Part shown: one piece after another, positions 1 through 64,000 of the stretch | How the letters are laid out: each line of letters begins with the position of its first letter | Numbering within the stretch: the stretch's first letter is position 1 | NCBI GenBank assembly: GCA_964448705.1 | Contig: CAYUZS010000003.1 | Coordinates: 73,384-137,383 of the forward strand | Direction: 5' to 3' | DNA: 64,000 bases | DNA from: an uncultured Gammaproteobacteria bacterium | Lineage (GTDB): Bacteria; Patescibacteriota; Microgenomatia; UBA12405 | The notes under the pieces: generated by a model | Database searches by the model: none | Told to the model about the DNA's origin: nothing | The model's input: the letters and a program-made list of their open reading frames with translations, nothing else | Made by a program: the position numbers and the translations under genes

Positions 1-93
1 ATCGTATCACTTTACTCTTAAACGCCATTATTAAATCCGGAGGATTTTACGAACAGCATCGTCGTCAAAACGATCTGCTATAATCAATTTCAT

Positions 94-291
94 ATGGCCA
101 ATAAAGTTGTTGTTAATCAGGATACTTGTATCGGTTGTAACACCTGTCCGCTTCTTGATCCGGAAACTTTTGAATTAGATACTACTTCATACAAAGCCAA
201 AGTTAAAAAACAACCATCCTCTATTACCCCCCAAGTCGAATCGGCAGTTGCCTCATGCCCGGTAAACGCTATTTCCATAGAATCAGATTAA
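94..291 (+). CDS. small 4Fe-4S ferredoxin
   Basis: 65-aa ORF with CIGCNTCP cluster motif and distal ASCP cysteine, the single-cluster ferredoxin layout. Confidence 0.7.
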   Translation: MANKVVVNQDTCIGCNTCPLLDPETFELDTTSYKAKVKKQPSSITPQVESAVASCPVNAISIESD

Positions 292-309
292 TTGTTTATC
301 AAATTCCTA

Positions 310-1296
310 ATGAAAGATTCTAAACTAAAAAATAATTACGTCAAAATTCCCGTTTTGGGTGTTGTCTTCTTTTGTACTCTGCTTGCCGCCAGTGCCTTTT
401 TTTCCGGAATTTCCTGGGCTAAACTTCGCAGCACTAATTCTGTAGACATCTCAAAAGCTACTGCTGTTTTCACTCCCGTCAAATCTGAAAAACCTGAATT
501 GAAATTTTTTGTTATGAGTTTTTGTCCCTACGGTAATCAAATGGAAGATATCCTTCGCCCGGTTTATGACCAGCTTCAAGACAAAGCTCTTCTCTCACCC
601 CATTACATTTTTGACAAAATTGACAATTTAAATACCTATTGTAGTGCCCGTTCCGGTGATTCAAATCAATGTGCCAGTTATGTTACCAATGGTTACTTCT
701 CTGATATCGCCAGTTGTAAAAAAACCATTTCTGAGAGCCTTAGCAGCTGTCTAAATGATAAACAATATCTAAAGACCAGCAGTGGTACTATGTATGCTTC
801 ACTTCATGGTCGTCAGGAAGCCAATCAAAACGTTAGGGAAATGTGTGCTTGGAAACAGGTAGATGACGACAAAAGCAAATGGTGGAATTTTATTGGTAAT
901 GTCAATAAAAACTGTACTAAAGATAATGCCGATGCTTGCTGGGAAAGTCAAGCCCAACAAGCAGGACTCGATACCACCAAAATCACTGAATGTTTCAATA
1001 ACGAAGCGGTCACTCTGATCGAAAATGAAATCGCCCTCACCACTAAATATAATGTTTCCGGTTCACCGACAGTTTTAATAAATGATGTCGAGTTCCCTCC
1101 GGAAAAAGCCTACACTCAAAATAGTGACGGCACTCTGGCTATCGGTAAAAAACTTGCCACTCAGGCTAAATATCGAACTCCGAATGTCATCAAAGAAGCT
1201 ATTTGTATCTCTATGAACAAAACAGCTAAGGAATGCAGCACTGTCTTAAATGAATTGACCGGAGAAGTTCCTTCAGCCGGTGGTTGTGGTAATTAA
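310..1296 (+). CDS. membrane-anchored DsbA/thioredoxin-fold thiol-disulfide oxidoreductase
   Basis: N-terminal TM helix, redox motif FVMSFCPYGNQ and C-terminal SGSPTVLIN motif. ATG at 310 preferred over TTG at 292. Confidence 0.55.
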   Translation: MKDSKLKNNYVKIPVLGVVFFCTLLAASAFFSGISWAKLRSTNSVDISKATAVFTPVKSEKPELKFFVMSFCPYGNQMEDILRPVYDQLQDKALLSPHYIFDKIDNLNTYCSARSGDSNQCASYVTNGYFSDIASCKKTISESLSSCLNDKQYLKTSSGTMYASLHGRQEANQNVREMCAWKQVDDDKSKWWNFIGNVNKNCTKDNADACWESQAQQAGLDTTKITECFNNEAVTLIENEIALTTKYNVSGSPTVLINDVEFPPEKAYTQNSDGTLAIGKKLATQAKYRTPNVIKEAICISMNKTAKECSTVLNELTGEVPSAGGCGN

Positions 1297-1305
1297 AATA
1301 TCTGC

Positions 1306-1845
1306 ATGGATAGACTTAATTCGCATCAACTTCGTAAAAGCAGAGTAGGGGAGGCTCAAAAAAAACAGTCCGAAATTAAACGATTTCCATTAGTCATTGT
1401 TTTAGATAATGTACTGGATACCTACAATATCGGTTCTTTTTTTCGTCTTGCCGACGCTCTTGGAGCCGAAAAATTATGTCTTTGCGGCCCTGTCGTCACC
1501 CCTCCGAATTTAAAAATTCATCGCAGCAGTATCGGCACTTGGAAATGGGTCCCTTGGCAGCATTATAATTCCACAGTCGAGTGTCTAAATCAGCTTAAAA
1601 AAGATGGATATCAAATAATTGCCTGTGAACAAGGTAAAAATACCGTTAATTATAAAAAAGCCAAATATAATTTTCCTCTAGCCATAGTTGCCGGCAGCGA
1701 ATCAAACGGAGTGGGGGAGTCTGTTCAAAAAATTTGTCATCAGATAGTCGAGATTCCCATGCATGGGATAAACAAATCTCTTAATGTCCTGGTTGCCACT
1801 TCAATTATCGCCTTTGAAGCCATCAATAAAATCACCCAAAAATAG
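1306..1845 (+). CDS. SpoU/TrmH-family RNA 2'-O-methyltransferase
   Basis: SPOUT motifs: NIGSFFRLADALG, AIVAGSESNGV, EIPMHGINKSLNV. Confidence 0.7.
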   Translation: MDRLNSHQLRKSRVGEAQKKQSEIKRFPLVIVLDNVLDTYNIGSFFRLADALGAEKLCLCGPVVTPPNLKIHRSSIGTWKWVPWQHYNSTVECLNQLKKDGYQIIACEQGKNTVNYKKAKYNFPLAIVAGSESNGVGESVQKICHQIVEIPMHGINKSLNVLVATSIIAFEAINKITQK

Positions 1846-1995
1846 GTAGTTTTTGACCTTAATTTTCCCCGTTTTTAAAAGCTTTTTTGATATATTTTTA
1901 TGCAGTGAAATTACCTATTTTTCCAGTAAATTTGCTTATTGCCAGCCTATTTTAATGTGTTACACTAACATTATCTCAATAAATAGACATTTTTT

Positions 1996-3936
1996 ATGAC
2001 AGACACACAAAATTATACCGGTGAACAAATAGTCGTCCTCGAAGGTTTGGAACCTGTTCGAAAACGTCCGGCCATGTATATCGGCTCTACCGACATCAGT
2101 GGTCTTCATCATTGTCTAACAGAAATCATCGACAATTCTATTGATGAAGCTCTGGCTGGTTTTGCCAAAAACGTTTGGATTATTATCCATCCCGATAATT
2201 CCGCCACAGTTGCCGACGATGGTCGGGGAATTCCTGTGGATATCATGCCAAAATATAAAAAACCGGCCCTCGAAGTTATCATGACCACTCTCCATTCCGG
2301 AGGTAAATTTGAAGGTGCTGCCTATAAAGTTTCCGGAGGATTGCACGGAGTTGGTGCCGCCTGTGTCAATGCCCTTTCCCGTCTATATCAAGTCGAAGTT
2401 CGCCGCGATAACAAAACCTACTTCATGGAATTTTCAAAAGGTGTTGTCAAAACTAAATTAACCACCATCACCGACACCAAAATTGAAAAACTCAATTCCA
2501 TTTTGCCGCCGAATATTACCGGAACCACCACCACTTTTTACCCTGATGCCGAAATCTTCAAAGAAACTACTGAATTCGATTCTAAAACCATCATTAAATC
2601 ACTGAAAGATCGGGCTTATTTAACCAGCAAAATATATTTTCATTTTTATGACGAAAGGGTTGGCCTCGAACGTCACTATTATTTTGAAGGGGGAATTCTC
2701 TCTCTTCTCCGCGAATTGAATAAAGGTAAAAGCGTTATTCATGAACCGATTTATATCCACAGTGATAGCGACGGTGTCGACGTGGAAGTCGCTCTGCAAT
2801 ACAACGATACTTTCCAAGAAAATACTCCTTCATACGTTAATATCATTAACACTCACGAAGGCGGTACTCATTTATCCGGATTCAAAACTGCTCTCACTAA
2901 ATCGATCAAGGATTATGCCGAACGTAAAGAAATGATTAAGGGTAAAAATGACACCATCACCGGCGATGATGTCCGCGAAGGCTTAACTGCCATTATTTCC
3001 GTTAAAATGGGCAGTAAAGATCTCCAGTTCGAAGGCCAGACAAAAGGTAAGTTGGGAAATTCCGAAGTTCAGCCGATTGTATCCAAGATTGTCCGTGAAT
3101 CTCTCGATATTTATTTTGAAGAACACCCTGATGTTGCCAAAACTATTATCGGTAAATCAATTTTAGCCATTCAAATTCGTAAAGCTGCCCGGGCCGCCAA
3201 AGACGCCATCATGCGCAAAGGTGCCTTCGATTCTATGGGTTTACCCGGTAAATTAGCCGACTGTCAATCCAAAAAACCGGAAGAATGCGAAATATACATC
3301 GTCGAAGGAGACTCCGCCGGCGGCTCTGCCAAACAGGGGAGGGATCGCAAATTTCAGGCTATTCTGCCTTTGTGGGGAAAAGCTCTTAACACAGAAGGGA
3401 TGAGACTCGATAAAATTGTCGGTTCCGACAAACTAAAAGATCTGATTATTGCCTTAGGTATGGGTATCGGTGAAACTTTTGATCAGAAAAAACTACGTTA
3501 TCATCGGGTAATTCTTATGTCCGATGCCGACGTGGATGGTGCTCATATCGCCACTTTGTTATTAACTTTTATTTTCCGTCATCTTCCGGGTATTATCGAA
3601 CAAGGTTATGTTTATATTGCCATGCCGCCGCTTTTCAAAATCAAACAAGGAAAAGAGATTGTTTATGCCTATACCGAAGAAGAAAAAGAAGTTGCCATAA
3701 AGAAGTTAGATGCCAGTAAAAATTTCGATATTCAGCGCTATAAAGGTTTAGGAGAAATGAATCCTGAACAGCTTTGGGAAACAACCATGAATCCGGAAAC
3801 CCGGCTCTTAAAAAGAATCACTATCTCTGACGCTCAAAAAGCTGACGAAACATTCCGTATCTTAATGAGTGAAGATGTTCCGCCCCGAAAAAAGTTCATC
3901 ACCACCCATGCTCATTTAGCTAATTTAGATATATAA
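1996..3936 (+). CDS. gyrB: DNA gyrase subunit B
   Basis: 646 aa with GHKL ATPase N-terminus, TOPRIM EGDSAGG and DADVDGAHI, and [19 protein letters not shown]. Confidence 0.97.
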
Positions 3937-3938
3937 TT

Positions 3939-6602
3939 ATGCCGGAAAATAACGTAAAAAATACCATAGTTAATGATGCTTCGCCCTTCATCAATAACAC
4001 CGGGAAAACCATTAATGTTGACATCGTCAACGAAATGGAAAAATCCTACCTCGACTATTCCATGTCGGTTATAGTCTCCCGGGCCTTGCCCGATGTTCGG
4101 GACGGTCTAAAACCGGTTCAGCGTCGTATTATCTACGCCATGAACCAAATTGGCTTGTCTGTTTCCGGTAAAAATGTTAAATCCGCAGCTATCGTCGGTG
4201 ATGTCATGAAATCCTACCATCCTCATGGTGACAGTTCCATCTACTTTGCCTTGGTTCGTATGGCTCAGGAATTCTCTCTCCGTTATCCTTTGGTTAAAGG
4301 TCAGGGAAACTTTGGCTCAATCGACGGCGATCCTCCGGCCGCCATGCGGTATACCGAAGCCAGGATGGCTAAAATTACTCCTGAAATGGTTGCCGACATC
4401 AATAAAGAAACTGTGGATATGATGGACAACTACGATGCTTCCACCAAAGAACCCACCGTTTTACCTGTCCGTGTTCCCAACCTTCTTTTAAATGGTGCCG
4501 ATGGTATCGCTGTCGGTATGGCTACCCGTATTCCTCCCCACAACTTAAAAGAACTTTGTGCCGCTATTGAATTTATCCTGGAAAATTGTAGTTTGGAAAA
4601 GATTGAAAAAGTTCCCGAGATTAAACCCATTCTTAAAAATCGAACCACCCAGGATATTGTTCTTGAGCCGGTTATAAAACTTGGTGAAACCAATTTTAAT
4701 GTTGAAACTACAGCCACCATCGAAGATTTAACTAAATTTGTCCAAGGACCGGATTTTCCCACCTCTGCAGAAATATACGGTAAAACCGGTATTTTAGAAA
4801 TGTACAACACCGGCCGGGGAAAATTTGTCATCAGGGGCAAAACCAACATTGAAGAAACCAAATCCGGAAAAATAAGAATTGTTATCACCGAAATTCCATA
4901 TCAAGTCAACAAAGCCGAAATGGTTTCCAAGATTGCCGACTTGGTTCGTGACAAAAAAATCATCGGTATATCGGATCTTAGGGACGAAACTGATCGTCAT
5001 GGTATCCGGGTTGTCGTCGAAATCAAGAAAAACGGCAAACCAAAGTCCATTCTCAATAAACTCTACAAATATACTGCCCTACAATCATCATATTCTGCCA
5101 ATATATTGGCACTTGTGAACGGTGTTCCTCAAACCTTGAACCTTCGTCAGATGTTGTTACTTTTCCTTCGCCACCGGGAATCAATTATTCGTCGGCGTTC
5201 AATTTTTGACCTAAAGAGCGCCTATATGAGAGCTCATATTCTGGATGGTCTCAAAAAAGCCCTCGACATTATTGATGAAGTCATTAAAACTATTCGCGGC
5301 ACCAAACCAAACGAAGACGCCAAAACCAAGTTAATGGATAAATTTGGTTTCACCGATCTTCAGGCCCAAGCCATTTTGGAAATGCAGCTCAAGAAACTCT
5401 CCGGTTTGGAACGACAAAAACTTGACGAAGAATACGCCGAAGTTGAAAACACCATCAAAAAACTTACTGCTATCTTAACCCAGCCCGAAGAAATGATTCG
5501 TGTTTTGAAAAATGAAAACAAGGAAATATCGGAAAAATATGGTGACGTCAGAAAAACAAAAATCTATTCCCGTGGATTGGAAGAATTCAGTGAAGAAGAT
5601 TTGATCCCCAACGAACCAACCTTGGTCACCATCACTAAAACCGGATATATTAAGCGGGTACCGAAAGAAACTTATCGTTCACAAAAGCGCGGTGGAATCG
5701 GAGTTTCCGGAATGTCCACCAAGTCAGAAGACGAAGTTGAAAACATGCTTTTAGTTAATACCCATGATGATCTGCTTTTCTTCACCAATAAAGGCCGTGT
5801 CTTTAAGACCAAAGTATGGGATGTCCCGGAAAGTTCCCGCCAATCAAAAGGTCAGGCTGTCATCAACCTGATTAACATCGTTCAGGGTGAAACCATTCAA
5901 ACCGTTCTACCATACAGTAAAAACTTTCCTGCCAAATTTATTCTTTTAACCACTAAAAACGGCATTATCAAGAAAACCTCCATCGATAAATTCAAAAACA
6001 TTCGTCAAAGCGGATTGGCCGCCATCAAACTTGATCCTAAAGATGAGTTGATTTTCGCCAAATTAACCGGTGGTAACGATCAAATATTTCTCGTAACTTA
6101 CAATGGTAAATGCATTCGTTTTAATGAAACCGACACCAGACCTATGGGCCGTCACACCCGCGGTGTCCGGGGTATCACCTTAAAAGACAATGACCGTCTG
6201 GTTGGTGTTGATATTGTTCCGCAAACCATCGCTGCCACTAATAAAGAAAAAACAGGTGAATTCTACCGTCATTTAATGGTGGTCACTGAAAACGGAGTCG
6301 GTAAACGGACCAACGTCTATCTTTACCCCTTACAAAAGCGTGGTGGGATTGGTGTTAAAGTTGCTGCTCTCAACTCTAAAACCGGAAAAATAGCCGCTGC
6401 TCAGGTAGTTTCAGAAAAGTCAGAACAGGCAATTCTGGTTTCCAAAAAAGCTATTACCATTAATTTACCTCTTAAAAATATTCCTACCTTAAGTCGCAAC
6501 ACCAGAGGTGTCATTCTCATGAGATTTAAATCAACTGATGATAAAGTTAACGCTATGACCATCATCGAGAAGACTCCGGAAATAGAAAATTTGGAAAAAT
6601 AA
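3939..6602 (+). CDS. gyrA: DNA gyrase subunit A
   Basis: 887 aa with [19 protein letters not shown], the [10 protein letters not shown] active-site region and C-terminal beta-pinwheel repeats. Starts 3 nt after gyrB. Confidence 0.97.
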
Positions 6603-6632
6603 TCTGTAATTGTCAGCCATTTTTCAACTATA

Positions 6633-6738
6633 AAAATTATAGGATACATGAGGGTAGGGGATTATTCCACACTTATAGGATAGATATTACGGGATAGTCA
6701 TTTTTGGCAAAGGATCAGCCTGATTGCTAGTTAGCTTT
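6633..6738 (+). repeat. left copy of imperfect direct repeat flanking the recombinase (AAAATTATAGGATACAT ... GCTAGTTAGCTTT)
   Basis: 16/17 match to 8356-8372 and 12/13 match to 8427-8439, collinear. TTATAGGAT occurs at 6637 and 6673. Confidence 0.35.
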
Positions 6739-6868
6739 AAAGTTCTACTTTAATCCTAAAATACGGCAAATTTGATATCTCAATAAGTAGGGGAGTCGTC
6801 TCCAAAAATTTTAGCTTCCATATCCCAAACAAGGCTCAACTATAGGACATAACTGATATGTATTCTTT

Positions 6869-7801
6869 TTATTTATTTCCGTGATGAAATTTATCATGAA
6901 CTTCCCGTAATCTTGCATCAGTTACATGAGTATAAATTTGAGTAGTTGCGATATTTTTATGACCAAGCATTTCCTGAACGGACCGTAGGTCGGCTCCTGC
7001 TCTCAACAGATCGGTCGCCATTGAATGACGTAGAGTATGTGGTGTCGCCGCCACCGGAATCTTGGCCTGATGGACATATCTTTTTACAATGTTTTGTACC
7101 GAACGACTGGTTAACCTCGCTTTTTCGTCCGTCGAAATTAAGCCTCTTCGTTTGGAATAGTTTATAAACAATGGTTTCATTTTGTCAGTTCTTTCCCGAA
7201 GATATCTTTCCAACCACGTTGCCGCTTGTTTGGAAATAAACACCACTCTGGCCCGACCGCCTTTTCCGATCACTCCGAATTCTCTGGTTTTCAAATCTAT
7301 CTGATCTCTATCCAGGGACACCAGTTCTGACACCCGTAGACCGCTGGAAAATAACAATTCCAGCAATGCCTTGTCTCGTATCCCGATTGGTGTTGATACT
7401 AATGGCTGACTTAACAGTCTGTCGATTTGGTCGTCATTCAAAAACTTTAATGAATGATCCTTATTTTTGGGAACATCCAATTTTTCCGGCTCCATAACTT
7501 TCTTGTCATTTTTTACCAGCCATTTCAAAAACGACCTTAATACTATTACGTAATATCCCTGAGTCACTATCTTCATATCGCCGTAAACACCCGGCTGTCT
7601 CGATAAATACAATCTGAATTTTCTGATATTTTCACTATTAATATCCTTTAACGATGGTTTTTCAATTTTTAGTTCTTCCTCTAAATATTTTTCCAGCCGG
7701 TAAAGATAATGTTCATACTTTACCATTGTCAGTCGGGAACAGTTTCTCTCAATTTCCAAATGTTCCAAAAATCTTCTTATAAAAACGTGCAATTCATCCA
7801 T
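6869..7801 (-). CDS. tyrosine site-specific recombinase, XerC/XerD family
   Basis: 310 aa with N-terminal SAM-like core-binding domain and catalytic C-terminus HTLRHSMATDLL...LGHKNIATTQIYTHV. Confidence 0.85.
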   Translation of the reverse strand: MDELHVFIRRFLEHLEIERNCSRLTMVKYEHYLYRLEKYLEEELKIEKPSLKDINSENIRKFRLYLSRQPGVYGDMKIVTQGYYVIVLRSFLKWLVKNDKKVMEPEKLDVPKNKDHSLKFLNDDQIDRLLSQPLVSTPIGIRDKALLELLFSSGLRVSELVSLDRDQIDLKTREFGVIGKGGRARVVFISKQAATWLERYLRERTDKMKPLFINYSKRRGLISTDEKARLTSRSVQNIVKRYVHQAKIPVAATPHTLRHSMATDLLRAGADLRSVQEMLGHKNIATTQIYTHVTDARLREVHDKFHHGNK

Positions 7802-8355
7802 AAAGTATTCTACAAAATAAAAAACATCAATTCTAGAGCCTCTGGTGAGGTCAATGTATATTTTATCGGTATTTTAGGTATATTTCTAATACTACCCTTA
7901 AAAATCTGGTCAGGGGAGTCGGCTAAGAAATTTGAACCCGGGTTCAGGCAACCTTTGTCAGAGTCGGCAACGGAGGATTATGGTCATTTTTTATAAATCT
8001 AAATCAGCATTTTATCTTTTAAAGAAAAATAATTTTAAAAATTAATTTTAAAAATTAGCTTTTTTAACCACTCCCCCTGCCTCTTCACTTTCTTTATTTC
8101 GTGAAAGATACATTCTGCGAAATAAGAAATGTCTACTCTCTCTAAGAGAGGACTAAACAACTATTAATCTCCCGTCAACCGCACATATAGATCAATATAA
8201 AAGCTCTTTTATTTATTAATTACTCCTCTCAATTCCACCCCACTCTCCAAACCTAACAATCGGTGTATTGATACATTCGGTAAATACCGGGTTTTCCACA
8301 TAGACTATATCATAATATATCACCTGTCTTATAATATTATAGGATTTATTCTGTG

Positions 8356-8439
8356 AAAATTATAGGATATATCGTGAAAATGGCTACCCTCCTCCCCTGT
8401 CTGGGCTGTCATTAAAATTTTTTTCTGCTAATTAGCTTT
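8356..8439 (+). repeat. right copy of imperfect direct repeat flanking the recombinase (AAAATTATAGGATATAT ... GCTAATTAGCTTT)
   Basis: Collinear matches to 6633-6738. TTATAGGAT occurs at 8337 and 8360. Confidence 0.35.
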
Positions 8440-8588
8440 GCTTAGCTTTATTTATACTTGCAAAGACACTTACTTGTCTCTAAAGTTTTAATTTAAAAAA
8501 GCTCTTTCACCGTTTCCCTAAACAACTCTCTTCCTCTCCCCTATTATTTTAGTTAAAAATTGATTTTAGACTATATATAGGCACAATT

Positions 8589-9374
8589 TTATCTCCATCT
8601 TGTTATCAGAACTATTGCTGCCAATACCGCAATTGCCACCCAGATATACATTAACCAAATCCTCTTAAAAAGCCTATCCCGAATGTCAGCCTGTATCAGT
8701 CCGCTCATCATATAAATCATCGCCACCAGATAAACTGAACCTTTAAAGATTCCTGTCGGCCAAAACGAGAACGCAATCGCCATCTCAGATAATAAAACTG
8801 CCGGCACTATTACGTAAGAAACCATTTTTTTGTTTTTCCCGTCATCCGACAGTTCAATTGCTATTGCCCAAAATTGATACAAAAATACTACCACCCCGAT
8901 TAACAACGACCACAGTCCGTTTATCCAAAAACTCAGTCTATAGGAAAATAAACTGTCAAACATAAAAAACGAAGCCAAAAGCAGGATAATCAAACTCACT
9001 GTATAAGCCGCCCGATACAATGGCACTGTTTTAAAACCGATTGCTACCAAAAACACATTTTCCACCAGAAAAATTACATAAAGTATCAGTCCGAAAAATA
9101 AACTCAATATCACCGTCCAAAAAGCACTGGAGTTTAAAAAAGCTCCGAATAATCCGAATCCGACAAAAAAGCTGGTTGGCAGTAATATTGCCATAATCCT
9201 GGTATACACGCTTTTTTCAAAAATTATTCCCAGGCCAAACCAAACACAAAATATCACCAACACTATTCCCACCATCAATCCAAAATATCTGGATTCATAG
9301 GGCAAAGATATAAATACAAAAAAACCTAAAGCCGAAATCAAAGACGATATAAAGTATTTAAACCGTTTACTCAT
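8589..9374 (-). CDS. polytopic integral membrane protein, function unknown
   Basis: About 8 hydrophobic helices. Start at MSKRF gives an ATGAGTAA overlap with the yebC stop. Confidence 0.5.
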   Translation of the reverse strand: MSKRFKYFISSLISALGFFVFISLPYESRYFGLMVGIVLVIFCVWFGLGIIFEKSVYTRIMAILLPTSFFVGFGLFGAFLNSSAFWTVILSLFFGLILYVIFLVENVFLVAIGFKTVPLYRAAYTVSLIILLLASFFMFDSLFSYRLSFWINGLWSLLIGVVVFLYQFWAIAIELSDDGKNKKMVSYVIVPAVLLSEMAIAFSFWPTGIFKGSVYLVAMIYMMSGLIQADIRDRLFKRIWLMYIWVAIAVLAAIVLITRWR

Positions 9375-10047
9375 AGTAATCAAATCCGGCAAAAACATTA
9401 ATCACATCATCATTATCTTCCAACTCCTCAATCATTTCCATCACTCTTTCCACTTCCTCTTCTTTTGTCAGCATCACCGGCTGTTTGGCTCTCATCGCCA
9501 ATCTTTCCTCAATAATCTCTAACCCCATACTCTTAATCTTGTCCGATACTGTTTTAAAATTTGCCGGTTCGGTTAAAACAATATTTCCATCAAAATCCTT
9601 GGCTCCAAAATCTATCAGATTTAACTGTTCTTCCTCCGTGATTTTATTTACCTCAATCTCCCCTGCTCTGTCAAAAAGAAATTGCAGCGAACCCTCTTCG
9701 CCCAAACTGGACTCGTAATTTCTAAAAATTAACCTGATTTCAGACAATATTCGATTTTTATTATCGGTTTCACATTCGATTATCATCGGCACCCCATAAG
9801 GTCCAAAACCCTCAAATTGACAGCGGATCAAATTTGCTTTCCGGCTTTCAAATCTGGTTATCAGTCTTTCGATATTCTCTTTTGGCATATTCACTTCTTT
9901 GGCTCTGGCAATCGCTTCCTGTAAACCGGTACCATTTCTTAATGCTGTCATCACGTTTTTCGATGCTTTTGTAAACGCTTCGCTTCGCTTTTTATCCTGG
10001 GCGCCTTTTCGATTTTTGATGTTTGCCCATTTTGAATGACCTGACAT
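9367..10047 (-). CDS. yebC: YebC/PmpR-family transcriptional regulator
   Basis: Diagnostic N-terminus MSGHSKWANIKNRKGAQDKKRSEAFTK, 226 aa. Confidence 0.85.
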   Translation of the reverse strand: MSGHSKWANIKNRKGAQDKKRSEAFTKASKNVMTALRNGTGLQEAIARAKEVNMPKENIERLITRFESRKANLIRCQFEGFGPYGVPMIIECETDNKNRILSEIRLIFRNYESSLGEEGSLQFLFDRAGEIEVNKITEEEQLNLIDFGAKDFDGNIVLTEPANFKTVSDKIKSMGLEIIEERLAMRAKQPVMLTKEEEVERVMEMIEELEDNDDVINVFAGFDYYE

Positions 10048-10063
10048 ATTTTTTTAAATTTTA

Positions 10064-10885
10064 TTACGGACTATAACTAGGGTAGTTTAACATTTGCGAG
10101 AAGCTATCTTCAAAATATAATTCCACCTCTTTTTCGTTGACACTTCCGTTCTCTTCAAATACACAGGTATTAAATTCCCGTCGTAATACTTTTTCACCGT
10201 ATGTTCCATTAAAACCCTTTCCGTACATTATTTTGCACCCCTCCACTGTCCCGGTATAATTGTCTACTCCCACCACTGTAAAACCGGCTTTCTCCAAAAT
10301 TTTACTCATAAAATTTGCCAGCCCGGAGCTTTGGCTGGAATTATAAATTGTCAGTTTCAAATCTTCATTTAACAGCCGATTGTCGGCAAAATCCCTCTCC
10401 ATTATTTCTTCCATTTTTCCTTCATCTGTTTTATAGTTTTCCGTCAACACTTCTCTTTTGCTCATCATTTTTGATTGGGAAAACAGATATCTCAAAAAAT
10501 CAGCCAGTCCCCAGCTTCTGAGAGTTTTAGCATTATATAACCAGTTATCATGGCTGTTAAAAACAGTTACATCAGGCACAATTCCGAAATTATAAAAAAC
10601 CAATTTATCGATTAAATCATATTTCTTCTCCTGATCCAGCAGTTTTTTAATTTTATCGCTGTCATACCACCCCATTCCCTCCGGCACCCACACCGGCACT
10701 CCCTTTCCGACTACCAGCTCGTTCACCATTCTTCTTTGCCAGGATACGGATCGGATCACTATTCCCGAATCATCCACAGTCACCACTTTAAAATCACTAT
10801 CGTTGTTTTTTCTTATTTCATACCCCATCCCTACGATCACTAATCCCAAAATCAACAGTATCAGCCACCAAAATCTTTTAATCAT
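10064..10885 (-). CDS. membrane-anchored protein with LytR_C-like C-terminal domain
   Basis: N-terminal TM helix. C-terminal LTIYNSSQSSGLANFMSKILEKAGFTVVGVDNY resembles the LytR C-terminal domain. Confidence 0.4.
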   Translation of the reverse strand: MIKRFWWLILLILGLVIVGMGYEIRKNNDSDFKVVTVDDSGIVIRSVSWQRRMVNELVVGKGVPVWVPEGMGWYDSDKIKKLLDQEKKYDLIDKLVFYNFGIVPDVTVFNSHDNWLYNAKTLRSWGLADFLRYLFSQSKMMSKREVLTENYKTDEGKMEEIMERDFADNRLLNEDLKLTIYNSSQSSGLANFMSKILEKAGFTVVGVDNYTGTVEGCKIMYGKGFNGTYGEKVLRREFNTCVFEENGSVNEKEVELYFEDSFSQMLNYPSYSP

Positions 10886-11561
10886 TTCCCGTTAATATTG
10901 AATTTAAATCTTCCGGTAAATCAGCCTTAAAATTCATTATTTCTCCGTCCTTTGGGTTGGCAATACTTAGTTCCGCCGCATGTAAAAAAGGTCTCTCCAA
11001 ACCGGCCGTCTTTTTACCGCCGTAAGTCACATCACCTGCCAAAGGCCAGCCTAAATAACTTAAATGGACTCTAATTTGATGAGTTCTGCCGGTTAACAAA
11101 TTAATTTTTACTAAAGTGAAAATCTTGCCTTCAATATTTATCTTTTTTATGGTTTCAAATTCTGTCACTGCCTTCTTTCCGTCTTCATGGACCTTAAATT
11201 TCCCAAATCCGTATTTTGATCTGTTAATTGGCATATCTATCCTGCCATTAACAGGCAAATCTCCGGATATTAAGGCAATATAATGTTTCTTAACCAGTCT
11301 TTGTTTAAATTGTTGTTTCAGAAAATCAAGCGCTTTTTTTTCTCTGGCTATCACCAGCAGACCTGATGTTCCCTTATCTAATCGATGAACTATCCCCTCC
11401 CGCATCAAACCATTTGGGTATTCCGCCGCCATCCAATCTTCCACACTGCCCACTCCTTTTTTTCGGTTTTCATTTGTCACCACCATTCCCGCCGGTTTAT
11501 CTATCACCAGCATCAGTTCATTTTTAAAAACTACTTTTATTTTTGTCGTATCTGCTGCCAT
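10878..11561 (-). CDS. RluA-family pseudouridine synthase (no S4 domain)
   Basis: HRLDKGTSGLLVIA catalytic Asp motif and GRTHQIRVHL. Start taken at MAADTTK. Confidence 0.8.
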   Translation of the reverse strand: MAADTTKIKVVFKNELMLVIDKPAGMVVTNENRKKGVGSVEDWMAAEYPNGLMREGIVHRLDKGTSGLLVIAREKKALDFLKQQFKQRLVKKHYIALISGDLPVNGRIDMPINRSKYGFGKFKVHEDGKKAVTEFETIKKINIEGKIFTLVKINLLTGRTHQIRVHLSYLGWPLAGDVTYGGKKTAGLERPFLHAAELSIANPKDGEIMNFKADLPEDLNSILTGND

Positions 11562-11821
11562 ATATATAAAATTACACCGGCAAAAATCAACCAATCATTA
11601 ATATTATTATAAATGTTAGTCATTGGTATTTTCCAATAATCAATCACATATCCCAATTGCCATCTTTGCCATAAATTAAGACCTCCGCCTAATACTATCA
11701 GTCCTACCCGCCAATTTTTACTTTTAATCAACCACCCCAGCGTTAAAAACCAGATCAATGTTGTCAATAAAAGCAGGCTTGGAATTTGCTGTCCAAAACT
11801 GACGCCAAAATTTTTGACCAT
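11537..11821 (-). CDS. lspA: short lipoprotein signal peptidase II-like membrane protein
   Basis: NFGVSFG, GGGLNLWQRW and NINDWLIFAGV resemble LspA motifs. Only 94 aa, N-terminally short. Confidence 0.5.
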   Translation of the reverse strand: MVKNFGVSFGQQIPSLLLLTTLIWFLTLGWLIKSKNWRVGLIVLGGGLNLWQRWQLGYVIDYWKIPMTNIYNNINDWLIFAGVILYIWQQIRQK

Positions 11822-11823
11822 TA

Positions 11824-12258
11824 CTATTTTTCCTGTTCTTTAGCACAATCGATACACAGAGTTGTTTCTGGACGGATCGTCAACCGGTCGGTATCAATCA
11901 TTTTTCCGCATTTCTCGCAAATTCCATACTTTCCCAATTTAATTCTGGTCATAGCTTTACGCAATTGAACCAGCTGTTTTTTAACAAAACTAACCTTCAC
12001 CTCAGTGTCAAATCTACCTACTTGTTCGTCGACATCCTCTTCAGGCGAATTATTTGAGGTTCTATTTTCATCCATAAAAGGATCACTCTTTTTAAAATTT
12101 CTTTCAGTTTTTTTCCATTTCACAATTTCTTTTTCTAAAAAAGTTTTGATTGGCACCAACAACCTCGCTGGTATCGTGATAGATTCAGAATTATTGTCCT
12201 TTTTTGTCACTGTTTCTCCTTTGGCCAAAGACCAACAAACTATTAAAAACCTCTCCAA
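11824..12258 (-). CDS. DksA/TraR-family C4 zinc-finger protein
   Basis: C-terminal CEKCGKMIDTDRLTIRPETTLCIDC. A GTG at 12210 preceded by GGAG may be the true start. Confidence 0.7.
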   Translation of the reverse strand: MERFLIVCWSLAKGETVTKKDNNSESITIPARLLVPIKTFLEKEIVKWKKTERNFKKSDPFMDENRTSNNSPEEDVDEQVGRFDTEVKVSFVKKQLVQLRKAMTRIKLGKYGICEKCGKMIDTDRLTIRPETTLCIDCAKEQEK

Positions 12259-12877
12259 GAATAAACAATCCTATCATAAAAAGCAAACTCAAAACTGAAA
12301 ATATACCGGCTATTATTTTTTCCTGGAAAAATACCGCCGCTACTGCTATCAGTAAACAGACAATCATATTCACAAAGAAAAACACAAAACCCTTCTTCCC
12401 GCTTTTATACCAGATCATCGACCGATATTTTTTAGCCACCAGCCTGGCAATCACGTATCCGATAATCACTATTGTCAAATAAATCAGATTTTGAAAAACA
12501 ATCCCTTTTTCCAAAATTTCTAAAGTCAGCATTATCGCCGACAATAAATATATCAGCCTGGTAATATCCTCAAAAAAAGACCATATTTTCCAATCATTTT
12601 TCCAACAATACCACCAGGTAGTCAGAAAAATTAAACCTAAACCTCCCCAATAATTAAAACCCGGTTTACTCCAAAACAACAGCCAATCAACCGGCTGGCC
12701 GTTCCATATTCCCCAATTAATTAAACCGTAAGTTACTCTTCCGCCCAAAACGAACATTAACCAGCTTAACCAGGAATAAGCCACCAACTTCTCATCCTGA
12801 TAGTTATCTCTTAAATTCCTCCAGGTAAGGTACAGAAACAGAATTACTACTATCAATTTCAGCAGTCCAAGAATCAT
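12191..12877 (-). CDS. integral membrane protein, weakly Lgt-like
   Basis: Multi-TM. VLGGRVTYGL...WGGLGLI resembles the Lgt N-terminal half. The GNF motif is absent. Sits next to lspA-like gene. Confidence 0.35.
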   Translation of the reverse strand: MILGLLKLIVVILFLYLTWRNLRDNYQDEKLVAYSWLSWLMFVLGGRVTYGLINWGIWNGQPVDWLLFWSKPGFNYWGGLGLIFLTTWWYCWKNDWKIWSFFEDITRLIYLLSAIMLTLEILEKGIVFQNLIYLTIVIIGYVIARLVAKKYRSMIWYKSGKKGFVFFFVNMIVCLLIAVAAVFFQEKIIAGIFSVLSLLFMIGLFILGEVFNSLLVFGQRRNSDKKGQ

Positions 12878-12919
12878 ACTCTATTTTACCTTATATTTTG
12901 ATATACTAATCGGGAGATT

Positions 12920-13003
12920 GCCGGAGTGGCGGAACTGGTAGACGCGCACGACTCAAAATCGTGTGGCAGCAATGTCATCGGGGTTCGATTCCCCGCCCCG
13001 GCA
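12920..13003 (+). tRNA. tRNA-Leu (anticodon CAA), long variable arm
   Basis: Manual cloverleaf: acceptor GCCGGAG/CCCCGGC (one A-C mismatch), anticodon arm CACGA-CTCAAAA-TCGTG, T arm CGGGG-TTCGATT-CCCCG. Confidence 0.85.
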
Positions 13004-13005
13004 CC

Positions 13006-14313
13006 TTAATTTTTCTTTTCCACATCAAAGAAACTCACTTGTTTACCGTTAAAGTAGAGATTAAACTGTCCTGTCGGACCGTTACGGTGCTTTTCAATAG
13101 AACAGGTTACCACCTCTCTCACTTCCTCATCCTCCCGGTGTAAAAACATCACCACGTCGGCGTCTTGTTCAATGCTTCCTGATTCTCTTAAGTCCGATAA
13201 TTTAGGTTTTCCTCCCCTGCTCTCCATTTGTCTGTTCAGCTGTGCCATGGCCATCACCGGAATCTTTAATTCTCTGGCTAAATTTTTCAGACCTTGTGAA
13301 ATTTCGCTCACTTCCTGAACCCGATTGTCTCGAGACGTACCGTGCATTAACTGTAGATAGTCGACTATTACAAATTTTATGCCTTTGTCTACCTGTAATC
13401 TTCTGGCTTTTGTTCTCAGTTCAGTTACTGTTAATCCTGGAGTATCATCTATATATAGTGGTGCCTCTGCTAATATCCCCATAGCTTCGGAATAAGAATC
13501 AAAGTCAACTTCCGATAACTGGCCTGTTTTTAATTTCCAGGCGTCTATCAACCCTTGTCTCACTAATAATCTGTCAGCCAACTCTTCACGGCTCATTTCC
13601 AGGGAAAAAATACATGTCGGAATTTTCTTTTCCACTGAAACATATCTGGCAATGTTTAGACCAAAAGCTGTTTTTCCTACACCCGGTCTGGCGGCTAACA
13701 CGATCAAATTACTATCCTGCATCCCCGCCAGCATAGTATCCAATTGTATAAATCCTGTCGGAATTCCTCTTAATCCGCTGCCCATTTTTTGCAGTTCATC
13801 CAGCCTGTCAAAACTGGCAGTCAACACTTCTTTTAGAGATGTCGGGATCGATTTCAAATGTTTTTGGCTTAGGGAAAATATTTCCTGTTCGGCGTAATCC
13901 AACAATTCCATCGAAGGAATGCTTTCATCAAAAGACCTTTCCGAAATTCTTCCCGCTGCTGAAATTAATTCTCGCTTGGCAGACAAAGATTTGATAATTT
14001 TTCCGTAACTTTCGACATTAGCACTGGTCGGCACTTCGTTGGCCAAACGGCTTAAAAAAGCCTTTCCGCCTATCTTCTTGAGATATTTCATCTCCTTCAA
14101 CTTTTCTGAAACGGTCACAATATCAATCGGAGTCCTGTCCTCATACAGTTTCAACATCGCTTCATACACTTTCGCATTGTTCAGATCATAAAAATGTTCC
14201 GCTCTCAGAAATTCTGACACCGCCAATATTGCGTCATTATCAATCAATATTGATCCCAACACACAAACTTCCGTCTCGACTGAACTTGGTGGCAGCTTAA
14301 TAATATCCGCCAT
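13006..14313 (-). CDS. dnaB: replicative DNA helicase DnaB
   Basis: 435 aa with Walker A ARPGVGKTAF, Walker B FVIVDYLQLM and SGSIEQDADVV. Confidence 0.95.
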   Translation of the reverse strand: MADIIKLPPSSVETEVCVLGSILIDNDAILAVSEFLRAEHFYDLNNAKVYEAMLKLYEDRTPIDIVTVSEKLKEMKYLKKIGGKAFLSRLANEVPTSANVESYGKIIKSLSAKRELISAAGRISERSFDESIPSMELLDYAEQEIFSLSQKHLKSIPTSLKEVLTASFDRLDELQKMGSGLRGIPTGFIQLDTMLAGMQDSNLIVLAARPGVGKTAFGLNIARYVSVEKKIPTCIFSLEMSREELADRLLVRQGLIDAWKLKTGQLSEVDFDSYSEAMGILAEAPLYIDDTPGLTVTELRTKARRLQVDKGIKFVIVDYLQLMHGTSRDNRVQEVSEISQGLKNLARELKIPVMAMAQLNRQMESRGGKPKLSDLRESGSIEQDADVVMFLHREDEEVREVVTCSIEKHRNGPTGQFNLYFNGKQVSFFDVEKKN

Positions 14314-14318
14314 ATTTT

Positions 14319-14894
14319 TTATTTACTTTCTTTTAAAATGACTACTTCCGTACCGTCCGGCAGGTTGTCTTTATCAATTTTTAAAGATTCAGCCGGTTCC
14401 AGTCCTTCTACGTCAGTTTCATCCATAAACTTTTTAATCGCCTCATCTCCCGGTTCATATCCAACCGGCACCACGTAGTTTGCCCCCCATTTTTTGGCCA
14501 AAGTCATAATCGATTTTGATCCCCCATTGGAAATATTAGCCATTAATACATCAACTCCTGATATTTTTTCCGCCCTCTTGTCGCTTAAAGCTTCTTGTAA
14601 TTTACCTAAAATACCGATAATTACTCCGTCGGCCACCACTGAATAAAAGGTTTCTTTTTTACCGCCGCTGAATCCGTAAATTTCTACTCCCCCGATTTCA
14701 TATTCCCCCGGACCCATCACTATTACTTTTTGGTTTTCTTTATCGTCGACTTCGATTTTTGCTTCGTTTCTGACAATAATTCTCGAATTGTTTTTATTGA
14801 TCATTTCCTCATCGGGATTAACCAAAACTGTTTCTTTTTTTCCTTTTATCAGAAAGGCATTTTTACCTAAAAACTTTATTTCCATATGACCCAT
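14319..14894 (-). CDS. hypothetical protein, possibly a degenerate MBL-fold protein
   Basis: 191 aa. N-terminus IKFLGKNAFLIKGKKETVLVNPD resembles MBL-fold hydrolases, but the His motif is not evident. Confidence 0.35.
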   Translation of the reverse strand: MGHMEIKFLGKNAFLIKGKKETVLVNPDEEMINKNNSRIIVRNEAKIEVDDKENQKVIVMGPGEYEIGGVEIYGFSGGKKETFYSVVADGVIIGILGKLQEALSDKRAEKISGVDVLMANISNGGSKSIMTLAKKWGANYVVPVGYEPGDEAIKKFMDETDVEGLEPAESLKIDKDNLPDGTEVVILKESK

Positions 14895-14940
14895 TTTATC
14901 ATCTCTACTTGATTACTTGTGGTATCATCTAAACTAACCC

Positions 14941-15408
14941 ATGATAAAAGAATTATTGATTGCCATTACTCTCGGCGCTCTCTTGGGATTCGGAGTTACC
15001 GGCGGTATTGTTGCTCTCCGTAAAAACCAGACTACCACACCCGTCACTGCTACCGATATTTCTCCTACTCCAACTATCACCGATACTTCCGTAAATACTG
15101 ATTCTACTTCAGATTCGGATGAAAATTTAAATACCAATAGCCATCAGATTACTATCGAATCCCCTGCCGACGAATCTGTCACCGGCAATTCTCAGGTCAC
15201 TATCAAAGGTTCAACCACTCCTCAAAGCCATTTAGTTATCAGTACTCCCATAAAAACTTATTTTGTTATCGCCGATAATGCCGGCAATTTTAATACCGAT
15301 ATCGAAATCGATTCCGGTGTTAATCAGATACAAATTGACTCTGTTGATCCCCAGGACAATCAAGCTACTAAACAAATAATCATTACTTATTCCACCGCAA
15401 AATTTTAA
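14941..15408 (+). CDS. membrane-anchored secreted protein with Thr/Pro/Ser linker
   Basis: N-terminal TM helix, TPT-rich linker and beta-rich C-terminus. Confidence 0.4.
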   Translation: MIKELLIAITLGALLGFGVTGGIVALRKNQTTTPVTATDISPTPTITDTSVNTDSTSDSDENLNTNSHQITIESPADESVTGNSQVTIKGSTTPQSHLVISTPIKTYFVIADNAGNFNTDIEIDSGVNQIQIDSVDPQDNQATKQIIITYSTAKF

Positions 15409-15409
15409 A

Positions 15410-16102
15410 ATGAATCCCTTATTTCTTCTTGCCCTGGCAGCTACCATCACCCCCACTCCGACTATTGTTTCCACTCCTACTTCAACCGACATTCAAAAAA
15501 TTCGGGAAGTTGTTCAGCAAAAAGTCCAGGAAAAACTGAAAGAAATCACCACCAGCACCACCACTAAAAAAGGTATCATCGGCCAAATAATTCAAATCGA
15601 CCCCAACCAAATTACCATTGAATACCAAGGGAAAACCCGGGTACTCTCCATCGACAGCACTACCGTCTATGTTGATACCAATAGAAATAAAACCACTCTC
15701 GAAAAAATAAAAATCGGTCAGGGAATTTTGGCTATGGGAACAGAAGAATCGGAAACTAATAAATTTCAGGCCACCAGAATTGTTTTTACTGATCTAAAAA
15801 CAATTGTTGTCACCAATACAATTGCTGTCGGAAAAATTGTTGACATTTCCAAGACCACATCAGTTTTTTCCTTAATACCCAGTAAAAACAAGAATACTCA
15901 ATATCAGATTAAAACCGATTCCAAAACTAAAATTTACGGACCGGATAACACCGAAATCAATCTCAAATCCATGCAGTCCGGCCATCGGATAATTGTTATT
16001 TTAACCCCCGATCCAAAAATAACTAACACCTATTACGCTTCTAAGATCTTAAATCTGGACTATTCTCCGGCGGTTTCCCCTACCCCCACTCCCAAACCTT
16101 AA
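15410..16102 (+). CDS. secreted protein, function unknown
   Basis: Hydrophobic N-terminus and TPTPT linkers at both ends. Starts 2 nt after the upstream gene. Confidence 0.4.
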   Translation: MNPLFLLALAATITPTPTIVSTPTSTDIQKIREVVQQKVQEKLKEITTSTTTKKGIIGQIIQIDPNQITIEYQGKTRVLSIDSTTVYVDTNRNKTTLEKIKIGQGILAMGTEESETNKFQATRIVFTDLKTIVVTNTIAVGKIVDISKTTSVFSLIPSKNKNTQYQIKTDSKTKIYGPDNTEINLKSMQSGHRIIVILTPDPKITNTYYASKILNLDYSPAVSPTPTPKP

Positions 16103-16105
16103 TTG

Positions 16106-16133
16106 TTGACTTAAGTCCCATAATTGTTAAAAT
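16106..16133 (+). promoter_or_regulatory. sigma70-like promoter TTGACT-16nt-TGtTAAAAT
   Basis: -35 at 16106-16111 and extended -10 at 16125-16133. The ATG of the leader ORF follows 7 nt later. Confidence 0.35.
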
Positions 16134-16140
16134 ATCCTTG

Positions 16141-16182
16141 ATGATCAATCTAGGCAAAATAAACCATCATCACGTCAACTAA
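16141..16182 (+). CDS. candidate histidine leader peptide MINLGKINHHHVN
   Basis: 13 codons with CAT CAT CAC at 16165-16173, directly upstream of an attenuator and tRNA-His/hisS. Confidence 0.45.
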   Translation: MINLGKINHHHVN

Positions 16183-16186
16183 TCGT

Positions 16187-16229
16187 TGGCGGAATTTTGC
16201 TTGCCGATCCGCCATTCAGGCGGATTTTT
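16187..16229 (+). promoter_or_regulatory. three-segment transcription attenuator (antiterminator versus terminator)
   Basis: Segment 2, ATCCGCC (16207-16213), can pair with segment 1, TGGCGGA (16187-16193), or with segment 3, GGCGGAT (16219-16225). Segment 3 is followed by TTTT. Confidence 0.45.
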
Positions 16230-16257
16230 AGTATTATTAGGTCATCTTTAACAATCT

Positions 16258-16335
16258 GGTGGGATTAGCTCAATTGGTTAGAGCATCTGCCTGTGGAGCA
16301 GAAGGTTGCCGGTCCAAGTCCGGTATCTCACCCCA
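16258..16335 (+). tRNA. tRNA-His (anticodon GTG) with G-1 and encoded CCA
   Basis: Manual fold: G-1, acceptor GTGGGAT/ATCTCAC, anticodon arm TCTGC-CTGTGGA-GCAGA, T arm GCCGG-TCCAAGT-CCGGT (non-canonical T loop). Confidence 0.85.
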
Positions 16336-16426
16336 TGAAATTATTCATTCTACAATTCGTCCATCATTTACATACCGTGGCTGCCAAACCGGCGGGGTGT
16401 TGACGCAGCGTTTATCTTAATAATTT

Positions 16427-16452
16427 AAATCCCCGTAAACCGGGGATTTTTT
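16427..16452 (+). terminator. rho-independent terminator
   Basis: 9-bp stem AAATCCCCG/CGGGGATTT with loop TAAAC, followed by a T run. Confidence 0.6.
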
Positions 16453-16478
16453 ATATCTAAATTATCAATTTATCTTCA

Positions 16479-17738
16479 ATGTTAAAATCAACTATGATTC
16501 AAAATAAACCTCAAACCCTCAAAGGTTTCCGTGATTTTTTACCTTCAGAAATGAGGGTTCGTAACTATGTCAAAAATTTACTTATCGGAGTTTTTGAAAA
16601 CTATGGTTTTGAACCTTTGGAAACCCCTGCTCTCGAATACACTTCGGTTCTTAAAGGTAAATATAGTTCAGAAACCGACGATAAACTCGGATACTTCTTT
16701 AAGGACAACGGTGATAGAGAGATTGGTCTGAGATACGATCTCACTGTTCCTGTTTCAAAAGTTTTAGCAATTTACAGCAACCAAATTCCCTTACCCTTCA
16801 AAAGGTATCAAGTCCAGTCTGTCTGGAGAGCCGACAATACTCAAAGAGGTCGATACCGCGAGTTTATCCAGTGTGATATAGATACTTTTGGTTCCACCTC
16901 CCCTCTCTCTGATGCCGAAATAATTTCTATTATTTACACCGCCACTCAAAAACTGAACTTTCAAAAGTTTACTATTCGCCTCAACAGCCGTTCTGTTTTA
17001 ATGGCCGTCCTTGCTAAAAGCGGCCTGGATGGTCAACAAAAAACAGTACTTCAAAGTCTCGATAAGTTCGACAAAATAGGTGAAAAAGGAGTAAAAGATG
17101 AACTCATATCAAAAGGCCTCACCGACCCCCAAATCACCTCTCTTTTCAAATATATCAAACTCGCACAGCCGGACGATAATCTTCAGCAGGTTTTTGCTGC
17201 TTTAAAAGCTTTCAATGTCCCGGAAAGTTTTTATTTATTCGATCCGACTTTGGTTCGCGGCCCCGACTATTACACCGGTACTATTTTTGAAACCTCTGTC
17301 ACCGAACCCCAAATCGGCGCCATCGGCGGCGGCGGTCGTTATGATAATTTAATTGAAAACTTAGGAGGGCCGAATATTCCCGCCGTCGGTTACAGTTTTG
17401 GATTCGAAAGAATTATTGATTGTGTCAACGAATTAAATCTTTTACCCGATTTACCAAAAACCGTCACCAAAGTTTTAGTTGCTAATTTTAGTCAGGAAAC
17501 TTTACCTGATTCTATGGCTTTAATTTCTCAGCTTCAATCCGCCGATATCCCCTCTTACATCTATCCGGATACCGACAAATTGGGAAAACAATTTAAGTAT
17601 GCCAGTGACAAAAACATTCCGTATGTTGCCGTCATTGGTCCGGATGAGGCTAAAAATAATCAGATCACTGTCAAAGATATGTCTACGGGTACCCAGAAAA
17701 CAGTTACCCGGGATGAAATCGTCAATTATCTGCTATAA
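16479..17738 (+). CDS. hisS: histidyl-tRNA synthetase
   Basis: 419 aa class II aaRS with LKGFRDFLP, RYDLTVP, YREFIQCDID and GGGRYDNL. Confidence 0.95.
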   Translation: MLKSTMIQNKPQTLKGFRDFLPSEMRVRNYVKNLLIGVFENYGFEPLETPALEYTSVLKGKYSSETDDKLGYFFKDNGDREIGLRYDLTVPVSKVLAIYSNQIPLPFKRYQVQSVWRADNTQRGRYREFIQCDIDTFGSTSPLSDAEIISIIYTATQKLNFQKFTIRLNSRSVLMAVLAKSGLDGQQKTVLQSLDKFDKIGEKGVKDELISKGLTDPQITSLFKYIKLAQPDDNLQQVFAALKAFNVPESFYLFDPTLVRGPDYYTGTIFETSVTEPQIGAIGGGGRYDNLIENLGGPNIPAVGYSFGFERIIDCVNELNLLPDLPKTVTKVLVANFSQETLPDSMALISQLQSADIPSYIYPDTDKLGKQFKYASDKNIPYVAVIGPDEAKNNQITVKDMSTGTQKTVTRDEIVNYLL

Positions 17739-17747
17739 TACTAACCT

Positions 17748-18017
17748 ATGAAGTCAGCAATCCATCCTACCTATCACGATGACTGTTTGGTCACCTGTGC
17801 CTGTGGTAATAAATTTACCACCGGTTCGACTCTCGAAAAAATAGAAGTCGAAGTCTGCAGTAAATGTCATCCCTTTTTCACGGGCCAACACAAGTTTGTC
17901 GACATTAAAGGTCGTATCGATAAATTTAAAGAAAAACAAGCTCAAGGAGTTGCTTACGCTGCCAAAAAAGCAGCTGTCAAAAACGGAAAAAGTAAGGCCG
18001 ACCAAAAATCAAATTAG
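17748..18017 (+). CDS. rpmE: ribosomal protein L31
   Basis: MKSAIHPTY...CACGNKF...[10 protein letters not shown]. Confidence 0.9.
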
Positions 18018-18024
18018 ATTTTTT

Positions 18025-18067
18025 AAAACCGCCATCAATTATTTGCTATAATTATGGCGGTTTTTTA
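18025..18067 (+). terminator. rho-independent terminator
   Basis: 11-bp stem AAAACCGCCAT/ATGGCGGTTTT followed by a T run. Confidence 0.6.
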
Positions 18068-18099
18068 TTTTAATCAAATATAAATTTAGACAAAAATAA

Positions 18100-18822
18100 G
18101 TGCCTACAGTTAATCCCAACATTGCTATTCTCGAGTTTCGACCTGGTCCCGGCGGTCAGGAGGCCTATCTATGGCTCAATGACCTCATGAACATGTATGT
18201 CCGTTATGCAAATAAGGTCGGCTGGAAAGTACAGCAGATCGACGACAGCATCATTCAAATTAGCGGTTACGATGTTTACCATCAGTTAAAATGGGAAACC
18301 GGCACTCATCGGGTTCAACGTATTCCTCTCACCGAAAAACACGGCCGCATTCAGACATCCACTGCTGCCATTGTTGTTTTACCTCAAATCACCTCTCATG
18401 AAATCAATATCAATCCTGATGATATTGAAATTACTGCTTCCCGTGCCGGCGGCAACGGCGGTCAAAATGTTAATAAAGTTTCGACTGCCATCAGATTAAC
18501 TCACAAACCCACCGGACTCACCTTTTCCGTCCGCCAGGAACGTTCCCAACAGCAAAATCGTGAAATTGCCATGGATCTTCTTCGTTCTAAATTATGGGAA
18601 ATAGAAGAAGCTAAACGTACCACCCAAATCGGTTCAGCCAGAAACCTTATAGGTCAGGCAGATCGTGCCGATAAAATTCGCACCTACAATTATTCCCGAA
18701 ACCAGGTTAAAGATCATCGAATTAATAAAGATTTTAATTTATCCAAAGTTATGGCCGGCGATCTCGAAGATATGTTGCTGGAATTAACTGTTCTCGACCA
18801 ACCCGAAGAAAAAAGTCTCTAA
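18100..18822 (+). CDS. prfA: peptide chain release factor, RF1-like, lacking N-terminal domain 1
   Basis: 240 aa with GTG start and an in-frame TAA at 18097-18099. GGQ motif [14 protein letters not shown]1-type tripeptide region [17 protein letters not shown]. Confidence 0.75.
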
Positions 18823-18865
18823 CCCGCTTTACAGACCTATAGTTTTGTAATATACTACACACTGT

Positions 18866-19189
18866 ATGGCATCACATAGTATTGAAAGAACAATTATAGA
18901 ATGCACCTTTGAAGGTGAACTTCACAAGTTTCGGCCTCCGGAAAATAAGACCTACTTTTGTCCGGAAGGTCACAGAACCAAGAGAAGTCCTTCCTTAGCC
19001 AGATTTGTTCCCGATCAAGAATATTATTTTGTCTACGATAAAGGAATTTTTACCGTCCAGATTGATGAAACACATTACATTACAACAGAAGTAGAAAATG
19101 TCGCTGTCTGCAGTGATTGTCAACTGCCGATATTTGATGAACAGTATCAACAAGCCTTGGGAATCAAAGTTCGAAAATCATCCAAGTAA
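18866..19189 (+). CDS. hypothetical protein
   Basis: 107-aa ORF with scattered Cys pairs and no recognisable family. Confidence 0.3.
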   Translation: MASHSIERTIIECTFEGELHKFRPPENKTYFCPEGHRTKRSPSLARFVPDQEYYFVYDKGIFTVQIDETHYITTEVENVAVCSDCQLPIFDEQYQQALGIKVRKSSK

Positions 19190-19205
19190 AATTGATTTTT
19201 CTAGA

Positions 19206-20372
19206 TTAGCTCTGTTTCTTTTCCAACTTTACGCTCAGATTCAATTGCTTTTTGTCTCTCCACAGGACCAGGTTAACCATGTCCCCGATTTTCTTTTTAT
19301 TAATCAATTCGGCCATGGAAAAATCTTTATCGTCACCAATTTTAATTCCGTCTATTTCGGTAATCACATCCCCCACTTTCAAACCGGCTTTTTCCGCCGG
19401 GCTATTTTCTAAAACTTGCTGCACATAGGCTCCGGCAGCCATTTCATTCATCAATGCTGTCTCTTTATCAATCATCCGATAACCTACTCCCATATACGGT
19501 CTATCGAATTCACCTGTCGTTCTGAAATTATCAATCGACTGTTTCACTAAATTTATCGGCAGAGCAAAACCTATATTTTGACCGGATTGAGACACTGCCA
19601 CGTTCACTCCGATCACTTGCCCTGATGAATCTATTAACGGACCTCCGGAATTACCGGAATTAATCGCCGCATCAGTCTGAATTACATTATCAAGTTTTTC
19701 CGAACCTCCGGATAATAATGAACCTGCCACAATTGCTCTTCCCAAGCCGGAAACCACTCCGGTAGTTACCGTTGACCTGAATTCACCCAATGCCGTGCCG
19801 ATAGCAATCACCGTTTGCCCCACTTTAACCTGATCCGAATCGCCTAAATTCAAAGGCGTTAATCCTGTCTTATTTACTTTTAAAATCGCCAAATCGGTTG
19901 AAGGGTCACGGTAAATATCCACTACCTCTTCTGTTTCGTCTTTACCGATTAACACCCGATATTTAGCCTCAACATTATCAACCACATGTTTATTGGTCAC
20001 AATTAATCCGTCGCTGCTGATCACAAAACCCGTCCCGATGTTCTGATAATTTTCTTCAGGACTTTTTGAAGGTACCGGAATATTAAAAAAATTATTAAAT
20101 AAATCATTGGTAATATTGACGGTGTTTTTATTGCTGATTGCCACTGTCACCACGCTTGGCGAAGACTCCTCCACCACCTTAGTCACCACCGATTCTTCGT
20201 CCATCACTACCGTCTTTTGATTAGTCAATTCGACTCCGCTTTTGTTTAACAATTTATCCAATAAAGGAAACCCTTTTAATTTCTCGTAAGCCGCCCCTCC
20301 GATAGTTGTCATCACCAACAATATCGCTACTCCAAATCCCAACCAAAAATTTTTTCGGGTTTCGTTTTTCAT
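19206..20372 (-). CDS. htrA: HtrA/DegP-family serine protease with PDZ domain
   Basis: N-terminal TM helix, trypsin-fold motifs TNKHVV and GNSGGPL, C-terminal PDZ domain. Confidence 0.9.
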   Translation of the reverse strand: MKNETRKNFWLGFGVAILLVMTTIGGAAYEKLKGFPLLDKLLNKSGVELTNQKTVVMDEESVVTKVVEESSPSVVTVAISNKNTVNITNDLFNNFFNIPVPSKSPEENYQNIGTGFVISSDGLIVTNKHVVDNVEAKYRVLIGKDETEEVVDIYRDPSTDLAILKVNKTGLTPLNLGDSDQVKVGQTVIAIGTALGEFRSTVTTGVVSGLGRAIVAGSLLSGGSEKLDNVIQTDAAINSGNSGGPLIDSSGQVIGVNVAVSQSGQNIGFALPINLVKQSIDNFRTTGEFDRPYMGVGYRMIDKETALMNEMAAGAYVQQVLENSPAEKAGLKVGDVITEIDGIKIGDDKDFSMAELINKKKIGDMVNLVLWRDKKQLNLSVKLEKKQS

Positions 20373-20413
20373 AATTCAGATTTTAACTTTTTAATGCTGA
20401 AAAAAAACTGAAA

Positions 20414-21634
20414 TTATTGCTGCAATAATACTTCTATTGCTTTGTTAAGCTGATTATCGACTTTATTGTCAGTTTCATTAGCCTCGTATTTAACCTCCAC
20501 ATCAGGATCAACTCCTACTCCATGGATATTTTTTCCATCCGGCAGCAGCCACTTGGCAATAGTCACATGTAATCCCGAACCATCCGGAAAATCTTCAGGT
20601 TGTTGCACTGTCCCTTTTCCGAAAGTTGTCACTCCTACCAGCTTGGCTCTGTTATAAGCCTTCAAGGCTCCGGCCAAAATTTCTGAAGCCGAGGCAGAAC
20701 CGCCGTTGATTAAAACTACCAATTTGTCGTTTAATAAATTTCCCATGCTTTTATCTACCTCATATTTTTCCACACTACCGTCAGCTGATTGTTGAGACAC
20801 CACTATTCCCTTATTCAAAAAATCAGAAGCCACCATCACACTCGCCTGCAGATAACCTCCCGGATTATCTCTTAAATCCAACACTATCCCGGCTACATCT
20901 CCGTTACTTTTTTCTTTATTAATTTGAGAAACAATATCCGACCATTCTTTTACTAGCTGATCGCTGAATTTATACATTTTTATCCAGGCCACTTTTTTCC
21001 CTCCGGTTACTTTTGAATTAACCCATTCCAACTCCACCCCGGGAACTACAATATTGTCTCTTTTTAAAGTTACTTCCCAACTATCAGCTTTACCTTCCCG
21101 ATAAAGTTTTAATGTCACTTCGCTGCCGATTTTTCCCCTGATTAATTTAACCGCCTCATCCAAAGTAATTCCGGTAGTGTCTTTGTCAACTCCGTTAGCC
21201 TTATCGGTAATCTTTAGAATCAGATCGCCGGCCATTATCCCTGCTTTTTCTGCCGGACTTTTGGCTAAAGGTGCCATCACCGCCAATGTTTTGTCTTTAT
21301 ATCCCAAACTGATTCCCACTCCTCCGAATTCGCCGGCCAAATCCTCGTTAGTGTTTTTATTTTGTTCCGCCGATAAATAAACTGTATAAGGATCACCTAA
21401 ACTAGACACCATCCCGCTGATAGCCCCGTCAACCATACTTTGATTATTAATTTTGTCTTTCTCCAAAAATGTCTGTTCCAGTTTATTCTTAACCGTCCAC
21501 ATCATCGACAGATCAAGTTCACTGCTGCCATTTGCTTGTTTTATCGGATTTACTTTTTCCCCTGCTTTAAAACTAACCAGTGATACTACTGCCAATAAAG
21601 CCAAACCTAAAAATATATTCCTGATTTTTGTCAT
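20414..21634 (-). CDS. S41 carboxyl-terminal processing protease
   Basis: PDZ domain plus S41 core: DLRDNPGGYL, NGGSASASEILAGALK. Confidence 0.9.
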   Translation of the reverse strand: MTKIRNIFLGLALLAVVSLVSFKAGEKVNPIKQANGSSELDLSMMWTVKNKLEQTFLEKDKINNQSMVDGAISGMVSSLGDPYTVYLSAEQNKNTNEDLAGEFGGVGISLGYKDKTLAVMAPLAKSPAEKAGIMAGDLILKITDKANGVDKDTTGITLDEAVKLIRGKIGSEVTLKLYREGKADSWEVTLKRDNIVVPGVELEWVNSKVTGGKKVAWIKMYKFSDQLVKEWSDIVSQINKEKSNGDVAGIVLDLRDNPGGYLQASVMVASDFLNKGIVVSQQSADGSVEKYEVDKSMGNLLNDKLVVLINGGSASASEILAGALKAYNRAKLVGVTTFGKGTVQQPEDFPDGSGLHVTIAKWLLPDGKNIHGVGVDPDVEVKYEANETDNKVDNQLNKAIEVLLQQ

Positions 21635-21640
21635 TTATTC

Positions 21641-22393
21641 CTAAATTACTAATATCAGTCGCCCTTTGGCTGCATTCATCATCGCTCTTTCAACCCCCTC
21701 CACATTCTTTTTCAATTCCTGCCACTCATCGCTCTCTATCGCCAAAATGGGTAACTTGGAATTAATTCTATCACTTTCCTCTGCCTCTTGTTTATCTATC
21801 ACAATCACTCCTTTGGCCCCGATTACTTCTGCTTTCATCAACCAAATTTGATCCAAATCTTCAGTCATTAAGATTTGGTCTTTGTATACCGAGGACAGGC
21901 TGACAATGTCATGGACATAACTTATTCCTTTGGTTGCCCACACTCTACCTTCATTAATCCCCTTTCCTTCATATTCGATTGCTTTAAATTCCAATTCTAA
22001 TAATTCGTCTTCTTTTTTGGTAACTTTGGCTGTCACCGGGCTGGTTATTTTTTTAGGTTTATCGGTTTTTTCTTTATAATGAAGATTCTCAAATTCATCA
22101 ATTTTAATTATTTCTCCGTTGATAGGTAAAAATACTTTTTTGCCAAAAATGCCGCTTGTTTTAAATACTGCCTCACCTTCCGACACATACAATCCTTTTA
22201 TTTCTTCTGCCATTTTTTCTTTTTCCGTCCCGGACAACCCTTTTATCCTCTCAGAGATATTGATTGTTTTTACCTGCTCCTGGATTGTTTCTACCAACTC
22301 CTGATCAGCCATCACTTCCTGGCCTAAATTAACCAGAATTTTATTTCCCTTTGGAACAGTCACTACCCACTTTGTTTTTACTTTCTTTGCCAC
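21641..22393 (-). CDS. hypothetical protein
   Basis: 250-aa ORF, co-directional and tightly spaced. No family recognised. Confidence 0.4.
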   Translation of the reverse strand: MAKKVKTKWVVTVPKGNKILVNLGQEVMADQELVETIQEQVKTINISERIKGLSGTEKEKMAEEIKGLYVSEGEAVFKTSGIFGKKVFLPINGEIIKIDEFENLHYKEKTDKPKKITSPVTAKVTKKEDELLELEFKAIEYEGKGINEGRVWATKGISYVHDIVSLSSVYKDQILMTEDLDQIWLMKAEVIGAKGVIVIDKQEAEESDRINSKLPILAIESDEWQELKKNVEGVERAMMNAAKGRLILVI

Positions 22394-22420
22394 TTTAAAG
22401 ATTATAAAGACAAATCACAC

Positions 22421-22660
22421 TTATTCCAAGCTGACAAAAGGCACCAATCCTAAATGACGGGCTCTCTTGATTGCTTTAGCCAGGATTTTTTGGTGTTTAA
22501 CACACACCCCGGTAAATTGAGAAGGTAAAATTCTGCCTCTCACCGAGAGGTATTCTTTTAATTTTTCCGGATCGTTCCACACCGGTTCCGACTTGGATTT
22601 GCAAAAAGCACATTCCTTCGATCGGGGTTTAATTTGTTGTTTTTTTGGTTTAATAGACAT
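22421..22660 (-). CDS. rpsR: ribosomal protein S18
   Basis: CAFCK...ISERGKI-type region (LSVRGRILPSQFTGVCVKHQKILAKAIKRARHLGL). Confidence 0.9.
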   Translation of the reverse strand: MSIKPKKQQIKPRSKECAFCKSKSEPVWNDPEKLKEYLSVRGRILPSQFTGVCVKHQKILAKAIKRARHLGLVPFVSLE

Positions 22661-22671
22661 ACTTATTAAAA

Positions 22672-23154
22672 TTATTCAATTGGAGTTTCTGAAACTTCAC
22701 CGATTTCGTCAGGAATAACGATATCCTCAAGTTCTCCATTCGGAGCAACGGTTTCATCAATCGGTTGATCCATGACTTCTGAAGATTCATTCATCATTTT
22801 TTCACCGTTGGCTACACCTTTATTATCGAGAATTATCATGTCATCGATTACGATCTCGGAAACTTGTTTTTTAATTCCGGTTGAATCGACAATCTCCCGA
22901 TATTGAATCCGGCCTTCAACATATATTCTGCGGCCTTTTGATAACAATTGAGAACAAAGTTCAGCCAGCTTGTTCCAAGCTACGATTCGGTGAAACTGAG
23001 CATCTTCTTTCTTTTCACCTTGTTTGGTTACCCAAACTCTGTTGGTAGCCAACCCAAACGAAACTACGGCCATTCCCCCTGGGGTGTACCGTAATTCAGG
23101 ATCACGGGTTAAATTACCGATTAACATTACTCTATTAAGACAACGACTAGGCAT
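22672..23154 (-). CDS. ssb: single-stranded DNA-binding protein
   Basis: OB fold NRVMLIGNLTRDPELRYTPGG and acidic C-terminal tail. Confidence 0.9.
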   Translation of the reverse strand: MPSRCLNRVMLIGNLTRDPELRYTPGGMAVVSFGLATNRVWVTKQGEKKEDAQFHRIVAWNKLAELCSQLLSKGRRIYVEGRIQYREIVDSTGIKKQVSEIVIDDMIILDNKGVANGEKMMNESSEVMDQPIDETVAPNGELEDIVIPDEIGEVSETPIE

Positions 23155-23171
23155 ATTTCCTTCCCTTACAA

Positions 23172-23468
23172 TTAAATTTTTAAAATTAAATAACGAATAA
23201 CGTTTATTTCCCGATTTAGAAACAAATTAAGCTCTTGGAGTTTCAAAGGCACTTCTCCGGCCACATCTAACACCCAAAAATCACCCTTTCGGTTTTTGGC
23301 AATCTCGTATACTAATTCTTTATTGCCCTGATGATCTTTATTAGTCACTTTGGCTTTTGCCGCCTCCAACCAGGATTCAACCTTGGCCAGAACTTTTTCT
23401 TTGTCTTTCTCTTCAGTTTTGGGAGCCAAAACTAAAATTATTTGATAATTGTGATTATTTTCTTTCAT
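23172..23468 (-). CDS. rpsF: ribosomal protein S6
   Basis: rpsF-ssb-rpsR synteny and an S6-like N-terminus when started at MKENNHNYQIILV. Confidence 0.8.
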   Translation of the reverse strand: MKENNHNYQIILVLAPKTEEKDKEKVLAKVESWLEAAKAKVTNKDHQGNKELVYEIAKNRKGDFWVLDVAGEVPLKLQELNLFLNREINVIRYLILKI

Positions 23469-23517
23469 AAAACTCTCTAATTTAACATAAAATCTATCCA
23501 TTTACAATGGACTTCTC

Positions 23518-24912
23518 TCATTGTTTTCTAATTTTACAATCATTCTTTAAATCTTCAACTACATATCCTTTCTCATTTATAAGATCCCGCAATCGGTCCG
23601 ATTCCGCCCAATCCTTATTTTCCCTAGCCTGAATTCTTTCCGCTGCTAACTTTTGGATTTCTTCAGGAATCTCTTCTTCATTTTCTTTTTCCTGTAAATT
23701 CAACCCCAGCACCCGATCAAAATCCAGAATAGTCGCTTTTTTATCCTGTTCCTCTACATTTTCATCTTTTAACAATTTCCATGCCAGGGCAATAACCTCC
23801 GGCATAGCTAAATCGTCACTGATTTTTTCAATAAACTTCTCCCGATATTCTTCATTTATTTGCCCCCCATCCGGCAGATTCGATACCAATTTTTTCATTT
23901 TTTTATATGTAGTTTGGGCTACCTTTAAACTTTCCAGGGTAAATTCTAAACCTTTTCTGTAATGACTGGTCAACACTAAATATCGGTAAGCCAAAGGTTC
24001 AATTTCCATTTTTACTAATTCCTGAGTTGTAAAAATGTTACCCAAAGATTTCGACATTTTAGTACCGTTCTTCCCTGTTACCCAAGCGTTGTGTACCCAA
24101 AAATTAGCTGTCTGATGTCCAAAAGCTCCATACCCTTGGGCAATTTCATTAGTGTGATGAACCGGAATATGATCTATTCCCCCGGTATGAATATCAAAAG
24201 TCTCTCCTAAATATTTTACCGACATTGCCGTACATTCAATATGCCATCCCGGAAAACCAACCCCCCAAGGACTTTCCCATTCCATTTGTCTTTTAGGTAA
24301 CCCCGAATCCACTGCCGGAGAAAATTTCCACAAAGCAAAGTCGCTGGGATTTCTTTTTTCTCTATTTATGTCATCTCTGTCGGTATCTTTTAATTCTTCC
24401 AATTTTAAATTAGCAAAGTTTCCGTAATCAGGAAACTTGCTGGTATCAAAATAAATCCCATCAGAGGTTTTATAAGCAAAACCATTCGACTCAATTTTTT
24501 TGATTAACTCAATTTGCTCCGGAATATGATCGGTCGCAGCGCAGACAACGTCCGGACGGACTATATTAAGCAATTCTTCACTTTCAAAAAACTGTTTCTC
24601 GTATTTTTTCGCCAATTCCCACACTGTTATCCCCTCTCTTTTTGAACCTTTTTCCATCTTATCATCACCGCTGTCGGCATCTGAAGTTAAGTGTCCGACA
24701 TCGGTCAAATTCATCACCAGTTTTACTTCATAACCCAAATAACGAAAAACCCTCACCATTACGTCCCAGGCAATATAAGCATACATATTCCCCAAATGTT
24801 GATCCCAATAAACTGTCGGTCCGCAGGCATAAATCCCCACTTTTCCTTCGTTTATCGTTTTCAGTTCCTCTTTTTTTCTGGTTACAGTGTTATAAAGAAT
24901 TACCTTTTTCAT
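23518..24912 (-). CDS. cysS: cysteinyl-tRNA synthetase
   Basis: 464 aa class I aaRS with the HIGH-region variant (HLGNMYAY) and KMSKS. Confidence 0.95.
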   Translation of the reverse strand: MKKVILYNTVTRKKEELKTINEGKVGIYACGPTVYWDQHLGNMYAYIAWDVMVRVFRYLGYEVKLVMNLTDVGHLTSDADSGDDKMEKGSKREGITVWELAKKYEKQFFESEELLNIVRPDVVCAATDHIPEQIELIKKIESNGFAYKTSDGIYFDTSKFPDYGNFANLKLEELKDTDRDDINREKRNPSDFALWKFSPAVDSGLPKRQMEWESPWGVGFPGWHIECTAMSVKYLGETFDIHTGGIDHIPVHHTNEIAQGYGAFGHQTANFWVHNAWVTGKNGTKMSKSLGNIFTTQELVKMEIEPLAYRYLVLTSHYRKGLEFTLESLKVAQTTYKKMKKLVSNLPDGGQINEEYREKFIEKISDDLAMPEVIALAWKLLKDENVEEQDKKATILDFDRVLGLNLQEKENEEEIPEEIQKLAAERIQARENKDWAESDRLRDLINEKGYVVEDLKNDCKIRKQ

Positions 24913-24929
24913 CTTTAATAGGCTTTATT

Positions 24930-25421
24930 TTAATCTATTTTTCCCTTAAATTCACTTGTCTGCGACATTTGTGACTGGTCGGGAGCGCTTTTTTTCTTTC
25001 CCTGCGGCATCATTCTTATTTTCGCCAGCTCTCTTTGGCTTTTATCTTGGATTATTAATTGTTGTTTTTCTTTTTCTTCCGCTTCTCTTTGTTGTTTAAT
25101 TTGTTCCAACAGTTTTTCCTGTTCCTCTGCTTCTTTTTGTTTTTCATCCCTTACTTGTTCAATTTCCTCCTCCACATTTCTTCCTGTTTCCGGTTTTGGA
25201 TTATTCAGGGCTGCCATTTCCTCTTGTTTTCTTTTTTCGTCTTCAGCTTTTTTCGCGGCTAATTCCGATTCTGACATTGGTTTTAAATTTCCCACCAATT
25301 CAGTCCCGGTTATTATTGAATCCGCCACAGTCAGCGTCTGCTTCACCAATCCTTCCCCGGTTTCTTCAACAATTTTTCCGAGATTTTGTACAACTTGTTT
25401 TGGAATATTATTATCTGTCAT
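24930..25421 (-). CDS. hypothetical charged coiled-coil protein
   Basis: 163 aa, very E/K/Q-rich centre. Confidence 0.4.
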   Translation of the reverse strand: MTDNNIPKQVVQNLGKIVEETGEGLVKQTLTVADSIITGTELVGNLKPMSESELAAKKAEDEKRKQEEMAALNNPKPETGRNVEEEIEQVRDEKQKEAEEQEKLLEQIKQQREAEEKEKQQLIIQDKSQRELAKIRMMPQGKKKSAPDQSQMSQTSEFKGKID

Positions 25422-25429
25422 AAAATATT

Positions 25430-26050
25430 TTACAGCATAGTTCTGCCTTCCATGGCTCTGGATATAGTTGCCTGGTCGGCAAACTCCAAATCGGCCCCCA
25501 TCGGTAAACCGCTGCCGATTCTGGAAACTTTTATTTCTTCATTCAACTCTCTTATTTTTTTTCTGATATACAAAGCTGTCGCCTCCCCCTCCATAGTCGG
25601 ATTAGTTGCCATTATTATTTCTAATTTAGAATTCTCTCCATTAATTAATTGGCCTATCCTGTCAAGTAATTCGTTTATTCTTAAATCATCAGGACCCACG
25701 TGATCCAAAGGATTAATCACTCCTCCCAAAACATGATAAACACCATTAAATCCTCCCATATTTTCAATCGCCAACACATCAATCGCTTTTTCTACCACAC
25801 AAATTATTTTTTTATCCCGTTTTTCATTGTCGCAGATTTCGCAAACTTCATTAGTGCTTACCCCACCGCATGTTCGACAAATCTTGATTTCTTTTTTAAG
25901 CCGCAACAGGTCTGTACTTATTTCTTCCACAAAACTGTTCGGAGTATTTAATAAATAAAAAGCCAGCCTGGTAGCGCTTTTCGGGCCTATACCCGGCAGT
26001 CTTTCAAAAACGTTAACCAAATCAGTGATTGCTTTCGGTAAACTGGCCAT
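25430..26050 (-). CDS. recR: recombination protein RecR
   Basis: LPGIGPKSA HhH motif, C4 zinc finger CRTCGG...CEIC and a Toprim domain. Confidence 0.95.
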   Translation of the reverse strand: MASLPKAITDLVNVFERLPGIGPKSATRLAFYLLNTPNSFVEEISTDLLRLKKEIKICRTCGGVSTNEVCEICDNEKRDKKIICVVEKAIDVLAIENMGGFNGVYHVLGGVINPLDHVGPDDLRINELLDRIGQLINGENSKLEIIMATNPTMEGEATALYIRKKIRELNEEIKVSRIGSGLPMGADLEFADQATISRAMEGRTML

Positions 26051-26298
26051 TAAAACAATCCTTCCAAACCCCCCATATCCTTCATTTTTTTAGCCGCAAC
26101 TTCCTGAGACTTTTTCATCGCTTTATTAATCACTTCTACCAACACTTTGTTTTCTATTCCGTTCACAGACAAAAATTTAACTTTCTGGTCACCACTGACA
26201 GTCACTTTTACTCCGTTTTCTTCAAGTTCCACCACTTCTGCTTCCACAGCTTTTTTTAATTTTAAGGCCTGAGCCAACATTTTTGCTTTATCAAACAT
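26050..26298 (-). CDS. ybaB: YbaB/EbfC-family nucleoid-associated protein
   Basis: 82 aa. dnaX-ybaB-recR synteny and a family-like N-terminal helix. Confidence 0.7.
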   Translation of the reverse strand: MFDKAKMLAQALKLKKAVEAEVVELEENGVKVTVSGDQKVKFLSVNGIENKVLVEVINKAMKKSQEVAAKKMKDMGGLEGLF

Positions 26299-26335
26299 AA
26301 GTTTTAAAAAATATATTAACCTCCAATTTTAACAC

Positions 26336-27898
26336 CTATCCGAATATCTGTTTGGCCACGTCATAGATATCTCCGCCCTCAGCTTTTGTCTCTTCTTCCA
26401 ACTTTTCACTCACTGCCGTCATCGGTGTCTCATTATTTATTACCAAAGGTTTCTCTTTTCCGCTGCTCAAAACACACTCGAATCCGATTTCTATTCCAAA
26501 AACAGTATTCAATCCTTTCTCTACAATTTGCCGGTTTTTTGGTTCTTCTAATTTATCTTTGTGAAACGGATAAAACACTTCTAAAATTACTCTGTTTGCT
26601 TTTATTTTTTTGGGTCTGGCAGCTCTTAAAAACGCCTCCACTGAATGATTGTAAGGTTTAACTGCCGTCAACACTTTCATCCATTCCCTTTCCACTTCTT
26701 CAATTTCCAGATTTATATTTTTTGCCGGCTTTATCGTTTCTATCTTAACATCCTCTGCAATTTCATCCTTAATTTTGGCTTCAGCTTCAATCTTCACTTC
26801 TGTTTGCTCTTCTTTTTTCGCTTCAGTTGGGTTTTTTTTTACCAAAAATTCCTCCCCTATTCGGTTCTTAAGCATTTCCACCACGGCTAATTCCAACGGT
26901 AATTGGTCTATATTCACCTCTTTTTCCTGTTTTCCGGCGGCAATCAATAAACCTAACCATTTTTCTAAATCAGCTGCACTTAATACAGACTCCTGTTCAT
27001 TTTTAACCCCATAAACTTCCAATAGTTTTTCCTGAAAATATTTCAACAGATTATCTCTGTAGGCTTTAAAATCAATTCCTGCCTCGGCCATTTTTTCGAT
27101 TTTTTCAAGTATTTTTTTAATCTCACCTTTTGCTAAATCATCTTCCAATTCTTTTTCTGAATATACTCCGGTTCTTTTTTCAAAAAATAGTTCTGTTTCT
27201 CTAAGAGTAATTTTTTTTCCTACCTCTAAAAATATTTCATTAAAAGTTTTTTGTAGATTTCTAAAACTTCCGTCGCTTTTTGTCACTATCAAATCAATAG
27301 CTTCTTTTTCAATTTCCACCTTCTCCCCCTCGATCACCCTTTGCAATGATTTTTTTAATTCTTCTTTGTTTCCCCTCCGAAAACCGACCTTTATCAACCT
27401 CGACAACACTGTTTCCGGTATCTTTTCCTCATCAGTGGTACACAATACAAATATTGTATGTTCCGGAGGTTCCTCTATCAATTTTAAAAGAGCGTTAAAA
27501 GCCTCTTTTGTCAGCATGTGAACTTCATCAATAATAAACACTTTCTTCGCTAATTTACTCGGTAATAAATAGGCCTTGTCTTTTAAGGCTCTGATATCTT
27601 CAATTCCCCTATTAGATGCAGCATCAATTTCTACCACATCAATCGAATTTCCTTTTAAAATCTCCTGACAATTTTCACATTCTCCACAAGGTTCCTTATT
27701 TTTTAAATGCTGGCAATTCACCGCTCGTGCCAAAATTCTTGCAGCTGAAGTTTTTCCCGCTCCCTTTGGTCCTGTAAATAAAAATGATTGCGGCACTTCC
27801 TTTGCCGACAAAATATTTTTTAAAGTTTCAGAAACTTCTACCAAATCCAGATCTGAAAATTTTTGTGGTCTATACTTTAAATGAAACACTGACATCAA
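26336..27898 (-). CDS. dnaX: DNA polymerase III subunit gamma/tau
   Basis: YRPQKFSDL, GPKGAGKTS, zinc module CGECENC and Walker B IIDEVHML. Confidence 0.9.
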   Translation of the reverse strand: MMSVFHLKYRPQKFSDLDLVEVSETLKNILSAKEVPQSFLFTGPKGAGKTSAARILARAVNCQHLKNKEPCGECENCQEILKGNSIDVVEIDAASNRGIEDIRALKDKAYLLPSKLAKKVFIIDEVHMLTKEAFNALLKLIEEPPEHTIFVLCTTDEEKIPETVLSRLIKVGFRRGNKEELKKSLQRVIEGEKVEIEKEAIDLIVTKSDGSFRNLQKTFNEIFLEVGKKITLRETELFFEKRTGVYSEKELEDDLAKGEIKKILEKIEKMAEAGIDFKAYRDNLLKYFQEKLLEVYGVKNEQESVLSAADLEKWLGLLIAAGKQEKEVNIDQLPLELAVVEMLKNRIGEEFLVKKNPTEAKKEEQTEVKIEAEAKIKDEIAEDVKIETIKPAKNINLEIEEVEREWMKVLTAVKPYNHSVEAFLRAARPKKIKANRVILEVFYPFHKDKLEEPKNRQIVEKGLNTVFGIEIGFECVLSSGKEKPLVINNETPMTAVSEKLEEETKAEGGDIYDVAKQIFG

Positions 27899-27944
27899 TC
27901 CATTTTAAGTTGAAAATCTTTTTGAAGCAATATCACTTTCTACA

Positions 27945-28310
27945 TCAATCATCTTTGAGTAGATTCTCTACTCCGTGTATCATCCATTCATCCAAAACAT
28001 CTTTCAAACTTTTGTTTTGAAAAACAGTTTCATATTTTAGTTTTTGAGTGCATATTACTACATCACCCAATCTGATCATCCCATCATCATCTGCCTCTCT
28101 CGTCATCGGGAACCCTAGTACTTGGGGTATATAATCTTTGTTTCGATAGTTAATATTTAATTCCTTGGCTTTTTTTCGACCGACAAACACTACACTCAAT
28201 TCCACTGACTGCATCTTCTTTTTTTTGAGTGCCGATATTGCCGAATCTCTGACCATTTCTTCATCCAAACCCCAATTACGTGGGTGTTTTATCAGTACCA
28301 CATTTTTCAT
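27945..28310 (-). CDS. YbeY-like protein with degenerate metal site
   Basis: 121 aa with a YbeY-like N-terminal and central region. The C-terminus IHGVENLLKDD keeps only the first His of the H-x3-H-x5-H motif. Confidence 0.5.
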   Translation of the reverse strand: MKNVVLIKHPRNWGLDEEMVRDSAISALKKKKMQSVELSVVFVGRKKAKELNINYRNKDYIPQVLGFPMTREADDDGMIRLGDVVICTQKLKYETVFQNKSLKDVLDEWMIHGVENLLKDD

Positions 28311-28315
28311 AAGAG

Positions 28316-28744
28316 TTAATTTAATTTTTCTTTGACAATCATCGAAATCTTGTCTCCACCAACTCTGCCGGCAGTTTTTGTCATCACAGCTTTCATCACC
28401 AACCCAAAATTATTTCCTACTTCAGCAATCGACTCTTCAACTATCTTTTCCAATTCGTCATTACTCATTTCCTGGGGTAAATATTCTTTCACCACTTTTA
28501 TTTCGTAATCCAGTTCCGAAACCAAATCATTTCTTTCTGCTTTTAAAAACATTTCTCTGGATTCTTCTTTGTCTTTCAATTCTTTTCTCAGTACCGAAAC
28601 CTCATCAGACTCCTTCATCTGTCCGGGTGGAAGCTGTAATTCTTTTTTATCGATTAAAGAAATTAAATACCTCAAAACCCCCACCCGAACAGTGTCATGA
28701 TTTTTCAAAGCTACAATCGAATCTGCTTTTATTTTATCTTTCAT
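28316..28744 (-). CDS. GatB/YqeY domain protein
   Basis: Family-typical N-terminus KDKIKADSIVALKNHDTVRVGVLRYLIS. Confidence 0.75.
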   Translation of the reverse strand: MKDKIKADSIVALKNHDTVRVGVLRYLISLIDKKELQLPPGQMKESDEVSVLRKELKDKEESREMFLKAERNDLVSELDYEIKVVKEYLPQEMSNDELEKIVEESIAEVGNNFGLVMKAVMTKTAGRVGGDKISMIVKEKLN

Positions 28745-28950
28745 TAATATCTTCTTTTTTTAGCTCTTTTACGGCATTTTTCCCGCCATAAAATAATTTT
28801 TTTCTTAGCGTATCTCTTAACTGCCGGTTTTTCGTAAGCAGTTCTTTTTTTGACTTCCTCGGTTATATCTTCTTCAACACTCAATCTTCTGAATTTTCCG
28901 ATTACATCATCTTTTGTTTCGCCTTTCTTTTTTTTGACAATAATGGGCAT
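28744..28950 (-). CDS. rpsU: ribosomal protein S21
   Basis: 68-aa basic protein with YEKPAVKR and a Lys/Arg tail. Confidence 0.65.
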   Translation of the reverse strand: MPIIVKKKKGETKDDVIGKFRRLSVEEDITEEVKKRTAYEKPAVKRYAKKKIILWREKCRKRAKKRRY

Positions 28951-29003
28951 TAACCCACCTCCTTAACAATTTTTTTGCTTAAATAATGTTGTTATTCTAC
29001 CGA

Positions 29004-29660
29004 TTATTGGCTGTTTTGTAAACACTTTGACTTGTCCAGACTGTTTACAATTCCGTTGTTGTCATAATCGACATTATCTTTACAGCTTGTAGCTGATGAA
29101 GTAGTTGCCGGTGCTATAGTTCCACCGCCCCCTCTGACACAGATGATATAGTCTGCCGTATTTATTGCACCGTCTTTGTTATAGTCAGTTGTTTTATTGC
29201 AGCTTCCACTTTGAGTCGCTATAGCGGTTGGTGCTGCTGTCGGTGCCAAAGTTGCTGTCGGAGACGCACCTGCACCGGCTTTAAAGGTATAAGGAATCCC
29301 TCCATTATCAAAAACTTCTTCGCCTACTTTAATTCTAAAATAATAGCTTTGACCCGGTTTCAATGAATTTAAAACCACCGAGTGATTAACAGTTGATACC
29401 GTTTCCGGCACTGAAAGCAGTAATGCCGCTGAAGACGTTCCATATTGAACTACACTTTGAGCTTCTTTGTCTGTCGTCCAGGTTATAGTTGCCGATTTAC
29501 CATCTTCTGAAGGATTGGATACTACCCCTTTTGGTTCTGTATTGCCCGATGCTCCGCTCAGATATGTTCTTGCTGTTCCGACTCCCAAAACTCCCAAGAC
29601 ACCTACCAATATTAAAATCAGAATCGTAATAATTGTTTTTATTGATATTTTTTCTTTCAT
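29004..29660 (-). CDS. secreted FN3-like domain protein with C-terminal dockerin-like repeats
   Basis: N-terminal TM/signal sequence and an FN3-like block ATITWTTDKEAQSVVQYG...LKPGQSYYFRI. Two Ca-binding-type repeats: DYNKDGAINTADY and DYDNNGIVNSLD. Confidence 0.6.
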   Translation of the reverse strand: MKEKISIKTIITILILILVGVLGVLGVGTARTYLSGASGNTEPKGVVSNPSEDGKSATITWTTDKEAQSVVQYGTSSAALLLSVPETVSTVNHSVVLNSLKPGQSYYFRIKVGEEVFDNGGIPYTFKAGAGASPTATLAPTAAPTAIATQSGSCNKTTDYNKDGAINTADYIICVRGGGGTIAPATTSSATSCKDNVDYDNNGIVNSLDKSKCLQNSQ

Positions 29661-30415
29661 TATGCAGATTTTAAATATAATGCCACAGACATTCCGCTGA
29701 TACCTAATAATACCAGAGCCAAAGTTTCCGCAATTCCTCCGGTTTCAGGTAGAGTTTCTGCCGTTGTATTGGCTGTAGTTGGTGTTGCAGACACTGTATT
29801 GTTAGTTGTGTTGTTTGTTGAAGTTGAAGTCGGGACCGGAGTTAAAGTTGGAGTCGAAGAGGGTGTAGTCGATGATGTTGTTGATGAAGTTATAGTGTAC
29901 GAACCGCTTTGATTCGATGAACAATCCACCACATCATTACCTGATTCATTAATAATATTAGTCTCAGCTACCGAACCGGCTTGACAGACATAATTTAAGG
30001 TCGCCGTCCCAGCTGCTTTTGCCTTAAAAGTAACTTTCAGAAGTTCATGTTTTGCTACCACTCCCACATAGACATTCGAGCTTAATGAAGGCAGTGTCAC
30101 TTCAAATGTTCCGGCAGCGTTATCGATAATCGGTGAACCTGTTGAGTATGTAAATTGATAGCCGTCATCAGGCACATCAGCTTTCACAATCGACACCACT
30201 TCCAGCTTTGAAGCATCAAATGTCGATTTGATATCCAGACCTATTACTTTATCAGCATTGGAATCAACTCCCAAAATTACGTCAAAAGTATCATTCACTT
30301 GTTTTGTCGCCGAAGTCGGATCCAAAGTAAAATGAGGCGCTGCCCAGGCTTTTACTGGAGTCACCGCCATTAAAGCGGCCGCCATCATTATTACTAATAA
30401 TCTTTTAGAATTCAT
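29660..30415 (-). CDS. cohesin-domain surface protein with LPXTG sortase anchor
   Basis: Signal peptide ending AWA. Cohesin-like block FDVILGVDSNADKVIGLDIKSTFDASKLEVVSI. C-terminal LPETG, then a hydrophobic helix and a Lys. Confidence 0.65.
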   Translation of the reverse strand: MNSKRLLVIMMAAALMAVTPVKAWAAPHFTLDPTSATKQVNDTFDVILGVDSNADKVIGLDIKSTFDASKLEVVSIVKADVPDDGYQFTYSTGSPIIDNAAGTFEVTLPSLSSNVYVGVVAKHELLKVTFKAKAAGTATLNYVCQAGSVAETNIINESGNDVVDCSSNQSGSYTITSSTTSSTTPSSTPTLTPVPTSTSTNNTTNNTVSATPTTANTTAETLPETGGIAETLALVLLGISGMSVALYLKSA

Positions 30416-31039
30416 TTATTTTGTCACCCTAACCGATAATTCATTACTTGAGAATGGCAAAACCTTGCTGGTTGCACTCTCTACAAACATAGTAGCAGAT
30501 TCTTTTGACTCATTGCCAGTACTTATTTTGAATGTAAAATCTCCCGATTTTAATGGCTTTACGGAAAAACTCATCAGGTTTAATTCATCATCCTTGTTTA
30601 CAGTTAAACCATCATCTTTAGAGATCAAAAATGTCGCTACTACTAATCCTTTTGTGTCACTGGCTTTACTAAAAACCGGTTCCGGCAAACGATCATCAAA
30701 AGTTAAACCGCTCACGGTAAAAGCCGAAGGATCATATTCCAGATAAACATTGATTGAATCCAAAGATCGATCCTCCTCTGCTTTTGCTTTAACTTCAATT
30801 TTTTCTGCTTTTCCTACAGTCATTTCCTCAGACGTTGCACCCAATTCAATCATATAAATCGGTTCAGTCGAAGTTGGTTTAACTCCTTCTGTTGGCGTAG
30901 AATTATCTACCACCTCACCTTTCCCGATTTTTACCTTGTTTATATTCAAGATCAACATCAGACTTTCTGCTAATACCAGAACTGCTATTACCGGAATAAC
31001 TTTTTTAACCCAATTTTTATTTTTATTGTTCATAATCAA
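30416..31039 (-). CDS. membrane-anchored cohesin-like domain protein
   Basis: N-terminal TM helix. IEVKAKAEEDRSLDSINVYLEYDPSAFTVSGLTF resembles a cohesin. Confidence 0.5.
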   Translation of the reverse strand: MIMNNKNKNWVKKVIPVIAVLVLAESLMLILNINKVKIGKGEVVDNSTPTEGVKPTSTEPIYMIELGATSEEMTVGKAEKIEVKAKAEEDRSLDSINVYLEYDPSAFTVSGLTFDDRLPEPVFSKASDTKGLVVATFLISKDDGLTVNKDDELNLMSFSVKPLKSGDFTFKISTGNESKESATMFVESATSKVLPFSSNELSVRVTK

Positions 31040-31053
31040 GTTTATTTAAACAT

Positions 31054-32277
31054 TTAATATAGCTGACTCTGTCTTTCACTTAACGATAACATCAGCAGAG
31101 ATAAATCCTGGGATTCCAGCTTACAGTTACCGTTCAAATCAGCTAACATATAACCACCTGTCCCAACTTCAGTTCTTTTAATCGATTCAGTCTTTACAAA
31201 AGAAAAGTCCAAACCGTCCACTACTCCATCTTGGCTTTCAGCAGTAGTGCCTGTCACATCGCCGGATAACAACGGATAACCGGTAAAATCAAAATTCTGG
31301 GTCGTCGCGGCGGAATTTGTCAGTCCGGATAATTCCCCTCCGGCTTTTTCGTAATAATCTGACTGATTATTAACTCCGTACTTCACTTGTAAATGTTTTG
31401 GACTCTTCACAAACACAGCCAAATTGTCGGTTGAATTGAAATTTCCCATATCTAATAAGATTTGGTAAACACCCAAACCATTTTTGTTTTCTTCTAGTTT
31501 ATTTGCAATCACATTTTCAAATACTTTGCTGGTGCCATTAGCTGCTCTTACTGTCACAGTTAAAGGCATATCCTGGGCGTCAGTACAATTATAATCAGCC
31601 CTCATTCCCAAAAAAGACATTTTGAATTTTAGTTGTAGACCTGTTTGCGTCGGTACCTGTGTTGGGGTCGGAGATAACGTCATTACTTGTGTTGGAGTCG
31701 GTGATGGTTGTTGTTCATTAACCAGATCCACAATTTCATAGCTTGTTCCCTCAACGCCTGTTACAGTGATATTTTTGTCGGTGTCACTCGCAGAGTTATC
31801 CCCTGTCATCATCGATTTTGTTTTATCAAGTTTTATTAGTCCCGAACCAAGACTGTTGCCTTTAAAAGTCATCGTCAAAGCTTTGCCTGTTGATAATAGT
31901 TGGTCTGCTGATCTCGATGAAGTTACCACTATCGTGGTACAAGTTTGGTCGGCGACATCGTTGGTTGCCATTATCGGACTGTCTCCAAACCCTGATTCAG
32001 TGTTGGGAACAACGCTTTCCAGGCTAATATTTTTTCCGTAACAAACTGTCGTCTGTACTCCGTCAACTTTAGAATCACTGGAAGTGTAATACCATAATTG
32101 TGTTTGGAAAGTACCTCCAACCACATCCCTGATCTTTGCCCCTGGTAAGACTTTCAAAGTTGAAGTGTCAAATGCCGCCCCTTTTCTCATCTCCTGATTT
32201 TGGTTTACCAAAACAAGACCTCCGACTAAAGCGCCTAAAATCAATAGTATTGGCAATATTATTTTCGTTTTTGTCAT
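31054..32277 (-). CDS. membrane-anchored protein with N-terminal cohesin-like and C-terminal dockerin-like modules
   Basis: TM helix then LVNQNQEMRKGA, a cohesin-like N-terminal domain and PT linkers. C-terminus has DGVVDGLDFS and ADLNGNCKLESQDLS. Confidence 0.5.
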   Translation of the reverse strand: MTKTKIILPILLILGALVGGLVLVNQNQEMRKGAAFDTSTLKVLPGAKIRDVVGGTFQTQLWYYTSSDSKVDGVQTTVCYGKNISLESVVPNTESGFGDSPIMATNDVADQTCTTIVVTSSRSADQLLSTGKALTMTFKGNSLGSGLIKLDKTKSMMTGDNSASDTDKNITVTGVEGTSYEIVDLVNEQQPSPTPTQVMTLSPTPTQVPTQTGLQLKFKMSFLGMRADYNCTDAQDMPLTVTVRAANGTSKVFENVIANKLEENKNGLGVYQILLDMGNFNSTDNLAVFVKSPKHLQVKYGVNNQSDYYEKAGGELSGLTNSAATTQNFDFTGYPLLSGDVTGTTAESQDGVVDGLDFSFVKTESIKRTEVGTGGYMLADLNGNCKLESQDLSLLMLSLSERQSQLY

Positions 32278-32283
32278 TTATTT

Positions 32284-34269
32284 TTATAAACCATTTATAA
32301 AGTTTGTTCTCCAAATAGAGATATCATTTATTGTAATCAAACCATCACAGTCAAAATCTGCCCGCCAATCATTTCTATTAACTTCTCCCAGCTGTCCAGT
32401 AATGAATTCTGATCTCCAAATTGATGCATCATTAATGGTGATTGAACCACTGCAGTCAGCATTTCCTTTCCCTTTTGCCGTCGGATCATTGGCGCATTGA
32501 GTACATTTAAGTGGTAAAGCCGGACAGGCAGTCATATCTGTTGTCCAGGTACCGTTGGCTGATGGACAACAATATTGTCTGCCGCCGCAGGATGCTATTA
32601 GTTTTGCAGCACTACAAATTGTTTCATTAGCTGTACCGTCACTATCCGGAGGAGTGCAGCTTCGCAGGACACTTTGATTAAATCCGTTTGCATTAGTAAT
32701 TCCCGGACACTCTTCACGGCAGCTGTTTCCTGATCCTGTTGTTGGTGTTGCTGTTGGTGTTCTTCCGCCACCGGTTGTTGGTGTTGCGGTAGGTAATCTT
32801 ATTGAACCGCTAGTTGGAGTTAATGTTCTGGTTGGGGTTAATGTTCTGGTTGGACTTAATATTCTGGTTGGAGTTGGAGTATTACATGGATGGTCCAACA
32901 GATTTCCACAGCCTGTACCGGAATAATATCCACCAATGCATCTACAAGTTGCTGTCGGCACTGCAGTTACCGTAATTTGTCGACAACATATTCCTCCGGC
33001 AATTATTCCTGTTCTTTCATAGCCGGATCCGCAGTCAGAAATTCCGTATCGGGCCGTTGATCCGCTGGGACATGAACCTGCTAAAGTTGGAGTTGCTGTC
33101 GGTCTGCGTGTCGGAGTTGCTGTTGGTCTGGTTGTCAGAGTCGGAGTTCGTGGTATACAGCATCTTGAAGACGGAGAAGAACAATTGCTTTGTCCGACAT
33201 CAGTTTCTCCGCTGTTGCATGGTGTCCGACACACTCCAGTTGTGCCATTATACTGACAGTTATTCACCGGGGTTTGTTCACAACAAATTCCACCGGCAAT
33301 ATTTCCTGTCTTATCGTAACCCGAACCGCAATCGGAAATTCCGTATCGGGCTGTTGAACCGCTGGGACAAGCTGCTAAATTACAATCACCAGTGGAAGCG
33401 TTACACGAAGTGCTGCAGGTTTTCACAAATGTCCAAAATTTATTTGTCGACATATTGGCCTGGTTACAGTGATACAGATCATTTCCGGTGCATTTATAGG
33501 CATTTAGAGTACTACAAGCTGAAGAAGTTGGGGTCGGAGTTAAAGCTCTACAACAAATTCCCCCGGCAATTGTTCCTTCGTTTTTATATCCGGATCCGCA
33601 GTCTAGAATTCCGTATCGGGCTGTTGAACCGCTGGGACAAGCCGCTAAATTACAATCAGCTATTGAGGAATTACATGAAGTGCTGCAGGTTTTCACAAAT
33701 GTCCAGAATTTATTTGTCGACATGCTGGCTTGATTGCAGTGATAGAGGTCGTTTCCGGTACATTTATAGGTATTAACTGTACTACAAGCTGAAGAAGTTG
33801 GACCTGCCGTCGGTGCTCTGGTCGGAGTTAATGTTGCTGTTGCACAGCTGGAATCACTGACACAATTTGAAGCCGGACAAGCCGAACTGGAATTTATTGT
33901 TACTGTTGAGGAGTTACATTTCCCACTGCCGCAAGTTCTAACTGTACACTGTCTAGTTGCTGGAGTCGCTGTCGGGTTAACTACTGGCCTTTTACAAATA
34001 CAGGTGGCATAAGAACCGGAACCCGTACAGTCTTGCGGAGTAAATCCGGGACAACATGACAAACCGTTAGCATAAGTTCCACCCTCTGGGACACAGTAAG
34101 ACGCCAAATTTCTGGTATCCTGGTTATTTTGCACCAATTTTGTCGCTGCCGGAACCGCAATTGCCATCAGCAATAAGCCAATTAACAGAGGAATTTCTGC
34201 CAAACCTTTATTTTTCTTAAAAAAAACTGAAAACATTTTTTCTTGTAAAGAATGAGTCATTTTCGACAA
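32284..34269 (-). CDS. large Cys-rich repeat surface protein with PT-rich linkers and C-terminal dockerin
   Basis: 661 aa. TM helix then LVQNNQDTRNLA, two 90-aa tandem Cys-rich units and three CPSGSTARYGxxDCGSGY...IAGGICC modules. C-terminal dockerin repeats NADCSGSITINDASIW and DFDCDGLITINDISIW. Confidence 0.6.
   Translation of the reverse strand: MSKMTHSLQEKMFSVFFKKNKGLAEIPLLIGLLLMAIAVPAATKLVQNNQDTRNLASYCVPEGGTYANGLSCCPGFTPQDCTGSGSYATCICKRPVVNPTATPATRQCTVRTCGSGKCNSSTVTINSSSACPASNCVSDSSCATATLTPTRAPTAGPTSSACSTVNTYKCTGNDLYHCNQASMSTNKFWTFVKTCSTSCNSSIADCNLAACPSGSTARYGILDCGSGYKNEGTIAGGICCRALTPTPTSSACSTLNAYKCTGNDLYHCNQANMSTNKFWTFVKTCSTSCNASTGDCNLAACPSGSTARYGISDCGSGYDKTGNIAGGICCEQTPVNNCQYNGTTGVCRTPCNSGETDVGQSNCSSPSSRCCIPRTPTLTTRPTATPTRRPTATPTLAGSCPSGSTARYGISDCGSGYERTGIIAGGICCRQITVTAVPTATCRCIGGYYSGTGCGNLLDHPCNTPTPTRILSPTRTLTPTRTLTPTSGSIRLPTATPTTGGGRTPTATPTTGSGNSCREECPGITNANGFNQSVLRSCTPPDSDGTANETICSAAKLIASCGGRQYCCPSANGTWTTDMTACPALPLKCTQCANDPTAKGKGNADCSGSITINDASIWRSEFITGQLGEVNRNDWRADFDCDGLITINDISIWRTNFINGL
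33256..33795 (-). repeat. two tandem ~270-nt coding repeats inside the Cys-rich protein gene
   Basis: aa 159-248 and aa 249-338 are near-identical. DNA blocks such as ATTCCGTATCGGGCTGTTGAACCGCTGGGACAAGC recur. A third partial copy lies at 32983-33072. Confidence 0.85.
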
Positions 34270-34352
34270 TCGTTTTATAAAAACCGTATATTACTAATAA
34301 AAAAGTAAACCATTTTTGATTTTTATCGTCAATGTATCAAATGTGAACATCT

Positions 34353-34955
34353 TTACCGTACATTAAAAAATACCTCTCTTACCAGCAATTTTGTTACCAT
34401 TACCCCCGATTTTATTACTAACGAAATGTCATATTTAACACTTTTGTTTCGCACATAATTCATATCGCTTTTCATCCATTCCTCAAATTTCATCCGGTGA
34501 TAGCCTTCCACTACCCAGGGAGAAACTATCCCCGGCATAACCTTTTCCCTTTCTTTCCGATACTTATCCTCAATTTTCTTCTCTTCCCCTACCGGCAATG
34601 GTCTCGGTCCGATAAAAGACATTTCTCCGCCTAAAATATTAAACAACTGCGGCAGTTCATCCAAACCGGTGTGAAATAGAAATCTTCCGATTTTGGTAAG
34701 TCTGGGATCATTGTGAATTTTAAAAACCGGACCGTCAGCTTCGTTCAGATAAGCATAATCCACTTGTTGTTTATCCGCCCCTTTTCTCATTGTCCTGAAT
34801 TTATACATTTTAAAAATTCTTCCTTTCCAACCGACTCTTTTCTGAATATATAAAATCGGCCGCCCTTCACCTATTAATAGTATTAATGACAAAATAACAA
34901 TTACCGGCAATAATATGATTATCAAAACCAGTGCCAAAAACCTTTCTATTTTCAT
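34353..34955 (-). CDS. initiating polyprenyl-phosphate sugar-phosphate transferase (bacterial sugar transferase family)
   Basis: One TM helix then RPILYIQKRVGWKGRIFKMYKFRTM...GPRPL. Confidence 0.85.
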   Translation of the reverse strand: MKIERFLALVLIIILLPVIVILSLILLIGEGRPILYIQKRVGWKGRIFKMYKFRTMRKGADKQQVDYAYLNEADGPVFKIHNDPRLTKIGRFLFHTGLDELPQLFNILGGEMSFIGPRPLPVGEEKKIEDKYRKEREKVMPGIVSPWVVEGYHRMKFEEWMKSDMNYVRNKSVKYDISLVIKSGVMVTKLLVREVFFNVR

Positions 34956-36186
34956 TTTTCTTTCCTTCCTTCTTATCTTACCAATCTTTGGCAAATCCAT
35001 TGATTACCAAGAGTCGATCATTTTTTACGGCCTGCCTTTTTTCTTCTTTCTGAATATTATTCCTCAACTTAAAACTTTTCGTCTTTCTCGTTTGTCTGTT
35101 TTTGTTCAAATTACTCTGATTATCCTGTATATTATTTCTGCCATTTTATCTTTCAATCCCGGATATTCCTATTATTCATTTTTTATTTTTCTTACTGTCC
35201 TGTCCATTCTCAACCTCTCTTTCGTTTATATTCAGGATTTTGATATTTTCTACCGATTCATTATCATTTTTTCCTGTTTCTACTCCCTTATTTTTATCCT
35301 TTCCAGGAATGGAATTATTTCCCTACTTCCCAAAATTAGTAATGATAATTTTATTCTCCAAAACTGGGGTCATAGTTACCTGGCTGATTTTCTAATTTTC
35401 CCCATCATTATTCTTATTTCTAAAATTAGTAAAAATAATTTCAAATACTTTCTACCTTTAGTTGTTTTTCTGTCAACTTCTTTAATCCTCACCAATTCCC
35501 GTTCTGTTCTGGTAGCCGTTATTTTGGGAATACTTTTTCTATCCCCCAAAAACAAACTTTATTCGCATTTAAAAGAAGTTACCTTAATTTGTTTAGTCTT
35601 CGGTCTTGTTTATATCTTTCAACACAAAGATCCTACCAGTTATCGTTTCACTTATTGGCAGCAGGCCATCGTCAATTTTCAAGAATCGCCTTTGTGGGGC
35701 AAAGGCCCGGAAACTTTCAATGCTTTTAATACCAGATATGCCCACAATTCCGTTTTGGAATATCTTTCCGGCAATGGTCTTATTTTCACCTTTATTTTTT
35801 GCCTATCCGTTCTCTCGGGTCTTGTCCGCCAATATCGAAAAAATAATCTTCTTTTTTGCCTCGGTCTGGCTGCATTTATTAATTCTCTTCTTGGTTCCTC
35901 TTGGTCCTCTCCGGGAATTCTTGTCATCAGCCTGATATTTTTATTTCATGGCGGTCATCCATCAAATCGATTCAAGCAAAGCCCTGTTTTTTTAACCGTT
36001 TTATCAGTTTTGATTTTCCTTTTCTTTCTCTCTAAAACTTCTTCTGACTATTTTTTTCTCCAAAAGAATTATTCTCTTAGTTTGAAACTCGATCCGTTTA
36101 ATCTCAATTCTCTTTTAATGACTCCCGACTCTCCCAACCTTCAAAGGTTTTATCCCCACCGACAGAAATTTTATTTCGTTCCCTAG
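34915..36186 (+). CDS. O-antigen ligase/polymerase-like (Wzy_C) membrane protein
   Basis: About 10 TM helices, NSRSVLVAVILG and AHNSVLEYLSGNG loop motifs. The start is uncertain because it overlaps the divergent gene. Confidence 0.6.
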   Translation: MIIKTSAKNLSIFIFLSFLLILPIFGKSIDYQESIIFYGLPFFFFLNIIPQLKTFRLSRLSVFVQITLIILYIISAILSFNPGYSYYSFFIFLTVLSILNLSFVYIQDFDIFYRFIIIFSCFYSLIFILSRNGIISLLPKISNDNFILQNWGHSYLADFLIFPIIILISKISKNNFKYFLPLVVFLSTSLILTNSRSVLVAVILGILFLSPKNKLYSHLKEVTLICLVFGLVYIFQHKDPTSYRFTYWQQAIVNFQESPLWGKGPETFNAFNTRYAHNSVLEYLSGNGLIFTFIFCLSVLSGLVRQYRKNNLLFCLGLAAFINSLLGSSWSSPGILVISLIFLFHGGHPSNRFKQSPVFLTVLSVLIFLFFLSKTSSDYFFLQKNYSLSLKLDPFNLNSLLMTPDSPNLQRFYPHRQKFYFVP

Positions 36187-36194
36187 TAAAACAA

Positions 36195-37481
36195 ATGAAG
36201 CTTAAAATCACTTCCCGTAAATCCCAACTCTACCTCTTTGTAATTATCGAAATAATTTTTCTTGTTCTCTGTATTTTTGTTAAAAAACCACTAATTACCA
36301 CCACTCCTTTCGAATATGATGAACCGGATTATGTGGCAAATTCAATCCTTCTGAGCCACTTTCGACAATATCACCCCGACGACATCTATTGGTCCCAAAT
36401 AATTGCTTACGATCAGCCCCATCTGTATCACTATCTCTGTGGTTTGTTTTTGGAAAATACATATCATCAGCCGATTGATCAGATTCTTAAAAATAATGAT
36501 TTATTCAATAGCCCAGGAAATCCGTTTCTGGGCATTGGCAAAAAAGTCGACGGAAAATCTTTGGACGATCCGTTCATCCAAACCCATGAAAAAGCCTTTC
36601 GGGTTATCCTCTCTGCGCGCACTTTATCTTTCATCTTCTATTTCCTAACCGGTACAATTTTAATTTCTATTTTTTATTGCCTGAAAATTATTGGATTCAG
36701 CCCCTTGCTGTTGGTTATTCTTTTATCACCATATGTATTTTCCACCTCTATTTATGCCATTTCAGACGGACTGCTTCTCTTAACAATTTCCCTATCTACT
36801 CTTCTCTCGATTCTTTATCTCCGGTATCCTAAAAAACACTTCCTATTTATAGTTTTACTTGGAATTAGCTGCGGCCTGGCTCTTTCTACCAAGCTCAACG
36901 GCGGCCTGACTATCTTCACCGGACTTTTGGCAATTATAGTCTCAATCAAATCTTCCAAAAACATTAAAATTCATATTCTGGATACATTTATTTTATTAAC
37001 TACATCACTTTCTGTTTTTATTTTTCTGAATCCTTTCCTCTATATCAACACTTTTCAAAATATTATTCATATTTTTCAATACAGAATGTATGTTGGGGAT
37101 ATAAATAGTGTAATGCTTCCCGAAGAAGCCTTACCCGGCAGTTACCTCAACAAATTTATATTTTTTTCAAAAAGGATCTATTCCATAGTTGGTCTTTCCC
37201 CCACCACATCATTTCTTCTTATCATTTTTTCCATTTTTGCATCCCTCTACATTATCTGTTTCTACGCTTTCAATAGAATAAACAGCCTTCACCGCCCCAA
37301 ACTAAATTTACTTCTCAGTTCCCTCCTTACTTTTACTATTGTTTTTCTTTATATCCCCATGGATTGGCAGCGATATTATCTTCCGGCTCTAATTTCTAAT
37401 GTTTTCCTATTAGCCCTTGATCTTTATTTTTTAATAAAAATTTTTGGAAAAAGATTTTTACTAAAAACCATCCGATCCTAA
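36195..37481 (+). CDS. GT-C fold membrane glycosyltransferase (ArnT/PMT-like)
   Basis: 428 aa polytopic protein with an acidic first-loop motif FEYDEPDY. Confidence 0.55.
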   Translation: MKLKITSRKSQLYLFVIIEIIFLVLCIFVKKPLITTTPFEYDEPDYVANSILLSHFRQYHPDDIYWSQIIAYDQPHLYHYLCGLFLENTYHQPIDQILKNNDLFNSPGNPFLGIGKKVDGKSLDDPFIQTHEKAFRVILSARTLSFIFYFLTGTILISIFYCLKIIGFSPLLLVILLSPYVFSTSIYAISDGLLLLTISLSTLLSILYLRYPKKHFLFIVLLGISCGLALSTKLNGGLTIFTGLLAIIVSIKSSKNIKIHILDTFILLTTSLSVFIFLNPFLYINTFQNIIHIFQYRMYVGDINSVMLPEEALPGSYLNKFIFFSKRIYSIVGLSPTTSFLLIIFSIFASLYIICFYAFNRINSLHRPKLNLLLSSLLTFTIVFLYIPMDWQRYYLPALISNVFLLALDLYFLIKIFGKRFLLKTIRS

Positions 37482-38115
37482 GATACCTTTTTCCCAATCT
37501 TTCTGGCTCCTCTAGCAATCTAAACAGCCATTCACCTCCGTTATTTCTAATCCACTTGGGTGCCTGTCTCTTGTTTCCGCTCAAAAAATCAAACGCCGCC
37601 CCCACTGTCACATAAGTATTGTTAGGAATTTCCCTAAACAGTCTATCCGCCATTTCAATTTGTTTTTTAGCGCCTAAACCAATCCAGACAATCTTTTTGT
37701 TTCTGTCTTTTAACTCCCGAACTATTTTTCGATAATCTTTCTCCTCAAATTTTTCTTTATATGGCATCACCACATATTCCCCAAACTTGGAAAAATAATC
37801 CTTGTTTTTTATATCTCCGATAAATACATTATTTTTCCACCCGCTTTCCAAAACAGCTTTCATCAAATCAGGGCCGTAAACTCTTTCTGCTTTTTTATTT
37901 GTTTTTCTTAAAGCCCAAACCAAAGGCACTCCGTCTGCAGTTAATAAGTTTCCTTTTTCCAATATATTCTTAATATTTTTATCTTTCTCCGCCATCATCA
38001 TCTCATTTAAAGTACAGCAATACACTACCCCCTTGTTCTCAAGCATCCATTCTCTGGTTTCCATTAAACTCAAACTACTTATATCCAACCCTAAAATGTT
38101 AACTTTATTCTTCAC
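37396..38115 (-). CDS. WecB/TagA/CpsF-family glycosyltransferase (GT26)
   Basis: ADGVPLVWA, GPDLM, VGAAFDFLSGNKRQAPKW and EWLFRLLEEPERLGKRY. Confidence 0.8.
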   Translation of the reverse strand: MKNKVNILGLDISSLSLMETREWMLENKGVVYCCTLNEMMMAEKDKNIKNILEKGNLLTADGVPLVWALRKTNKKAERVYGPDLMKAVLESGWKNNVFIGDIKNKDYFSKFGEYVVMPYKEKFEEKDYRKIVRELKDRNKKIVWIGLGAKKQIEMADRLFREIPNNTYVTVGAAFDFLSGNKRQAPKWIRNNGGEWLFRLLEEPERLGKRYLRIGWFLVKIFFQKFLLKNKDQGLIGKH

Positions 38116-39215
38116 TCTGGAATCAAATTCTTAATTTGTTTTGTAAAAATTGCCTCCGAAAATTTATTCGCCGACTTTCTACACTCGCCTTCACTAATCT
38201 TCAGTCTGTCTAATCTTTTCATGGCCTCAAACAAACCATCTTCCGTATAATTAGAAAACAAAACACCATTCTTTCCATCATCAACAGTTTCTTTAACTCC
38301 ACCGGAGTTATAAGCCACCACTGGAATTCCTGTTTTTAATGCCTCTACCGGCACTATTCCAAAATCCTCATCCTTTGAAGCAAATAACAAAGCTTTGGCC
38401 TGACTCATAATCTCTAGTTTTCTTTTTTCCTCGCAATTTCCAACAAATTTTATCGTTTCTCCGGCTGCCTTTTGAAGTTTTTGACTCTCATCGCCATCCC
38501 CCACCACCACCAATGAAATTTTATTTTTACTGCAGGTTTTCACTGCCAAATCAATTCCCTTTTGTTTTACTAATCGGGAAAGACAAACATAATAATCTTT
38601 TCTCTCGCCGGCTTCCCCAATACTCTTAACTTCCACCGGTGGGTATACTATTTCAGCTTTTCGTCGGTAATATCTTTTAATTCTCTGTTGTACATTTCTG
38701 GAATTTGCAACTACTATATCAGCTCTTTTTGATCCATTTTTATCTATTGCCCTTAATATCTCTTTTATCGGCCAAAATAAATATTTCCAGACTCCTGATC
38801 TTATCCAGTTTATTTCATTGAATTCTTCGTATAAATATCGTGGTGGTGTATGGATATAAGATAAGTGAAAGGCCCCTTTTCTTTTTTTTACATTTTTCGA
38901 CATAAATGAGTGTGATGAAGAAATCACTAGATCATAATCCTGTAAATTTAGAAACTCCCAATAAATCCAAGAAAAAATTTTAATTACTGAAATATATTTA
39001 CTAACTTTATTTTTATGAATCAATCCTTGAAAAACGGAAGTATAAATTCTAATTGCCGGATATTTTTTCTCGATTTTTTGTCTGGCTGCCGGAACTATAA
39101 ACAATGTATAAACATCTGCTTTTGGATAAATTTTCAAAAAACTGTCAATCACTTTTTCAGCCCCGCCAAATTCCATAATTATATCCGATATTATCGCCAC
39201 CTTCTTTTTCTTCAT
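38112..39215 (-). CDS. GT4-family glycosyltransferase
   Basis: GT-B fold with a C-terminal EDFGIVPVEALKTGIPVVAYNSGG motif. Confidence 0.8.
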   Translation of the reverse strand: MKKKKVAIISDIIMEFGGAEKVIDSFLKIYPKADVYTLFIVPAARQKIEKKYPAIRIYTSVFQGLIHKNKVSKYISVIKIFSWIYWEFLNLQDYDLVISSSHSFMSKNVKKRKGAFHLSYIHTPPRYLYEEFNEINWIRSGVWKYLFWPIKEILRAIDKNGSKRADIVVANSRNVQQRIKRYYRRKAEIVYPPVEVKSIGEAGERKDYYVCLSRLVKQKGIDLAVKTCSKNKISLVVVGDGDESQKLQKAAGETIKFVGNCEEKRKLEIMSQAKALLFASKDEDFGIVPVEALKTGIPVVAYNSGGVKETVDDGKNGVLFSNYTEDGLFEAMKRLDRLKISEGECRKSANKFSEAIFTKQIKNLIPE

Positions 39216-39240
39216 CTTACTAATTATAATCTACTCAGAC

Positions 39241-40323
39241 ATGGAAACCTCTCCAAAAAAAATTTTCGTTGTATTTAATAGTCTAAACATTGGCGGTATC
39301 GAAACTAAAATTGTCGACCTATGTCGCTACTACTCTAAACAAAAAGATATTCAACTCACTCTCCTCCTTAAACAAAAAACCGGTCCTTTAATCTCTAAAA
39401 TACCCCCAAACATTACCATCATTTCCCCGTTAAACTCGTCACCGGTCTATTTTCCTTTATGGTTGTCAATTCAGTTTTTTTATTCTCATCCCCAATTGGT
39501 CGTTTCTTTTGGCAACTATTCTTCAATTTGTACCATTTTCAGCAAACTATTTTTCAACCCCGGCATTAAAGTAATTATCAGTGAAGACTCCAGTATTATT
39601 GAACAAATTGATTCCGACACTTTTCCCGGATTAAGAAGGTTACTGGTCAAAATAACCTATCCTCTGGCCAACCTGATTATTACCCTCACCAAAGCAGGGA
39701 AAAATAAATTAGTAAAACTTGTCCCCAATACAAAAAACAAAACCATTATTCTCAACAACTGGTTACCTCTTAGTTTCAAATCTACGGGCATTTCCAAAAA
39801 AGATATTGATATTTTATATATAGGCCGTTTTGAACCCCAAAAAAACCCTTTAGCCTTCTTAATTATTTCCAAAAATCTGATAAAAACCATTCCCGGGATT
39901 AAAATTGTTATGATTGGACAGGGATCCCTCCGGACAATTATTCAGGAATTTATAATCAAAAATAAATTGGTCAAAAATATTTCCTTACTCCCGGCAACCA
40001 CCCATCCGGAAAAATTCTATCAACGTTCTAAAATCCTCCTCCTCACCTCCCGGCATGAAGGTTTCCCGTTAACCATTCTCGAAGCCATTTCCGGTTACTG
40101 TCTCCCGGTTTGCCGTCAACTCCGGGAATTAGACAATTTTTTTAATTATAAAAAAAAGAGTTTACTATTTAATTCATCTCAATCAGCAATTGATCTGATC
40201 AACCGACTCTTCTCCAGCCCGGAGCTCCGCAAAGACTTGATTCATCATTATTGGAAAAAAGTTATCAAACAGCAAAACCTTAACTTCAATAAAACTTTAA
40301 CAGTTTTTTCTAAGTACCTATGA
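39241..40323 (+). CDS. GT4-family glycosyltransferase
   Basis: C-terminal SRHEGFPLTILEAISGYCLPV motif. ATGA overlap with the next gene. Confidence 0.7.
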   Translation: METSPKKIFVVFNSLNIGGIETKIVDLCRYYSKQKDIQLTLLLKQKTGPLISKIPPNITIISPLNSSPVYFPLWLSIQFFYSHPQLVVSFGNYSSICTIFSKLFFNPGIKVIISEDSSIIEQIDSDTFPGLRRLLVKITYPLANLIITLTKAGKNKLVKLVPNTKNKTIILNNWLPLSFKSTGISKKDIDILYIGRFEPQKNPLAFLIISKNLIKTIPGIKIVMIGQGSLRTIIQEFIIKNKLVKNISLLPATTHPEKFYQRSKILLLTSRHEGFPLTILEAISGYCLPVCRQLRELDNFFNYKKKSLLFNSSQSAIDLINRLFSSPELRKDLIHHYWKKVIKQQNLNFNKTLTVFSKYL

Positions 40324-41420
40324 AGCCAAAAAAAATAATGATTGTCTTTTTCGATATGGCACTCGGCGGTATTCAAAGAAAGATTCTCGACATCATTAAC
40401 CACCTTCACAACCATTATTCGAATATTCAAATTACCTTATGTTTAATCGAAAAAAAAGGTATTTTTATTGATCGTATTCCAGATTATGTCAAAATAAAAA
40501 AGCCTCCATTTAGAACTCCCATTCTTTACTTACCTTGGTTTACCTTGTGGATTACCAAGGAAATTATCAGTAATAAGCCGGATTATATTTTACCGTTTAT
40601 GGATGTCAGTGCTGTTGCCGTCCTGGCCGCCAAACAACTTCTGTTTTGGAAAAAACCTCTTGTCTGTATCGGTGAAGACATCCTCACTTCAAAATACTTA
40701 CTCACCGAATCACAGCCCGATCTTCGTCGAAAAATGATTCGTTATTTTTATCCAAAATCCGACAAAATTTTAGTTCAAACACCCGTCCAGAAAGCTGATC
40801 TTATCGATATTGTCGGACAAAACATCGCCGACAAAATAATCGTTTCCCCAAATTGGCTGCCTCTGGAATTTCCACCCCAAAAATTACCTCCGCGTTCTGA
40901 TCGCTCAATTGACATTCTTTATCTTGGCCGTTTTGATTCCCAAAAAAACCTTTCTTTATTTATCACCATTATTTCCCAACTTCAGCACAGCATTCCCCGT
41001 CTTAAAGCTGTATTAGTCGGTAGTGGACACGAAACCAGAAAACTCAAGAGGCTTACCAAACATCTGGGACTTTCTAAAAATATCCAATTTTTCCCCGCCA
41101 CCACAGATCCTACCTCTTTCTATACCCAATCTAAAATATTTCTTCTTACCTCAGATTATGAAGGCTTTCCTCTTACCCTTCTGGAAGCCATCTCCTGTGG
41201 TTGCATTCCAATTTCCAGAAATTTATCCGAAATAAAACAATTTTTTAACCAGGATTCCAAGCATTATTTGTTTTCCAATCCCGACGAAGCCGCGGTTCTC
41301 CTCAACTACACTCTCACTCATCCACCCAAACCTTCGTTGAAACTTTATTATCAGCGAATCCTCACACTTCAGAACAAATATCTGCATCTCTATGTTAAAC
41401 ATCTCCTTTTTAAAAAATGA
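40320..41420 (+). CDS. GT4-family glycosyltransferase (paralog of 39241-40323)
   Basis: SDYEGFPLTLLEAISCGCIPI and a shared YLGRFxxQKN motif. Confidence 0.7.
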   Translation: MKPKKIMIVFFDMALGGIQRKILDIINHLHNHYSNIQITLCLIEKKGIFIDRIPDYVKIKKPPFRTPILYLPWFTLWITKEIISNKPDYILPFMDVSAVAVLAAKQLLFWKKPLVCIGEDILTSKYLLTESQPDLRRKMIRYFYPKSDKILVQTPVQKADLIDIVGQNIADKIIVSPNWLPLEFPPQKLPPRSDRSIDILYLGRFDSQKNLSLFITIISQLQHSIPRLKAVLVGSGHETRKLKRLTKHLGLSKNIQFFPATTDPTSFYTQSKIFLLTSDYEGFPLTLLEAISCGCIPISRNLSEIKQFFNQDSKHYLFSNPDEAAVLLNYTLTHPPKPSLKLYYQRILTLQNKYLHLYVKHLLFKK

Positions 41421-43297
41421 AGTTATCTTCATCGCTCACAGTCGCAGTTATCACCTGTCGTCGTCCCAAACTTCTTAAACGTTGTCTTTTTAGTTTTTTA
41501 AAACAAAAAACTGCTTTAAGAATTATTATTATTGACAACGATTATCAACAGACTTCAAAAAAAATTTGTCAATCATTCTCAAAAAAGCTGTCTTTAAAAT
41601 ACTTGGTCTGTCCGATAAAAAGTATCCCCAGGGCAAGAAGTTTAGCCATTGAATCCTGTGAAACTAATTATTTGGCTTTTATCGACGACGATTGCTGTAT
41701 CGATCGTCACTGGTCAGAAATTGCCCGGGAACTCATTTCCGCCAATCCAAACACCGCCTATTGGCAGGGACAAACTTATCCTCCCGCCAAACCTTCCTTG
41801 CTTGATTCTGCCCATTTCCAAATCTATTCCCAATGGCTGCTTCATCCCCACCAGGGATTGGATACAAAAAATATCATTATTAATTTATCTGTGGTCAAAA
41901 AATATCATCTTTCTTTTGACCCCAACTTTCCAATCTTTGAGGATATAGATTTTGGCCTTCAACTGAATCAGCATCATCTTTCCGGAATGTTTATCCCTAA
42001 ATTAATAGTCAGCCACCATGAATATATAAAATTGTTCCCATTAATCCGAAAATATTTTTATCGCGGTCAAATCAAATTTGCTATCAATCAAAAATGGGGC
42101 AATTTTGATAACTATCAGCCTACTCTCGACTTCTTTACCATCATTAAAAAATTAGCTACCAACTTTTTCAAAGCACTTCTGGAAATTTCATTTGACTCTG
42201 GTTTCAAATATGCCCAAAAGTATCAGATTCTTCCCAACGACAACCATCTTTCTATAATAAATCGCCATGACCGGGGAGCCAACCAAGAACGCCTTGAAGC
42301 CATAACTAATTTTCTCCACAAAAACAATTTTCAGGTAACCAATATTGATTCGGAAAAAATTCTTCTCGATTGCCAATTGCATCGACGTCAGTTCTTAAAA
42401 GAAAATCCCCTAGCCTACCTATTAATTCATTTATCTCTACTTAATAATCCACCTTTCAGATATTTTTTTAGCCTACTTCTTCGCGGTTATCTTCTCAATT
42501 TTTATCTTCATCGTTTGCATACCAAAAAAGTAATTTCTCAATATTCCGAAGACATTTTTGTCGCCATATATCCACACCGCTTTCAACTTATCCTTGATTT
42601 ACCGACCATTTTTTCTGAAGAATTAAAACTCAGTCACCGGCTGCCTCTACCGATTATTAATATAATAACCCGTCTGGAAAACCTCGCCTATTCCAAAGCC
42701 GATCATACTTGCTTCCATTGGTCCGGCTTTCTTAATTATGCACGTAAAATTGGAAAAAAAATTCCAAACAGTTTTATCCTCAACTGGGGGTGTAATTCAG
42801 TTTCAAAAGTAGCTGTATTTAAAAAACATCCCAAAATAATTTATCTTGGCGATTTTACTTCACCTTGGACCAATCCCTCATTACTACTCAGACTGCAGAA
42901 AACATCTTCTATCGACATTTTTAGCTATCAAACTTCATCCAAATTTAAAACCAAAGGCTATTTAAAAAATCTCCAAAAACTCAGCCTTTATCAATTTGGT
43001 CTAATAACTATCACCAATGATCCGCTCAGAAACAATGGTTTTTCTGCCAAGTACTTAAAATATCTTGAGCATGGTCTACCGGTTCTTTGCCCTGAATGGC
43101 GTCGGGATCCCCTGCTAAAACCAGCCACCATTTACTATAATGAAAGAAATTTTGTCAAACAGCTTAAAAAATATTCTCAAAAAAAACTTTGGTTAAAAAA
43201 ACACCAAGCTGCCCTAAGAATTTCCAAAAATTTAAATTGGAACAAAACTCTACTTCCATTGTTACCGAAAATTAATTCATCTAAAAATGAATATTAG
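41417..43297 (+). CDS. GT2-family glycosyltransferase fused to a ~350-aa uncharacterised C-terminal domain
   Basis: N-terminal VAVITCRRPKLL...IIIIDND...AFIDDDC (GT-A DxD). The C-terminal half was not recognised. Confidence 0.65.
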   Translation: MKLSSSLTVAVITCRRPKLLKRCLFSFLKQKTALRIIIIDNDYQQTSKKICQSFSKKLSLKYLVCPIKSIPRARSLAIESCETNYLAFIDDDCCIDRHWSEIARELISANPNTAYWQGQTYPPAKPSLLDSAHFQIYSQWLLHPHQGLDTKNIIINLSVVKKYHLSFDPNFPIFEDIDFGLQLNQHHLSGMFIPKLIVSHHEYIKLFPLIRKYFYRGQIKFAINQKWGNFDNYQPTLDFFTIIKKLATNFFKALLEISFDSGFKYAQKYQILPNDNHLSIINRHDRGANQERLEAITNFLHKNNFQVTNIDSEKILLDCQLHRRQFLKENPLAYLLIHLSLLNNPPFRYFFSLLLRGYLLNFYLHRLHTKKVISQYSEDIFVAIYPHRFQLILDLPTIFSEELKLSHRLPLPIINIITRLENLAYSKADHTCFHWSGFLNYARKIGKKIPNSFILNWGCNSVSKVAVFKKHPKIIYLGDFTSPWTNPSLLLRLQKTSSIDIFSYQTSSKFKTKGYLKNLQKLSLYQFGLITITNDPLRNNGFSAKYLKYLEHGLPVLCPEWRRDPLLKPATIYYNERNFVKQLKKYSQKKLWLKKHQAALRISKNLNWNKTLLPLLPKINSSKNEY

Positions 43298-44360
43298 TAA
43301 AAAAATTAAATCAACCGGAATCAATCTCTCCATTTGGTGGCAGAATCTTTTAATAAAAGTCTCTCTCAATCTTAATAAACCTCTAAACAAACCTACTTCC
43401 ATTACTTTTGACCTAACTCCAAATTGTGTTCTAAAATGCAAGCAATGCGATATTTGGAAAAGTCCTCCAGAAACACAACTCTCACTAAAAGAAGCTAAAA
43501 TTATCATTGACCGGCTTCACTCTTGGTTAGGTAGTTGCTACCTCTTTTTTACCGGCGGTGAACCGTTAACAAACACAGACCTACCCGAAATAATTGGTTA
43601 TGCCTACAGAAAAGGCATCCTTTCTCACATCAACAGTAATGCCGTCCTGATAGACAAGTCACTGGCAAAAAAACTCACTCTAAACCACCTTTATGCTATT
43701 TCCATCTCTCTTGATGGGGCTACAGCCAAAACTCACGATTATCTCCGTGGTGTTTCAGGAACATTCGATAAAGTCATCAAAGCTATTAATTATCTTCAAA
43801 AAACAACTCATTCTCCTAAAATTTACATCAATACAGTCATAATGAAAAATAACACTATGGAATTAGAAAAATTAATAGAACTAACCAAAAAATACCACAC
43901 TAACGGCATTATGTTTCAATGTTTACTTCCCAATCTCGGACAAAACAGTGTCAAAGCTATTTCCAAAAACAATCCTTTATGGCCAAACAAAACTAAAATT
44001 ACAGCCGTTATAAAAAGGATTATCCAAAAAACCTCTTCTGAACCTCTTATTCTAAGTTCCAAACAGGATTTGGAAACCTCTCTGAAATATTATAAAAATC
44101 CCGGACTATTTAATAAATTTGTCTGTGCCGCCGGAATAAATAATTTTATTGTTGATCATCATGGAGACGTTAGGCTTTGTTTCGACTTTCCTGCTATCGG
44201 AAATATTATCAGGGAAAACCCCCAATCTATCTGGTGGAGCCAAAAAGCTGTTACCCAGCGTCAACAAATCCGCCACTGTCAACGAAATTGCAAGCTTATT
44301 GCCTGTAACAAAGCTGATACTGCCAGAAATAAAACTGTCGCTGCTAATCTTTTTGAATAA
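43287..44360 (+). CDS. radical SAM enzyme with SPASM/twitch-like C-terminal Cys cluster
   Basis: CVLKCKQC (CxxxCxxC) at aa ~46-53. C-terminal CAAG...GDVRLC...HCQRNCKLIAC. Confidence 0.75.
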   Translation: MNISKKIKSTGINLSIWWQNLLIKVSLNLNKPLNKPTSITFDLTPNCVLKCKQCDIWKSPPETQLSLKEAKIIIDRLHSWLGSCYLFFTGGEPLTNTDLPEIIGYAYRKGILSHINSNAVLIDKSLAKKLTLNHLYAISISLDGATAKTHDYLRGVSGTFDKVIKAINYLQKTTHSPKIYINTVIMKNNTMELEKLIELTKKYHTNGIMFQCLLPNLGQNSVKAISKNNPLWPNKTKITAVIKRIIQKTSSEPLILSSKQDLETSLKYYKNPGLFNKFVCAAGINNFIVDHHGDVRLCFDFPAIGNIIRENPQSIWWSQKAVTQRQQIRHCQRNCKLIACNKADTARNKTVAANLFE

Positions 44361-45015
44361 TTCCTACTCCCGGATCCTCTAATATCTCGAATAGTTTGTA
44401 TTTTCCTGAGTCTTTAATTTCTTTCCAAAATTTTCTGGTTCCATAAAAGTTTCCATCCTTGTCCGGACTTCCGATATCATGGATCGCCAAAAATCCGCCT
44501 TTTTCCACATTCTGCCAGAACATTTCAAAATCTTTTTTCACCCCTGTATAAGAATGGTCGCCGTCAATATGAACGTAACCATATTTTATTTTTTCATTTT
44601 TTGCGTAATATTCATCTGATTTCATCACCCTCAATTTTATATACTTCTCCAAACCAAATTTTCCAAAATGTTTTTTTTCATCTACCTTCTTCCAAAAACC
44701 AACTCCTCCCCAATGTTCTCCAGCAACTTTATCATAATCATCCATATCAAATCCGGCATCAACAAAATCAACTAAACCCATCCCGTTATCTTTGCACGCC
44801 AAAGCGCATACGGCCGGAATATATCCGTATTTACTGCCAACACATAGTACCTTATCCGGTCTGATTTGCCTAATCAGTGAATAATGGATCCAGCCATAAC
44901 CTAAACCTCCCCGATTGTTATCCCAGTGATGCCAATTGTCATCTTTTGCATAATTCTCAATAAATTTCCTGACATTTTTCTTATCTATTAAATCTTTTGT
45001 CCCGCTGAATATCAT
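44344..45015 (-). CDS. class I SAM-dependent methyltransferase (Methyltransf_24/CmcI-like)
   Basis: VLCVGSKYGY...VHIDGDHSYTGVKKDFEMFWQNVEKGGFLAIHD. Confidence 0.55.
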   Translation of the reverse strand: MIFSGTKDLIDKKNVRKFIENYAKDDNWHHWDNNRGGLGYGWIHYSLIRQIRPDKVLCVGSKYGYIPAVCALACKDNGMGLVDFVDAGFDMDDYDKVAGEHWGGVGFWKKVDEKKHFGKFGLEKYIKLRVMKSDEYYAKNEKIKYGYVHIDGDHSYTGVKKDFEMFWQNVEKGGFLAIHDIGSPDKDGNFYGTRKFWKEIKDSGKYKLFEILEDPGVGIIQKD

Positions 45016-45041
45016 TCTCCATTATAATACTATCATTCTCT

Positions 45042-46196
45042 ATGCTTTCAACCTTCTTCAAATCATCTCCATCCAAACCAATCGACTTTTCTTTTTTTCC
45101 CTCCTTAAATCAAAATCTTTTTATCCATTCCACCCCTTTTTTTCTAACAAATAAATCAATTGTAAAAAATCGTTTACTAGAACTGCATCAAACAATGTCT
45201 CAATTTCACCTGGCTCAGGCAAAAATTGCCTACTCATTCAAAACCAATTACGACGTCGCCAAAAATATCAGATTTGACATGGCTGAAGTTGTTTCTCAAA
45301 GAGAATTAAAAATGTCACTCCATAATCACTACCATTATTCACAAATTATTTTTAATGGACCAAACAAAGGCAATTTTCTTCCACTTTTGTACCGTCCAAT
45401 CACTCTCAACCTTGACCATTTTTCTGAAATTGAAAATCTTCCTCCATACTCCTCAAAAATAACCGCTAAAATTGGTCTCCGTTTTAACTCACTCTCCTCA
45501 CCTAGTCGTTTTGGCTTCAATCTTGAAAACGGCCAAGCCAGCCAAGCATTTTCTCTTTTAAAACAGAAAAAATACCCCCTTTCCGGAATCCACTTTCATC
45601 TTGGCAGCGATATTCAAAACTCTGACCTCTATCAGCAATGTTCTCTGGCCATTTCTTCCTTCATCAAAAAACACCATCTCTTTGCTGACCTTGTTTATAT
45701 CGACTTTGGTGGTGGTTTTCCCTCACACGGTTTAATCCACCAAACCGACATCCAATCTTTACCAAAGATATCGAATTATATTAATAGTATCGTTCAACCA
45801 CTGTCCAAAATTGTTGATTTTTCTAAGACAGAAATTATTCTGGAACCCGGTAGATATTTAGTCGACGACTCAACTGTCATGATAACCAAAGTTCTTAGCA
45901 CTATTGAAACTAGTAACCATCAGTTAATTACTGTCGATGCTGCAAACACTATGTTGCCCTCAACATGGTATCGACGCCATCTAATCAAAAATTTATCTGC
46001 GAATAATAACTTTAAAACTATAGAAACAATTATTTATGGCAGCAGCTGCCAGGAAACAGACATTTTATATCGCGGAAAATTCCAAAAGGTTTCTATTGGA
46101 GACCTTCTTGTTTTTTATTGTGTTGGTGCCTACAATCAAAGTCAAACTTCTTCGTTTATTTTTAATAAACCCAAAACCTATTTTATATATGACTAA
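45042..46196 (+). CDS. PLP-dependent decarboxylase, Orn/DAP/Arg decarboxylase (fold III) family
   Basis: AYSFKTNYD (PLP Lys), HFHLGS, DFGGGFP, EPGRYLV and GSSCQETD. Confidence 0.75.
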   Translation: MLSTFFKSSPSKPIDFSFFPSLNQNLFIHSTPFFLTNKSIVKNRLLELHQTMSQFHLAQAKIAYSFKTNYDVAKNIRFDMAEVVSQRELKMSLHNHYHYSQIIFNGPNKGNFLPLLYRPITLNLDHFSEIENLPPYSSKITAKIGLRFNSLSSPSRFGFNLENGQASQAFSLLKQKKYPLSGIHFHLGSDIQNSDLYQQCSLAISSFIKKHHLFADLVYIDFGGGFPSHGLIHQTDIQSLPKISNYINSIVQPLSKIVDFSKTEIILEPGRYLVDDSTVMITKVLSTIETSNHQLITVDAANTMLPSTWYRRHLIKNLSANNNFKTIETIIYGSSCQETDILYRGKFQKVSIGDLLVFYCVGAYNQSQTSSFIFNKPKTYFIYD

Positions 46197-46950
46197 AAGA
46201 TTTAATCACCACTATTTTACCCTCCTCTCTGTTATGACCAAAACAGAGTTTATGAGCCGTTACAAAAGGGCTATTTTTGGTTTTCTATGGTTGTTTCTTA
46301 ACCCACTCTTTCAAATGCTAATCATCGGTACTGTCTTCTCTCACTTTATTAGTCTTCCAAACTACTATTTGTTCCTCTTTGGAGGTCTCCTTTTATGGCA
46401 GTTCTTTTCCTCCTCAATCACCAAATCAACCTATAGCTTTGTTTCTAACCGAAATCTGCTTCAAAAAACTCCTTTTCCTTTAGAAATAATCCCTATCTCT
46501 ATTATTCTTGCTGATTATATTAATCTACTCTTTTCCCTTCTGCTTTTTCTAACGACCACCGCCTTTGTAACTGGTCTCTCCTTAAAAGCTCTCTTGATTA
46601 TTCCCATTCTGCTATGGCTGCTGACTTTCTCAGTTGCTTTCTCCTTAATCACTTCTACTCTTAATGTTCGTTTCCGCGATACCAACTTTTTTGTTAACAC
46701 TCTTCTCATGCTTTGGTTTTATGCCACTCCCATCCTCTATCAAACCAACAGTCTACCTGGGTTTCTACAAAAATATCTGATTATCAATCCTTTGGCTTCA
46801 CTTTTCTCCCTATTTCATTATATTTTCTTTAATGCTCCTTTTCCAAACACTATTCTTATAATCACTAATCTTTTTACCACCATTGTAATCTTATTTTTAG
46901 GTATTTTTCTTTTCCGAAAAAATTACTCCTATTTTGTTGATTGGTTATAA
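46189..46950 (+). CDS. ABC-2 type polysaccharide/teichoic-acid exporter permease (Wzm/TagG-like)
   Basis: Start at MTKRF (ATGACTAA overlap), FMSRYKRAIFGFLWLFLNPL signature and 6 TM helices. Confidence 0.75.
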   Translation: MTKRFNHHYFTLLSVMTKTEFMSRYKRAIFGFLWLFLNPLFQMLIIGTVFSHFISLPNYYLFLFGGLLLWQFFSSSITKSTYSFVSNRNLLQKTPFPLEIIPISIILADYINLLFSLLLFLTTTAFVTGLSLKALLIIPILLWLLTFSVAFSLITSTLNVRFRDTNFFVNTLLMLWFYATPILYQTNSLPGFLQKYLIINPLASLFSLFHYIFFNAPFPNTILIITNLFTTIVILFLGIFLFRKNYSYFVDWL

Positions 46951-46954
46951 AACT

Positions 46955-47956
46955 ATGTCAAAAGTTATTAAAATAAAACATTTATCCAAAAAATATTCTC
47001 TTCATTCTTCAAAACCCACTTTGATTGAACAGTTAAACCCAAAAGATAAAATTTACTGGGCTCTTAAAGACATTAACCTTACTGTAGAATCCGGAGAACG
47101 TGTCGGTTTTTTTGGTCCAAACGGTGCTGGTAAAACTACTCTACTCAAAATAATTTCCCACATTACCACTCCTGCTTCAGGAACAGTCACCACTAGTGGA
47201 AAAATAATTTCTCTAATTGAATTAACCGCTGGTTTTGACCAAGAGCTTACCGGTTATGAAAATATCAAACTTCAATTGGCACTTATGGCCGATTTCAATC
47301 AGGACCAAACCTCTCAGGTTATTTCAGACTGTATAAATTTTTCGGAACTATCAGATTTTATTCATCAACCGCTTTATACCTATTCCTCCGGTATGATTCT
47401 TCGTCTGGCTTTTTCGATTGCAACAGTCATTCCTGCTGATATTTTCATCGTTGACGAATTTTTGGCAGTTGGGGACACCGAATTTAAAAGTAAATGTGCC
47501 GAATATTTCAATCAACTTAAACTAAGTCATAAGACTATTCTTGCCTCCTCTCACGATCTTCAATGGCTGATTTCTTTTTGTGATAAGGTATACCCTATCA
47601 ATCATGGTCGCCTTGATCGGGAAAATTTTGTCACCCCCCAACATCTGGAATTCTTTCGGCGATCCCTCCAAAAAAACAGTTCTTCTGTCACGGTTACTAC
47701 CGGCAGTATGCTACCAACTCTTAATATTGGTCAGGTTGTTCCAATTAAAAATATCTCTTTCTCTAAAATAAAACCCGGCGACATTATTGCCTTCATGTTT
47801 ACCAATTTTCCTCAACCTATTGTTCATCGGGTAATCGCCATTGGCATCAACAACCGCCAACCTATTTTAGTTACCAAAGGAGACGCCCACAGCCAACCGG
47901 ACTCCTGGATGGTCACCAAAAAAGAATATCTTGGAATTATTCAATTTAATCACTAA
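46955..47956 (+). CDS. ABC transporter ATP-binding protein (Wzt/TagH-like) fused to a C-terminal S26B (archaeal/SipW-type) signal-peptidase domain
   Basis: Walker A GPNGAGKTT, signature YSSGMILRLAF and Walker B IFIVDEFLAVGD. C-terminal ~100 aa carry TGSMLPTL, PGDIIAF, IVHRVI and TKGDAHSQPD. Confidence 0.75.
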   Translation: MSKVIKIKHLSKKYSLHSSKPTLIEQLNPKDKIYWALKDINLTVESGERVGFFGPNGAGKTTLLKIISHITTPASGTVTTSGKIISLIELTAGFDQELTGYENIKLQLALMADFNQDQTSQVISDCINFSELSDFIHQPLYTYSSGMILRLAFSIATVIPADIFIVDEFLAVGDTEFKSKCAEYFNQLKLSHKTILASSHDLQWLISFCDKVYPINHGRLDRENFVTPQHLEFFRRSLQKNSSSVTVTTGSMLPTLNIGQVVPIKNISFSKIKPGDIIAFMFTNFPQPIVHRVIAIGINNRQPILVTKGDAHSQPDSWMVTKKEYLGIIQFNH

Positions 47957-48914
47957 GTCTGTCCTTTATTTTCACATACATTGTCTCCCAAAACTCGCCT
48001 AACTTTTCAGCACTTTTCCTTATTCCTAGCCGAAGTTTCATCTCTGGAAATATCTTTTCAGTCATTTTTTCTTTCTTCCGTGAAATTTTCATTCTTTCAA
48101 AAACATCCGCCCTTTGTTTACAGGAAGAACATACCCCGCAAGGATACTTGTTTCCATTTGTACAGCTCCAAGTCTTTTCCAAAGGCAGACAATATTTTTT
48201 TCCCATTTCTACCACCTCTTCTTTTTCCATCCAGTTTCCAAACTGAGGCTCAAAAAATAGTGAATAATATTCAAAATTGGTATCGTCTCCAATCTCCCGA
48301 ATCAAATCTTGATATAACCTAATTCGGCTTAATGTCTGGCCTTTTATGGTTAACCCGTCAGTCGGTAATATCGCGGTTAAAATTGTCTTTACGGTTATAT
48401 CGTACCGGTATTTCAAATAAAAAGAATATTGTAATGCATAAATTGGGTATTGATAGAGAATATCCGGCAATAACCAAAACGACATCTTATTATTTACTAC
48501 TTGTGACAATAAATATTTATGATGAAAAAATTTTCCTGGTTTAATCATCCTGTATTCTTCCAAAATATTAGCAGGATAGGTATAAACATCCATTTCTTTT
48601 ACCGGCCAACTTAAACCCGGATATTTTTTTTGAAAATATTTATCAAAAAATTTCACCGATCTAGTGCTACCATTAAGGTTACCTCTCGTATATTTCTGTC
48701 TAATATAAACCGGATACACTTTTGTTCCATTACAAAGTAGATATTCCCATAACACAGTCGAGTCGATGCCTCCGGAAACCAACAGTATCGCCTCGTCCAA
48801 ATTCAAGTAATCTTTTAAGTTTCTATTTATTTCACTTTTATCAACTTTTTCAATCGGATTATCTTTTAACCTCTTTCGAAATTCACTTGAAGAAATCCTT
48901 GCTATTTGATTCAT
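47946..48914 (-). CDS. QueC/ExsB-like PP-loop ATPase
   Basis: PP-loop LLVSGGIDST. C-terminal QueC-type Cys cluster TWSCTNGNKYPCGVCSSCKQRADVF. Large insertions relative to QueC. Confidence 0.6.
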   Translation of the reverse strand: MNQIARISSSEFRKRLKDNPIEKVDKSEINRNLKDYLNLDEAILLVSGGIDSTVLWEYLLCNGTKVYPVYIRQKYTRGNLNGSTRSVKFFDKYFQKKYPGLSWPVKEMDVYTYPANILEEYRMIKPGKFFHHKYLLSQVVNNKMSFWLLPDILYQYPIYALQYSFYLKYRYDITVKTILTAILPTDGLTIKGQTLSRIRLYQDLIREIGDDTNFEYYSLFFEPQFGNWMEKEEVVEMGKKYCLPLEKTWSCTNGNKYPCGVCSSCKQRADVFERMKISRKKEKMTEKIFPEMKLRLGIRKSAEKLGEFWETMYVKIKDRLSD

Positions 48915-49186
48915 TTTTCTTCTCTAATTATCCCAGTTTTAATACCTTTTTTCAAAAAAGACTTCACATCTTCCCTCGCCTCATCTTTTTCCACCTTATA
49001 GTGTTTATATAAAAAACTAACCATTTCTTCGATACTTTTTGGACTAACCAACAACTTCCATAAATCCACTGCCGTCCCTGAAAGAATCGTAATTCTCGAC
49101 TCACCTTCCACCGCAATCAACACCTCATCATTTCGATACTCGGAATAACATTTCTCCACCTTAACAAAAACATCCCTATCTCTCAT
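48911..49186 (-). CDS. PqqD-family peptide-binding protein (RiPP recognition element)
   Basis: 91 aa. ILSGTAVDLWKLLVSPKSIEEMVSFLYKHYKVEKDEAREDVKSFLKKGIKTGII matches the PqqD pattern. Confidence 0.7.
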   Translation of the reverse strand: MRDRDVFVKVEKCYSEYRNDEVLIAVEGESRITILSGTAVDLWKLLVSPKSIEEMVSFLYKHYKVEKDEAREDVKSFLKKGIKTGIIREEK

Positions 49187-49201
49187 GTTTTCCCATCCTT
49201 T

Positions 49202-49345
49202 TTATCTCGCACAAGCACAGGACGCACAGACACATGATCCATCGGGACACTGTTTGGGTGTTTCTCCACCACATGCCAAAACAGAATTTAAAGAAATCAC
49301 TTTAATCATCGGTTTTTGATAATCATTCCTATTTTGTTGCACCAT
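49202..49345 (-). CDS. candidate RiPP precursor peptide MVQQNRNDYQKPMIKVISLNSVLACGGETPKQCPDGSCVCASCACAR
   Basis: Hand-translated 47-aa ORF, below the track cutoff. Six Cys in the last 23 residues. Lies 15 nt upstream of the PqqD gene. Confidence 0.5.
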   Translation of the reverse strand: MVQQNRNDYQKPMIKVISLNSVLACGGETPKQCPDGSCVCASCACAR

Positions 49346-49351
49346 AAAATA

Positions 49352-49380
49352 AATATACAAAAACCTTATCTTAAATGCAA
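49352..49380 (-). promoter_or_regulatory. sigma70-like promoter TTGCAT-17nt-TATATT, ATG 7 nt after the -10 (leaderless)
   Basis: Read on the minus strand immediately upstream of the 47-aa ORF. Confidence 0.4.
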
Positions 49381-49396
49381 ATACCAGTTCTAATTT

Positions 49397-50461
49397 CTAT
49401 TTTACTAGTCTCATCACATCTCCCACAGTTATCAACACAATCAATAGCAGCAAAACCATCATTCCCACATTGTTTACCGCCATCTCCAGCTTTTGATTAG
49501 CTCTTTTTCTGGTAATCATTTCATAAAGTACAAAAATTATTCTTCCTCCGTCCAAAGCCGGAAAAGGCAGAACATTTACAATTGCCAAATTAACCGACAC
49601 TATTCCAAAAAAGTGAATCACCGCCAGCATCCCTTGGTTGGCTTTTATACTGCTGGTTGCTTCAAACATTCCAATCGGACCGGAAACATCTTTAGGCACC
49701 TGCCCTTGAAACAATCCACCGACCATCGACATTACTCCTCCGAAAATAATTTTGCCCCAATAATAGGCTTCCTTAAATCCGGCTCCGATCCCTTTGTAAA
49801 ACTCATACCATTTCACTTTCATCATTTCCGTATTGGAAATCGCCACCCCCAAACTCCCCTCACCTTCAGGAGGATTATCCCGCACTTGTACTTGTACGGA
49901 TAGGGCATTGCCCTGTCCCTCCCTAGAAATCTCCAATTCCACCTCTTTTCCTTTGTATTTCCCCACTTCTTCGGTTAATTGTTGTGGTGTTTCTATTTCC
50001 ACACCACCGACCTTTTTTACCTGGTCATCAACTTTTAATCCGGCAATTTCCGCCGGAGAATTCTTAGCCACTTCCAAAATTTTAACTTTATTTGTCTCTG
50101 TCGGTACTCCCAACACCGAATAAACGATTGAAAAAATTACCACCGCTGTCACCAAGTTCATCAGCACTCCTCCCAAAACTATCAGGGCTTTTTGCCACGG
50201 ATTTTTTGCTGCAAATGAATTTTTGTTTTTTGTCGCTCCTTTTTCGTTCAGATCCTCTCCGAACAACTTGCAAAATCCGCCGATCGGCAGCCAGTTTAAA
50301 CTCCATTCTGTTCCTTTCCACTTTTTAGCCTTTATTCTCGGTGGTAGTCCCAATCCAAACTCTTCCACTTTTACTCCTGTCAGCTTAGCTGCAAAAAAAT
50401 GGCCGAATTCATGAACCAAAACTAAAATCGACAATGCCACTACAAAAATAATGATATCCAT
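49397..50461 (-). CDS. rseP: RseP-type site-2 (M50) intramembrane metalloprotease with PDZ domain
   Basis: HEFGHFFAAK, an internal PDZ domain and C-terminal NVLPFPALDGG. Confidence 0.9.
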   Translation of the reverse strand: MDIIIFVVALSILVLVHEFGHFFAAKLTGVKVEEFGLGLPPRIKAKKWKGTEWSLNWLPIGGFCKLFGEDLNEKGATKNKNSFAAKNPWQKALIVLGGVLMNLVTAVVIFSIVYSVLGVPTETNKVKILEVAKNSPAEIAGLKVDDQVKKVGGVEIETPQQLTEEVGKYKGKEVELEISREGQGNALSVQVQVRDNPPEGEGSLGVAISNTEMMKVKWYEFYKGIGAGFKEAYYWGKIIFGGVMSMVGGLFQGQVPKDVSGPIGMFEATSSIKANQGMLAVIHFFGIVSVNLAIVNVLPFPALDGGRIIFVLYEMITRKRANQKLEMAVNNVGMMVLLLLIVLITVGDVMRLVK

Positions 50462-50497
50462 AAGATTTATTATTCTATCAATTCTTCTCTCTCAATC

Positions 50498-51049
50498 CTA
50501 TCCTCTAATCTCAGTTTCTTTCTTTTTTGAAATCTCTTCCAGTTTATCGATAAACTGATCCGTTAATTTTTGCAATTGTTCCTCATCTCTTTTAAATTCA
50601 TCCTCCCCGATTTCTTTTGCATTTTTTGCATCCATTATTTTTTTCCGAAAATCTGCTCTGGCATCCCGTATCATTCCTCTGGCACCTTCTAATTTTCTTC
50701 CCAAAAGTTTAATATAATCCTCTCTCTGTTCCTGAGTTAACATCGGCAGTGACATTCGGATCACCTGGCCGTCAATTGCCGGTGTCATTCCAATATTTGC
50801 CGCCTGAATGCCATTGGCAATTTCTCTAATTAAAGCCTGATCCCATGGTTGAAAAGTCAAACTTCTCACATCCGGAACACCAATCGATCCCAACTCTATC
50901 AGTCTCATTTTTTGAGCGCCGTACACTGTCACCGCCACATTTTCTATTAGTCCCGGAGTTGCCCTCCCTGTCCTGATCGATGAAATATCATTCACAAATA
51001 AATCTCTTATCTTGCCCATTCGGGTATTTACGTCGCTGAAGTTGATCAT
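50498..51049 (-). CDS. frr: ribosome recycling factor
   Basis: 183 aa with ISSIRTGRATPGLIENVAV and LTQEQREDYIK. Confidence 0.9.
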   Translation of the reverse strand: MINFSDVNTRMGKIRDLFVNDISSIRTGRATPGLIENVAVTVYGAQKMRLIELGSIGVPDVRSLTFQPWDQALIREIANGIQAANIGMTPAIDGQVIRMSLPMLTQEQREDYIKLLGRKLEGARGMIRDARADFRKKIMDAKNAKEIGEDEFKRDEEQLQKLTDQFIDKLEEISKKKETEIRG

Positions 51050-51136
51050 ATAGCAAAATTATACCAAACCTTTAAGCTAATGTTTTTCTCAAAAAAAATA
51101 CCCCCTCTTTAAAAAAAGAGAGGGTATCCATTAATT

Positions 51137-51595
51137 TTAAATTTCAAATCTTTGAAATCTACTTATTTTTATATTTTCTCCGAATTTAGCTACCAGTCCG
51201 GTCACTAAATCTTTAATTTTTTTAGTGCTGTCTTTTATAAACTCCATTTCCATCAAATCCTCTACATTTTCCGGATTCATAGCCGCCACCTGCAAACAAA
51301 CATCTTTGGCCACTGCCACAAATTCTTCATTTTTAGCCACAAAATCTGTCTCGCAGAGCATTTCCACCATCACCCCGACTTTTCCGGTAGAATGGGTATA
51401 AGTAGCCACCAAACCTTGATGTGTCTCTCTTTCAGCTTTGGTTTCAGCTTTTTTAAAACCTTTTTCTTTCAAAATTTCTTTGGCTTTTTTTTCATCGCCG
51501 TCAGCCTCTTCTACTGCTGCTTTGATTTCCATTATTCCCAAACCGGTTTCGATTCTGATTTTTTTAACTAATTCAATTATTTGTTTTTGTTCCAT
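51137..51595 (-). CDS. tsf: elongation factor Ts (short form)
   Basis: UBA-like N-terminus IRIETGLGIMEIKAAVEEADGDEKKAKEILKEKG and rpsB-tsf synteny. Start taken at MEQKQ. Confidence 0.8.
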   Translation of the reverse strand: MEQKQIIELVKKIRIETGLGIMEIKAAVEEADGDEKKAKEILKEKGFKKAETKAERETHQGLVATYTHSTGKVGVMVEMLCETDFVAKNEEFVAVAKDVCLQVAAMNPENVEDLMEMEFIKDSTKKIKDLVTGLVAKFGENIKISRFQRFEI

Positions 51596-51618
51596 TTTTT
51601 TATTTAATTTTTTAAAGT

Positions 51619-51671
51619 CCCTCTTGCTTGCCCGCCTCTGGAGGGTCAAAGAAGGATTTAGGGAGATTGTT
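51619..51671. repeat. copy 1 of ~53-nt intergenic repeat (CCCTCTTGCTTGCCCGCCTCTGGAGGGTCAAAGA...GAGATTGTT)
   Basis: 34-nt exact core shared with 63349-63382. Located 5 nt after the rpsB stop. Confidence 0.85.
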
Positions 51672-51675
51672 TCGG

Positions 51676-52563
51676 TTAAACCCCTGCAGCTTTAATTGCC
51701 CGACCAACTTCTTCGACGATTAAATTGATCGACTTAACACTGTCATCGTTGGCTGGTATCGCCAAATCCACTTTTCTTGGATCAGCGTCAGTGTCCACAA
51801 TTGCTACCGTTTTCAGATTTCTCATCTTCGCCTCTTTATTAGCTGTTTTTTCAAAACCGGCATCAACCATAAAAACTATATCAAAGAGCTTCTCCAAATG
51901 TGTCAAACCGCCGATAATTCTTTCCAGTCTGATTTGTTCCTTATTTAAATCCAACAATTCTTTTTTAGTTTTATCCGTATACAAATTTTTACTTAATGCT
52001 TCTTTAGTATCGTTGAATTTTTTTATATTTTTGCGAATTTGTTCCCAGTTGCTGATTGTTCCGCCCAGCCATCTGTCGGTTACATAAGCCACACCGGCAT
52101 CTTCGGCTACTCTTTTTACTACTTCTCTGGCTTGTCTTTTGGTACCTACCAACACAATTTGTTTGCCGTTTCTTCGGGAATTATATATATAGTTGCAAGC
52201 TTTCTCTAATCCATCCAAAGTCTTAACCAAATCGATAATCTGAATTCCGTCTTTGGCTATATAAATATTTTCTTTGGCTTTAGGATGAGTTTTGGAAATT
52301 TTGTGCCCTAAATGACAACCCGCTGCTAACAAATCTTTTAATCCTATAGTTAAAGAGTATTTCTTATCTTCTTTAACCAACTCTTTTTTAACAACTTCCT
52401 TTTCTGTCTGTTCTGCCACCTTAGCGCTGGCCTTATCCAATTTAACTTTCTCGTTAAGTTTTTTAATGTTTTCAGCAGTAATATTGCTCTGCTTTTTGGC
52501 CTTAACTACCAATGCTTTTTTAACCAGCTTTTTGCCGGTTCTGTTGACTGTTTTTGTTTTCAT
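51676..52563 (-). CDS. rpsB: ribosomal protein S2 with ~70-aa Lys-rich N-terminal extension
   Basis: S2 core begins at LLAAGCHLGHKISKTHPK. It is preceded by a K/V/E-rich extension with no internal Met. Confidence 0.9.
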   Translation of the reverse strand: MKTKTVNRTGKKLVKKALVVKAKKQSNITAENIKKLNEKVKLDKASAKVAEQTEKEVVKKELVKEDKKYSLTIGLKDLLAAGCHLGHKISKTHPKAKENIYIAKDGIQIIDLVKTLDGLEKACNYIYNSRRNGKQIVLVGTKRQAREVVKRVAEDAGVAYVTDRWLGGTISNWEQIRKNIKKFNDTKEALSKNLYTDKTKKELLDLNKEQIRLERIIGGLTHLEKLFDIVFMVDAGFEKTANKEAKMRNLKTVAIVDTDADPRKVDLAIPANDDSVKSINLIVEEVGRAIKAAGV

Positions 52564-52697
52564 ACTAAGCTTTTATTTTACCCGTCGAAGCTTAAAAAAT
52601 TAATAATAAAATTTTTAAGCGAAGTCGGGTTATCTGATTTGGGGTAAATTTAACCCAAAGCTTGATAAATTTTCAAATTTTTAACTTACGGATTATA

Positions 52698-52946
52698 TCA
52701 CAGCTGGAATTGTCGGGTGTATCTTACCGGTCGGACATCTATCACTTCCCTCCCGGTTATCTTATCAATATAAGGTCCCGATACTGACGGACAACAACTT
52801 TCTCTGAAAGTTCCCATATCAATTGTGATTATCTCTTTCAGTGAAATATCGAAATTTTTTTGGCCCTGTTGTAAAGCTCTTAAATGAATCTCCGTTAGAC
52901 AATTTCCTAACGTTTGTTTGCATATTTCACATTTTTCAATTTTCAT
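52698..52946 (-). CDS. hypothetical small Cys-containing protein
   Basis: 82 aa with CEICKQTLGNC near the N-terminus. Last gene of the ORFan operon. Confidence 0.35.
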   Translation of the reverse strand: MKIEKCEICKQTLGNCLTEIHLRALQQGQKNFDISLKEIITIDMGTFRESCCPSVSGPYIDKITGREVIDVRPVRYTRQFQL

Positions 52947-52959
52947 ATTTTTGATTAAT

Positions 52960-53400
52960 TTATAATTTATTTTCTCTCGCTGAAATAAAAAATTTTCCTT
53001 TCTCCACCTTACTTCCCTGCATCACCGTTAATACCCCTTTATCAGTCCGTAAACACATTACCTCCGTAGTTTCATCTTCTTTAATTTTACCCCTAGTTTC
53101 ACAATATTCTTTATAATTTTTCCAGTCTTGTATTTTCCCCCCGATTTTTTTCCCGGTTAATCTTTTTATATATTCAAAAGTATCTTTCCTCATTTCACAA
53201 AGACTGCAATTAGGTTCCATTCCTCCGGCGAACGGACAAATCTTTCTCGGTACCTCTCCCCTTAAAACCGGACACTGTCCCAATACAAAATTTCTCGAAT
53301 CGAGGGCATCTTCATTTTCCATATATCTTAATACTTGATTTACACCTTCAATCGGCAGTGTTAAACAGTTAATTTCTATTGTTCGGCGGAATGTTGACAT
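52960..53400 (-). CDS. hypothetical Cys-rich protein
   Basis: 146 aa with CPVLRGEVPRKICPFAGGMEPNCSLC. Its start abuts the upstream stop. Confidence 0.4.
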   Translation of the reverse strand: MSTFRRTIEINCLTLPIEGVNQVLRYMENEDALDSRNFVLGQCPVLRGEVPRKICPFAGGMEPNCSLCEMRKDTFEYIKRLTGKKIGGKIQDWKNYKEYCETRGKIKEDETTEVMCLRTDKGVLTVMQGSKVEKGKFFISARENKL

Positions 53401-54545
53401 TACTGACCTCCCCCTGCAGAGATTTTTTTATATGTTTCATTTTTTATTTCCAAATATCTTTGCCTGCTGGCTGCGTTCGCGGCAGCAATCGCATTTCTTA
53501 CCTCTCTTGGAGTCATCGATAAGTCAGGTGATCCGCTAATTTCACCCAATAATCTGTATGTTGTATAAAGATTCAACCAGGATGCCGTCTGGATTGCTCC
53601 TGCCAAACCGGTAATTGCCAGCATTGGAATTGCCGTTCCTGCAACCAAATTTGCCTGTTGAGCCATCACTATCGATCTTGAAGCTGCTGCCATTGCCTGT
53701 ACTGCTGCCGTGTCAAACATATCTGTCGCAGTTGCCTGCAGCACTCCTTTAATCGCTTCATTTGATTCCTTAGCCATTATCGGTATTTTTGACAGCCTGG
53801 TTTTTTCCCTAACAATTTCTTTCGCTATCTCACTTACACTTCTATCCCCCATAGATAATGCCGCTATCATACCCTGTCCTAATTTAGAAAGGTTGTCCTG
53901 AATCTCTTTTACTTCTTTGTCCATACCTAATTGTTTATCATATTTATCGGCATTATCCGCCAATTTTGATCCGCTAGATTTTATTATTTTTCCTGCCGTT
54001 TCCAACATTTTTCCATTTCTCTCCACTGCCCTATCCAAACTGGTCATATTTTGCAATACTGCTTTTTTACTATCGGCCACCACCTTTACTAAATCCACCC
54101 AAGGTTCAAATATTATCGGATATTCTTTGGCTATCTTAGCCATATTTGAGCTACCTCTCTGTTTTGCCAGCGACTCACAAATCTCAAATGCTATTCTCGA
54201 TCTCTCTACCAAATCCTTATTCGGATCCATCACTTTTATCAAATCTTTAGTTGCCACACTCAAATCCACCGCTAAATTTCCACCGGCAATATTAACCTCT
54301 AAACATGTCTTAATTAAAGTCGCATAATAACTGCCGGATAATGCACTGGTATCTAATCCTGTTCCCAAACCCAGATTGGCCATTTCTTTAATCACCCACT
54401 GTTTCTGTTCAAACGTTTCTCTCGGTCCTCCGAATTTTTCAATTTCCTTGCTCTCAATCATTTGATCCCGCAAACTCAGCGCCACATTTTGCACCGGAGC
54501 CGGCTCCACAGTACGATTTCTTAATCTCTCAATAAAATTTGGCAT
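53400..54545 (-). CDS. hypothetical, predominantly helical protein with Ala-rich hydrophobic C-terminal segment
   Basis: 381-aa ORF. No family recognised by eye. Confidence 0.5.
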   Translation of the reverse strand: MPNFIERLRNRTVEPAPVQNVALSLRDQMIESKEIEKFGGPRETFEQKQWVIKEMANLGLGTGLDTSALSGSYYATLIKTCLEVNIAGGNLAVDLSVATKDLIKVMDPNKDLVERSRIAFEICESLAKQRGSSNMAKIAKEYPIIFEPWVDLVKVVADSKKAVLQNMTSLDRAVERNGKMLETAGKIIKSSGSKLADNADKYDKQLGMDKEVKEIQDNLSKLGQGMIAALSMGDRSVSEIAKEIVREKTRLSKIPIMAKESNEAIKGVLQATATDMFDTAAVQAMAAASRSIVMAQQANLVAGTAIPMLAITGLAGAIQTASWLNLYTTYRLLGEISGSPDLSMTPREVRNAIAAANAASRQRYLEIKNETYKKISAGGGQ

Positions 54546-54689
54546 TTTTATTTTTAATCAATAATTTTTAATTTCTAAAAAAAGTCGAAAAAAGGAGGAG
54601 GAAAGTGAAAGTTGGGTTTGGGTTGGGTTTTTGGTGTTTCGGTTTTGTTTGCTTTTTGTTTAATCCCCCCGGAGGGGGTTTCCCCCCTC

Positions 54690-54989
54690 CTAGCCTCCAT
54701 CCAGTCCTTGCAGCCACTCCCTGACGGGGGTGACCAAGAATGCTAAATTCTCAATCGCCAGCAGGGTCAATAAAGCCATGCTGACAAACCAGATCCCCAT
54801 CATCGATAAGATAATGGCGGCACAAACCAACAACACTTCGAGTGCAGATAAGAATCTGCTACTTTCGAAGGCCGCCAATGTGGCAACAACTGCCAGTAGT
54901 ACCATCGCCAGTACGTTCGTTTCCTCCGATGTACCAATCAGGTACATCGAAAAAAACAGTAAACCCGCTTGAATTATATTTTTTAACAT
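54690..54989 (-). CDS. small 3-TM membrane protein
   Basis: Start at MLKNIIQAG, preceded by a purine-rich tract. Three hydrophobic helices and GC-enriched coding sequence. Confidence 0.45.
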   Translation of the reverse strand: MLKNIIQAGLLFFSMYLIGTSEETNVLAMVLLAVVATLAAFESSRFLSALEVLLVCAAIILSMMGIWFVSMALLTLLAIENLAFLVTPVREWLQGLDGG

Positions 54990-55245
54990 TTTAAATTCCC
55001 TTTCTTTTCCCAAAAATCCCCTTTCGAGGTTAATCCAAACCAATTCCAATATATTTTTGGCGCTGGTTTGGACCAACCTCTATCCTTTTTTCGACTTGTT
55101 AAAGTTCTCCCTCTCGGGATATAAAAAAAGCCCCACTCCACCCGGCGCATTACCGAATTTCGTTTAAGGCTTCTGATTGTTTCAAACAACTGCTTTCAGC
55201 ATCTTTCTGAAACATAAGGAAATATACACCACCAATACACACAAG

Positions 55246-56280
55246 TCAATCGTCCAAGCTTACTCTTCTACCCGCTATATAATTCACCGCAGGTGAATAG
55301 AAATACCTGTCATAATAATCCAACATTGCCCCAGACCAACCGGACATAACCAATTGACTAAACGCTTTTAAATTATCTCCACCAATCTTATTGCTAACAC
55401 CAGAATTATAATTTTCAGAAAAGTAGGTAGCTAGCTGTGCTGAAATTAACGCTGTCTTTTCAATAAAAGGCACATATACTCTCTTCATATTCTTAATCAT
55501 ATCGGCAGCCAATCCAGCATTTGTCCTTACCTTTTTTCCTGGTTCAAATTTCTTCCACCCCCATTCTGGATAGGTCGCCCCTCCCAGTCTCCCTTCAACC
55601 AGGGCAGAAAAAGTACTAGTCCGTGACCAGTAACCGCCAGTTGTCCCATCCTCATCTACCAGACCTCCTCCATGAAAACCTCTCTTAATTTTCGAAGCTT
55701 CATTAAGAATGAATAAACCGCCGGCAAAACTGTCCGTCAGATTTCCGACTTTATTCCATTGAGATAAACCCATATCCCGGTTATAAAAAAACAATGGCGA
55801 ATAACCTCTCGTCCATGTCGGATATTTATTCAGATTTATATCTTCTTTGCCAGTCGGCACCACCATAATGTCTGCCATCCTCCAACCATTGCCTATCTCT
55901 ATTGTTGGAGACATCTGATGTAATTGGTATTCTTTTCCATTAACCACCCTTGTTGTTAACATGTTAGATTCAATAACTGGATCTAAAGTAAACCTAGTCG
56001 TCAATTCTCGATTATTAAACGCCCTCCACATATTAGTCACTTCAAATTTTGAATAATCACCCCACTGCGAAATTAACTTTGAAGTTCTTGCCATCCAGGC
56101 AGAGTATTTTGAGGTATCACTAAACAAACTCTTCTCGCTTACTATCTTAACACCCTTAAAAGCACCTTTCCTATCAAACTTAACCAGTGGATTGTCATCA
56201 ATCATTTTTGGAATCAATCCACTGGCCATCAAAAAGACCAATGGGCTTCGGCTAACTAATTCATTTCGACGTTCAATCAT
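55246..56280 (-). CDS. hypothetical soluble protein (~344 aa)
   Basis: Long ORF. Start at MIERRNEL lies 7 nt after the upstream stop. No family recognised. Confidence 0.5.
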   Translation of the reverse strand: MIERRNELVSRSPLVFLMASGLIPKMIDDNPLVKFDRKGAFKGVKIVSEKSLFSDTSKYSAWMARTSKLISQWGDYSKFEVTNMWRAFNNRELTTRFTLDPVIESNMLTTRVVNGKEYQLHQMSPTIEIGNGWRMADIMVVPTGKEDINLNKYPTWTRGYSPLFFYNRDMGLSQWNKVGNLTDSFAGGLFILNEASKIKRGFHGGGLVDEDGTTGGYWSRTSTFSALVEGRLGGATYPEWGWKKFEPGKKVRTNAGLAADMIKNMKRVYVPFIEKTALISAQLATYFSENYNSGVSNKIGGDNLKAFSQLVMSGWSGAMLDYYDRYFYSPAVNYIAGRRVSLDD

Positions 56281-56287
56281 ATTTAAT

Positions 56288-56488
56288 TCAACCCCTTTGG
56301 ATTTTTTCTCTAGAAACAATTACTCCTCCCAGTTTCAAAGCCGCTTGAACCACTGGTCCATATCCACCTTTTACCACTGACTCCACTACTGGCATTTTGC
56401 TTTTTCCTGCCGGGAAAAAATGTCCGGCTTCAGCTTCAATTTCTGCCATTTGTCTACCAGTCGGATACATTCCTTCTTTTGGTTTCAT
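56288..56488 (-). CDS. hypothetical small protein
   Basis: 66-aa ORF, first after the structured RNA region. Confidence 0.35.
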   Translation of the reverse strand: MKPKEGMYPTGRQMAEIEAEAGHFFPAGKSKMPVVESVVKGGYGPVVQAALKLGGVIVSREKIQRG

Positions 56489-56530
56489 TTTTTTATTTGA
56501 TTAAATATTAATTTAATAAATTTCCAAACG

Positions 56531-57231
56531 ACAACCTGCAAAACAATTTTTCCACCACTAGGCGGCTCTTTTTTTTCTTTTTCCACATACTGTGGGGGAA
56601 GGCTTTCGCCCCCCCCACATATACCCTACCGTGGGGTTCCGTCAAATGACGGAGAATCCCACTGGAGCGACCCTAGTCCATTTCGGTCGGCCTCCTTTTG
56701 GGCCCCCCGAATATCAGGAGACTCACCGAGCTCTATCTCTCGGCATCGAGAAAAAAATTTGCAACGGGAGCAATGACCTTCCGGCTGCTGACACTCGCTC
56801 GGTGAAGGTGGTTGTTGAAACACTAACATTTTGCCACCTTGCCCTGGGTAACGCCTTTCCGACGTCGTAGTCGGTTTTCTTCTTTTTTCTTTTGATTTTC
56901 TTTCTGTTTCTTGTCGCTTTTACACATTTGAAGCCCCTTTCTTTTGGTCGAGGAGACCCGATCTTTTTCACCTTCCCCTATGGAAGTGAAACCTCGAAAA
57001 ATCCGTTTCTACGAACTTTTCGAGGCCCACTTCTACTCCCTGCCCGAGTTTTGGGAAGGGTTGGGAAAGAGTTAGAGAAGGGTTAATTTAGTTTTGCAGG
57101 TTGTTAAAGTGCAACCCGGCTAGGCCGGATTTGCCATCCGCCGATGAGGCGGAAGTTTCTCGACTTCAACAGTCCCGCATTCATTGTTTCCATACCGCTT
57201 TTGGTAATCGGCGGTACTGCTGTTTCGAATT
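56531..57231 (-). ncRNA. candidate large structured RNA or giant 5' leader, unclassified
   Basis: ORF-poor, GC-enriched region. A 14-bp long-range helix (56531-56544 with 57091-57104) encloses ~545 nt of hairpins. A GAAA tetraloop and G-U wobbles appear only on the minus strand. A minus-strand promoter lies at 57238-57265. Confidence 0.45.
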
Positions 57232-57237
57232 AGACTT

Positions 57238-57265
57238 ATAATATCACACTATCATGAATATTCAA
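57238..57265 (-). promoter_or_regulatory. sigma70-like promoter TTGAAT-16nt-TGaTATTAT
   Basis: Read on the minus strand. Predicted start near 57231. Confidence 0.35.
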
Positions 57266-57268
57266 TAC

Positions 57269-57295
57269 ACATAAGAGCGCATTCTGCTCTTATGT
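57269..57295. promoter_or_regulatory. perfect 10-bp inverted repeat ACATAAGAGC-N7-GCTCTTATGT (candidate operator)
   Basis: Lies between divergent transcription units. No flanking U-run on either strand. Confidence 0.4.
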
Positions 57296-57465
57296 AATTT
57301 ATGTGAGATTATACGAAAAAAATAGTTTTTATCCCCCACCAGATTCCTTACAGATTTTTCTGTTGCCTCTATAAACTTAACTCCCGTTTTCATTTTTCAG
57401 ACTAACACATTTTCTAATAATCATACAATATGAAAATAAACACCATCTTTAATATATAATTAACC

Positions 57466-59694
57466 ATGTCTTCTAATTCTGCCTTCACTTTCATGGAAGT
57501 CCGTCTTCCACAAGACAACGAAACTACTCTCGAATCCATGTCCTCTCTCTTGTCCAACTTTACTCAATTTGCCAAACTCAGTTTTTGGGAAAAATTATCC
57601 GGCAAACATTCTCTGGTAGCTTCTCTTGAAGTTGTCCTTATCAACGGTCAAATTCATTTTTATGTTGTCGTCCCCGTCCAAAATTACGATTTCTTTCGTT
57701 CCCAAATTCTCGCCCAATACCCCTCCGCCGTCATCAAAGAATCAAATAATTATTTAATTGACGCAGCAAACAATTTTTCGGAGCACAGCGAACGCGAAGT
57801 TCAATCTCCATCGAACAAGCCCGAAGGTAGCGAGCACCGCAAAAATTTGTTTGCCAGTCAATTAGCTTTAGCCCGCCCATACTCCTATCCCCTCAAAACC
57901 GCCCGTGATTTCCGAGATACCGACCCTCTCTCTTCAGTTCTGGCTCCCCTTTCCCGTTCCACTTCTTCCTCCGATTTTTTTCTCTATCAAATTTTAATCA
58001 GCAATGCTCCTAAAAATTGGCAGGGTAGTATTATTTCCGTCATTCAAAATGGAGTTTTAGTCGACAAAGAAAAAAATTTCCGTCAGGCCCATCCCGACAA
58101 ACAAGTTTTTGAAACCAAAATTCAGTTCCCCGGTCTGTTAACCCAGATCAATATTCTTTCCAATAATCCCACTCTCATCAGTTCGGTCTCCTCCTCTTTT
58201 GGAATCTACACCAGTCCTCGGGGCAATTTTATTCGTACCGTCTCTCCCGGTCTTTTTACCCGTAAAAAAATTCTCAAATCAATTGAAAATCGCCAGTTAA
58301 CCATCAACACCCAAGTTCTAAACACTGAAGAACTGGCTGTTCTTTGGCATTTTCCCAATCAACTCACCAAACTTCCCAACATCGCTTGGGGTAAAAAACT
58401 CTACGCCGATCCGCCGGAAAATCTGCCGGTAGCCACCGGTCTTAGTGATGAAGAAAAATCTCATCTCACCTTTTTTGGCAAAACAGAATTTCATAATCAG
58501 GAAACTATTTTCGGTATCAAAGAGGGTGAAGACCGCCGTCGACATACTTATATTATCGGTAAAAGTGGTACCGGAAAATCAACTTTAATTGCCAACATGG
58601 CTATTGATGACATCCGCAAGGGCCGTGGTGTCGCTATTATCGATCCTCACGGAGACCTTTGCGACAACATCCTCAACTATATTCCCGCCTCCCGCCTCAA
58701 CGATTGCTGTTATTTCAATCCCGCTGATCCCGACTATGTTTATCCTCTAAATGTTTTGGAAGCCAAAAATGAATCTCAGGCAGAACTGGTGGCTTCCGGA
58801 GTTCTTTCTATTTTCAAAAAACTTTACGGCAATTCCTGGGGTCCCCGATTGGAATATATTTTAAGAAATGCCATTCTTACCCTGGTCTTCACCCCGGGTT
58901 CGGACATGACCCATATCGTCGAGATTCTTACCAACAAAGTCTTTCGCGCCAAAGTAGTCGATCAGCTTAAAAATCAAACTCTCAAAAATTTTTGGCTCAA
59001 CGAATACAATGTCATGGATGAAAAGTTCCGGGTGGAAACAATTTCTTCGATCCTCAACAAAGTTGGACAATTTATTGCTTCATCTAATATCAGAAACACC
59101 GTTGCCCACGCTCATTCCAAAATCAATATTGAAGAAATAATGAATCAAAAAAAGATTCTTATTGCTGATTTATCCTCCGGAAAATTAGGTGAAGACAACT
59201 CTGCTCTTCTCGGCGCCATGCTGATTACTCAAATCCAGTTGGCCGCCATGAATCGGGTGTTCCAATCTCAGGACGAACGCTCTGATTTTTACCTCTATGT
59301 TGACGAGTTTCAAAATTTCGCCACCGAAGCCTTTATTAAAATTCTCTCTGAAGCCCGCAAGTTCAAACTTAATCTTATTGTCGCCAATCAGTATATGAGT
59401 CAGCTGGACCGAACCATTCAGGATGCCATTTTTGGCAACGTCGGCTCTTTCCTTTCTTTTGTCGTCGGCAACCAGGATGCTTTTATTCTTCAAAAAGAGT
59501 TTGGCACCAAATTCCCCGCCGAAGATCTGGTTAAAATCGGCAAGTACCAAATAATTTGCAAACTCAGCATTGATTCCGAAACCACCCAGCCGTTTTATGC
59601 CACCACCCTGCCTCCTCTGGATTGCAAAAACCAACAAAAGGATAAACTGATCAAAGTTTCTCAGGAACGTTGGGGAAAGAAAAAGAATTCATAG
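57466..59694 (+). CDS. TraD/VirD4-like (T4SS coupling protein / FtsK-HerA superfamily) ATPase with ~340-aa uncharacterised N-terminal domain
   Basis: Walker A IIGKSGTGKST then AIIDPHGDL, Walker B FYLYVDEFQNF and LIVANQYMSQL. No TM helices seen. Confidence 0.75.
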   Translation: MSSNSAFTFMEVRLPQDNETTLESMSSLLSNFTQFAKLSFWEKLSGKHSLVASLEVVLINGQIHFYVVVPVQNYDFFRSQILAQYPSAVIKESNNYLIDAANNFSEHSEREVQSPSNKPEGSEHRKNLFASQLALARPYSYPLKTARDFRDTDPLSSVLAPLSRSTSSSDFFLYQILISNAPKNWQGSIISVIQNGVLVDKEKNFRQAHPDKQVFETKIQFPGLLTQINILSNNPTLISSVSSSFGIYTSPRGNFIRTVSPGLFTRKKILKSIENRQLTINTQVLNTEELAVLWHFPNQLTKLPNIAWGKKLYADPPENLPVATGLSDEEKSHLTFFGKTEFHNQETIFGIKEGEDRRRHTYIIGKSGTGKSTLIANMAIDDIRKGRGVAIIDPHGDLCDNILNYIPASRLNDCCYFNPADPDYVYPLNVLEAKNESQAELVASGVLSIFKKLYGNSWGPRLEYILRNAILTLVFTPGSDMTHIVEILTNKVFRAKVVDQLKNQTLKNFWLNEYNVMDEKFRVETISSILNKVGQFIASSNIRNTVAHAHSKINIEEIMNQKKILIADLSSGKLGEDNSALLGAMLITQIQLAAMNRVFQSQDERSDFYLYVDEFQNFATEAFIKILSEARKFKLNLIVANQYMSQLDRTIQDAIFGNVGSFLSFVVGNQDAFILQKEFGTKFPAEDLVKIGKYQIICKLSIDSETTQPFYATTLPPLDCKNQQKDKLIKVSQERWGKKKNS

Positions 59695-59711
59695 TGTAGT
59701 AGAATAAATTT

Positions 59712-59912
59712 ATGAACGATAAAGTCAATTCTGAAGCCATTCCCTACAACCCTAATCAAATAGAACCTCAAATCATTGATCCTCACACCATTGGTCGTAT
59801 ATCTGCAGCTACCCGTGTTTTTGAGACAGTCCCTGTCAACACTAGAGAGATAATCGATCGTGCTGCTGCCAAAACTGCCCTAGAACAGATCAAAAAACAA
59901 AGGTCAGGCTAA
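59712..59912 (+). CDS. hypothetical small protein
   Basis: 66-aa ORF 17 nt after the ATPase gene. Confidence 0.3.
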   Translation: MNDKVNSEAIPYNPNQIEPQIIDPHTIGRISAATRVFETVPVNTREIIDRAAAKTALEQIKKQRSG

Positions 59913-60057
59913 TTTTTTGTCAACACATTTTCTCTAAAGTAGGAATTTTTTCCCCAACCCTCAAATTATATCCTTTAGCCGGCCTCAAAGAAATTCCTTG
60001 ATTTAACTTTCTTCTCTTTTCATAATCACCCTACATTACATATTAACTAAGTAAATT

Positions 60058-60276
60058 ATGGCCACTTCCAATGCTGAACTTATAGAAAGATTAAATCAAA
60101 CCGGTTCACATATTGTCAATTCTAAAAAAGAAGCCTGTTCTATTTGTCCTTCACTTCCTATTTGCCGTAAGGTTCGTTCCTGTGAACATGTCAGAATTGA
60201 ACCTGGTGATCGAACATGTCTTGAAACTTTAAAATCCGAAGAAGAAACTTCACTTTATAAAAAAATAAAACGCTAG
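60058..60276 (+). CDS. hypothetical small Cys-motif protein
   Basis: 72 aa with CSICPSLPIC (C-x2-C-x5-C). Confidence 0.35.
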   Translation: MATSNAELIERLNQTGSHIVNSKKEACSICPSLPICRKVRSCEHVRIEPGDRTCLETLKSEEETSLYKKIKR

Positions 60277-60345
60277 TCTAAATTTGCCTCTTGACACATC
60301 TTATAAGACATCCTATATTTAATTATTACTAATTAAATAATTCAC

Positions 60346-60522
60346 ATGTCAGAAAAAAAGTTCACTCCTGAATCGGCAGTGAAACCTACCTCGGCATCTC
60401 TGCCGGAAACCATAAAGATCGTAGAATCAGGCGATAAACTAGGGATAGCCATTAGGAAAATTATTCCTCTTGATGCCACTCCGGAAGAACTCCAGATCCT
60501 AGACTTGATACTTAATAATTAA
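60346..60522 (+). CDS. hypothetical small protein
   Basis: Hand-translated 58-aa ORF MSEKKFTPESAVKPTS...LDLILNN, below the track cutoff. Confidence 0.25.
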   Translation: MSEKKFTPESAVKPTSASLPETIKIVESGDKLGIAIRKIIPLDATPEELQILDLILNN

Positions 60523-60691
60523 TCAACCTATATAAATATGCCAGAAAAATTTATAGCCCCTAAAACTTTTTATAAGATAGAATCTCCTACTAGGATTGAT
60601 TTGGAAGTTATTTCTCCCAAACCTAATTTTAGCGGAGAAATTCAAATTCGTTTGCCCGCCGATAAAAAATAAGTTATTTTTTCAAAAAACT

Positions 60692-60883
60692 ATGGCAGAT
60701 TGCAAAGAATTTAACTCCATGTTCGCTGTCGAGGGTAGTTTAAAAACCTGTGGAGTGTGCAGTAAAATAAATGACTGTCAGCTCCCAATGGCACTTCAGA
60801 GGAAGCCATCTATGGAACGCAGTCTCAAACTTCCTAAGCAGGAAAAAGATTTTTACCCTCAATATCCTAACAAAAATCACTAA
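60692..60883 (+). CDS. hypothetical small Cys-motif protein
   Basis: 63 aa from MADCKEF, with CGVCSKINDC (C-x2-C-x5-C). Confidence 0.3.
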   Translation: MADCKEFNSMFAVEGSLKTCGVCSKINDCQLPMALQRKPSMERSLKLPKQEKDFYPQYPNKNH

Positions 60884-60897
60884 TTTTCGTTAACAGC

Positions 60898-62889
60898 TTA
60901 CGGTCGTTTCCATGCTGCCCACTTACAGTTTGGATAATCCGAACAGCCGAAGAATTTTCTCCCGGTTTTAGTCTTTCGAACCACACCGTCTTTTCCGCAT
61001 ACCGGACATTTAAAACCCGCATCTTCTTGGTATTGACGGGTATATTTGCAGTCAGGAAACCGGCTGCACGACACAAATTTTCCGAATTTTCCCACTCTGA
61101 TCACCAACTCCCCTTCATGGCATTCCGGACATTTTTCACCGGTTTTTTCCACTTCAACTTTCACCCTGTCTGCCGTCTTTTCTACTATTTTAACTTCGCC
61201 TCCAAATTTCTTCCAAAATGTTTCCATCATTTTTTTCCAATCCAATTTGCCCAAAGCTACTTTATCCAAACTTTCCTCCATTTCTGCTGTAAAAGGCAGC
61301 GACATTATTTCCACAAAGTTTTTAACCAAAAATTTAGTTACCGCTGTTCCCAAGCTTGTCGGTTTAAAACGTCCCTCATCCTTTTCCACATATTGTCTCA
61401 CTTGAATCGTAGAAATAATCGGTGCGTAAGTTGACGGCCTGCCGATCCCCTGTTTCTCCAAACTGGCCACCAGAGAAGCATCTGAATATCTTGGCGGAGA
61501 TTGAGTTTCCGACTCTTCAATTTTTATTTTTTGGCTCTTAATTTTTTCTCCAATTTCCATTTTTGGCAGCATTTCTTCTTCAAACTTTTCTCCGGAAATT
61601 TTTAGGAATCCGTCGAATAACATTCTTATTCCGACTGATTTAAATAATCCGGTTCCATTGGAAAAATAAACAGTGGTATTTTTCATTTTTGCCCCTGCTG
61701 CTTGGGTCGCCACTGCCCTTTTCCAGATCATTTGATAGAGTTTTAGTTCTTTGGCATCGACTTCCTCCGGGTTTTCTTTTGATACATTTGTCGGTCTGAT
61801 TGCCTCGTGTGCCTCCTGGGCATTTTTTGAAGTATTTTTATAGGTCCTTACTTTGCCGGCTACATATTCCTCTCCCCATTTGTCAGCAATGTAGTTTCTG
61901 AATTCATCAATCGCCTTAGCCCCCAAATTGACCGAATCGGTACGATGGTAGGTTATCAACCCTTTTTCGTACAATCGTTGCGCTAAGGTCATTGTCTGCT
62001 TTCCCGACCAGCCAAATCTCCTGGCAGCCGTTTGCTGCATTTTAGAAGTGGTAAACGGAGGCAATGGAGTTCTGTTTATTTCTTTTTCTTCAATTTTATC
62101 GATTATGAATTCTTTGTTAAGCCCGGCCACAAATTTATCCGCCTCTTCTCTTAATCCAAAAATAGATTTTGTAAAACTGTAGTCACCATCAAATAATTTC
62201 AGTTTTTGGCTAATATTTACATTTTTATCATTTACTTTAATCAAATCTGCACTAAAAGCGTTTTTACCTTCCTTTTTCAGGATTGCCGTTATTTTGTAAT
62301 ATTTTTCTTTTTTAAAGGCTTCAATTTCTTCCTCTCTTTCCACAATTAGTCTCACTGCTACGCTTTGGACTCGTCCGGCGGACAAACCTTTTCTTATTTT
62401 TTTCCATAATATTGGGCTTAACGAATATCCGACTACTCGATCTAAAACTCTTCTTCCTTGTTGAGCATTAACTAGATCCATGTCTACTTTTCTTTGGTTT
62501 TTCAGAGCTTCTTCTACTGCTGCTTTGGTAATCTCGTGAAAAGTAATCCGGGAAATATTTTTTTCTGTTTTCCTCTTCGTCTGATTTTCTAAAATCCATT
62601 GAACATGCCAGGAAATGGCTTCTCCTTCCCGATCAGGGTCGGTTGCCAAATATATATTTTTAACTTTTTCTGCCGATTTAATTAACGAATCAACCACTTT
62701 CTTTTTTTCCCGGTCAACCACATAGTCCACCACAAAACCATTCTCCACTTCCACTCCCATTTTACTTTTCGGCAAATCCCGCAGGTGGCCGACAGTAGCT
62801 ATCACCTCATAATCAGCTCCCAAATATTTTCCAATCGTTCGCGCCTTGGTCGGAGATTCCACTACTAATAAATTTTTCATACTTGCCAT
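60898..62889 (-). CDS. topA: DNA topoisomerase I
   Basis: 663 aa with a Toprim N-terminus, the active-site region ITYHRTDS and C-terminal C4 zinc ribbons CPECHEG...CSRFPDC and CPVCGKD...CSDYPNC. Confidence 0.95.
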   Translation of the reverse strand: MASMKNLLVVESPTKARTIGKYLGADYEVIATVGHLRDLPKSKMGVEVENGFVVDYVVDREKKKVVDSLIKSAEKVKNIYLATDPDREGEAISWHVQWILENQTKRKTEKNISRITFHEITKAAVEEALKNQRKVDMDLVNAQQGRRVLDRVVGYSLSPILWKKIRKGLSAGRVQSVAVRLIVEREEEIEAFKKEKYYKITAILKKEGKNAFSADLIKVNDKNVNISQKLKLFDGDYSFTKSIFGLREEADKFVAGLNKEFIIDKIEEKEINRTPLPPFTTSKMQQTAARRFGWSGKQTMTLAQRLYEKGLITYHRTDSVNLGAKAIDEFRNYIADKWGEEYVAGKVRTYKNTSKNAQEAHEAIRPTNVSKENPEEVDAKELKLYQMIWKRAVATQAAGAKMKNTTVYFSNGTGLFKSVGIRMLFDGFLKISGEKFEEEMLPKMEIGEKIKSQKIKIEESETQSPPRYSDASLVASLEKQGIGRPSTYAPIISTIQVRQYVEKDEGRFKPTSLGTAVTKFLVKNFVEIMSLPFTAEMEESLDKVALGKLDWKKMMETFWKKFGGEVKIVEKTADRVKVEVEKTGEKCPECHEGELVIRVGKFGKFVSCSRFPDCKYTRQYQEDAGFKCPVCGKDGVVRKTKTGRKFFGCSDYPNCKWAAWKRP

Positions 62890-62895
62890 TGTTAT

Positions 62896-63303
62896 CTATT
62901 GTAAACTGTGTGTCAAGTCGGTCATTTCCAATAAAGGTACTGCTCCGTTTTTAATCAGATAATTTGTCATTCGTGAATTTTCATCAATAATCCTTCCCGG
63001 CACTGCCCATACTTCTTTCCCTAGATCTAAAAAACATTTGGCTGCCAATATGGTTCCGCTTTTCAAACTTCCTTCAATTACTACCAACAAATCGGAATAA
63101 TTAGCCAAGTCATTATTTAATTTTTCAAAATTATCCCCCTTAAACACTTTATCCGCTCCTAATCGGACCACTTCCCGGTTACAGCCGGCCACTAAAATTG
63201 TCACCACCTCCGCTTTATCTTTCAGCTCCTTCATCACCATCCCGATTACTGTTTTCCCGTAAGGACTCATCCTCCGACTCCCTATTATCGCCACCCGTTT
63301 CAT
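62896..63303 (-). CDS. miniature DprA/Smf-like protein
   Basis: 135 aa with AIIGSRRMSPYG and KSGTILAAKCFLDLGKEVWAVPG, which resemble the DprA Rossmann core. dprA-topA synteny. The central region is missing. Confidence 0.5.
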   Translation of the reverse strand: MKRVAIIGSRRMSPYGKTVIGMVMKELKDKAEVVTILVAGCNREVVRLGADKVFKGDNFEKLNNDLANYSDLLVVIEGSLKSGTILAAKCFLDLGKEVWAVPGRIIDENSRMTNYLIKNGAVPLLEMTDLTHSLQ

Positions 63304-63348
63304 GACATATTAAAACCCTTGTTTTCCCCTCTTGTCAAAGTCTTATTC

Positions 63349-63401
63349 CCCTCTTGCTTGCCCGCCTCTGGAGGGTCAAAGAGGGGTTAGGGGAGATTGT
63401 T
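63349..63401. repeat. copy 2 of ~53-nt intergenic repeat
   Basis: 34-nt exact core shared with 51619-51652. Ends on the PBP stop codon. A partial copy with an internal deletion lies at 63325-63340. Confidence 0.85.
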
Positions 63402-64000
63402 ATTCTCCCATTTCATTATTACTGTATCTTGGTACCACTGTATTCGGTTCGTCAAACCATTCTTTCAGAATATCTCCCACAATCGGTGCGGCCACATCGC
63501 TTCCTTCACCGCCCCTCTCCACCATCACCGTAATCGAAATTTCCGGATCATCCGCCGGTGCAAAAGCTGTCAGCCAGGCATGAGAATCGCCGCTGCCGTC
63601 GCCCACCTCGGCTGTTCCGGTCTTGCAGGCAATTTGAGTTTTGAAATTATACAAAGGCCACGCAGTGCCTCCGGGTTTACAGGCCGCCAGCATTCCTTCT
63701 TTTATTGTTTGTATTGTTTCCCGGCTTATCCCTAAATTTTGGCATTCAGTTTGATTGTCGTTAATCACACTCATCTTACATTTCACCCCATTATTGGCAA
63801 TAATATTGGTTGATTGATTAACCTGTAACGGAGTAACATCCAAAAATCCCTGTCCTATCGAAAAATGATATGTGTCTCCCAGATACCACCTTTCCCCCCG
63901 ATTATCCCGTTTCCACTGGTCATCCGGAACAATTCCGGAATTTTCACTCGTCATCTCAACTCCGGTTTCCTGTCCATAACCGTATTTCATTGCCCAATTC
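63400..64000 (-). CDS. penicillin-binding protein transpeptidase domain (PBP2/FtsI class), C-terminal part; gene continues beyond the window
   Basis: KTGTAE motif and SIGQG. The reading frame is open to the window edge. Confidence 0.8.
   Translation of the reverse strand, partial: NWAMKYGYGQETGVEMTSENSGIVPDDQWKRDNRGERWYLGDTYHFSIGQGFLDVTPLQVNQSTNIIANNGVKCKMSVINDNQTECQNLGISRETIQTIKEGMLAACKPGGTAWPLYNFKTQIACKTGTAEVGDGSGDSHAWLTAFAPADDPEISITVMVERGGEGSDVAAPIVGDILKEWFDEPNTVVPRYSNNEMGE

Follow-up and report, generated by a model that had tools for sequence, protein, structure and literature searches.

The window analysed here, i.e., the whole 64-kb stretch of DNA, carries six co-directional minus-strand ORFs at 52698-56488, of 66, 344, 99 (with approximately three TM segments), 381, 146 and 82 aa, and on this point the ORF calls agree with the preliminary description. 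That description had treated the ORFs as one six-gene operon; the common orientation holds, but at least two promoters are present, and the strong internal promoter P2 (55249-55221) is located at the stop codon of the 344-aa gene. The region upstream of the six genes, previously described as a structured RNA, is the 5' leader of a first unit, but it also holds two overlapping ORFs of 34 and 67 aa. The features of the two units and of the neighbouring ATPase gene are as follows:

57238..57265, minus strand: promoter P1, TTGAAT-16-TATTAT with TG; a hairpin (57269-57295) lies immediately upstream
57085..57231, minus strand: structured 5' leader of unit 1, with the invariant CUUUAACAAC at 57100-57109
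57091-57104, minus strand: 5' arm of the unit 1 long-range helix, within the leader
56823..56927, minus strand: 34-aa basic ORF (MCKSDKK...), Shine-Dalgarno AAAGGGG, overlooked earlier
56626..56829, minus strand: 67-aa ORF carrying a C-x(n)-CxxCx5C motif, located in the region previously called "structured RNA"
56592-56618, minus strand: GC-rich GNRA hairpin (segment 56531..56618)
56531-56544, minus strand: 3' arm of the unit 1 long-range helix; the AUG of the 66-aa ORF follows 43-56 nt downstream
56288..56488, minus strand: 66-aa soluble ORF
55246..56280, minus strand: protein A (344 aa), ATG at 56280, or 357 aa from an upstream TTG; soluble, mixed alpha/beta
55221..55249, minus strand: promoter P2, TTGACT-17-TATATT, overlapping the gene A stop codon
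54990..55216, minus strand: structured leader of unit 2, with the invariant UUAACAAGUC
55083-55100, minus strand: 5' arm of the unit 2 long-range helix, in the leader
54690..54989, minus strand: 99-aa protein with approximately three TM segments, hyperdivergent, with anomalous GC3
~54671-54690, minus strand: GC hairpin right after the 99-aa stop, then a CA-rich tract (segment 54579..54690)
54579-54596, minus strand: 3' arm of the unit 2 long-range helix; the AUG of the 381-aa gene follows 34-51 nt downstream
53400..54545, minus strand: protein B (381 aa), all-helical; approximately residues 283-330 form a hydrophobic segment rich in Ala/Gly
52960..53400, minus strand: 146-aa Cys-rich protein, its start overlapping the 381-aa gene stop
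52698..52946, minus strand: 82-aa protein with a CxxCx6C...C motif
57466..59694, plus strand: 742-aa soluble VirD4/TrwB/HerA-like P-loop ATPase, divergent from the cluster, with an N-terminal DUF8128-type domain

No significant match was obtained for any of the six cluster proteins in Pfam, PHROGs, NCBIfam or PADLOC, and in a word-indexed search of 5.8 billion proteins, the 344-aa and 381-aa queries each recovered only themselves and one close relative. The AF2 model of protein A was usable, and the structure search that had been proposed for this protein returned no match to a known fold, BFVD included. The earlier remark that the genes show no family signature was thereby strengthened, as they are without family, solved-structure relative or fold match. 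The accompanying remark that almost every other gene in the window is assignable was overstated; no family match was obtained either for the 407- and 661-aa ORFs (31054-34269) or for the small ORFs at 59.7-60.9 kb. Protein A is the founder of a very small orphan family, which belongs to a narrow clade, as it has only approximately eight cluster representatives in 1.84 billion.

In unit 1, conservation of P1 and of the sequence around it extends to L003 and to the distant L016 (relatives are designated here by L numbers and are annotated as "Patescibacteria group bacterium"). The leader folds with a z-score of -4.07 against shuffled sequences, contains an internal hairpin with compensatory changes, matches nothing in Rfam, and is approximately 75% identical to that of L016 despite only 27% identity of protein A. 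ORFs beginning MCKKKK or MCCK, equivalent to the 34-aa ORF, occur in L001/L003 and L016, and a repeated Shine-Dalgarno/start block (D4) is common to the 34-aa ORF and the 99-aa gene. The end of the 34-aa ORF overlaps the start of the 67-aa ORF, whose positional equivalent in L001/L003 has 73 aa and the same Cys motif. The GNRA hairpin is conserved, with changes, in L016. The helix arms (inverted repeat I9) are complementary at 14/14 positions in the window and pair over 16 bp in L003/L004/L006; a register-shifted 13/14 pairing in L016 was read by eye and was not reported by the automatic scan. The 66-aa ORF has no Shine-Dalgarno before its AUG; 7 nt separate its stop from the ATG of the 344-aa gene, whose own Shine-Dalgarno lies within the 3' end of the 66-aa ORF. 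Only the N-terminal GM(Y/F)PT.R..AEIE of the 66-aa ORF is conserved in L001/L003 (E ~1e-5). The gene preceding A in the relatives (family D) has a hydrophobic stretch and then a basic tail at its end, and the stop of this gene abuts or overlaps the A start. Because the 66-aa protein is not hydrophobic, membrane tethering of A is unsupported in the window genome.

In unit 2, P2 agrees with the consensus at 10/12 positions and is conserved in L001, L009 and L016. The leader (folding z-score of -6.29 against shuffled sequences, no Rfam match) forms a covarying hairpin GAGGUUGGUCCAAACCA...UGGUUUGGAUUAACCUC followed by CCUC-GAAA-GGGG, and both conservation and compensatory changes were observed in L009, L010 and L020. 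Nucleotide homology to L001 breaks off near 55017, approximately 28 nt upstream of the 99-aa start (54989), and resumes at the stop codon, near 54692; the 99-aa proteins of the two genomes share 33% identity in a poor alignment. The AUG of the 381-aa gene also has no Shine-Dalgarno. The helix arms (inverted repeat I4) are 18 nt long and 94% complementary in the window, and they are perfect, with compensatory changes, in L001, L009 and the L010 group.

The two units are built in parallel. In both, the 5' arm of a long-range helix of 14-18 bp comes after an invariant UUAACAA; the helix loops out the small ORFs, and its 3' arm is located approximately 35-55 nt before an AU-rich main-gene start without Shine-Dalgarno. 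Exact matches to CTTTAACAAS occur just twice in the 64-kb window, once in each leader. Complementarity of the long-range helices is perfect in four lineages with differing sequences, as seen for the window (AAGUCGAAAAAAGGA / UCCUUUUUUCGACUU), L009 (AAGUCAGAGAAGAU / AUCUUCUCUGACUU) and L010 (AAGUCAGAGAAGGUG / CACCUUCUCUGACUU). The long-range helix is kept by compensatory changes. Its anatomy suggests that it most likely serves as an RNase III-type stem for processing or organisation; alternatively, the inverted repeats could in principle be acting as DNA.

Protein B has its hydrophobicity peak at residues 300-318, and from this single hydropathy peak, the protein is tentatively predicted to insert into the membrane. 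The AF2 model, built from two sequences, was unreliable (pLDDT 40) and predicted only long helices. The hydrophobic segment is almost invariant between the window and L001, and no significant homology was found between B and the "family B" proteins of approximately 400 aa occupying the same position in L008, L009 and L010. The small Cys proteins keep their Cys positions in L001: the 146-aa protein is 74% identical with 7/7 Cys conserved, and the 82-aa protein is 55% identical with four Cys kept.

The preliminary description had proposed an acquired island, GC-richer than its flanks, that interrupts a conserved housekeeping context. Sliding windows do show the GC rise, with values of 0.42-0.47 at 54.5-55.2 kb and 56.25-57.25 kb, but its source is the non-coding leaders and the hypervariable 99-aa 3-TM gene, the GC3 of which is 0.57 (0.52 for the L001 counterpart, approximately 0.35 for the genome). 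The other five cluster genes, with GC of 0.36-0.43 and GC3 of 0.27-0.37, are within the range of the housekeeping genes of the window, and the housekeeping stretches at 49.5-50 kb and 63.2-63.7 kb have GC as high as the cluster peaks; this host-like coding composition does not support an island. At the borders of the block there are no att-like direct repeats and no tRNA. An interruption of the context is not supported either: an A-family cluster is found directly upstream of rpsB in L001, L018 and L008 as well as in L016, and the full order dprA-topA-ATPase-cluster-rpsB-tsf-frr recurs in L016. Related Patescibacteria contigs carry a protein A relative and other orphan genes at matching positions immediately upstream of rpsB, the same position and order being retained in genomes with rpsB only 71-77% identical. 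The gene rpsB is equipped with a separate promoter-like site, and the region upstream of it is conserved.

Between the window and L016, rpsB and the ATPase are each 71% identical and protein A only 27%, so the cluster protein has evolved faster than its neighbours. Taken together, it is largely supported that the cluster is an old, fast-evolving chromosomal resident of one clade of the ultra-small Patescibacteria (CPR) rather than a recent island. Its distribution suggests inheritance in place. At the same time, some mobility or recombination may have occurred, since the dS values relative to L001 form a mosaic across the block (0.58 for gene A vs approximately 1.5 for rpsB and tsf), the cluster of the L010 group is at another locus, beside ychF/rpsF and without the ATPase nearby, and in L009 the cluster directly adjoins the gene of a large serine recombinase.

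It is scarcely credible that the ORFs are chance open frames in a non-coding or RNA-only region. The abundance of conserved RNA structure and the odd GC3 and undetectable conservation of the 99-aa ORF could be read in this way, but the dN/dS values relative to L001 (0.15, 0.17 and 0.11 for the 344-, 381- and 146-aa ORFs) identify these as real genes under purifying selection and refute it for at least three of the six; the conserved motifs retained in diverged protein A homologues of six lineages, the confident AF2 model of protein A, the conserved Cys positions of the small proteins, and the 99-aa TM ORF with a strong Shine-Dalgarno kept by both close relatives point the same way. A less remote, although still unlikely, explanation is that an integrative element, plasmid-, AICE- or virus-like and now decayed or domesticated, makes up the entire rpsB-topA interval (52.6-60.9 kb), with an FtsK/HerA/VirD4-like ATPase, many small ORFs of basic or zinc-finger type, membrane proteins, and protein A as a novel structural protein. 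The signs of mobility and rapid, mosaic evolution given above are consistent with it, as are the foreign-looking GC3 of the 99-aa gene, the many tiny CxxC ORFs on both sides, and the phage homologues of the ATPase (phrog_5156, 4e-63; distantly, gp156 of Bacillus phage G). It is opposed by the host-like coding composition, the retained position and order, and the absence of flanking repeats and tRNA. Moreover, the window has no integrase, terminase, portal, relaxase or replication protein; the first four had already been reported missing, and the accompanying rejection of a prophage and of a classical ICE stands. The A family is missing from IMG/VR, GenBank phages and PLSDB plasmids, the protein A model is unmatched in BFVD, and two IMG/VR matches to the leader pattern were rejected as chance matches inside coding sequence.

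The ATPase, which occupies the same position in L016, matches TrwB_AAD_bind (3e-7) and DUF87 in Pfam, TraD and CD1115 in NCBIfam, and DUF8128, and its divergently transcribed adjacency to the cluster in two genomes raises the question of a divergent accessory module of the Patescibacteria T4SS, in which the 99-aa protein would be a VirB2/VirB3-like pilin or membrane subunit and A and B would be unrecognised channel or assembly parts working with the ATPase. Hypervariable VirB2-like arrays have been described in Microgenomatia, where VirB6 homologues are scarce, for which the authors suggest extreme sequence divergence (Quinonero-Coronel et al. 2025, PMC12102498), and two tandem small TM genes occupy the position of the 99-aa gene in the L010 group. 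Nevertheless, we regard this module as improbable: the 99-aa protein matches no TrbC/VirB2, T4SS_pilin, VirB3 or other Pfam model at E<=1, VirB4 was not found among the window proteins scanned (a subset of ORFs), the ATPase does not have the N-terminal TM helices of canonical coupling proteins, and the L010 cluster has no ATPase nearby. Furthermore, Patescibacteria carry thousands of VirD4-like genes, mostly away from virB4 and possibly exapted for other roles (PMC12102498). Equally hard to credit is a toxin/immunity or defence module in unit 2, with B as a helical membrane-permeabilising effector of the colicin pore or ClyA type and the 3-TM protein as its immunity or specificity partner. The long helices of B with their hairpin-like hydrophobic segment near the C-terminus, the adjoining small 3-TM protein that diverges far faster than its surroundings, a weak PADLOC match of B to PbeC (E 5e-4, 17 bits) and an AbiEii/HTH pair near the cluster in the L010 group all suggest it. 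However, colicin, HBL, ClyA and defence models gave nothing above noise, B lacks a secretion signal, the cluster keeps its place beside ribosomal genes, and ychF separates the defence-like genes of L010 from the cluster; a near-invariant B segment beside an unrecognisably different putative immunity protein is the opposite of co-evolving specificity.

As a whole, the locus is tentatively best explained as a fast-evolving, clade-restricted cluster of two parallel leader units encoding a putative membrane-associated complex. Unit 1 comprises P1, the structured leader, the 34-, 67- and 66-aa ORFs and protein A, and unit 2 comprises P2, its structured leader, the 3-TM protein, B, and the 146-aa and 82-aa Cys-motif proteins. 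Processing at the helix would cut apart the small-ORF segment and the main-gene mRNA, and their relative expression would be set in this way. The 3-TM protein and B would reside in the membrane, protein A would be a cytoplasmic partner co-produced with the small protein encoded upstream of it, and the Cys-motif proteins would be zinc-binding accessory or regulatory subunits. Our best guess is that the cluster proteins form a lineage-specific membrane-associated complex, with a probable role at the cell envelope or host interface; the neighbouring orphan VirD4-like ATPase may be a partner of the complex, given their adjacency in two genomes only. Hydrophobic segments are present in both the 99-aa and 381-aa proteins.

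Several known systems can be compared with this cluster. RNase III stems formed by distant complementary segments occur in rRNA operons (16S/23S), in the phage T7 early region and in the lambda N leader. The cluster helices resemble them in being perfect 14-18 bp duplexes with arms 480-700 nt apart that bracket a defined RNA segment just upstream of the next cistron and are maintained by compensatory change; unlike the rRNA-operon stems, they bracket protein-coding small ORFs, and cleavage at them is a prediction. To our knowledge, known RNase III sites show nothing comparable to the invariant UUAACAA beside the 5' arm. Actinomycete integrative conjugative elements (AICEs) have a single FtsK-like translocase and Spd membrane proteins, and the locus likewise has one P-loop DNA-translocase-like ATPase amid small unannotated and membrane proteins; in contrast to AICEs, it is without int, xis and rep, is syntenic across diverged genomes, and its ATPase is of the VirD4/HerA type without TM helices. 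Small 3-TM proteins can serve as immunity proteins of pore formers, e.g., the colicin E1 immunity protein. With colicins E1/A and the ClyA/Hbl/YaxAB toxins, B shares long helices and the hydrophobic hairpin-like segment near the C-terminus, and, as in colicin-type toxin/immunity pairs, a small 3-TM protein is encoded beside it. Unlike pore-forming toxins, B has no sequence match, receptor or translocation domains or secretion signal, and there is no lysis gene; unlike in toxin/immunity pairs, the putative immunity gene is located upstream, and its divergence is independent of that of the hydrophobic segment of B.

With the orphan VirD4-like T4CP loci and the MPF-FATA T4SS of Patescibacteria (PMC12102498), the cluster has in common a VirD4/TrwB-like ATPase as its neighbour and small hypervariable membrane proteins. 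It differs in that the six proteins match none of the T4SS profiles tried, no VirB4 was seen among the scanned window proteins, the ATPase has a DUF8128-type N-terminal domain and no TM anchor, and the linkage of ATPase and cluster is found in only two genomes. A further parallel is offered by the CPR-enriched protein families, which are mostly unannotated, include a TM helix in 76/106 cases, and were proposed to be vertically inherited and to act in cell-cell or host interaction (Meheust et al. 2019, PMC6744442). They are lineage-restricted and often membrane-associated, and the proteins of the present cluster are likewise lineage-restricted and unannotated, some of them being predicted membrane proteins. 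The A family, confined to its narrow clade, differs from the CPR-enriched families in range, as these extend across the CPR or whole superphyla.

The block of six co-directional ORFs on the minus strand (52698-56488) was confirmed with the lengths reported in the preliminary description, 66, 344, 99, 381, 146 and 82 aa, the 344-aa ORF (protein A) reaching 357 aa if it begins at an upstream TTG. On the downstream side the block is followed by rpsB, tsf, frr and the gene of an RseP-like protease, and on the upstream side by a 742-aa ATPase gene and several tiny ORFs on the opposite strand, then by topA and dprA on the minus strand. Profile searches with the six proteins and four neighbours against Pfam, PHROGs, NCBIfam and PADLOC gave only noise for the six, in agreement with the first impression that none belongs to a recognisable family. 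Scans of the individual A-family members at E ≤ 10 revealed no weak family recurring consistently, and PDB sequence searches with profiles of A, the 381-aa protein (B), the 146-aa protein and the "family B" proteins of related clusters returned only low-complexity and designed-protein noise. No paralogues of A or B were found among all six-frame ORFs of the window.

A word-indexed search of 5.8 billion proteins recovered, besides the queries themselves, one relative of A (84% identity) and one of B (70%). Exhaustive HMMER analysis of 1.84 billion cluster representatives added six credible distant relatives of A (346-465 aa, E from 3e-86 to 3e-7) and one further repeat-rich match that is probably spurious; the resulting alignment of eight A-family sequences contains about 20 invariant residues. 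The genes are real, as follows from the dN/dS values in comparison with L001, a contig of a relative with the same six genes (0.15, 0.17 and 0.11 for the genes of A, B and the 146-aa protein), and from the retention there of all seven Cys residues of the 146-aa protein and four Cys residues of the 82-aa protein. The block is shown to consist of clade-restricted, fast-evolving orphan genes. Neither its protein families nor its leader RNAs could be placed in a known kind, and the novelty claimed here is this failure of assignment, as opposed to a new mechanism.

The AlphaFold2 model of A, obtained with the eight-sequence alignment, was graded usable (pLDDT 77.5, pTM 0.81) and combines a mixed alpha/beta core with a helical bundle at the C-terminus. 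It had no Foldseek match at E ≤ 1e-3 in BFVD or PDB, so that the structural check proposed for this protein uncovered no housekeeping fold in these two collections. Identification of A as an HK97/jelly-roll capsid protein, encapsulin, portal or cell-wall hydrolase was considered and found no support in structure or sequence. The model of B, built from a two-sequence alignment, was unusable (pLDDT 40); by secondary structure prediction the protein consists entirely of long helices, and a single Ala/Gly-rich stretch, at about residues 283-330, is hydrophobic. In the 99-aa protein about three segments are hydrophobic.

The block has at least two predicted promoters, each conserved and followed by a structured leader, which divide it into two units. 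The relevant features of the region are as follows.

57466-59694, plus strand: ATPase of 742 aa, soluble, VirD4/TrwB/HerA-like P-loop type, with an N-terminal DUF8128-type domain and without TM helices
57265-57238, minus strand: promoter P1 of unit 1, conserved even in L016
56500-57265, minus strand: leader of unit 1, about 740 nt, promoter-driven, its first ~145 nt conserved even in L016
57091-57104 / 56531-56544, minus strand: long-range helix of unit 1, 14-bp perfect, enclosing the 34-aa and 67-aa ORFs
56823-56927, minus strand: basic 34-aa ORF (MCKSDKK...) within the leader of unit 1
56626-56829, minus strand: 67-aa ORF with a CxxCx5C motif within the same leader, overlapping the 34-aa ORF
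55249-55221, minus strand: promoter P2 of unit 2 (TTGACT-17-TATATT), overlapping the stop of gene A, conserved in L001, L009 and L016
54579-55249, minus strand: region of unit 2, with the internal P2 and then a ~225-nt structured leader (z -6.3)
55083-55100 / 54579-54596, minus strand: long-range helix of unit 2, covarying, looping out the 99-aa gene

The "structured RNA" that had been placed before the block is indeed structured, but proved to be the 5′ leader transcribed from P1, which carries the two overlapping small ORFs; both have positional equivalents in relatives. Folding of the leaders compared with shuffled sequences gave z-scores of -6.3 for unit 2 and -4.1 for unit 1, and neither leader was matched in Rfam 15 (best scores 11-19 bits against thresholds of 38-60). 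Both units follow the same layout: the promoter is succeeded by a structured leader with an invariant UUAACAA and by the 5′ arm of the helix, then by the small ORF(s) with a shared strong Shine-Dalgarno block (direct repeat D4), a GC-rich hairpin and the 3′ arm, and finally by an AU-rich start lacking a Shine-Dalgarno sequence, that of the 66-aa/A pair or of B. Two blocks, one of the Shine-Dalgarno/start and one of UUAACAA, are duplicated between the leaders (repeats D4 and D14); the leader of unit 2 contains the invariant UUAACAAGUC, and the only two exact CTTTAACAAS sites in 64 kb are those of the two leaders. No clear intrinsic terminator was found between the units, so transcripts of unit 1 may read through into unit 2. 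At the end of the block, rpsB is preceded by a promoter-like site of its own and by a conserved region; the stretch 52604-52706 (minus strand) is 76% identical over 75 nt to the distant contig L018, matches the drum RNA family at 23.6 bits, below the gathering score of 43, and may be an rpsB leader.

Pairing of the arms in the window amounts to 14/14 positions in unit 1 (inverted repeat I9) and to 15 bp, 17/18 positions, in unit 2 (I4). In other lineages the arm sequences differ and their complementarity is still perfect:

Window: 5′ arm AAGUCGAAAAAAGGA, 3′ arm UCCUUUUUUCGACUU
L009: 5′ arm AAGUCAGAGAAGAU, 3′ arm AUCUUCUCUGACUU
L010: 5′ arm AAGUCAGAGAAGGUG, 3′ arm CACCUUCUCUGACUU

For unit 1 of L016 a register-shifted 13/14 pairing was read by eye, the automatic scan having given none. 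The comparison of lineages argues strongly that the long-range helix is functional; inverted repeats working at the DNA level could in principle leave the same pattern. RNase III processing stems are a model for a separating role, and by this analogy the long-range helix would part the small-ORF segment from the mRNA of the main gene.

The cluster recurs in relatives with modular content and in two kinds of location, next to rpsB (L001, L016, L018 and L008) or elsewhere.

Table. Contigs of relatives carrying A-family clusters (contig; A; rpsB; arrangement; percentages are identities to the window)
L001; 84%; 86%; same six genes adjoining rpsB-tsf-frr
L016; 27%; 71%; dprA-topA-small ORFs-ATPase (opposite strand)-small ORFs-A-...-rpsB-tsf-frr
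L018; about 28% (local matches); 77%; variant cluster directly 5′ of rpsB
L008; about 26% (local matches); N-terminal fragment only; variant cluster directly 5′ of rpsB
L010-L013; 35%; not applicable; cluster between ychF and rpsF-ssb-rpsR

The ATPase keeps its position in L016, with 71% identity to that of the window. In relatives, A is preceded by a "family-D" protein whose C-terminal end consists of a hydrophobic stretch and then a basic tail, and whose stop abuts or overlaps the start of A; in the one full-length example, from L010, a hydrophobic segment at the N-terminus and a Pro/Thr-rich stretch are present as well. These clusters further encode one or two small proteins with TM segments, a helical "family B" protein of ~400 aa and a "family C" protein of ~360 aa, and no Pfam domains were found in the family-D, small TM, family-B or family-C proteins. 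B of the window sits at the family-B position, and the intergenic DNA before it is conserved with L009. A family-B identity of B was tried against L008, L009 and L010 and rejected (hhalign probability 0.6%, HMM scores no better than shuffled). Since the link is limited to position, architecture and the conserved upstream intergenic stretch, B is treated as a positional analogue only and homology is not claimed. The NCBI records of the L010 group and the single GTDB match are labelled "Patescibacteria group bacterium". At L010 5156-6446, and at the equivalent places of L012 and L013, genes for an HTH protein and an AbiEii toxin, together with an unannotated 191-aa ORF, are found two genes 5′ of the cluster, with ychF in between.

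The preliminary description had taken the GC-rich part of the block as a sign of an acquired island. The sliding-window rise in GC is there, but it arises from the two non-coding leaders and the 99-aa gene; five of the six genes are host-like in composition (GC 0.36-0.43, GC3 0.27-0.37), within the spread of the housekeeping genes of the window, whose overall GC is 0.385. The 99-aa gene with three TM segments (54690-54989, minus strand) is the only one of the six that deviates in coding composition; its GC3 is 0.57 (0.52 in L001), compared with about 0.35 for the genome. It is unalignable with its L001 counterpart as DNA, whereas both flanks are 75-85% identical: nucleotide homology ends ~28 nt 5′ of the start codon and restarts at the stop codon. 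Diversifying selection, cassette replacement and RNA constraints are candidate causes of the divergence. A DGR or shufflon was rejected, there being no reverse transcriptase or invertase and no inverted variants among the contigs.

Borders, the mobility-gene search and synteny, like composition, do not support acquisition as an island, and a domesticated or decayed integrative element has to be weighed against the same observations. Only short, imperfect A/T-rich repeats and no att-like ones flank the block, the closest tRNA genes are those at 12.9 and 16.3 kb, no empty site was seen among the few genomes available, and, as had been noted from the start, mobility-gene domains are absent from every ORF between rpsB and topA. 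The A family is absent from IMG/VR (searched with single proteins and the alignment), GenBank phages and PLSDB (tblastn). Two matches of the leader DNA pattern in IMG/VR were dismissed as chance occurrences within coding sequence. Nor is an interruption of a conserved housekeeping context, as was first thought, supported, the order dprA-topA...rpsB-tsf-frr with the A cluster recurring in L016. The genomic context of the A-family relatives is decisive here: judged by it, the block is an old resident of the chromosome of this clade, and its proteins are estimated to diverge several-fold faster than their neighbours. There is some support for the integrative element as well, and some mobility or recombination may have taken place, in view of the L010-group locus, a serine recombinase in L009 and mosaic dS between the window and L001. 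The large serine recombinase gene (L009 3364-4419, minus strand), convergent with and immediately after a family-B gene, is the only mobility gene observed beside any cluster copy; protein A of L009 is the closest distant relative (41% identity). By gene, dS is lowest for A (0.58), higher for B (1.13) and reaches ~1.5-1.6 in the 146-aa gene, rpsB and tsf; the low value of A hints at recent recombination of this segment or synonymous-site selection.

The products of the block would form a membrane-associated complex at the envelope or host interface, a low-confidence reading in which the adjacent ATPase may be a partner of the complex and the Cys-motif proteins may be zinc-binding accessory or regulatory subunits. 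The membrane complex fits the general picture (PMC6744442) that unknown families enriched in CPR consist for the most part of membrane proteins with a proposed role in cell-cell interaction. A toxin/immunity or defence module also has some support. With respect to a helical-bundle fold with an insertable hydrophobic hairpin, the usable data on B are the long helices of its pLDDT 40 model from two sequences and a hydropathy peak at 300-318. As a pore-forming toxin, B is opposed by the lack of a colicin pore, HBL or ClyA match in Pfam and PDB-sequence searches, and among the defence systems of PADLOC-DB 2.0 it gave only a 17-bit PbeC match, the mad8 and HerA matches being those of the P-loop region of the neighbouring ATPase. 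A divergent T4SS accessory module draws some support from this ATPase, a VirD4-type coupling protein, though without N-terminal TM helices, which matches TrwB_AAD_bind (3e-7, above the curated cut-off) and also DUF87. It scores below the cut-offs of NCBIfam TraD and CD1115, and no VirB4 was found among 20 window proteins scanned. The 99/128-aa ORF matched no Pfam family at E ≤ 1 and only noise in NCBIfam, with VirB2/TrbC, T4SS_pilin and VirB3 unmatched. Phage homologues of the ATPase are distant (phrog_5156, 4e-63; Bacillus phage G gp156, aligned over 91% of its length at 23% identity), and a literature search on DUF8128 returned nothing. It would be a long shot to see in the whole rpsB-topA interval an unrecognised VirB4-less envelope machine of a Patescibacteria clade that moves DNA or proteins between episymbiont and host, built from the soluble VirD4/HerA-like ATPase, A with its novel fold, a membrane-inserting helical B and a hypervariable small membrane subunit, its expression being set by leader RNAs of a new class that combine UUAACAA with a long-range processing helix.

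Two other sets of genes in the window are worth recording. A run of tiny ORFs lies 3′ of the ATPase gene (59712-60883, plus strand), two of which (60058-60276 and 60596-60883) carry the CxxCx5C motif of the 67-aa ORF, and the small ORFs with this motif may encode small zinc-binding proteins that are paralogues of one another; in relatives, a different CxxC...CGDC protein, absent from the window, is encoded between the ATPase and P1 (L016 6401-6796; L003 3-464). A second unannotated patch (29004-34269, minus strand), with 407-aa and 661-aa ORFs lacking a Pfam match (GC2 of 0.64 for the latter), stands beside cohesin-, dockerin/fn3- and Y_Y_Y-domain proteins and is probably a cell-surface protein cluster.

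The preliminary observation was largely right overall. Patescibacteria account for a large part of bacterial diversity and are host-dependent, and the molecules of their host interface are mostly unknown. To this subject the locus offers compact conserved proteins without a known family, one of them with a confident model and no known fold, and two paralogous leader RNAs with long-range helices backed by covariation; the leader-RNA pair and the model of A without a detectable structural relative are the most reusable results. Orphan operons are common in these genomes, the A family is limited to a narrow, rarely sampled clade and no function is assigned, so the locus is a well-defined lead rather than a surprise. 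It also adjoins an orphan VirD4-like ATPase. A 2025 survey counted 5,713 VirD4-like genes in 2,918 Patescibacteria genomes, most of them far from virB4, suggested exaptation and described hypervariable VirB2-like arrays in Microgenomatia (PMC12102498). Compared with the Patescibacteria/MPF-FATA T4SS, the 99-aa protein differs in having no VirB2/VirB3 match, and the likeness lies in the VirD4-type protein.

Follow-up and report, generated by a model that had tools for sequence, protein, structure and literature searches.

The interval from 56531 to 57231 of the window (the whole stretch of 64,000 nucleotides analysed here) is best read as the 5′ part of a polycistronic mRNA, transcribed from the minus strand, of a Candidatus Shapirobacteria genome. 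The mRNA is structured and has genes embedded in it, bracketed by a conserved long-range helix, and we hold this architecture with high confidence. The divergent gene beside the operon encodes a conserved VirD4/TrwB-like ATPase. The features of the interval are listed below in the order in which they would be transcribed.

57238..57265, minus: promoter-like site (-35 TTGAAT, 16-nt spacer, extended -10 TGaTATTAT)
57159..57232, minus: type-1 leader motif of ~75 nt, described by covariance model R1
57111..57152, minus: two variable hairpins (57152-57138 and 57134-57111) between the leader core and boxA
57101..57112, minus: boxA-like element GCACUUUAACAA, 5′ of and directly abutting the 5′ arm of the helix
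57091..57104, minus: 5′ arm of the long-range helix, ACAACCUGCAAAAC, pairing with 56544-56531
57046..57090, minus: C-rich, G-free tract (18 C and 0 G in 45 nt)
56969..57060, minus: leader hairpins Hb (57060-57038), H2 (57030-56986) and H3 (56988-56969); H2 is from RNAalifold, Hb and H3 were compared among loci by eye
56823..56927, minus: ORF1, 34 aa, Lys/Arg-rich (MCKSDKKQKENQKKK...), preceded by AAAGGGG
56626..56829, minus: ORF2, 67 aa, a four-Cys protein (..P.P.EC..P...C..C.FF..CRE..SLGSLQW) supported by homologue search
56552..56618, minus: 3′ untranslated part of the cassette, with a GAAA-capped GC hairpin (56618-56592), an A-rich spacer and a small hairpin
56566-56552, minus: that small hairpin, GCCGCCUAGUGGUGG, before the 3′ arm
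56531..56544, minus: 3′ arm of the helix, GUUUUGCAGGUUGU, pairing with 57104-57091
56530-56489 and 56488-56288, minus: AU-rich leader without a Shine-Dalgarno sequence (SD), then ORF3 (66 aa), with a 344/357-aa gene next

The promoter is followed by the leader with its two hairpins, by boxA, the 5′ arm, the C-rich tract with further hairpins, and two genes; then come the GAAA hairpin, the spacer and the small hairpin, the 3′ arm, the AU-rich leader without an SD and the next cistron. A sequence-only reading of this DNA had proposed a novel, heavily structured minus-strand RNA closed by a perfect 14-bp long-range helix, and in this it was right: the RNA is conserved and outside Rfam, and the helix is its key feature. 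The two arms are present (ACAACCTGCAAAAC at 56531-56544 and GTTTTGCAGGTTGT at 57091-57104 in plus-strand letters), as are the hairpins at 57193-57216, 57138-57152, 57111-57134, 56986-57030, 56969-56988 and 56592-56618. The promoter that it had proposed, TTGAAT-16-TG-n-TATTAT, lies at 57265-57238 of the minus strand, and transcription would probably start near 57232. The G+C enrichment is also real, at 0.455-0.565 over 56500-56899 vs 0.30-0.41 in the flanking DNA. Compared with shuffled sequences, as that reading had suggested, the 761-nt region folds far better than expected, with -273 kcal/mol (z = -9.97) on the minus strand and -258.5 kcal/mol (z = -4.79) on the plus strand; the untranslated leader alone (57232-56928) gives z = -6.5 and -3.2, respectively. 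The assignment to the minus strand was correct.

The interval had also been called free of any credible ORF, and here the reading was wrong. Because the minus strand carries ORF1 and ORF2, ~300 of the ~700 nt are coding. ORF1 has an SD, and its stop overlaps the start of ORF2. Its copy in the close relative L005 differs by a 3-nt indel, and counterparts starting with ‘MC’, each with a strong SD, are found at L005, L056, L016 and L079. ORF2 is a conserved protein-coding gene: homologues occur at the matching position in at least 15 Candidatus Shapirobacteria loci with all four Cys invariant (E down to 1e-26 upon iteration), and in 45 of 45 pairs pN (0.38-0.65) is lower than pS (0.62-0.96). In the public annotation, this contig (L001) has no gene called at ORF2. 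The pairing of 56805-56811 with 56834-56840, previously taken for part of a noncoding RNA, does exist, but it joins the SD of ORF2 to the Pro-Pro codons of the same gene, and the hairpin at 56868-56883 is located inside ORF1. A decayed protein gene spanning the region, which had been considered as an alternative, is rejected, as the homologous regions all lack a long ORF and carry intact small ORFs instead. Pfam assigned no family to ORF1, ORF2, the 99-aa protein described below or the flanking operon proteins; its sole match was the ATPase (TrwB/DUF87-like).

The search for known RNAs was negative. At the gathering score, Rfam cmscan of the window returned only two tRNAs, and a search of 56300-57500 at E <= 10 gave three chance-level matches (mir-4510, Pseudomon-groES and SAM-SAH) and nothing relevant. 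No Rfam model for RNase P RNA, tmRNA, SRP RNA or 6S RNA matched, and ARAGORN found no tmRNA, in agreement with the earlier failure to find RNase P, tmRNA and SRP signatures. The models for OLE, GOLLD, ROOL, HEARO and raiA RNAs were unmatched even at E <= 10, the type-1 leader is absent from Rfam, and blastn of the region against phage records gave no match. Group II intron domain V was rejected by eye as an identity for the GAAA hairpin, with Rfam blank, and K-turn or box C/D identities for the hairpins of type-2 leaders were dropped as unsupported.

Homologous loci were gathered via the ATPase, since a search with the 357-aa neighbour gave just two proteins and was useless for sampling. A first DNA pattern for the leader was too loose, with 14 of 14 IMG/VR matches occurring by chance inside phage genes; the tightened pattern yielded 13 genuine metagenome loci. 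Conservation across loci is limited to the leader, the arms of the bracket and a few hairpins. Between the arms lies a variable cassette: it has one to three small ORFs with an SD, which differ among loci, and most loci have equivalents of the stable hairpins and, with other sequence, of the small hairpin before the 3′ arm.

Compensatory changes in the homologues, which the sequence-only reading had proposed looking for, are abundant in the long-range helix and in H2. For H2, RNAalifold predicted 22 pairs from 10 loci, 15 of them compensatory. The long-range helix is present in 24 aligned loci, where 82.5% of cells pair vs 64% in shuffled alignments and ~40% with the partners slid, a figure inflated by the choice of 3′ arms for complementarity. 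Sixteen of the 20 pairs change on both sides, and the covariation score of 0.514 (vs 0.159) was reached by 0 of 500 shuffles. When the motif was not used in the search, inverted repeats of 13 bp or more were found in 26 of 53 upstream regions vs 1 of 53 shuffled ones. Helix lengths range from 11 to 24 bp. The idea that the helix and a U-tract form a long-range terminator was rejected, as a U-tract follows the 3′ arm only in U-rich type-2 loci. Separately, some of the apparent covariation could represent exchange of whole cassettes with both arms rather than stepwise compensation.

This evidence bears on two explanations in which the bracket is not a feature of an mRNA. The sequence-only reading had favoured a single free-standing ncRNA of ~575-700 nt, whose fold would be the product. 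The interval does resemble the OLE, GOLLD, ROOL, HEARO and raiA RNAs in size, in its rise of G+C within an AT-rich genome, in its many hairpins and in its strong folding z-scores; several of its helices covary, and no gene was called at the site. Unlike those RNAs, it matches no large-RNA model, its interior is coding and unconserved, and it belongs to an operon mRNA: ~300 nt are taken up by ORF1 and the conserved gene ORF2, different small ORFs take their place at other loci, there is no terminator after the 3′ arm, and the following cistron starts within ~40 nt. We consider this explanation largely refuted and scarcely credible. The sequence-only reading had a fallback, in which the downstream operon has a giant cis-regulatory leader; this came nearer to the evidence but overlooked the embedded genes, the boxA-like element and a second module 2 kb downstream. 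It also seems very unlikely that DNA-level inverted repeats (an inverton, a MITE-like element or a recombining cassette) mimic an RNA helix. Perfect repeats of 11-19 bp do flank segments of 450-1050 bp with variable gene content, and the arms vary by locus as whole-cassette exchange would produce. Against this, the internal non-Watson-Crick pairs comprise seven G-U on the sense strand, no A-C and three others; the conserved outer motif accompanies the 5′ arm only at many loci (e.g. L012, L014, L056 and L102); the ORF2-family genes and the modules keep to the operon strand across the locus upstream of the ATPase; and the neighbourhood has fixed synteny and no recombinase.

The element abutting the 5′ arm, GCACUUUAACAA, matches 10 of 11 positions of the boxA consensus GYUCUUUAANA (PMC2724277, PMC5725501) and 12 of 13 positions of the E. 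coli rrn element UGCUCUUUAACAA. In the terms of this published consensus, from which the host rRNA boxA may differ, the two boxA-like elements of the window score 10/11 (GCACUUUAACA) and 9/11 (GAACUUUAACA), and both depart from it at positions 2-3 (GCA and GAA for GYU). In the close relative L002, the second module has CCUUAACAA, which alters a position of the boxA U-run. In the relatives, exact GYTCTTTAANA occurs 25 times on the operon strand vs 3.0 expected and three times on the opposite strand vs 4.6 expected, and 19 of the 25 exact matches lie directly 5′ of an arm that has a distal partner of 11 bp or more. The helix begins within ACAA, the 3′ portion of the extended boxA, 2-9 nt past the C of CUUU in nearly all 34 operon-strand modules. 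No rRNA gene was found for comparison in any locus examined. A boxA-like CAUCUUUAACAAUCU stands immediately 5′ of tRNA-His in the window, and the tRNA-Asn leaders of three relatives carry C(A/C)CUUUUGAAAAUUU. The match to the consensus and its linkage to the arm incline us, by a small margin, towards an involvement of boxA and Nus factors.

The module is repeated within the operon. The second copy in the window comprises the following elements.

54584..55119, minus: second boxA and bracket module, with a boxA-like element at 55107 and the 3′ arm reaching 54584
55119-55108, minus: small hairpin
55107-55096, minus: boxA-like element GAACUUUAACAA
55095-55083, minus: 5′ arm
55080-55026, minus: long hairpin
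54989-54690, minus: 99-aa ORF with an SD
54690-54671, minus: GAAA hairpin
54664-54600, minus: C-rich, G-poor spacer
54596-54584, minus: 3′ arm, then an AU-rich leader and a 381-aa gene

This module folds with z = -8.05. Among all loci, the operon strand has 34 modules with a boxA core and a bracket and the opposite strand has 3, with up to four in tandem, and half of the modules have the exact 11-nt boxA consensus. To the eye, the 99-aa ORF of the second module reads as three hydrophobic, membrane-like stretches.

Modules 2 to 4 lack the type-1 leader and have boxA and bracket only. The covariance model scores 92.3 bits at the leader of the window and matches 19 loci with one copy each; it found no extra copy in the window or 88 sources. 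The model was built from one subtype and replaced a MAFFT alignment of full leaders in which P1 was out of register between subtypes. In 19 of 19 loci the leader lies just after the promoter, and most type-1 loci have a TGTGATATTAT box at a constant distance from it, while a few have variants. In P1, AUUCGAAACAG pairs with CUGUU..UCGA; P2 is the hairpin 57216-57193; and the junctions CAG, UAYGGAAACNGAGAAU and GCGGR are almost invariant. In the leader alignment, 91.7% of cells pair vs 22-37% with partners slid, and only two double changes occur, because the leader sequence is nearly invariant; by eye, covariation is visible in the distal part of P2. L013, L017, L103 and L110 have an optional extra stem. 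The type-1 leader is a new candidate family of cis-regulatory RNA. The two variable hairpins that follow it are placed where boxB sits in rRNA leaders, and by eye their stems show compensatory change at L105 and L107, such as CCGGCC/GCCGGG to CUGGC/GCCAG and CUGACG/CGUCAG.

One strand of the leader in module 1, GCGGGACUGUUGAAG, has two alternative partners: one is the leader's own 5′ end (P1), the other is boxA with the 5′ arm, and these alternatives possibly form a switch that governs access to boxA. Folded alone, the leader pairs GCGGG..UGUUGAAGU with ACUUUAACA.CCUGC, and the full-length fold has P1 and the long-range helix. The duplex energies are ~ -10 kcal/mol for A:B, -19 to -25 kcal/mol for C:D and -6 to -19 kcal/mol for B:C, the last being better than -11 in 13 of 14 leaders vs ~ -7 when shuffled. 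The replacement of GAAG/CUUU by GAUG/CAUU (window vs L005) is a compensatory change.

Two further explanations accept the bracketed mRNA and dispense with Nus factors. A riboswitch or protein-controlled attenuator would use the type-1 leader as the sensor and the remote helix as the expression platform for ORF3 and the downstream genes, with CUUUAACAA kept solely as a pairing partner. Pairing does not account for the near-invariant junction nucleotides, an optional stem is present at four loci, the motif occurs once per locus and always directly after the promoter, and A:B, B:C and C:D are mutually exclusive. The same conserved junctions, optional stem and two-partner strand recall trp-type attenuators (1:2, 2:3 and 3:4); unlike these, the leader matches no known aptamer, its third pairing is 570 nt off, and neither a terminator nor a ribosome-binding site is sequestered. 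A U-tract does not regularly come after the 3′ arm, which is also clear of ribosome-binding sites. Moreover, the modules beyond the first do without the leader, unrelated leaders of types 2 and 3 precede the same boxA and arm at other loci, the motif coincides with the boxA consensus of the literature far above chance, and the gene content (ORFan small proteins) suggests no ligand. We judge both the attenuator and a purely pairing role for the motif to be quite unlikely. The helix might instead act on the mRNA alone, by pairing its 5′ and 3′ ends for stability, by presenting an RNase Y or RNase E site beside it or by juxtaposing the upstream and downstream cistrons, with the boxA resemblance coincidental. 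The helix and terminal hairpins would indeed protect a processed cassette, ORF2 and the 99-aa protein are fast-evolving and may be needed at another level than the large proteins, and the boxA-like elements of the window are imperfect. That coincidence, and each of these options, nevertheless appears improbable to us given the exact 11-nt boxA in half of the modules, the boxA-like element before tRNA-His and the juxtaposition of boxA with a leader-trailer helix as in rRNA operons.

The combination of boxA and leader-trailer helices is a textbook feature of rRNA operons. To our knowledge, boxA alone has been reported only recently outside rRNA operons, on a few transcripts that include suhB and CRISPR arrays. 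For rRNA, the boxA, the leader-trailer helix, its RNase III site and a looping model have been described (PMC10250234). The modules resemble the rRNA leaders of E. coli rrn and rrnTAC (PMC10250234, PMC2724277) in having a boxA (UGCUCUUUAACAA there vs GCACUUUAACAA or GUUCUUUAACAA here) with a hairpin just 5′ of it, a 5′ strand after boxA with its 3′ strand beyond the enclosed RNA, a unit that recurs within one operon (for 16S and 23S there, as 2-4 modules here), and flanks whose pairing is conserved while their sequence varies. They differ in enclosing translated small-protein cistrons and untranslated structure, in having helices of 11-24 bp vs 27-44 bp, and in starting the helix 2-9 nt past CUUU vs ~18 nt past boxA (the E. 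coli boxC is 18-19 nt downstream). With the non-rRNA boxA cases (PMC5725501, PMC7665894), namely the suhB 5′ UTR, CRISPR array leaders and a ParE-like toxin, they share a position near the transcript start, long untranslated stretches and the proposed role in controlling Rho termination; unlike the single boxA without a leader-trailer helix in those cases, boxA here is joined to a covarying bracket and repeated.

We arrive at an explanation that is probably correct as a whole: modules like those of rRNA operons, each with a boxA and a leader-trailer helix, would loop small-protein cistrons out of the transcript, insulate them and probably process them. NusB/NusE would bind boxA on the nascent RNA, and the modified polymerase would resist Rho over the long untranslated structured stretches; the tract at 57046..57090 looks like a Rho-loading (rut) site. 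The polymerase would also hold the 5′ arm near the RNA exit while the cassette loops out, and the helix would close upon synthesis of the 3′ arm. Once closed, it would insulate the cassette and would probably be cut by RNase III, giving a stable mRNA for the small proteins apart from that for the larger downstream genes. Taken by itself, RNase III cleavage of the bracket helix is a tentative suggestion that we would place somewhat below even chances: 11-24 bp is short for this enzyme, and the E. coli 16S helix needs >17 bp (PMC10250234).

The modules share with segmental mRNA processing in pilus and other operons, such as papBA, a segment with stabilising structures at its ends that encodes a small, probably abundant protein within an operon of larger proteins. 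Such systems use RNase E sites and local hairpins, without a boxA-linked long-range helix. A bolder reading, which we consider unlikely though worth stating, is that Shapirobacteria have adapted the entire maturation logic of rRNA (tethered polymerase, looping, helix closure and RNase III release) to mRNA. Under it, 2-4 modules beside a VirD4-like ATPase might each release a stable mRNA for a fast-evolving small protein, some of these proteins apparently being membrane proteins, and the type-1 leader might be a sensor RNA that hides or exposes boxA and the 5′ arm, amounting to regulated processive antitermination.

As far as we know, gene regulation in CPR bacteria is almost unknown. In practical terms, G+C-rich ‘ORF-free’ islands in such genomes can hide small genes missed by gene callers. 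If true, our preferred explanation of rRNA-like modules would mean that the Nus and RNA-chaperone machinery can sculpt mRNAs, would provide a mechanism for differential expression within CPR operons and would flag unannotated, fast-evolving small proteins beside a conserved secretion-type ATPase.

We consider it probable that the region at 56531-57231 holds one of two modules in the style of rRNA operons, each with a boxA-like element and a leader-trailer helix around small-protein cistrons; this one is preceded by a structured leader that we call type 1. The sequence-only reading had proposed a giant structured RNA here, and what it observed largely holds. The arms of its 14-bp helix (ACAACCTGCAAAAC at 56531-56544 and GTTTTGCAGGTTGT at 57091-57104) lie exactly where it placed them, the G+C enrichment is borne out (0.455-0.565 over 56500-56899 vs 0.30-0.41 in both flanks), and a promoter scan recovered the promoter pointing into the region, a TTGAAT-16-TATTAT site with an upstream TG at 57265-57238 (minus strand). 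The minus-strand RNA of 56500-57260 folds at -273.2 kcal/mol against -215 +/- 5.8 for shuffled sequences, the control that had been suggested (z = -9.97; plus strand, z = -4.79), and its minimum-energy fold contains the long-range helix and the hairpins described earlier. These features are thus real and far beyond chance. At gathering score, Rfam returned two tRNAs and no other family in the whole window; at E <= 10 it gave only chance-level matches in 56300-57500, and ARAGORN found no tmRNA, in agreement with the earlier failure to find RNase P, tmRNA or SRP signatures. The main features are as follows, where L-numbers denote compared loci from Candidatus Shapirobacteria relatives and metagenomes.

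Features of the two modules (window positions)
57152-57111, minus: variable hairpins, compensatory changes in L105 and L107
57030-56986, minus: hairpin H2, 22 predicted pairs, 15 with compensatory changes, 10 loci
56927-56823, minus: ORF1, 34 aa, Lys-rich, directly upstream of ORF2
56829-56626, minus: ORF2, 67 aa, MLVFQQPPSPSECQQPEGHCSRCKFFSRCREI...SLGSLQWD
56618-56592, minus: stable hairpin after the last small ORF, GAAA-capped in the window
56566-56552, minus: small hairpin immediately ahead of the 3' arm
55119-55108, minus: module 2 hairpin
55107-55096, minus: module 2 boxA-like GAACUUUAACAA
55095-55083, minus: module 2 5' arm
55080-55026, minus: module 2 long hairpin
54989-54690, minus: module 2 99-aa ORF with Shine-Dalgarno (SD) sequence, reads as three hydrophobic stretches
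54690-54671, minus: module 2 GAAA hairpin
between GAAA hairpin and 3' arm, minus: module 2 C-rich, G-poor spacer
54596-54584, minus: module 2 3' arm

Relatives were sampled through the divergent ATPase gene (742 aa, 57466-59694; domains TrwB_AAD_bind, DUF87 and DUF8128), which is 70-82% identical across Candidatus Shapirobacteria; the 357-aa ORFan in the flank has two database relatives only. A genome scan with the ATPase gave 76 loci. With the region itself as query, iterated nhmmer detected homologous DNA in ~20 of these, upstream of the ATPase gene and on the other strand, in every case without long ORFs. Metagenomes supplied 13 further copies of the type-1 leader. Between the divergent promoters, at 57269-57295, stands an 11-bp hairpin, ACATAAGAGCGCATTCTGCTCTTATGT, that looks terminator-like on the plus strand; a hairpin of similar sequence is at the same place in L005, and it may serve as an operator or belong to the 5' UTR of the ATPase gene. 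Elsewhere in the window, 43287-49186 resembles by eye a peptide-modification-type cluster, with a radical-SAM-like CxxxCxxC motif gene, a methyltransferase-like gene, an ABC transporter pair, a PP-loop (SGGxDS) ATPase and a 91-aa PqqD-like ORF.

The interpretation as an ORF-free giant non-coding RNA was not borne out, because the interior holds two protein genes, ORF1 and ORF2, on the minus strand. Neither is a called gene on record for this genome, which is why none had been seen. Aligned with its closest relatives (L005, L056 and L041), the region shows stretches that are near-invariant at the nucleotide level and one stretch kept as protein only; between the window and L005, ORF2 is far more diverged than the surrounding leader. 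By tblastn, counterparts of ORF2 occupy the corresponding place in L079 (E = 1e-15), L046, L056, L037, L069, L016, L041 and L017, and an iterated search of all small ORFs of the loci extended the family to 18 ORFs (15 distinct sequences). In the ten homologues aligned, a single Pro and four Cys are invariant, and pN (0.38-0.65) is below pS (0.62-0.96) in 45/45 pairs. ORF1 is preceded by AAAGGGG, its stop overlaps the ORF2 start, its copy in L005 differs by a 3-nt indel, and counterparts starting 'MC', each behind a strong SD, occur in L056, L016, L079 and L046. Two of the hairpins reported earlier belong to these genes: 56868-56883 lies within the ORF1 coding sequence, and 56805-56811/56834-56840 is the ORF2 SD paired to the ORF2 Pro-Pro codons. 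Gene content inside the bracket varies from locus to locus. ORF2 family members also stand downstream, not upstream, of the ATPase in L023 (8586-8786, plus) and L024 (8385-8570, plus), and the window has a 72-aa Cys-rich ORF downstream of its ATPase (60058-60276, plus); it seems that the small Cys proteins change position within this locus. Small ORFs within brackets have strong SDs, unlike the larger cistrons after each 3' arm: the AU-rich leaders 56489-56530 and 54546-54583 (minus), ahead of the 66-aa ORF3 and a 381-aa gene, lack one, as do their counterparts in many loci.

In one locus after another, a conserved UUAACAA precedes a sequence that is perfectly matched by a partner 450-1050 nt further downstream; the arms themselves vary between loci (ACCUGCGUAUUGCUUA/UAAGCAAUACGCAGGU in L012, ACAAUCCGCAAAAUAC/GUAUUUUGCGGAUUGU in L037, CUUGC/GCAAG in L041, AACAACCGACAGAGG/CCUCUGUCGGUUGUU in L033). 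In an ungapped alignment of 24 loci, whose 3' arms were picked by complementarity, 82.5% of helix cells pair (column shuffles, 64%; slid registers, ~40%), and the ten central pairs are formed in 24/24 loci. The covariation anticipated for the 14-bp helix is found: 16/20 pairs change on both sides, and the score of 0.514 (vs 0.159) is reached by 0/500 shuffles. Since the 3' arms had been so picked, a motif-free search was run for Watson-Crick inverted repeats 13 bp or longer at a spacing of 250-1500 nt; these occur in 26/53 upstream regions vs 1/53 shuffled, and nearly all begin directly after (G)UUCUUUAACAA. Some of this covariation may have arisen when cassettes were exchanged whole, arms included. 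Internal non-Watson-Crick positions on the operon strand comprise 7 G-U, 0 A-C and 3 others, which argues for a sense-strand RNA helix rather than a DNA repeat; the original strand assignment holds.

Ahead of the arm stands a conserved motif, GUUCUUUAACAA, with the window form GCACUUUAACAA at 57112-57101 (minus). With its spacer, boxA of E. coli rrn reads CACugcucuuuaacaauuua (PMC2724277), and the working boxA consensus is GYTCTTTAANA (PMC5725501). Measured against this published consensus, the Shapirobacteria loci have 25 exact matches on the operon strand, where base composition predicts 3.0, vs 3 on the other (4.6 expected), and 19 of the 25 directly precede an arm that has a distal partner of 11 bp or more. 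Searching outward from the boxA core gave 34 boxA-plus-bracket modules on the operon strand vs 3 on the other, with L047 carrying four in tandem, L033 three and several other loci two. Both elements in the window deviate from consensus at positions 2-3. A boxA-like CAUCUUUAACAAUCU (16243-16257, plus) also lies directly 5' of tRNA-His (16259-16335), between a TATTAT -10 box and the mature 5' end, and tRNA-Asn leaders of L019, L031 and L046 carry C(A/C)CUUUUGAAAAUUU, of CUUUUGAAAA type; these are only hints of a boxA in the stable-RNA leaders of these organisms.

The type-1 leader, a previously undescribed motif, begins directly after the promoter and runs AAUUCGAAACAGCAG, P2 hairpin, UAYGGAAACNGAGAAU, optional hairpin, GCGGR-YUGUUG. 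The 13 metagenome copies were found with a tightened pattern, all directly behind an extended -10 box of TGTGATATTAT type. Its covariance model gives the copy at 57232-57159 a score of 92 bits, finds no second one in the window and detects 19 loci with one copy each. Its stems are 91.7% paired (22-37% when slid), with two double changes only because the sequence is nearly invariant; the distal P2 and optional stem vary compensatorily by eye. Other loci have unrelated leaders (types 2 and 3) ahead of the same motif and arm, and the stable post-ORF hairpin and small pre-arm hairpin recur with different sequences in most loci. At 415-488 of L104, and with identical sequence in L112, a type-1 leader leads straight to a small hairpin plus a 66-aa ORF, with no boxA or arm that can be recognised, so this leader can occur without the bracket. 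Type-2 post-arm hairpins in L046, L029, L016 and L020 share CCCGAUGAG...CUGAUYGGG around the inner stem and faintly resemble a box C/D K-turn. Comparison of L019 and L029 with L079, L037 and L069 showed that in type-2 loci the post-ORF2 hairpin is followed by a long U/G-rich tract, resembling a true intrinsic terminator ahead of the 3' arm, in contrast to the A-rich spacer of type-1 loci.

The leader-trailer helix of rRNA operons carries the RNase III site, and boxA is placed just 5' of its leader strand; in the current model boxA stays on polymerase-bound NusB while the nascent rRNA loops out, and the trailer pairs with the leader on emerging (PMC10250234). BoxA also shields other long untranslated transcripts from Rho (PMC7665894, PMC5725501). 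The arrangement here is consistent with this scheme: boxA directly adjoins the 5' arm, the bracket is closed by a 3' arm far downstream and the unit repeats along the operon; module 1 further has, after boxA and the 5' arm, 45 nt that hold 18 C but no G, and an untranslated structured stretch of 300 nt. From these features, and by analogy, we propose Nus-dependent antitermination at boxA and co-transcriptional closure of the bracket, which would insulate a stable small-protein mRNA that RNase III would probably release; the bracket helices are short for this enzyme. When the leader is folded by itself, GCGGG..UGUUGAAGU pairs with ACUUUAACA.CCUGC, hiding boxA and arm; with the 3' arm included, the RNA forms P1 and the long-range helix. 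Duplex energies rank the long-range helix (C:D, -19 to -25 kcal/mol) above the boxA-and-arm pairing (B:C, -6 to -19), and that in turn above P1 (A:B, about -10). B:C is better than -11 in 13/14 leaders (shuffled, about -7) and shows a compensatory change, GAAG/CUUU to GAUG/CAUU, between the window and L005. Such modelled three-strand competition could gate access to boxA.

A second G+C-rich stretch without a called gene (54584-55119, minus) has the same architecture, with a helix of 13-15 bp, and is followed after its 3' arm by the AU-rich, SD-less leader and the 381-aa gene. No gene call covers its 99-aa ORF in L001, the copy of the window's own contig. The surrounding 700 nt (55245-54546) fold with z = -8.05. 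In L002, a close relative, its RNA parts are visibly well kept, the boxA-like element reading CCUUAACAA, and the 99-aa protein cannot be aligned (30% identity over 56 aa, E = 0.45). We found no description of boxA-plus-bracket units around small-protein cistrons in the literature searched, and module 2 could itself be flagged as another 'giant RNA' by a reading of sequence alone.

Follow-up and report, generated by a model that had tools for sequence, protein, structure and literature searches.

In Candidatus Shapirobacteria, a lineage of the ultra-small Patescibacteria, a core gene that is inherited vertically and under strong constraint encodes a soluble ATPase of 742 aa (57466-59694, plus strand, in the window, the 64-kb stretch of DNA analysed here). 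The gene occupies a fixed site between rpsB and topA, and both of its junctions with the neighbouring genes are slots of variable content. [quoted passage not shown] Several of these tiny genes are genuine, and some encode cysteine-rich proteins; they are a lineage-specific add-on rather than a constant set of partners for the motor. At both junctions, the regulatory sequences are conserved; the coding content, by contrast, has changed almost beyond recognition.

Domain Architecture of the ATPase

The protein is an NTPase of the VirB4/VirD4 (FtsK-HerA) superfamily and carries the TraD/VirD4-type motifs that a sequence-only reading of this DNA had quoted. In the motor domain (residues ~335-742; 58468-59694, plus strand), Walker A (GKSGTGKST) spans residues 365-373, IIDPHGDL residues 391-398, Walker B (YVDEFQNF) residues 611-618 and ANQYMSQL, which aligned with GLQSTSQL of TrwB, residues 640-647; helices of the structure model form an all-alpha insertion (~436-546) between Walker A and Walker B. 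Judged by its sequence, the motor is a TraD/VirD4/TrwB-type NTPase: profiles of coupling protein (T4CP) type, including Pfam TrwB_AAD_bind (3e-7), NCBIfam SXT_TraD (8e-12) and VirD4-like CD1115 (1.6e-8), match it and outrank those of HerA and FtsK, and TrwB is the best sequence match in the PDB.

The N-terminal domain (residues 1-330; 57466-58455, plus strand) had been described as a soluble domain of unknown function. It matches Pfam DUF8128, a name of which a literature search found no mention, and is predicted to adopt the fold of the VirB4/TrwK N-terminal domain, although its profile gave no sequence match against the PDB; the Pfam architecture of the family is DUF8128 plus TrwB_AAD_bind. 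In the ATPase, an N-terminal domain of predicted VirB4-like fold is joined to a P-loop motor that resembles VirD4/TrwB and contains the all-alpha insertion; the motor half was modelled in the full-length protein with only moderate confidence (pLDDT about 60-70). The earlier statement that the protein lacks transmembrane (TM) helices held: no 19-residue stretch attained a Kyte-Doolittle mean of 1.6, and the maximum (1.59 at residue 51) lies within predicted beta-strands and, therefore, does not represent a TM anchor. A VirB4-like N-terminal fold is a route to membrane association without such helices.

A Fixed Site between rpsB and topA

The syntenic frame of the ATPase is bounded on the left by rpsB (51676-52563, minus strand; Pfam Ribosomal_S2) and on the right by topA (60898-62889, minus strand; Toprim/Topoisom_bac), which is convergent with the ATPase gene. 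This arrangement was found across about 75 Ca. Shapirobacteria genomes, with rpsB upstream in 35 of 76 loci, at gaps of 175 bp to 9 kb, and topA downstream in 64 of 76, at gaps of 7 bp to 2.8 kb; the site adjoins topA-dprA. The identity of the ATPase was greater than that of TopA in 50 of 51 loci and greater than that of RpsB in 28 of 32. The gene had been placed in an island by the sequence-only reading, an assignment that is contradicted by this position and conservation.

The large proteins scanned in the window are housekeeping products (gyrB, gyrA, dnaB, dnaX, cysS, hisS). As had been noted earlier, VirB4, VirB6 and relaxase genes are not nearby: none was found in the 64 kb, nor did the PrgI and VirB4 proteins of related T4SS clusters have a tblastn match there.

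Links to Type IV Secretion

The ATPase belongs to a large family of 'orphan' type IV secretion ATPases of Patescibacteria, which NCBI records annotate as 'type IV secretion system DNA-binding domain-containing protein'. Three full-length homologues, 44-46% identical (loci L090, L093 and L094), adjoin PrgI/VirB3-like genes (PF12666, 4.9e-9) and VirB4-type genes (P-loop_TraG, 4.9e-26; AAA_10), and the closest non-orthologous relatives of the ATPase lie within such PrgI-VirB4 secretion clusters. Because T4SS genes were seen neither in the window nor at distances of up to 8 kb from any orthologue in Shapirobacteria, a T4SS role for the Shapirobacteria paralogue is an extrapolation. In 17 distant loci, a gene for a DNA-binding protein with Sigma70_r4 and HARE-HTH domains lies directly upstream of the ATPase on the same strand.

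The nearest described counterparts are the orphan VirD4-type T4CP homologues of Patescibacteria, which share the phylum and the NCBI annotation of the ATPase (Quinonero-Coronel et al., Microb Genom 2025, PMC12102498). According to the available text of that study, 5,713 such homologues occur in 2,918 genomes, only 148 of them near virB4; like the ATPase, the orphans are encoded far from virB4. The study also reports that the T4CP homologue of Ca. Southlakia epibionticum is non-essential, unlike other T4SS genes, and that Patescibacteria T4CPs were possibly 'exapted for other functions' (PMC12102498). The same available text yielded no mention of a VirB4-like N-terminal fold, the fixed rpsB/topA position, the exceptional conservation of the ATPase or flanking mini-gene cassettes. 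The non-essentiality given there for Ca. Southlakia epibionticum fits poorly with the extreme conservation of the ATPase seen here.

In the proposed mechanism, the ATPase would form a hexameric ring that is held at the membrane not by helices of its own but by protein contacts of the VirB4-like N-terminal domain, modelled on the docking of VirB4 to VirB3/VirB8. It would spend ATP on delivering DNA or protein as a substrate to a Patescibacteria T4SS, which would be encoded elsewhere in the genome, or on energizing that system in some other way.

The Downstream Mini-Genes and Their Promoter

Five ORFs of 66, 72, 58, 44 and 63 aa follow the ATPase, as the sequence-only reading had listed, and agree with the genes called independently on a public contig of identical sequence. 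The first, m1 (66 aa; 59712-59912, plus strand), is a putative ORF present in the public gene call and is probably co-transcribed with the ATPase, as 18 nt separate its start from the ATPase stop codon; it is an orphan without a family match, and neither the 76 genome loci nor the 80 metagenome loci contain a homologue. The second, m2 (72 aa; 60058-60276, plus strand), is a Cys4 small protein (C27-x2-C30-x5-C36 ... C54), all four cysteines of which are kept in positional homologues in loci L007 (47% identity) and L047 (41%); its nine database relatives are all Shapirobacteria hypothetical proteins, and its codon-position differences follow the order 3>1>2, as is typical of DNA that encodes protein.

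In a subclade of Shapirobacteria, tiny hydrophilic proteins are encoded by a cassette with a promoter of its own; it consists of famA, famB and a third gene, represented here by m3-m4-m5, and is preceded by zero to four Cys-motif genes (here m2). Its sigma-70-type promoter, TTGACA-17-TATATT (60291-60319, plus strand), matches the consensus at 11 of 12 positions. The extended pattern occurs once in the window, with 0 occurrences expected by chance, and 30 other loci have exactly one copy of it, which lies downstream of the ATPase on the plus strand; an alignment of 21 sequences has 22 invariant columns. The slot between this promoter and famB is always occupied by famA (MSxExxGY/TPE ... MPExR ... 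and an acidic/hydrophobic C-terminus), of which m3 (58 aa; 60346-60522, plus strand) is a divergent member: a BLASTP alignment with the protein in the corresponding position of locus L003 spans the full length (36% identity, E 3e-7), and the leave-one-out HMM is not significant by itself (E 0.71). The famB member m4 (44 aa; 60538-60672, plus strand; MSEKPxFFYKxE..GRxNxL) was recovered from 3,724 ORFs at E 1.3e-5 by an HMM from which the window sequence had been left out; famB occurs in 19 loci, always on the plus strand downstream of the ATPase, and m4 also shows the 3>1>2 codon pattern, which was seen in four mini-gene families. The third slot holds m5 (63 aa; 60692-60883, plus strand), a C-x2-C-x5-C protein of the gene call that is a sequence orphan, with no famC HMM match and no homologues in the 76 genome or 80 metagenome loci. 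A longer, TTG-started reading of m5 (95 aa; 60596-60883) overlaps m4.

The cassette is present in 28 of 64 Shapirobacteria loci and missing from 36, and the ATPase is equally conserved in the cassette-free loci; in 12 of the 64, it adjoins topA with zero small genes in between. Neither the cassette nor its promoter was found beside 80 loci of more distant homologues (33-54% identical), and the cassette and Cys ORFs were not found in sister lineages. The expectation that the mini-ORFs would accompany homologous ATPases was, thus, borne out for related genomes, in which m2, m3 and m4 have positional homologues, and not for distant ones. The TAAAT-rich spacers that had been pointed out ahead of the mini-ORFs proved to be enriched for that word (4 of 5 vs 8 of 52 long genes, p=0.006); however, upstream AT content is 84% for the mini-ORFs and 77% for the 52 long genes, and the spacers are largely the general AT-rich, Shine-Dalgarno-poor start context of the organism.

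The Upstream Minus-Strand Unit

On the other side of the ATPase, a divergent minus-strand unit consists of a conserved promoter and leader, followed by the Cys4 mini-protein c67 and genome-specific cargo. The heading element (57100-57265, minus strand) shows 81-91% conservation in blastn and comprises a promoter, TTGAAT-16-TATTAT with TG (57265->57238), and an 86-137-nt leader or sRNA-like element; its core words occur in one copy, on the minus strand, in nine other loci. No Rfam family matched the leader, and no covariation was found, the stems being invariant. The 67-aa c67 (56626-56829, minus strand; C13-x6-C20-x2-C23-x5-C29, then R30) is preceded by a Shine-Dalgarno-like AAGGTGG, follows the 3>1>2 codon pattern and has ten positional homologues in other loci, in which P10, the four cysteines and R30 are invariant. 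Its eight database relatives are all Shapirobacteria hypothetical proteins. It is absent from the public gene call.

The cargo comprises p66m (66 aa; 56288-56488) and p344 (344 aa from ATG; 55246-56280), both from the gene call, as well as p381 (53400-54545), p146 (52960-53400; seven cysteines) and p82 (82 aa; 52698-52946), each seen as an ORF and in the gene call, all on the minus strand and genome-specific: no family match, significant in the case of the last three, and no homologue in other loci was found for any of them. Among them, on the same strand, lies a small membrane protein with three TM segments by hydropathy and a homologue in locus L009 (54690-55249, including its promoter), which has 99 aa from an ATG at 54989 and is listed as 128 aa from a TTG; its promoter, TTGACT-17-TATATT (55249->55221), is conserved in loci L007, L009 and L024. 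In other genomes, the upstream slot holds AbiEii, PIN, type I restriction-modification (R-M) genes, serine recombinases and M23/SLT hydrolases.

Cysteine-Motif Small ORFs

The three motifs quoted by the sequence-only reading are present (CSICPSLPIC in m2, CGVCSKINDC in m5 and CEICKQTLGNC in p82). Among ATG-started ORFs of 30-150 aa in all six frames of the 64 kb, C-x2-C-x4-7-C occurs in just four, all flanking the ATPase. The fourth is c67, which that reading had overlooked. Across genomes, such ORFs are enriched 20- to 47-fold on the outward-facing strand of each flank, with 21/157 on the downstream plus strand and 20/329 on the upstream minus strand vs 5/1537 elsewhere (odds ratios 47 and 20), the control set consisting mostly of spurious ORFs rather than bona fide small genes; on the opposite strands of the same gaps, the counts are 0/53 and 2/263. 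The proposed link of the motif to the locus holds to this extent, but beside the 80 loci of distant ATPase homologues the motif is at background (about 0.5%), and about half of the Shapirobacteria loci likewise lack the mini-ORFs and the motif. A single paralogous family, as had been suggested, is not what was found: the m2-type and 67-aa-type families have the motif alone in common (hhalign probability 4.5%), with spacers ranging from 4 to 7 residues and the first or fourth cysteine placed differently, and m5 and p82 have no homologues in the loci searched. The Cys4 mini-proteins are putative cytoplasmic metal-binding (Zn or Fe-S) knuckles, and their link to the ATPase appears to be positional and lineage-specific rather than an obligate functional partnership. 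Against the favoured reading, a 'mere neighbour' model does not account for the concentration of Cys genes at exactly the two flanks of the ATPase.

Alternative Explanations

Coupling ATPases can act with small partners, as DotL does with IcmS/IcmW/LvgA/DotN and Cag-beta with CagZ. By analogy, the ATPase and its flanking mini-proteins might form a functional module in which the latter serve as adaptors, regulators or translocated substrates, their rapid divergence reflecting an arms race with the host cell. Such cooperation, which is possible though rather unlikely, would suit the strand-restricted Cys enrichment on both flanks, the location of all four Cys-motif ORFs of the window beside the ATPase, the arrays of five to six small genes that recur on both sides of the ATPase in other genomes, the closeness of m1 to the ATPase stop codon, and the retention of regulatory DNA while coding sequence diverges, which suggests expressed units under unusual selection. 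It accords poorly with a cassette that has its own promoter, that is dispensed with in the 36 loci noted above (12 with the ATPase touching topA) at no cost to ATPase conservation, and that is missing beside all 33-54%-identical homologues, and with mini-proteins that have no signal peptide, TM segment or match to a known adaptor family. A functional link between the ATPase and the cassette or Cys ORFs is unproven, since these are missing in sister lineages and beside all distant homologues. At the other extreme, the mini-ORFs could be no genes at all, having arisen by chance in AT-rich intergenic DNA with a coincidental Cys motif, which is very improbable; the orphans m1 and m5 and the failed leave-one-out test of m3 would be expected of chance, but the independent HMM hit of m4, the invariant cysteines of the m2 and c67 homologues, the full-length alignment of m3, the 3>1>2 substitutions, the near-consensus conserved promoter ahead of m3 and the scarcity of the motif in antisense ORFs of the same gaps would not.

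Other alternatives concern the motor itself. An exapted, soluble HerA/FtsK-like pump acting independently of a T4SS in chromosome segregation, repair or DNA uptake would explain why the ATPase is conserved beyond TopA (and also RpsB) and positioned among DNA-metabolism genes (topA, dprA), and it is in keeping with the upstream Sigma70_r4/HARE-HTH gene, with the exaptation raised in the available text of PMC12102498, and with the homologues, full-length in Bacillus phage G and partial in SPO1-like phages, of phages that lack a T4SS. It is nevertheless doubtful, since sequence profiles prefer T4CP over HerA or FtsK, the N-terminal domain resembles a T4SS-specific module of VirB4, the closest non-orthologous relatives sit inside T4SS clusters, and neither NurA-like nor other known HerA partners were found nearby. 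Descent from a mobile element or defence island, with the ATPase and its flanks as the core left after the decay of an integrative conjugative element, prophage or anti-phage system of the HerA/MADS type, might account for the matches of the motor domain to PADLOC mad8 (5e-18) and HerA profiles (1e-7), the phage-family match described below and the defence and recombination genes of the upstream slot. It has little to recommend it for a gene inherited vertically at one chromosomal site throughout a class-level lineage and conserved beyond ribosomal protein S2; no relaxase, integrase or other MADS/HerA-system partner was found in the window, and the mobile and defence genes sit in the variable slot, unlinked to the ATPase across genomes.

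Comparison with Known Systems

The core motor of the favoured reading differs from VirD4/TrwB/TraD coupling proteins in having a 330-aa soluble domain of predicted VirB4-like fold in place of N-terminal TM helices, in being encoded by a core chromosomal gene rather than a plasmid- or ICE-borne one, and in having no relaxase or T4SS genes found near it. Compared with VirB4/TrwK/TraC ATPases, it shows neither a VirB4 sequence signature (no match to Pfam CagE_TrbE_VirB, AAA_10 or P-loop_TraG or to a VirB4 NCBIfam) nor an adjacent VirB3/PrgI gene, and genuine VirB4-type genes encode separate proteins beside its 44-46%-identical relatives. Unlike HerA/FtsK-type translocases (including defence HerA, DndH/DptH and TdpA), over which T4CP profiles rank higher, it has no HAS-barrel, FtsK alpha/gamma domains or NurA, Sir2 or Dnd partners. 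Bacillus phage G gp156 is homologous to residues 39-716, covering both domains (23% identity, E 2e-32), and PHROG 5156 (phrog_5156), encoded by Firmicutes phages, matches at 4e-63.

Cys-Xn-Cys-X2-Cys-X5-Cys is the [4Fe-4S] motif of WhiB-like proteins and of the iron-sulfur cluster loop of EndoIII/MutY. The similarity of the Cys mini-proteins to WhiB1 (hhalign E 0.064) and E. coli Nth (0.11) is not significant beyond the motif, and Pfam Whib matched 1 of 11 family members (E 0.04). m2 and most flank ORFs share a C-x2-C-x5-C core, often C-x2-C-P, in small cytoplasmic proteins with four conserved cysteines, and the C-x6-C-x2-C-x5-C of c67 has the spacing of the EndoIII/MutY loop.

Position and conservation of the ATPase

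The ORF at 57466-59694 (+) encodes a 742-aa protein, as the sequence-only reading had proposed, with the quoted motifs located at residues 365-373, 391-398, 611-618 and 640-647. That reading also treated the ATPase as the gene of an island, which is not borne out; it is a core gene residing at a fixed site between rpsB (51676-52563, -) and topA (60898-62889, -). Mapping of neighboring genes by tblastn in 76 fetched genome loci with ATPase relatives revealed that the order rpsB (-), ATPase (+), topA (-), dprA is found repeatedly throughout the Shapirobacteria. The gap between rpsB and the ATPase gene varies from 175 bp to 9 kb and that between the ATPase gene and topA from 7 bp to 2.8 kb, with the latter two genes abutting in 12 of 64 loci. 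ATPase identity across Shapirobacteria genomes is 62-84%, and its conservation exceeds that of TopA in 50 of 51 loci and that of RpsB in 28 of 32. Because synteny is fixed, the gaps are variable and conservation is high, the "island" is best described as two variable slots flanking a strongly constrained resident gene. The fixed core position and exceptional conservation of the ATPase are new here. The window represents chromosomal DNA from a member of the Patescibacteria (CPR) in the Candidatus Shapirobacteria/Microgenomates group, as the closest database relatives of the ATPase bear these names. An 11.8-kb public contig identical to this locus exists, and the rest of the window contains housekeeping genes (gyrB, gyrA, dnaB, dnaX, cysS, hisS, frr, tsf, rpsB, topA, dprA and a PBP gene).

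Domain architecture and family

The C-terminal half of the ATPase is a TraD/VirD4/TrwB-type motor by sequence, with matches to Pfam TrwB_AAD_bind (residues 357-649), TraG-D_C and DUF87 and to the NCBIfam TraD and VirD4-like CD1115 models; the top PDB sequence match is TrwB. Like type IV coupling proteins (VirD4/TrwB/TraD), the ATPase has a P-loop NBD with both Walker motifs as well as the motifs conserved towards the C-terminus, and the structural model includes the all-alpha NBD insertion as seven predicted helices (436-546) between Walker A and B, where pLDDT is moderate to good only (65-87). In contrast to coupling proteins, the ATPase is missing the N-terminal TM anchor, confirming the earlier reading (19-mer hydropathy is always <1.6), and has a 330-aa soluble alpha/beta domain there instead. 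This domain had been described as soluble and of no assigned function; solubility and a length of ~330 aa hold, but it carries a Pfam name, DUF8128 (the precomputed label of the N-terminal half), and a predicted VirB4-like fold. No mention of DUF8128 was found in the literature searched.

The predicted fold derives from Foldseek comparisons of the modeled N-terminal domain, in which six or more TrwK chains were top-ranked with probability 1.00; an N-terminal profile gave no match to PDB sequences at E<=10. The ATPase thus modeled would share the two-domain plan of VirB4 proteins (TrwK/TraC/PrgJ), an N-terminal domain followed by a C-terminal ATPase without TM helices, while VirB4 signatures (CagE_TrbE_VirB, AAA_10, P-loop_TraG and the NCBIfam VirB4 models) were absent from it at E<=0.1. 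Given its TrwK-like predicted fold, for which no sequence similarity was detected, and its coupling-protein-type motor, the protein appears to pair the body plan of VirB4 with a motor resembling VirD4. TM helices are likewise missing from VirB4 proteins, whose N-terminal domain docks on VirB3/VirB8 in the R388 and pKM101 structures. Docking of this kind would directly account for the "missing anchor" of the ATPase.

The family is very large, comprising 21,070 representative clusters (50% identity), 5,500 of them with E<=1e-30. The ATPase is a member of this known, functionally uncharacterised Patescibacteria family, for which the predicted VirB4-like N-terminal fold is a new element. A defence-system identity was rejected because the PADLOC matches reflect the ATPase domain only: those to mad8 (5.4e-18) and HerA (1.1e-7) are confined to the motor, and none of the HerA/MADS partners sought (NurA, Sir2, DUF4297, other mad genes) occurs in the window. 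PHROG 5156 matches the ATPase half at 4e-63. Among phages, gp156 of the jumbo Bacillus phage G (JN638751.1, 90958-93111) is homologous to both domains (aa 39-716, 23% identity), and SPO1-like phages match aa 268-715.

Relation to type IV secretion systems

The earlier statement that VirB4, VirB6 and relaxase genes are lacking nearby holds within the window, and neither T4SS genes nor a relaxase were detected in its 64 kb or within 8 kb of any ATPase orthologue (76 loci). Two upstream minus-strand genes, p344 and p381, encode proteins without the TM content expected for VirB6. A diverse alignment used to scan metagenomes yielded 80 further loci with 33-76% identity to the ATPase. Full-length homologues of 44-46% identity (L090, 2139-14150; L093; L094) sit within T4SS clusters, which contain a PrgI/VirB3-like gene fused to a CarboxypepD_reg domain, a VirB4-type ATPase (P-loop_TraG, 4.9e-26 in L090), a 1,200-1,330-aa protein without a Pfam match and a polytopic membrane protein. 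PMC12102498 reports that 2,918 Patescibacteria genomes encode 5,713 VirD4-type homologues, about two "coupling-protein" homologues per genome, that only 148 of the 5,713 lie near virB4, and that a VirD4-type homologue in Ca. S. epibionticum is non-essential and possibly exapted. The rarity of T4SS-embedded relatives of the ATPase agrees with these counts. No T4SS other than that of Patescibacteria is known to be required for growth (PMC12857230).

Candidates for a T4SS partner in the upstream slot were considered. A 99-aa protein with three TM helices (54690-54989, -), encoded 2.5 kb upstream of the ATPase gene, has no Pfam match, PrgI included, and small proteins with two to four TM helices occur upstream in 14 loci only and fall into unrelated clusters; a VirB3-like partner among these sporadic and heterogeneous proteins appears doubtful. 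A promoter, TTGACT-17-TATATT, precedes the 3-TM gene (both within 54690-55249, -), and its region is conserved in L007, L009 and L024 even though the proteins diverge. The idea that the upstream variable genes represent a hidden divergent T4SS was discarded, as M23 peptidases (4/114) and SLT transglycosylases (2/114) are few and most of these ORFs have no Pfam match.

In 17 metagenome loci and one from Saccharibacteria (L115, L118, L121, L124, L127-L129, L132-L134, L139-L141, L143, L146, L156, L157, L078), the gene immediately upstream, in the same orientation, codes for a Sigma70_r4 and HARE-HTH protein. The ATPase homologues beside it are distant (33-54% identity), and this protein may act as a conserved DNA-binding partner in their branch of the family.

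The downstream cassette

The five ORFs of 66, 72, 58, 44 and 63 aa noted downstream of the ATPase gene (m1 to m5; 59712-60883, +) are present. AT-rich spacers do precede them, as had been pointed out, but the TAAAT element is mostly a reflection of how genes start throughout this genome, in a context devoid of Shine-Dalgarno sequences. Direct tblastn of all small-slot proteins against the 76 orthologous loci gave matches for m2 (two loci) and the TM protein only, and the resulting impression of non-conserved mini-ORFs was dropped after clustering, HMMs and positional analysis recovered m3 and m4. The cassette emerged once the ORFs between the ATPase gene and topA had been listed and clustered and HMMs had been built. 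Its recurring order on the plus strand is zero to four Cys-motif genes, a famA gene (55-82 aa; the slot of m3), a famB gene (40-50 aa; the slot of m4) and often a third gene with a basic tail. A famB HMM built without m4 recovered it at E 1.3e-5 among 3,724 ORFs. Alignment of m3 with its L003 counterpart is full-length (36% identity, E 3e-7); its leave-one-out HMM was not significant (E 0.71). Homologues of m2 in L007 and L047 retain four Cys, and all nine of its database relatives are Shapirobacteria hypothetical proteins. No relatives of m1 or m5 were found among genome and metagenome loci or with HMMs. By eye, the basic ...YNSHPPKP tail made m5 a plausible member of famC, the family of the third slot, but this was rejected when the famC HMM gave no match.

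In four small-gene families, substitutions are distributed over the codon positions as is typical of coding sequence (3 > 1 > 2), and the non-coding DNA around the small genes is conserved better than the genes themselves. A near-consensus sigma-70 promoter, TTGACA-17-TATATT (60291-60319, +), lies directly ahead of m3, so that m3-m5 probably form their own transcription unit. The extended pattern of this promoter has no second copy in the 64-kb window, and 30 other loci (within L002-L072) each contain it a single time at the corresponding position. The promoter is more conserved than the small genes behind it. Additional invariant spacer positions, TTATARG ... CC ahead of the -10 element, point to regulation at this site, for instance through an operator. 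The expansion potential of both slots is illustrated by L079 (the L013 genome), which has six consecutive genes of ~70 aa upstream of the ATPase gene (2776-4440, -) and five downstream (7679-8959, +), four of them being successive Cys-motif genes.

The upstream slot

The upstream flank mirrors the downstream one, in that a conserved minus-strand promoter and a leader-like element head a unit containing c67, a 67-aa Cys4 ORF, and the genes p66m and p344. The element (~57100-57265, -) spans 86-137 nt behind an extended -10 promoter and has the form AUUCGAAACAGCAG-CCGC-loop-GCGG-UAYGGAAAC ... variable hairpin ... UAACAAYCUGCA. Nine other loci contain it, in each case on the upstream side of the ATPase gene, and the sequence of the variable hairpin changes while the hairpin is kept. 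RNAalifold revealed no covariation because the stems are invariant, and a known ncRNA was rejected, as Rfam gave no match in 56480-57470. The element may be a leader or a small RNA.

Arrays of ~70-aa genes occupy the upstream slot in other genomes. Its further cargo between rpsB and the ATPase gene (L002-L071) includes AbiEii (5), Peptidase_M23 (4), PIN (3), DUF4143/AAA_14 (3), serine recombinases (2), SLT transglycosylases (2) and type I R-M subunits, and about three quarters of 114 upstream-slot ORFs have no Pfam match. Judged by its predicted gene content, the slot resembles a hotspot for integration or defence genes.

Cysteine-motif small proteins

The three Cys motifs quoted by the sequence-only reading are present, in m2, m5 and the upstream minus-strand protein p82. 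Within the window, C-x2-C-x4-7-C occurs in four small ORFs only, all flanking the ATPase gene. The fourth, c67 (56626-56829, -), carries C-x6-C-x2-C-x5-C followed by Arg and was absent from both the public gene call and the first reading; it lies within a GC-richer stretch that appears non-coding at first glance. It has 10 positional homologues and eight database relatives, all unannotated Shapirobacteria proteins. Motif frequency was determined among ATG-initiated ORFs of 35-130 aa in the Shapirobacteria loci. Downstream plus-strand ORFs (21/157; odds ratio 47, p 2.5e-18) and upstream minus-strand ORFs (20/329; odds ratio 20, p 1e-11) were enriched relative to all other ORFs (5/1537), and the antisense frequencies were 0/53 downstream and 2/263 upstream; this contrast is partly one of real genes versus non-genes because the control ORFs are mostly spurious. 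The dominant spacing in the motif is x5.

A single paralogous Cys family, as had been suggested, was not supported. The m2 type (...TG.H...C-x2-C-x5-C...P...C; C27, C30 and C54 invariant, C36 nearly so) and the c67 type (QQPP.P.EC-x4/6-C-x2-C-xFFxxC-RE; C13, C20, C23, C29 and the Arg unchanged across 11 sequences) have only the motif in common (hhalign probability 4.5%), and m5 and p82 align poorly. These two unannotated families of putative Cys4 small proteins are new, and it may reasonably be inferred that the Cys quartets, in what are predicted to be cytoplasmic proteins, bind metal. The spacing C-x2-C-x5-C is that of the WhiB-like Fe-S motif and the EndoIII/MutY loop. The window proteins share this core with WhiB-like [4Fe-4S] proteins but lack the G[VI]WGG turn (hhalign E 0.064, probability 0.9%; Pfam Whib match in 1/11 members, E 0.04). 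The exact EndoIII/MutY spacing, C-X6-C-X2-C-X5-C, occurs in three of 11 c67-type members, the others having C-X4 or C-X7, and the HhH-GPD domain is absent from c67 (hhalign E 0.11), a resemblance of motif only. As no comparison was significant, homology to WhiB or EndoIII was rejected.

Are the flanking genes linked to the ATPase?

A functional module of the ATPase and its flanking mini-proteins would explain why Cys motifs are enriched exactly at the two flanks of this gene and nowhere else in 64 kb, an enrichment that a model of mere neighbors leaves unexplained. However, the cassette promoter is found in only 28 of 64 loci, mainly those with an ATPase at least 72.7% identical to that of the window, and in sister lineages the ATPase is conserved to the same degree with no small genes adjoining. 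In the 80 more distant homologue loci, Cys-motif ORFs occur at background frequency (1/182 and 1/187), the promoter appears once, and the small proteins of the window have no matches; conservation of the mini-ORFs beside homologous ATPases, on which the sequence-only reading had made its proposal depend, therefore fails outside one subclade. This is substantial evidence against a functional association, and a module is unlikely. The mini-gene cassettes are instead a lineage-specific new element with conserved regulatory DNA.

A broader and quite speculative reading, which we consider improbable, is that the DUF8128 ATPase is an unrecognised hybrid of a VirB4-type docking domain and a VirD4-type substrate-receptor motor that would act in Shapirobacteria as an essential translocase independent of a T4SS cluster. 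Its flanks would be expression platforms, with conserved promoters or leaders and hypervariable cargo, for rapidly diversifying mini-proteins, including a new Fe-S or Zn Cys4 family, that are recognised or exported by the motor, or regulate it, in episymbiosis.

Patescibacteria, which are dependent on host cells, constitute a sizeable part of bacterial diversity. In their commonest orphan type, a predicted VirB4-like docking domain replaces the membrane anchor; within one class the protein outranks ribosomal protein S2 in conservation, and close relatives reside inside PrgI-VirB4 clusters. Fold, conservation and T4SS-embedded relatives therefore lead to a testable model of a peripheral ATPase that would dock via its N-terminal domain. 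The flanking cassettes illustrate clearly how regulatory DNA can stay conserved while serving hypervariable mini-proteins. If these are substrates or regulators, they provide a handle on the effector biology of uncultured episymbionts; otherwise, this is simply a regular core gene with two variable slots.

Other genes in the window

Amid well-annotated housekeeping genes, a 661-aa ORF (32284-34269, -) has no Pfam family at E<=0.001. The DprA-like gene beside topA (62896-63303, -) encodes only 135 aa, and its counterparts in related loci encode 126-215 aa. A typical DprA is much longer, and the short gene may represent a reduced, Rossmann-only form.
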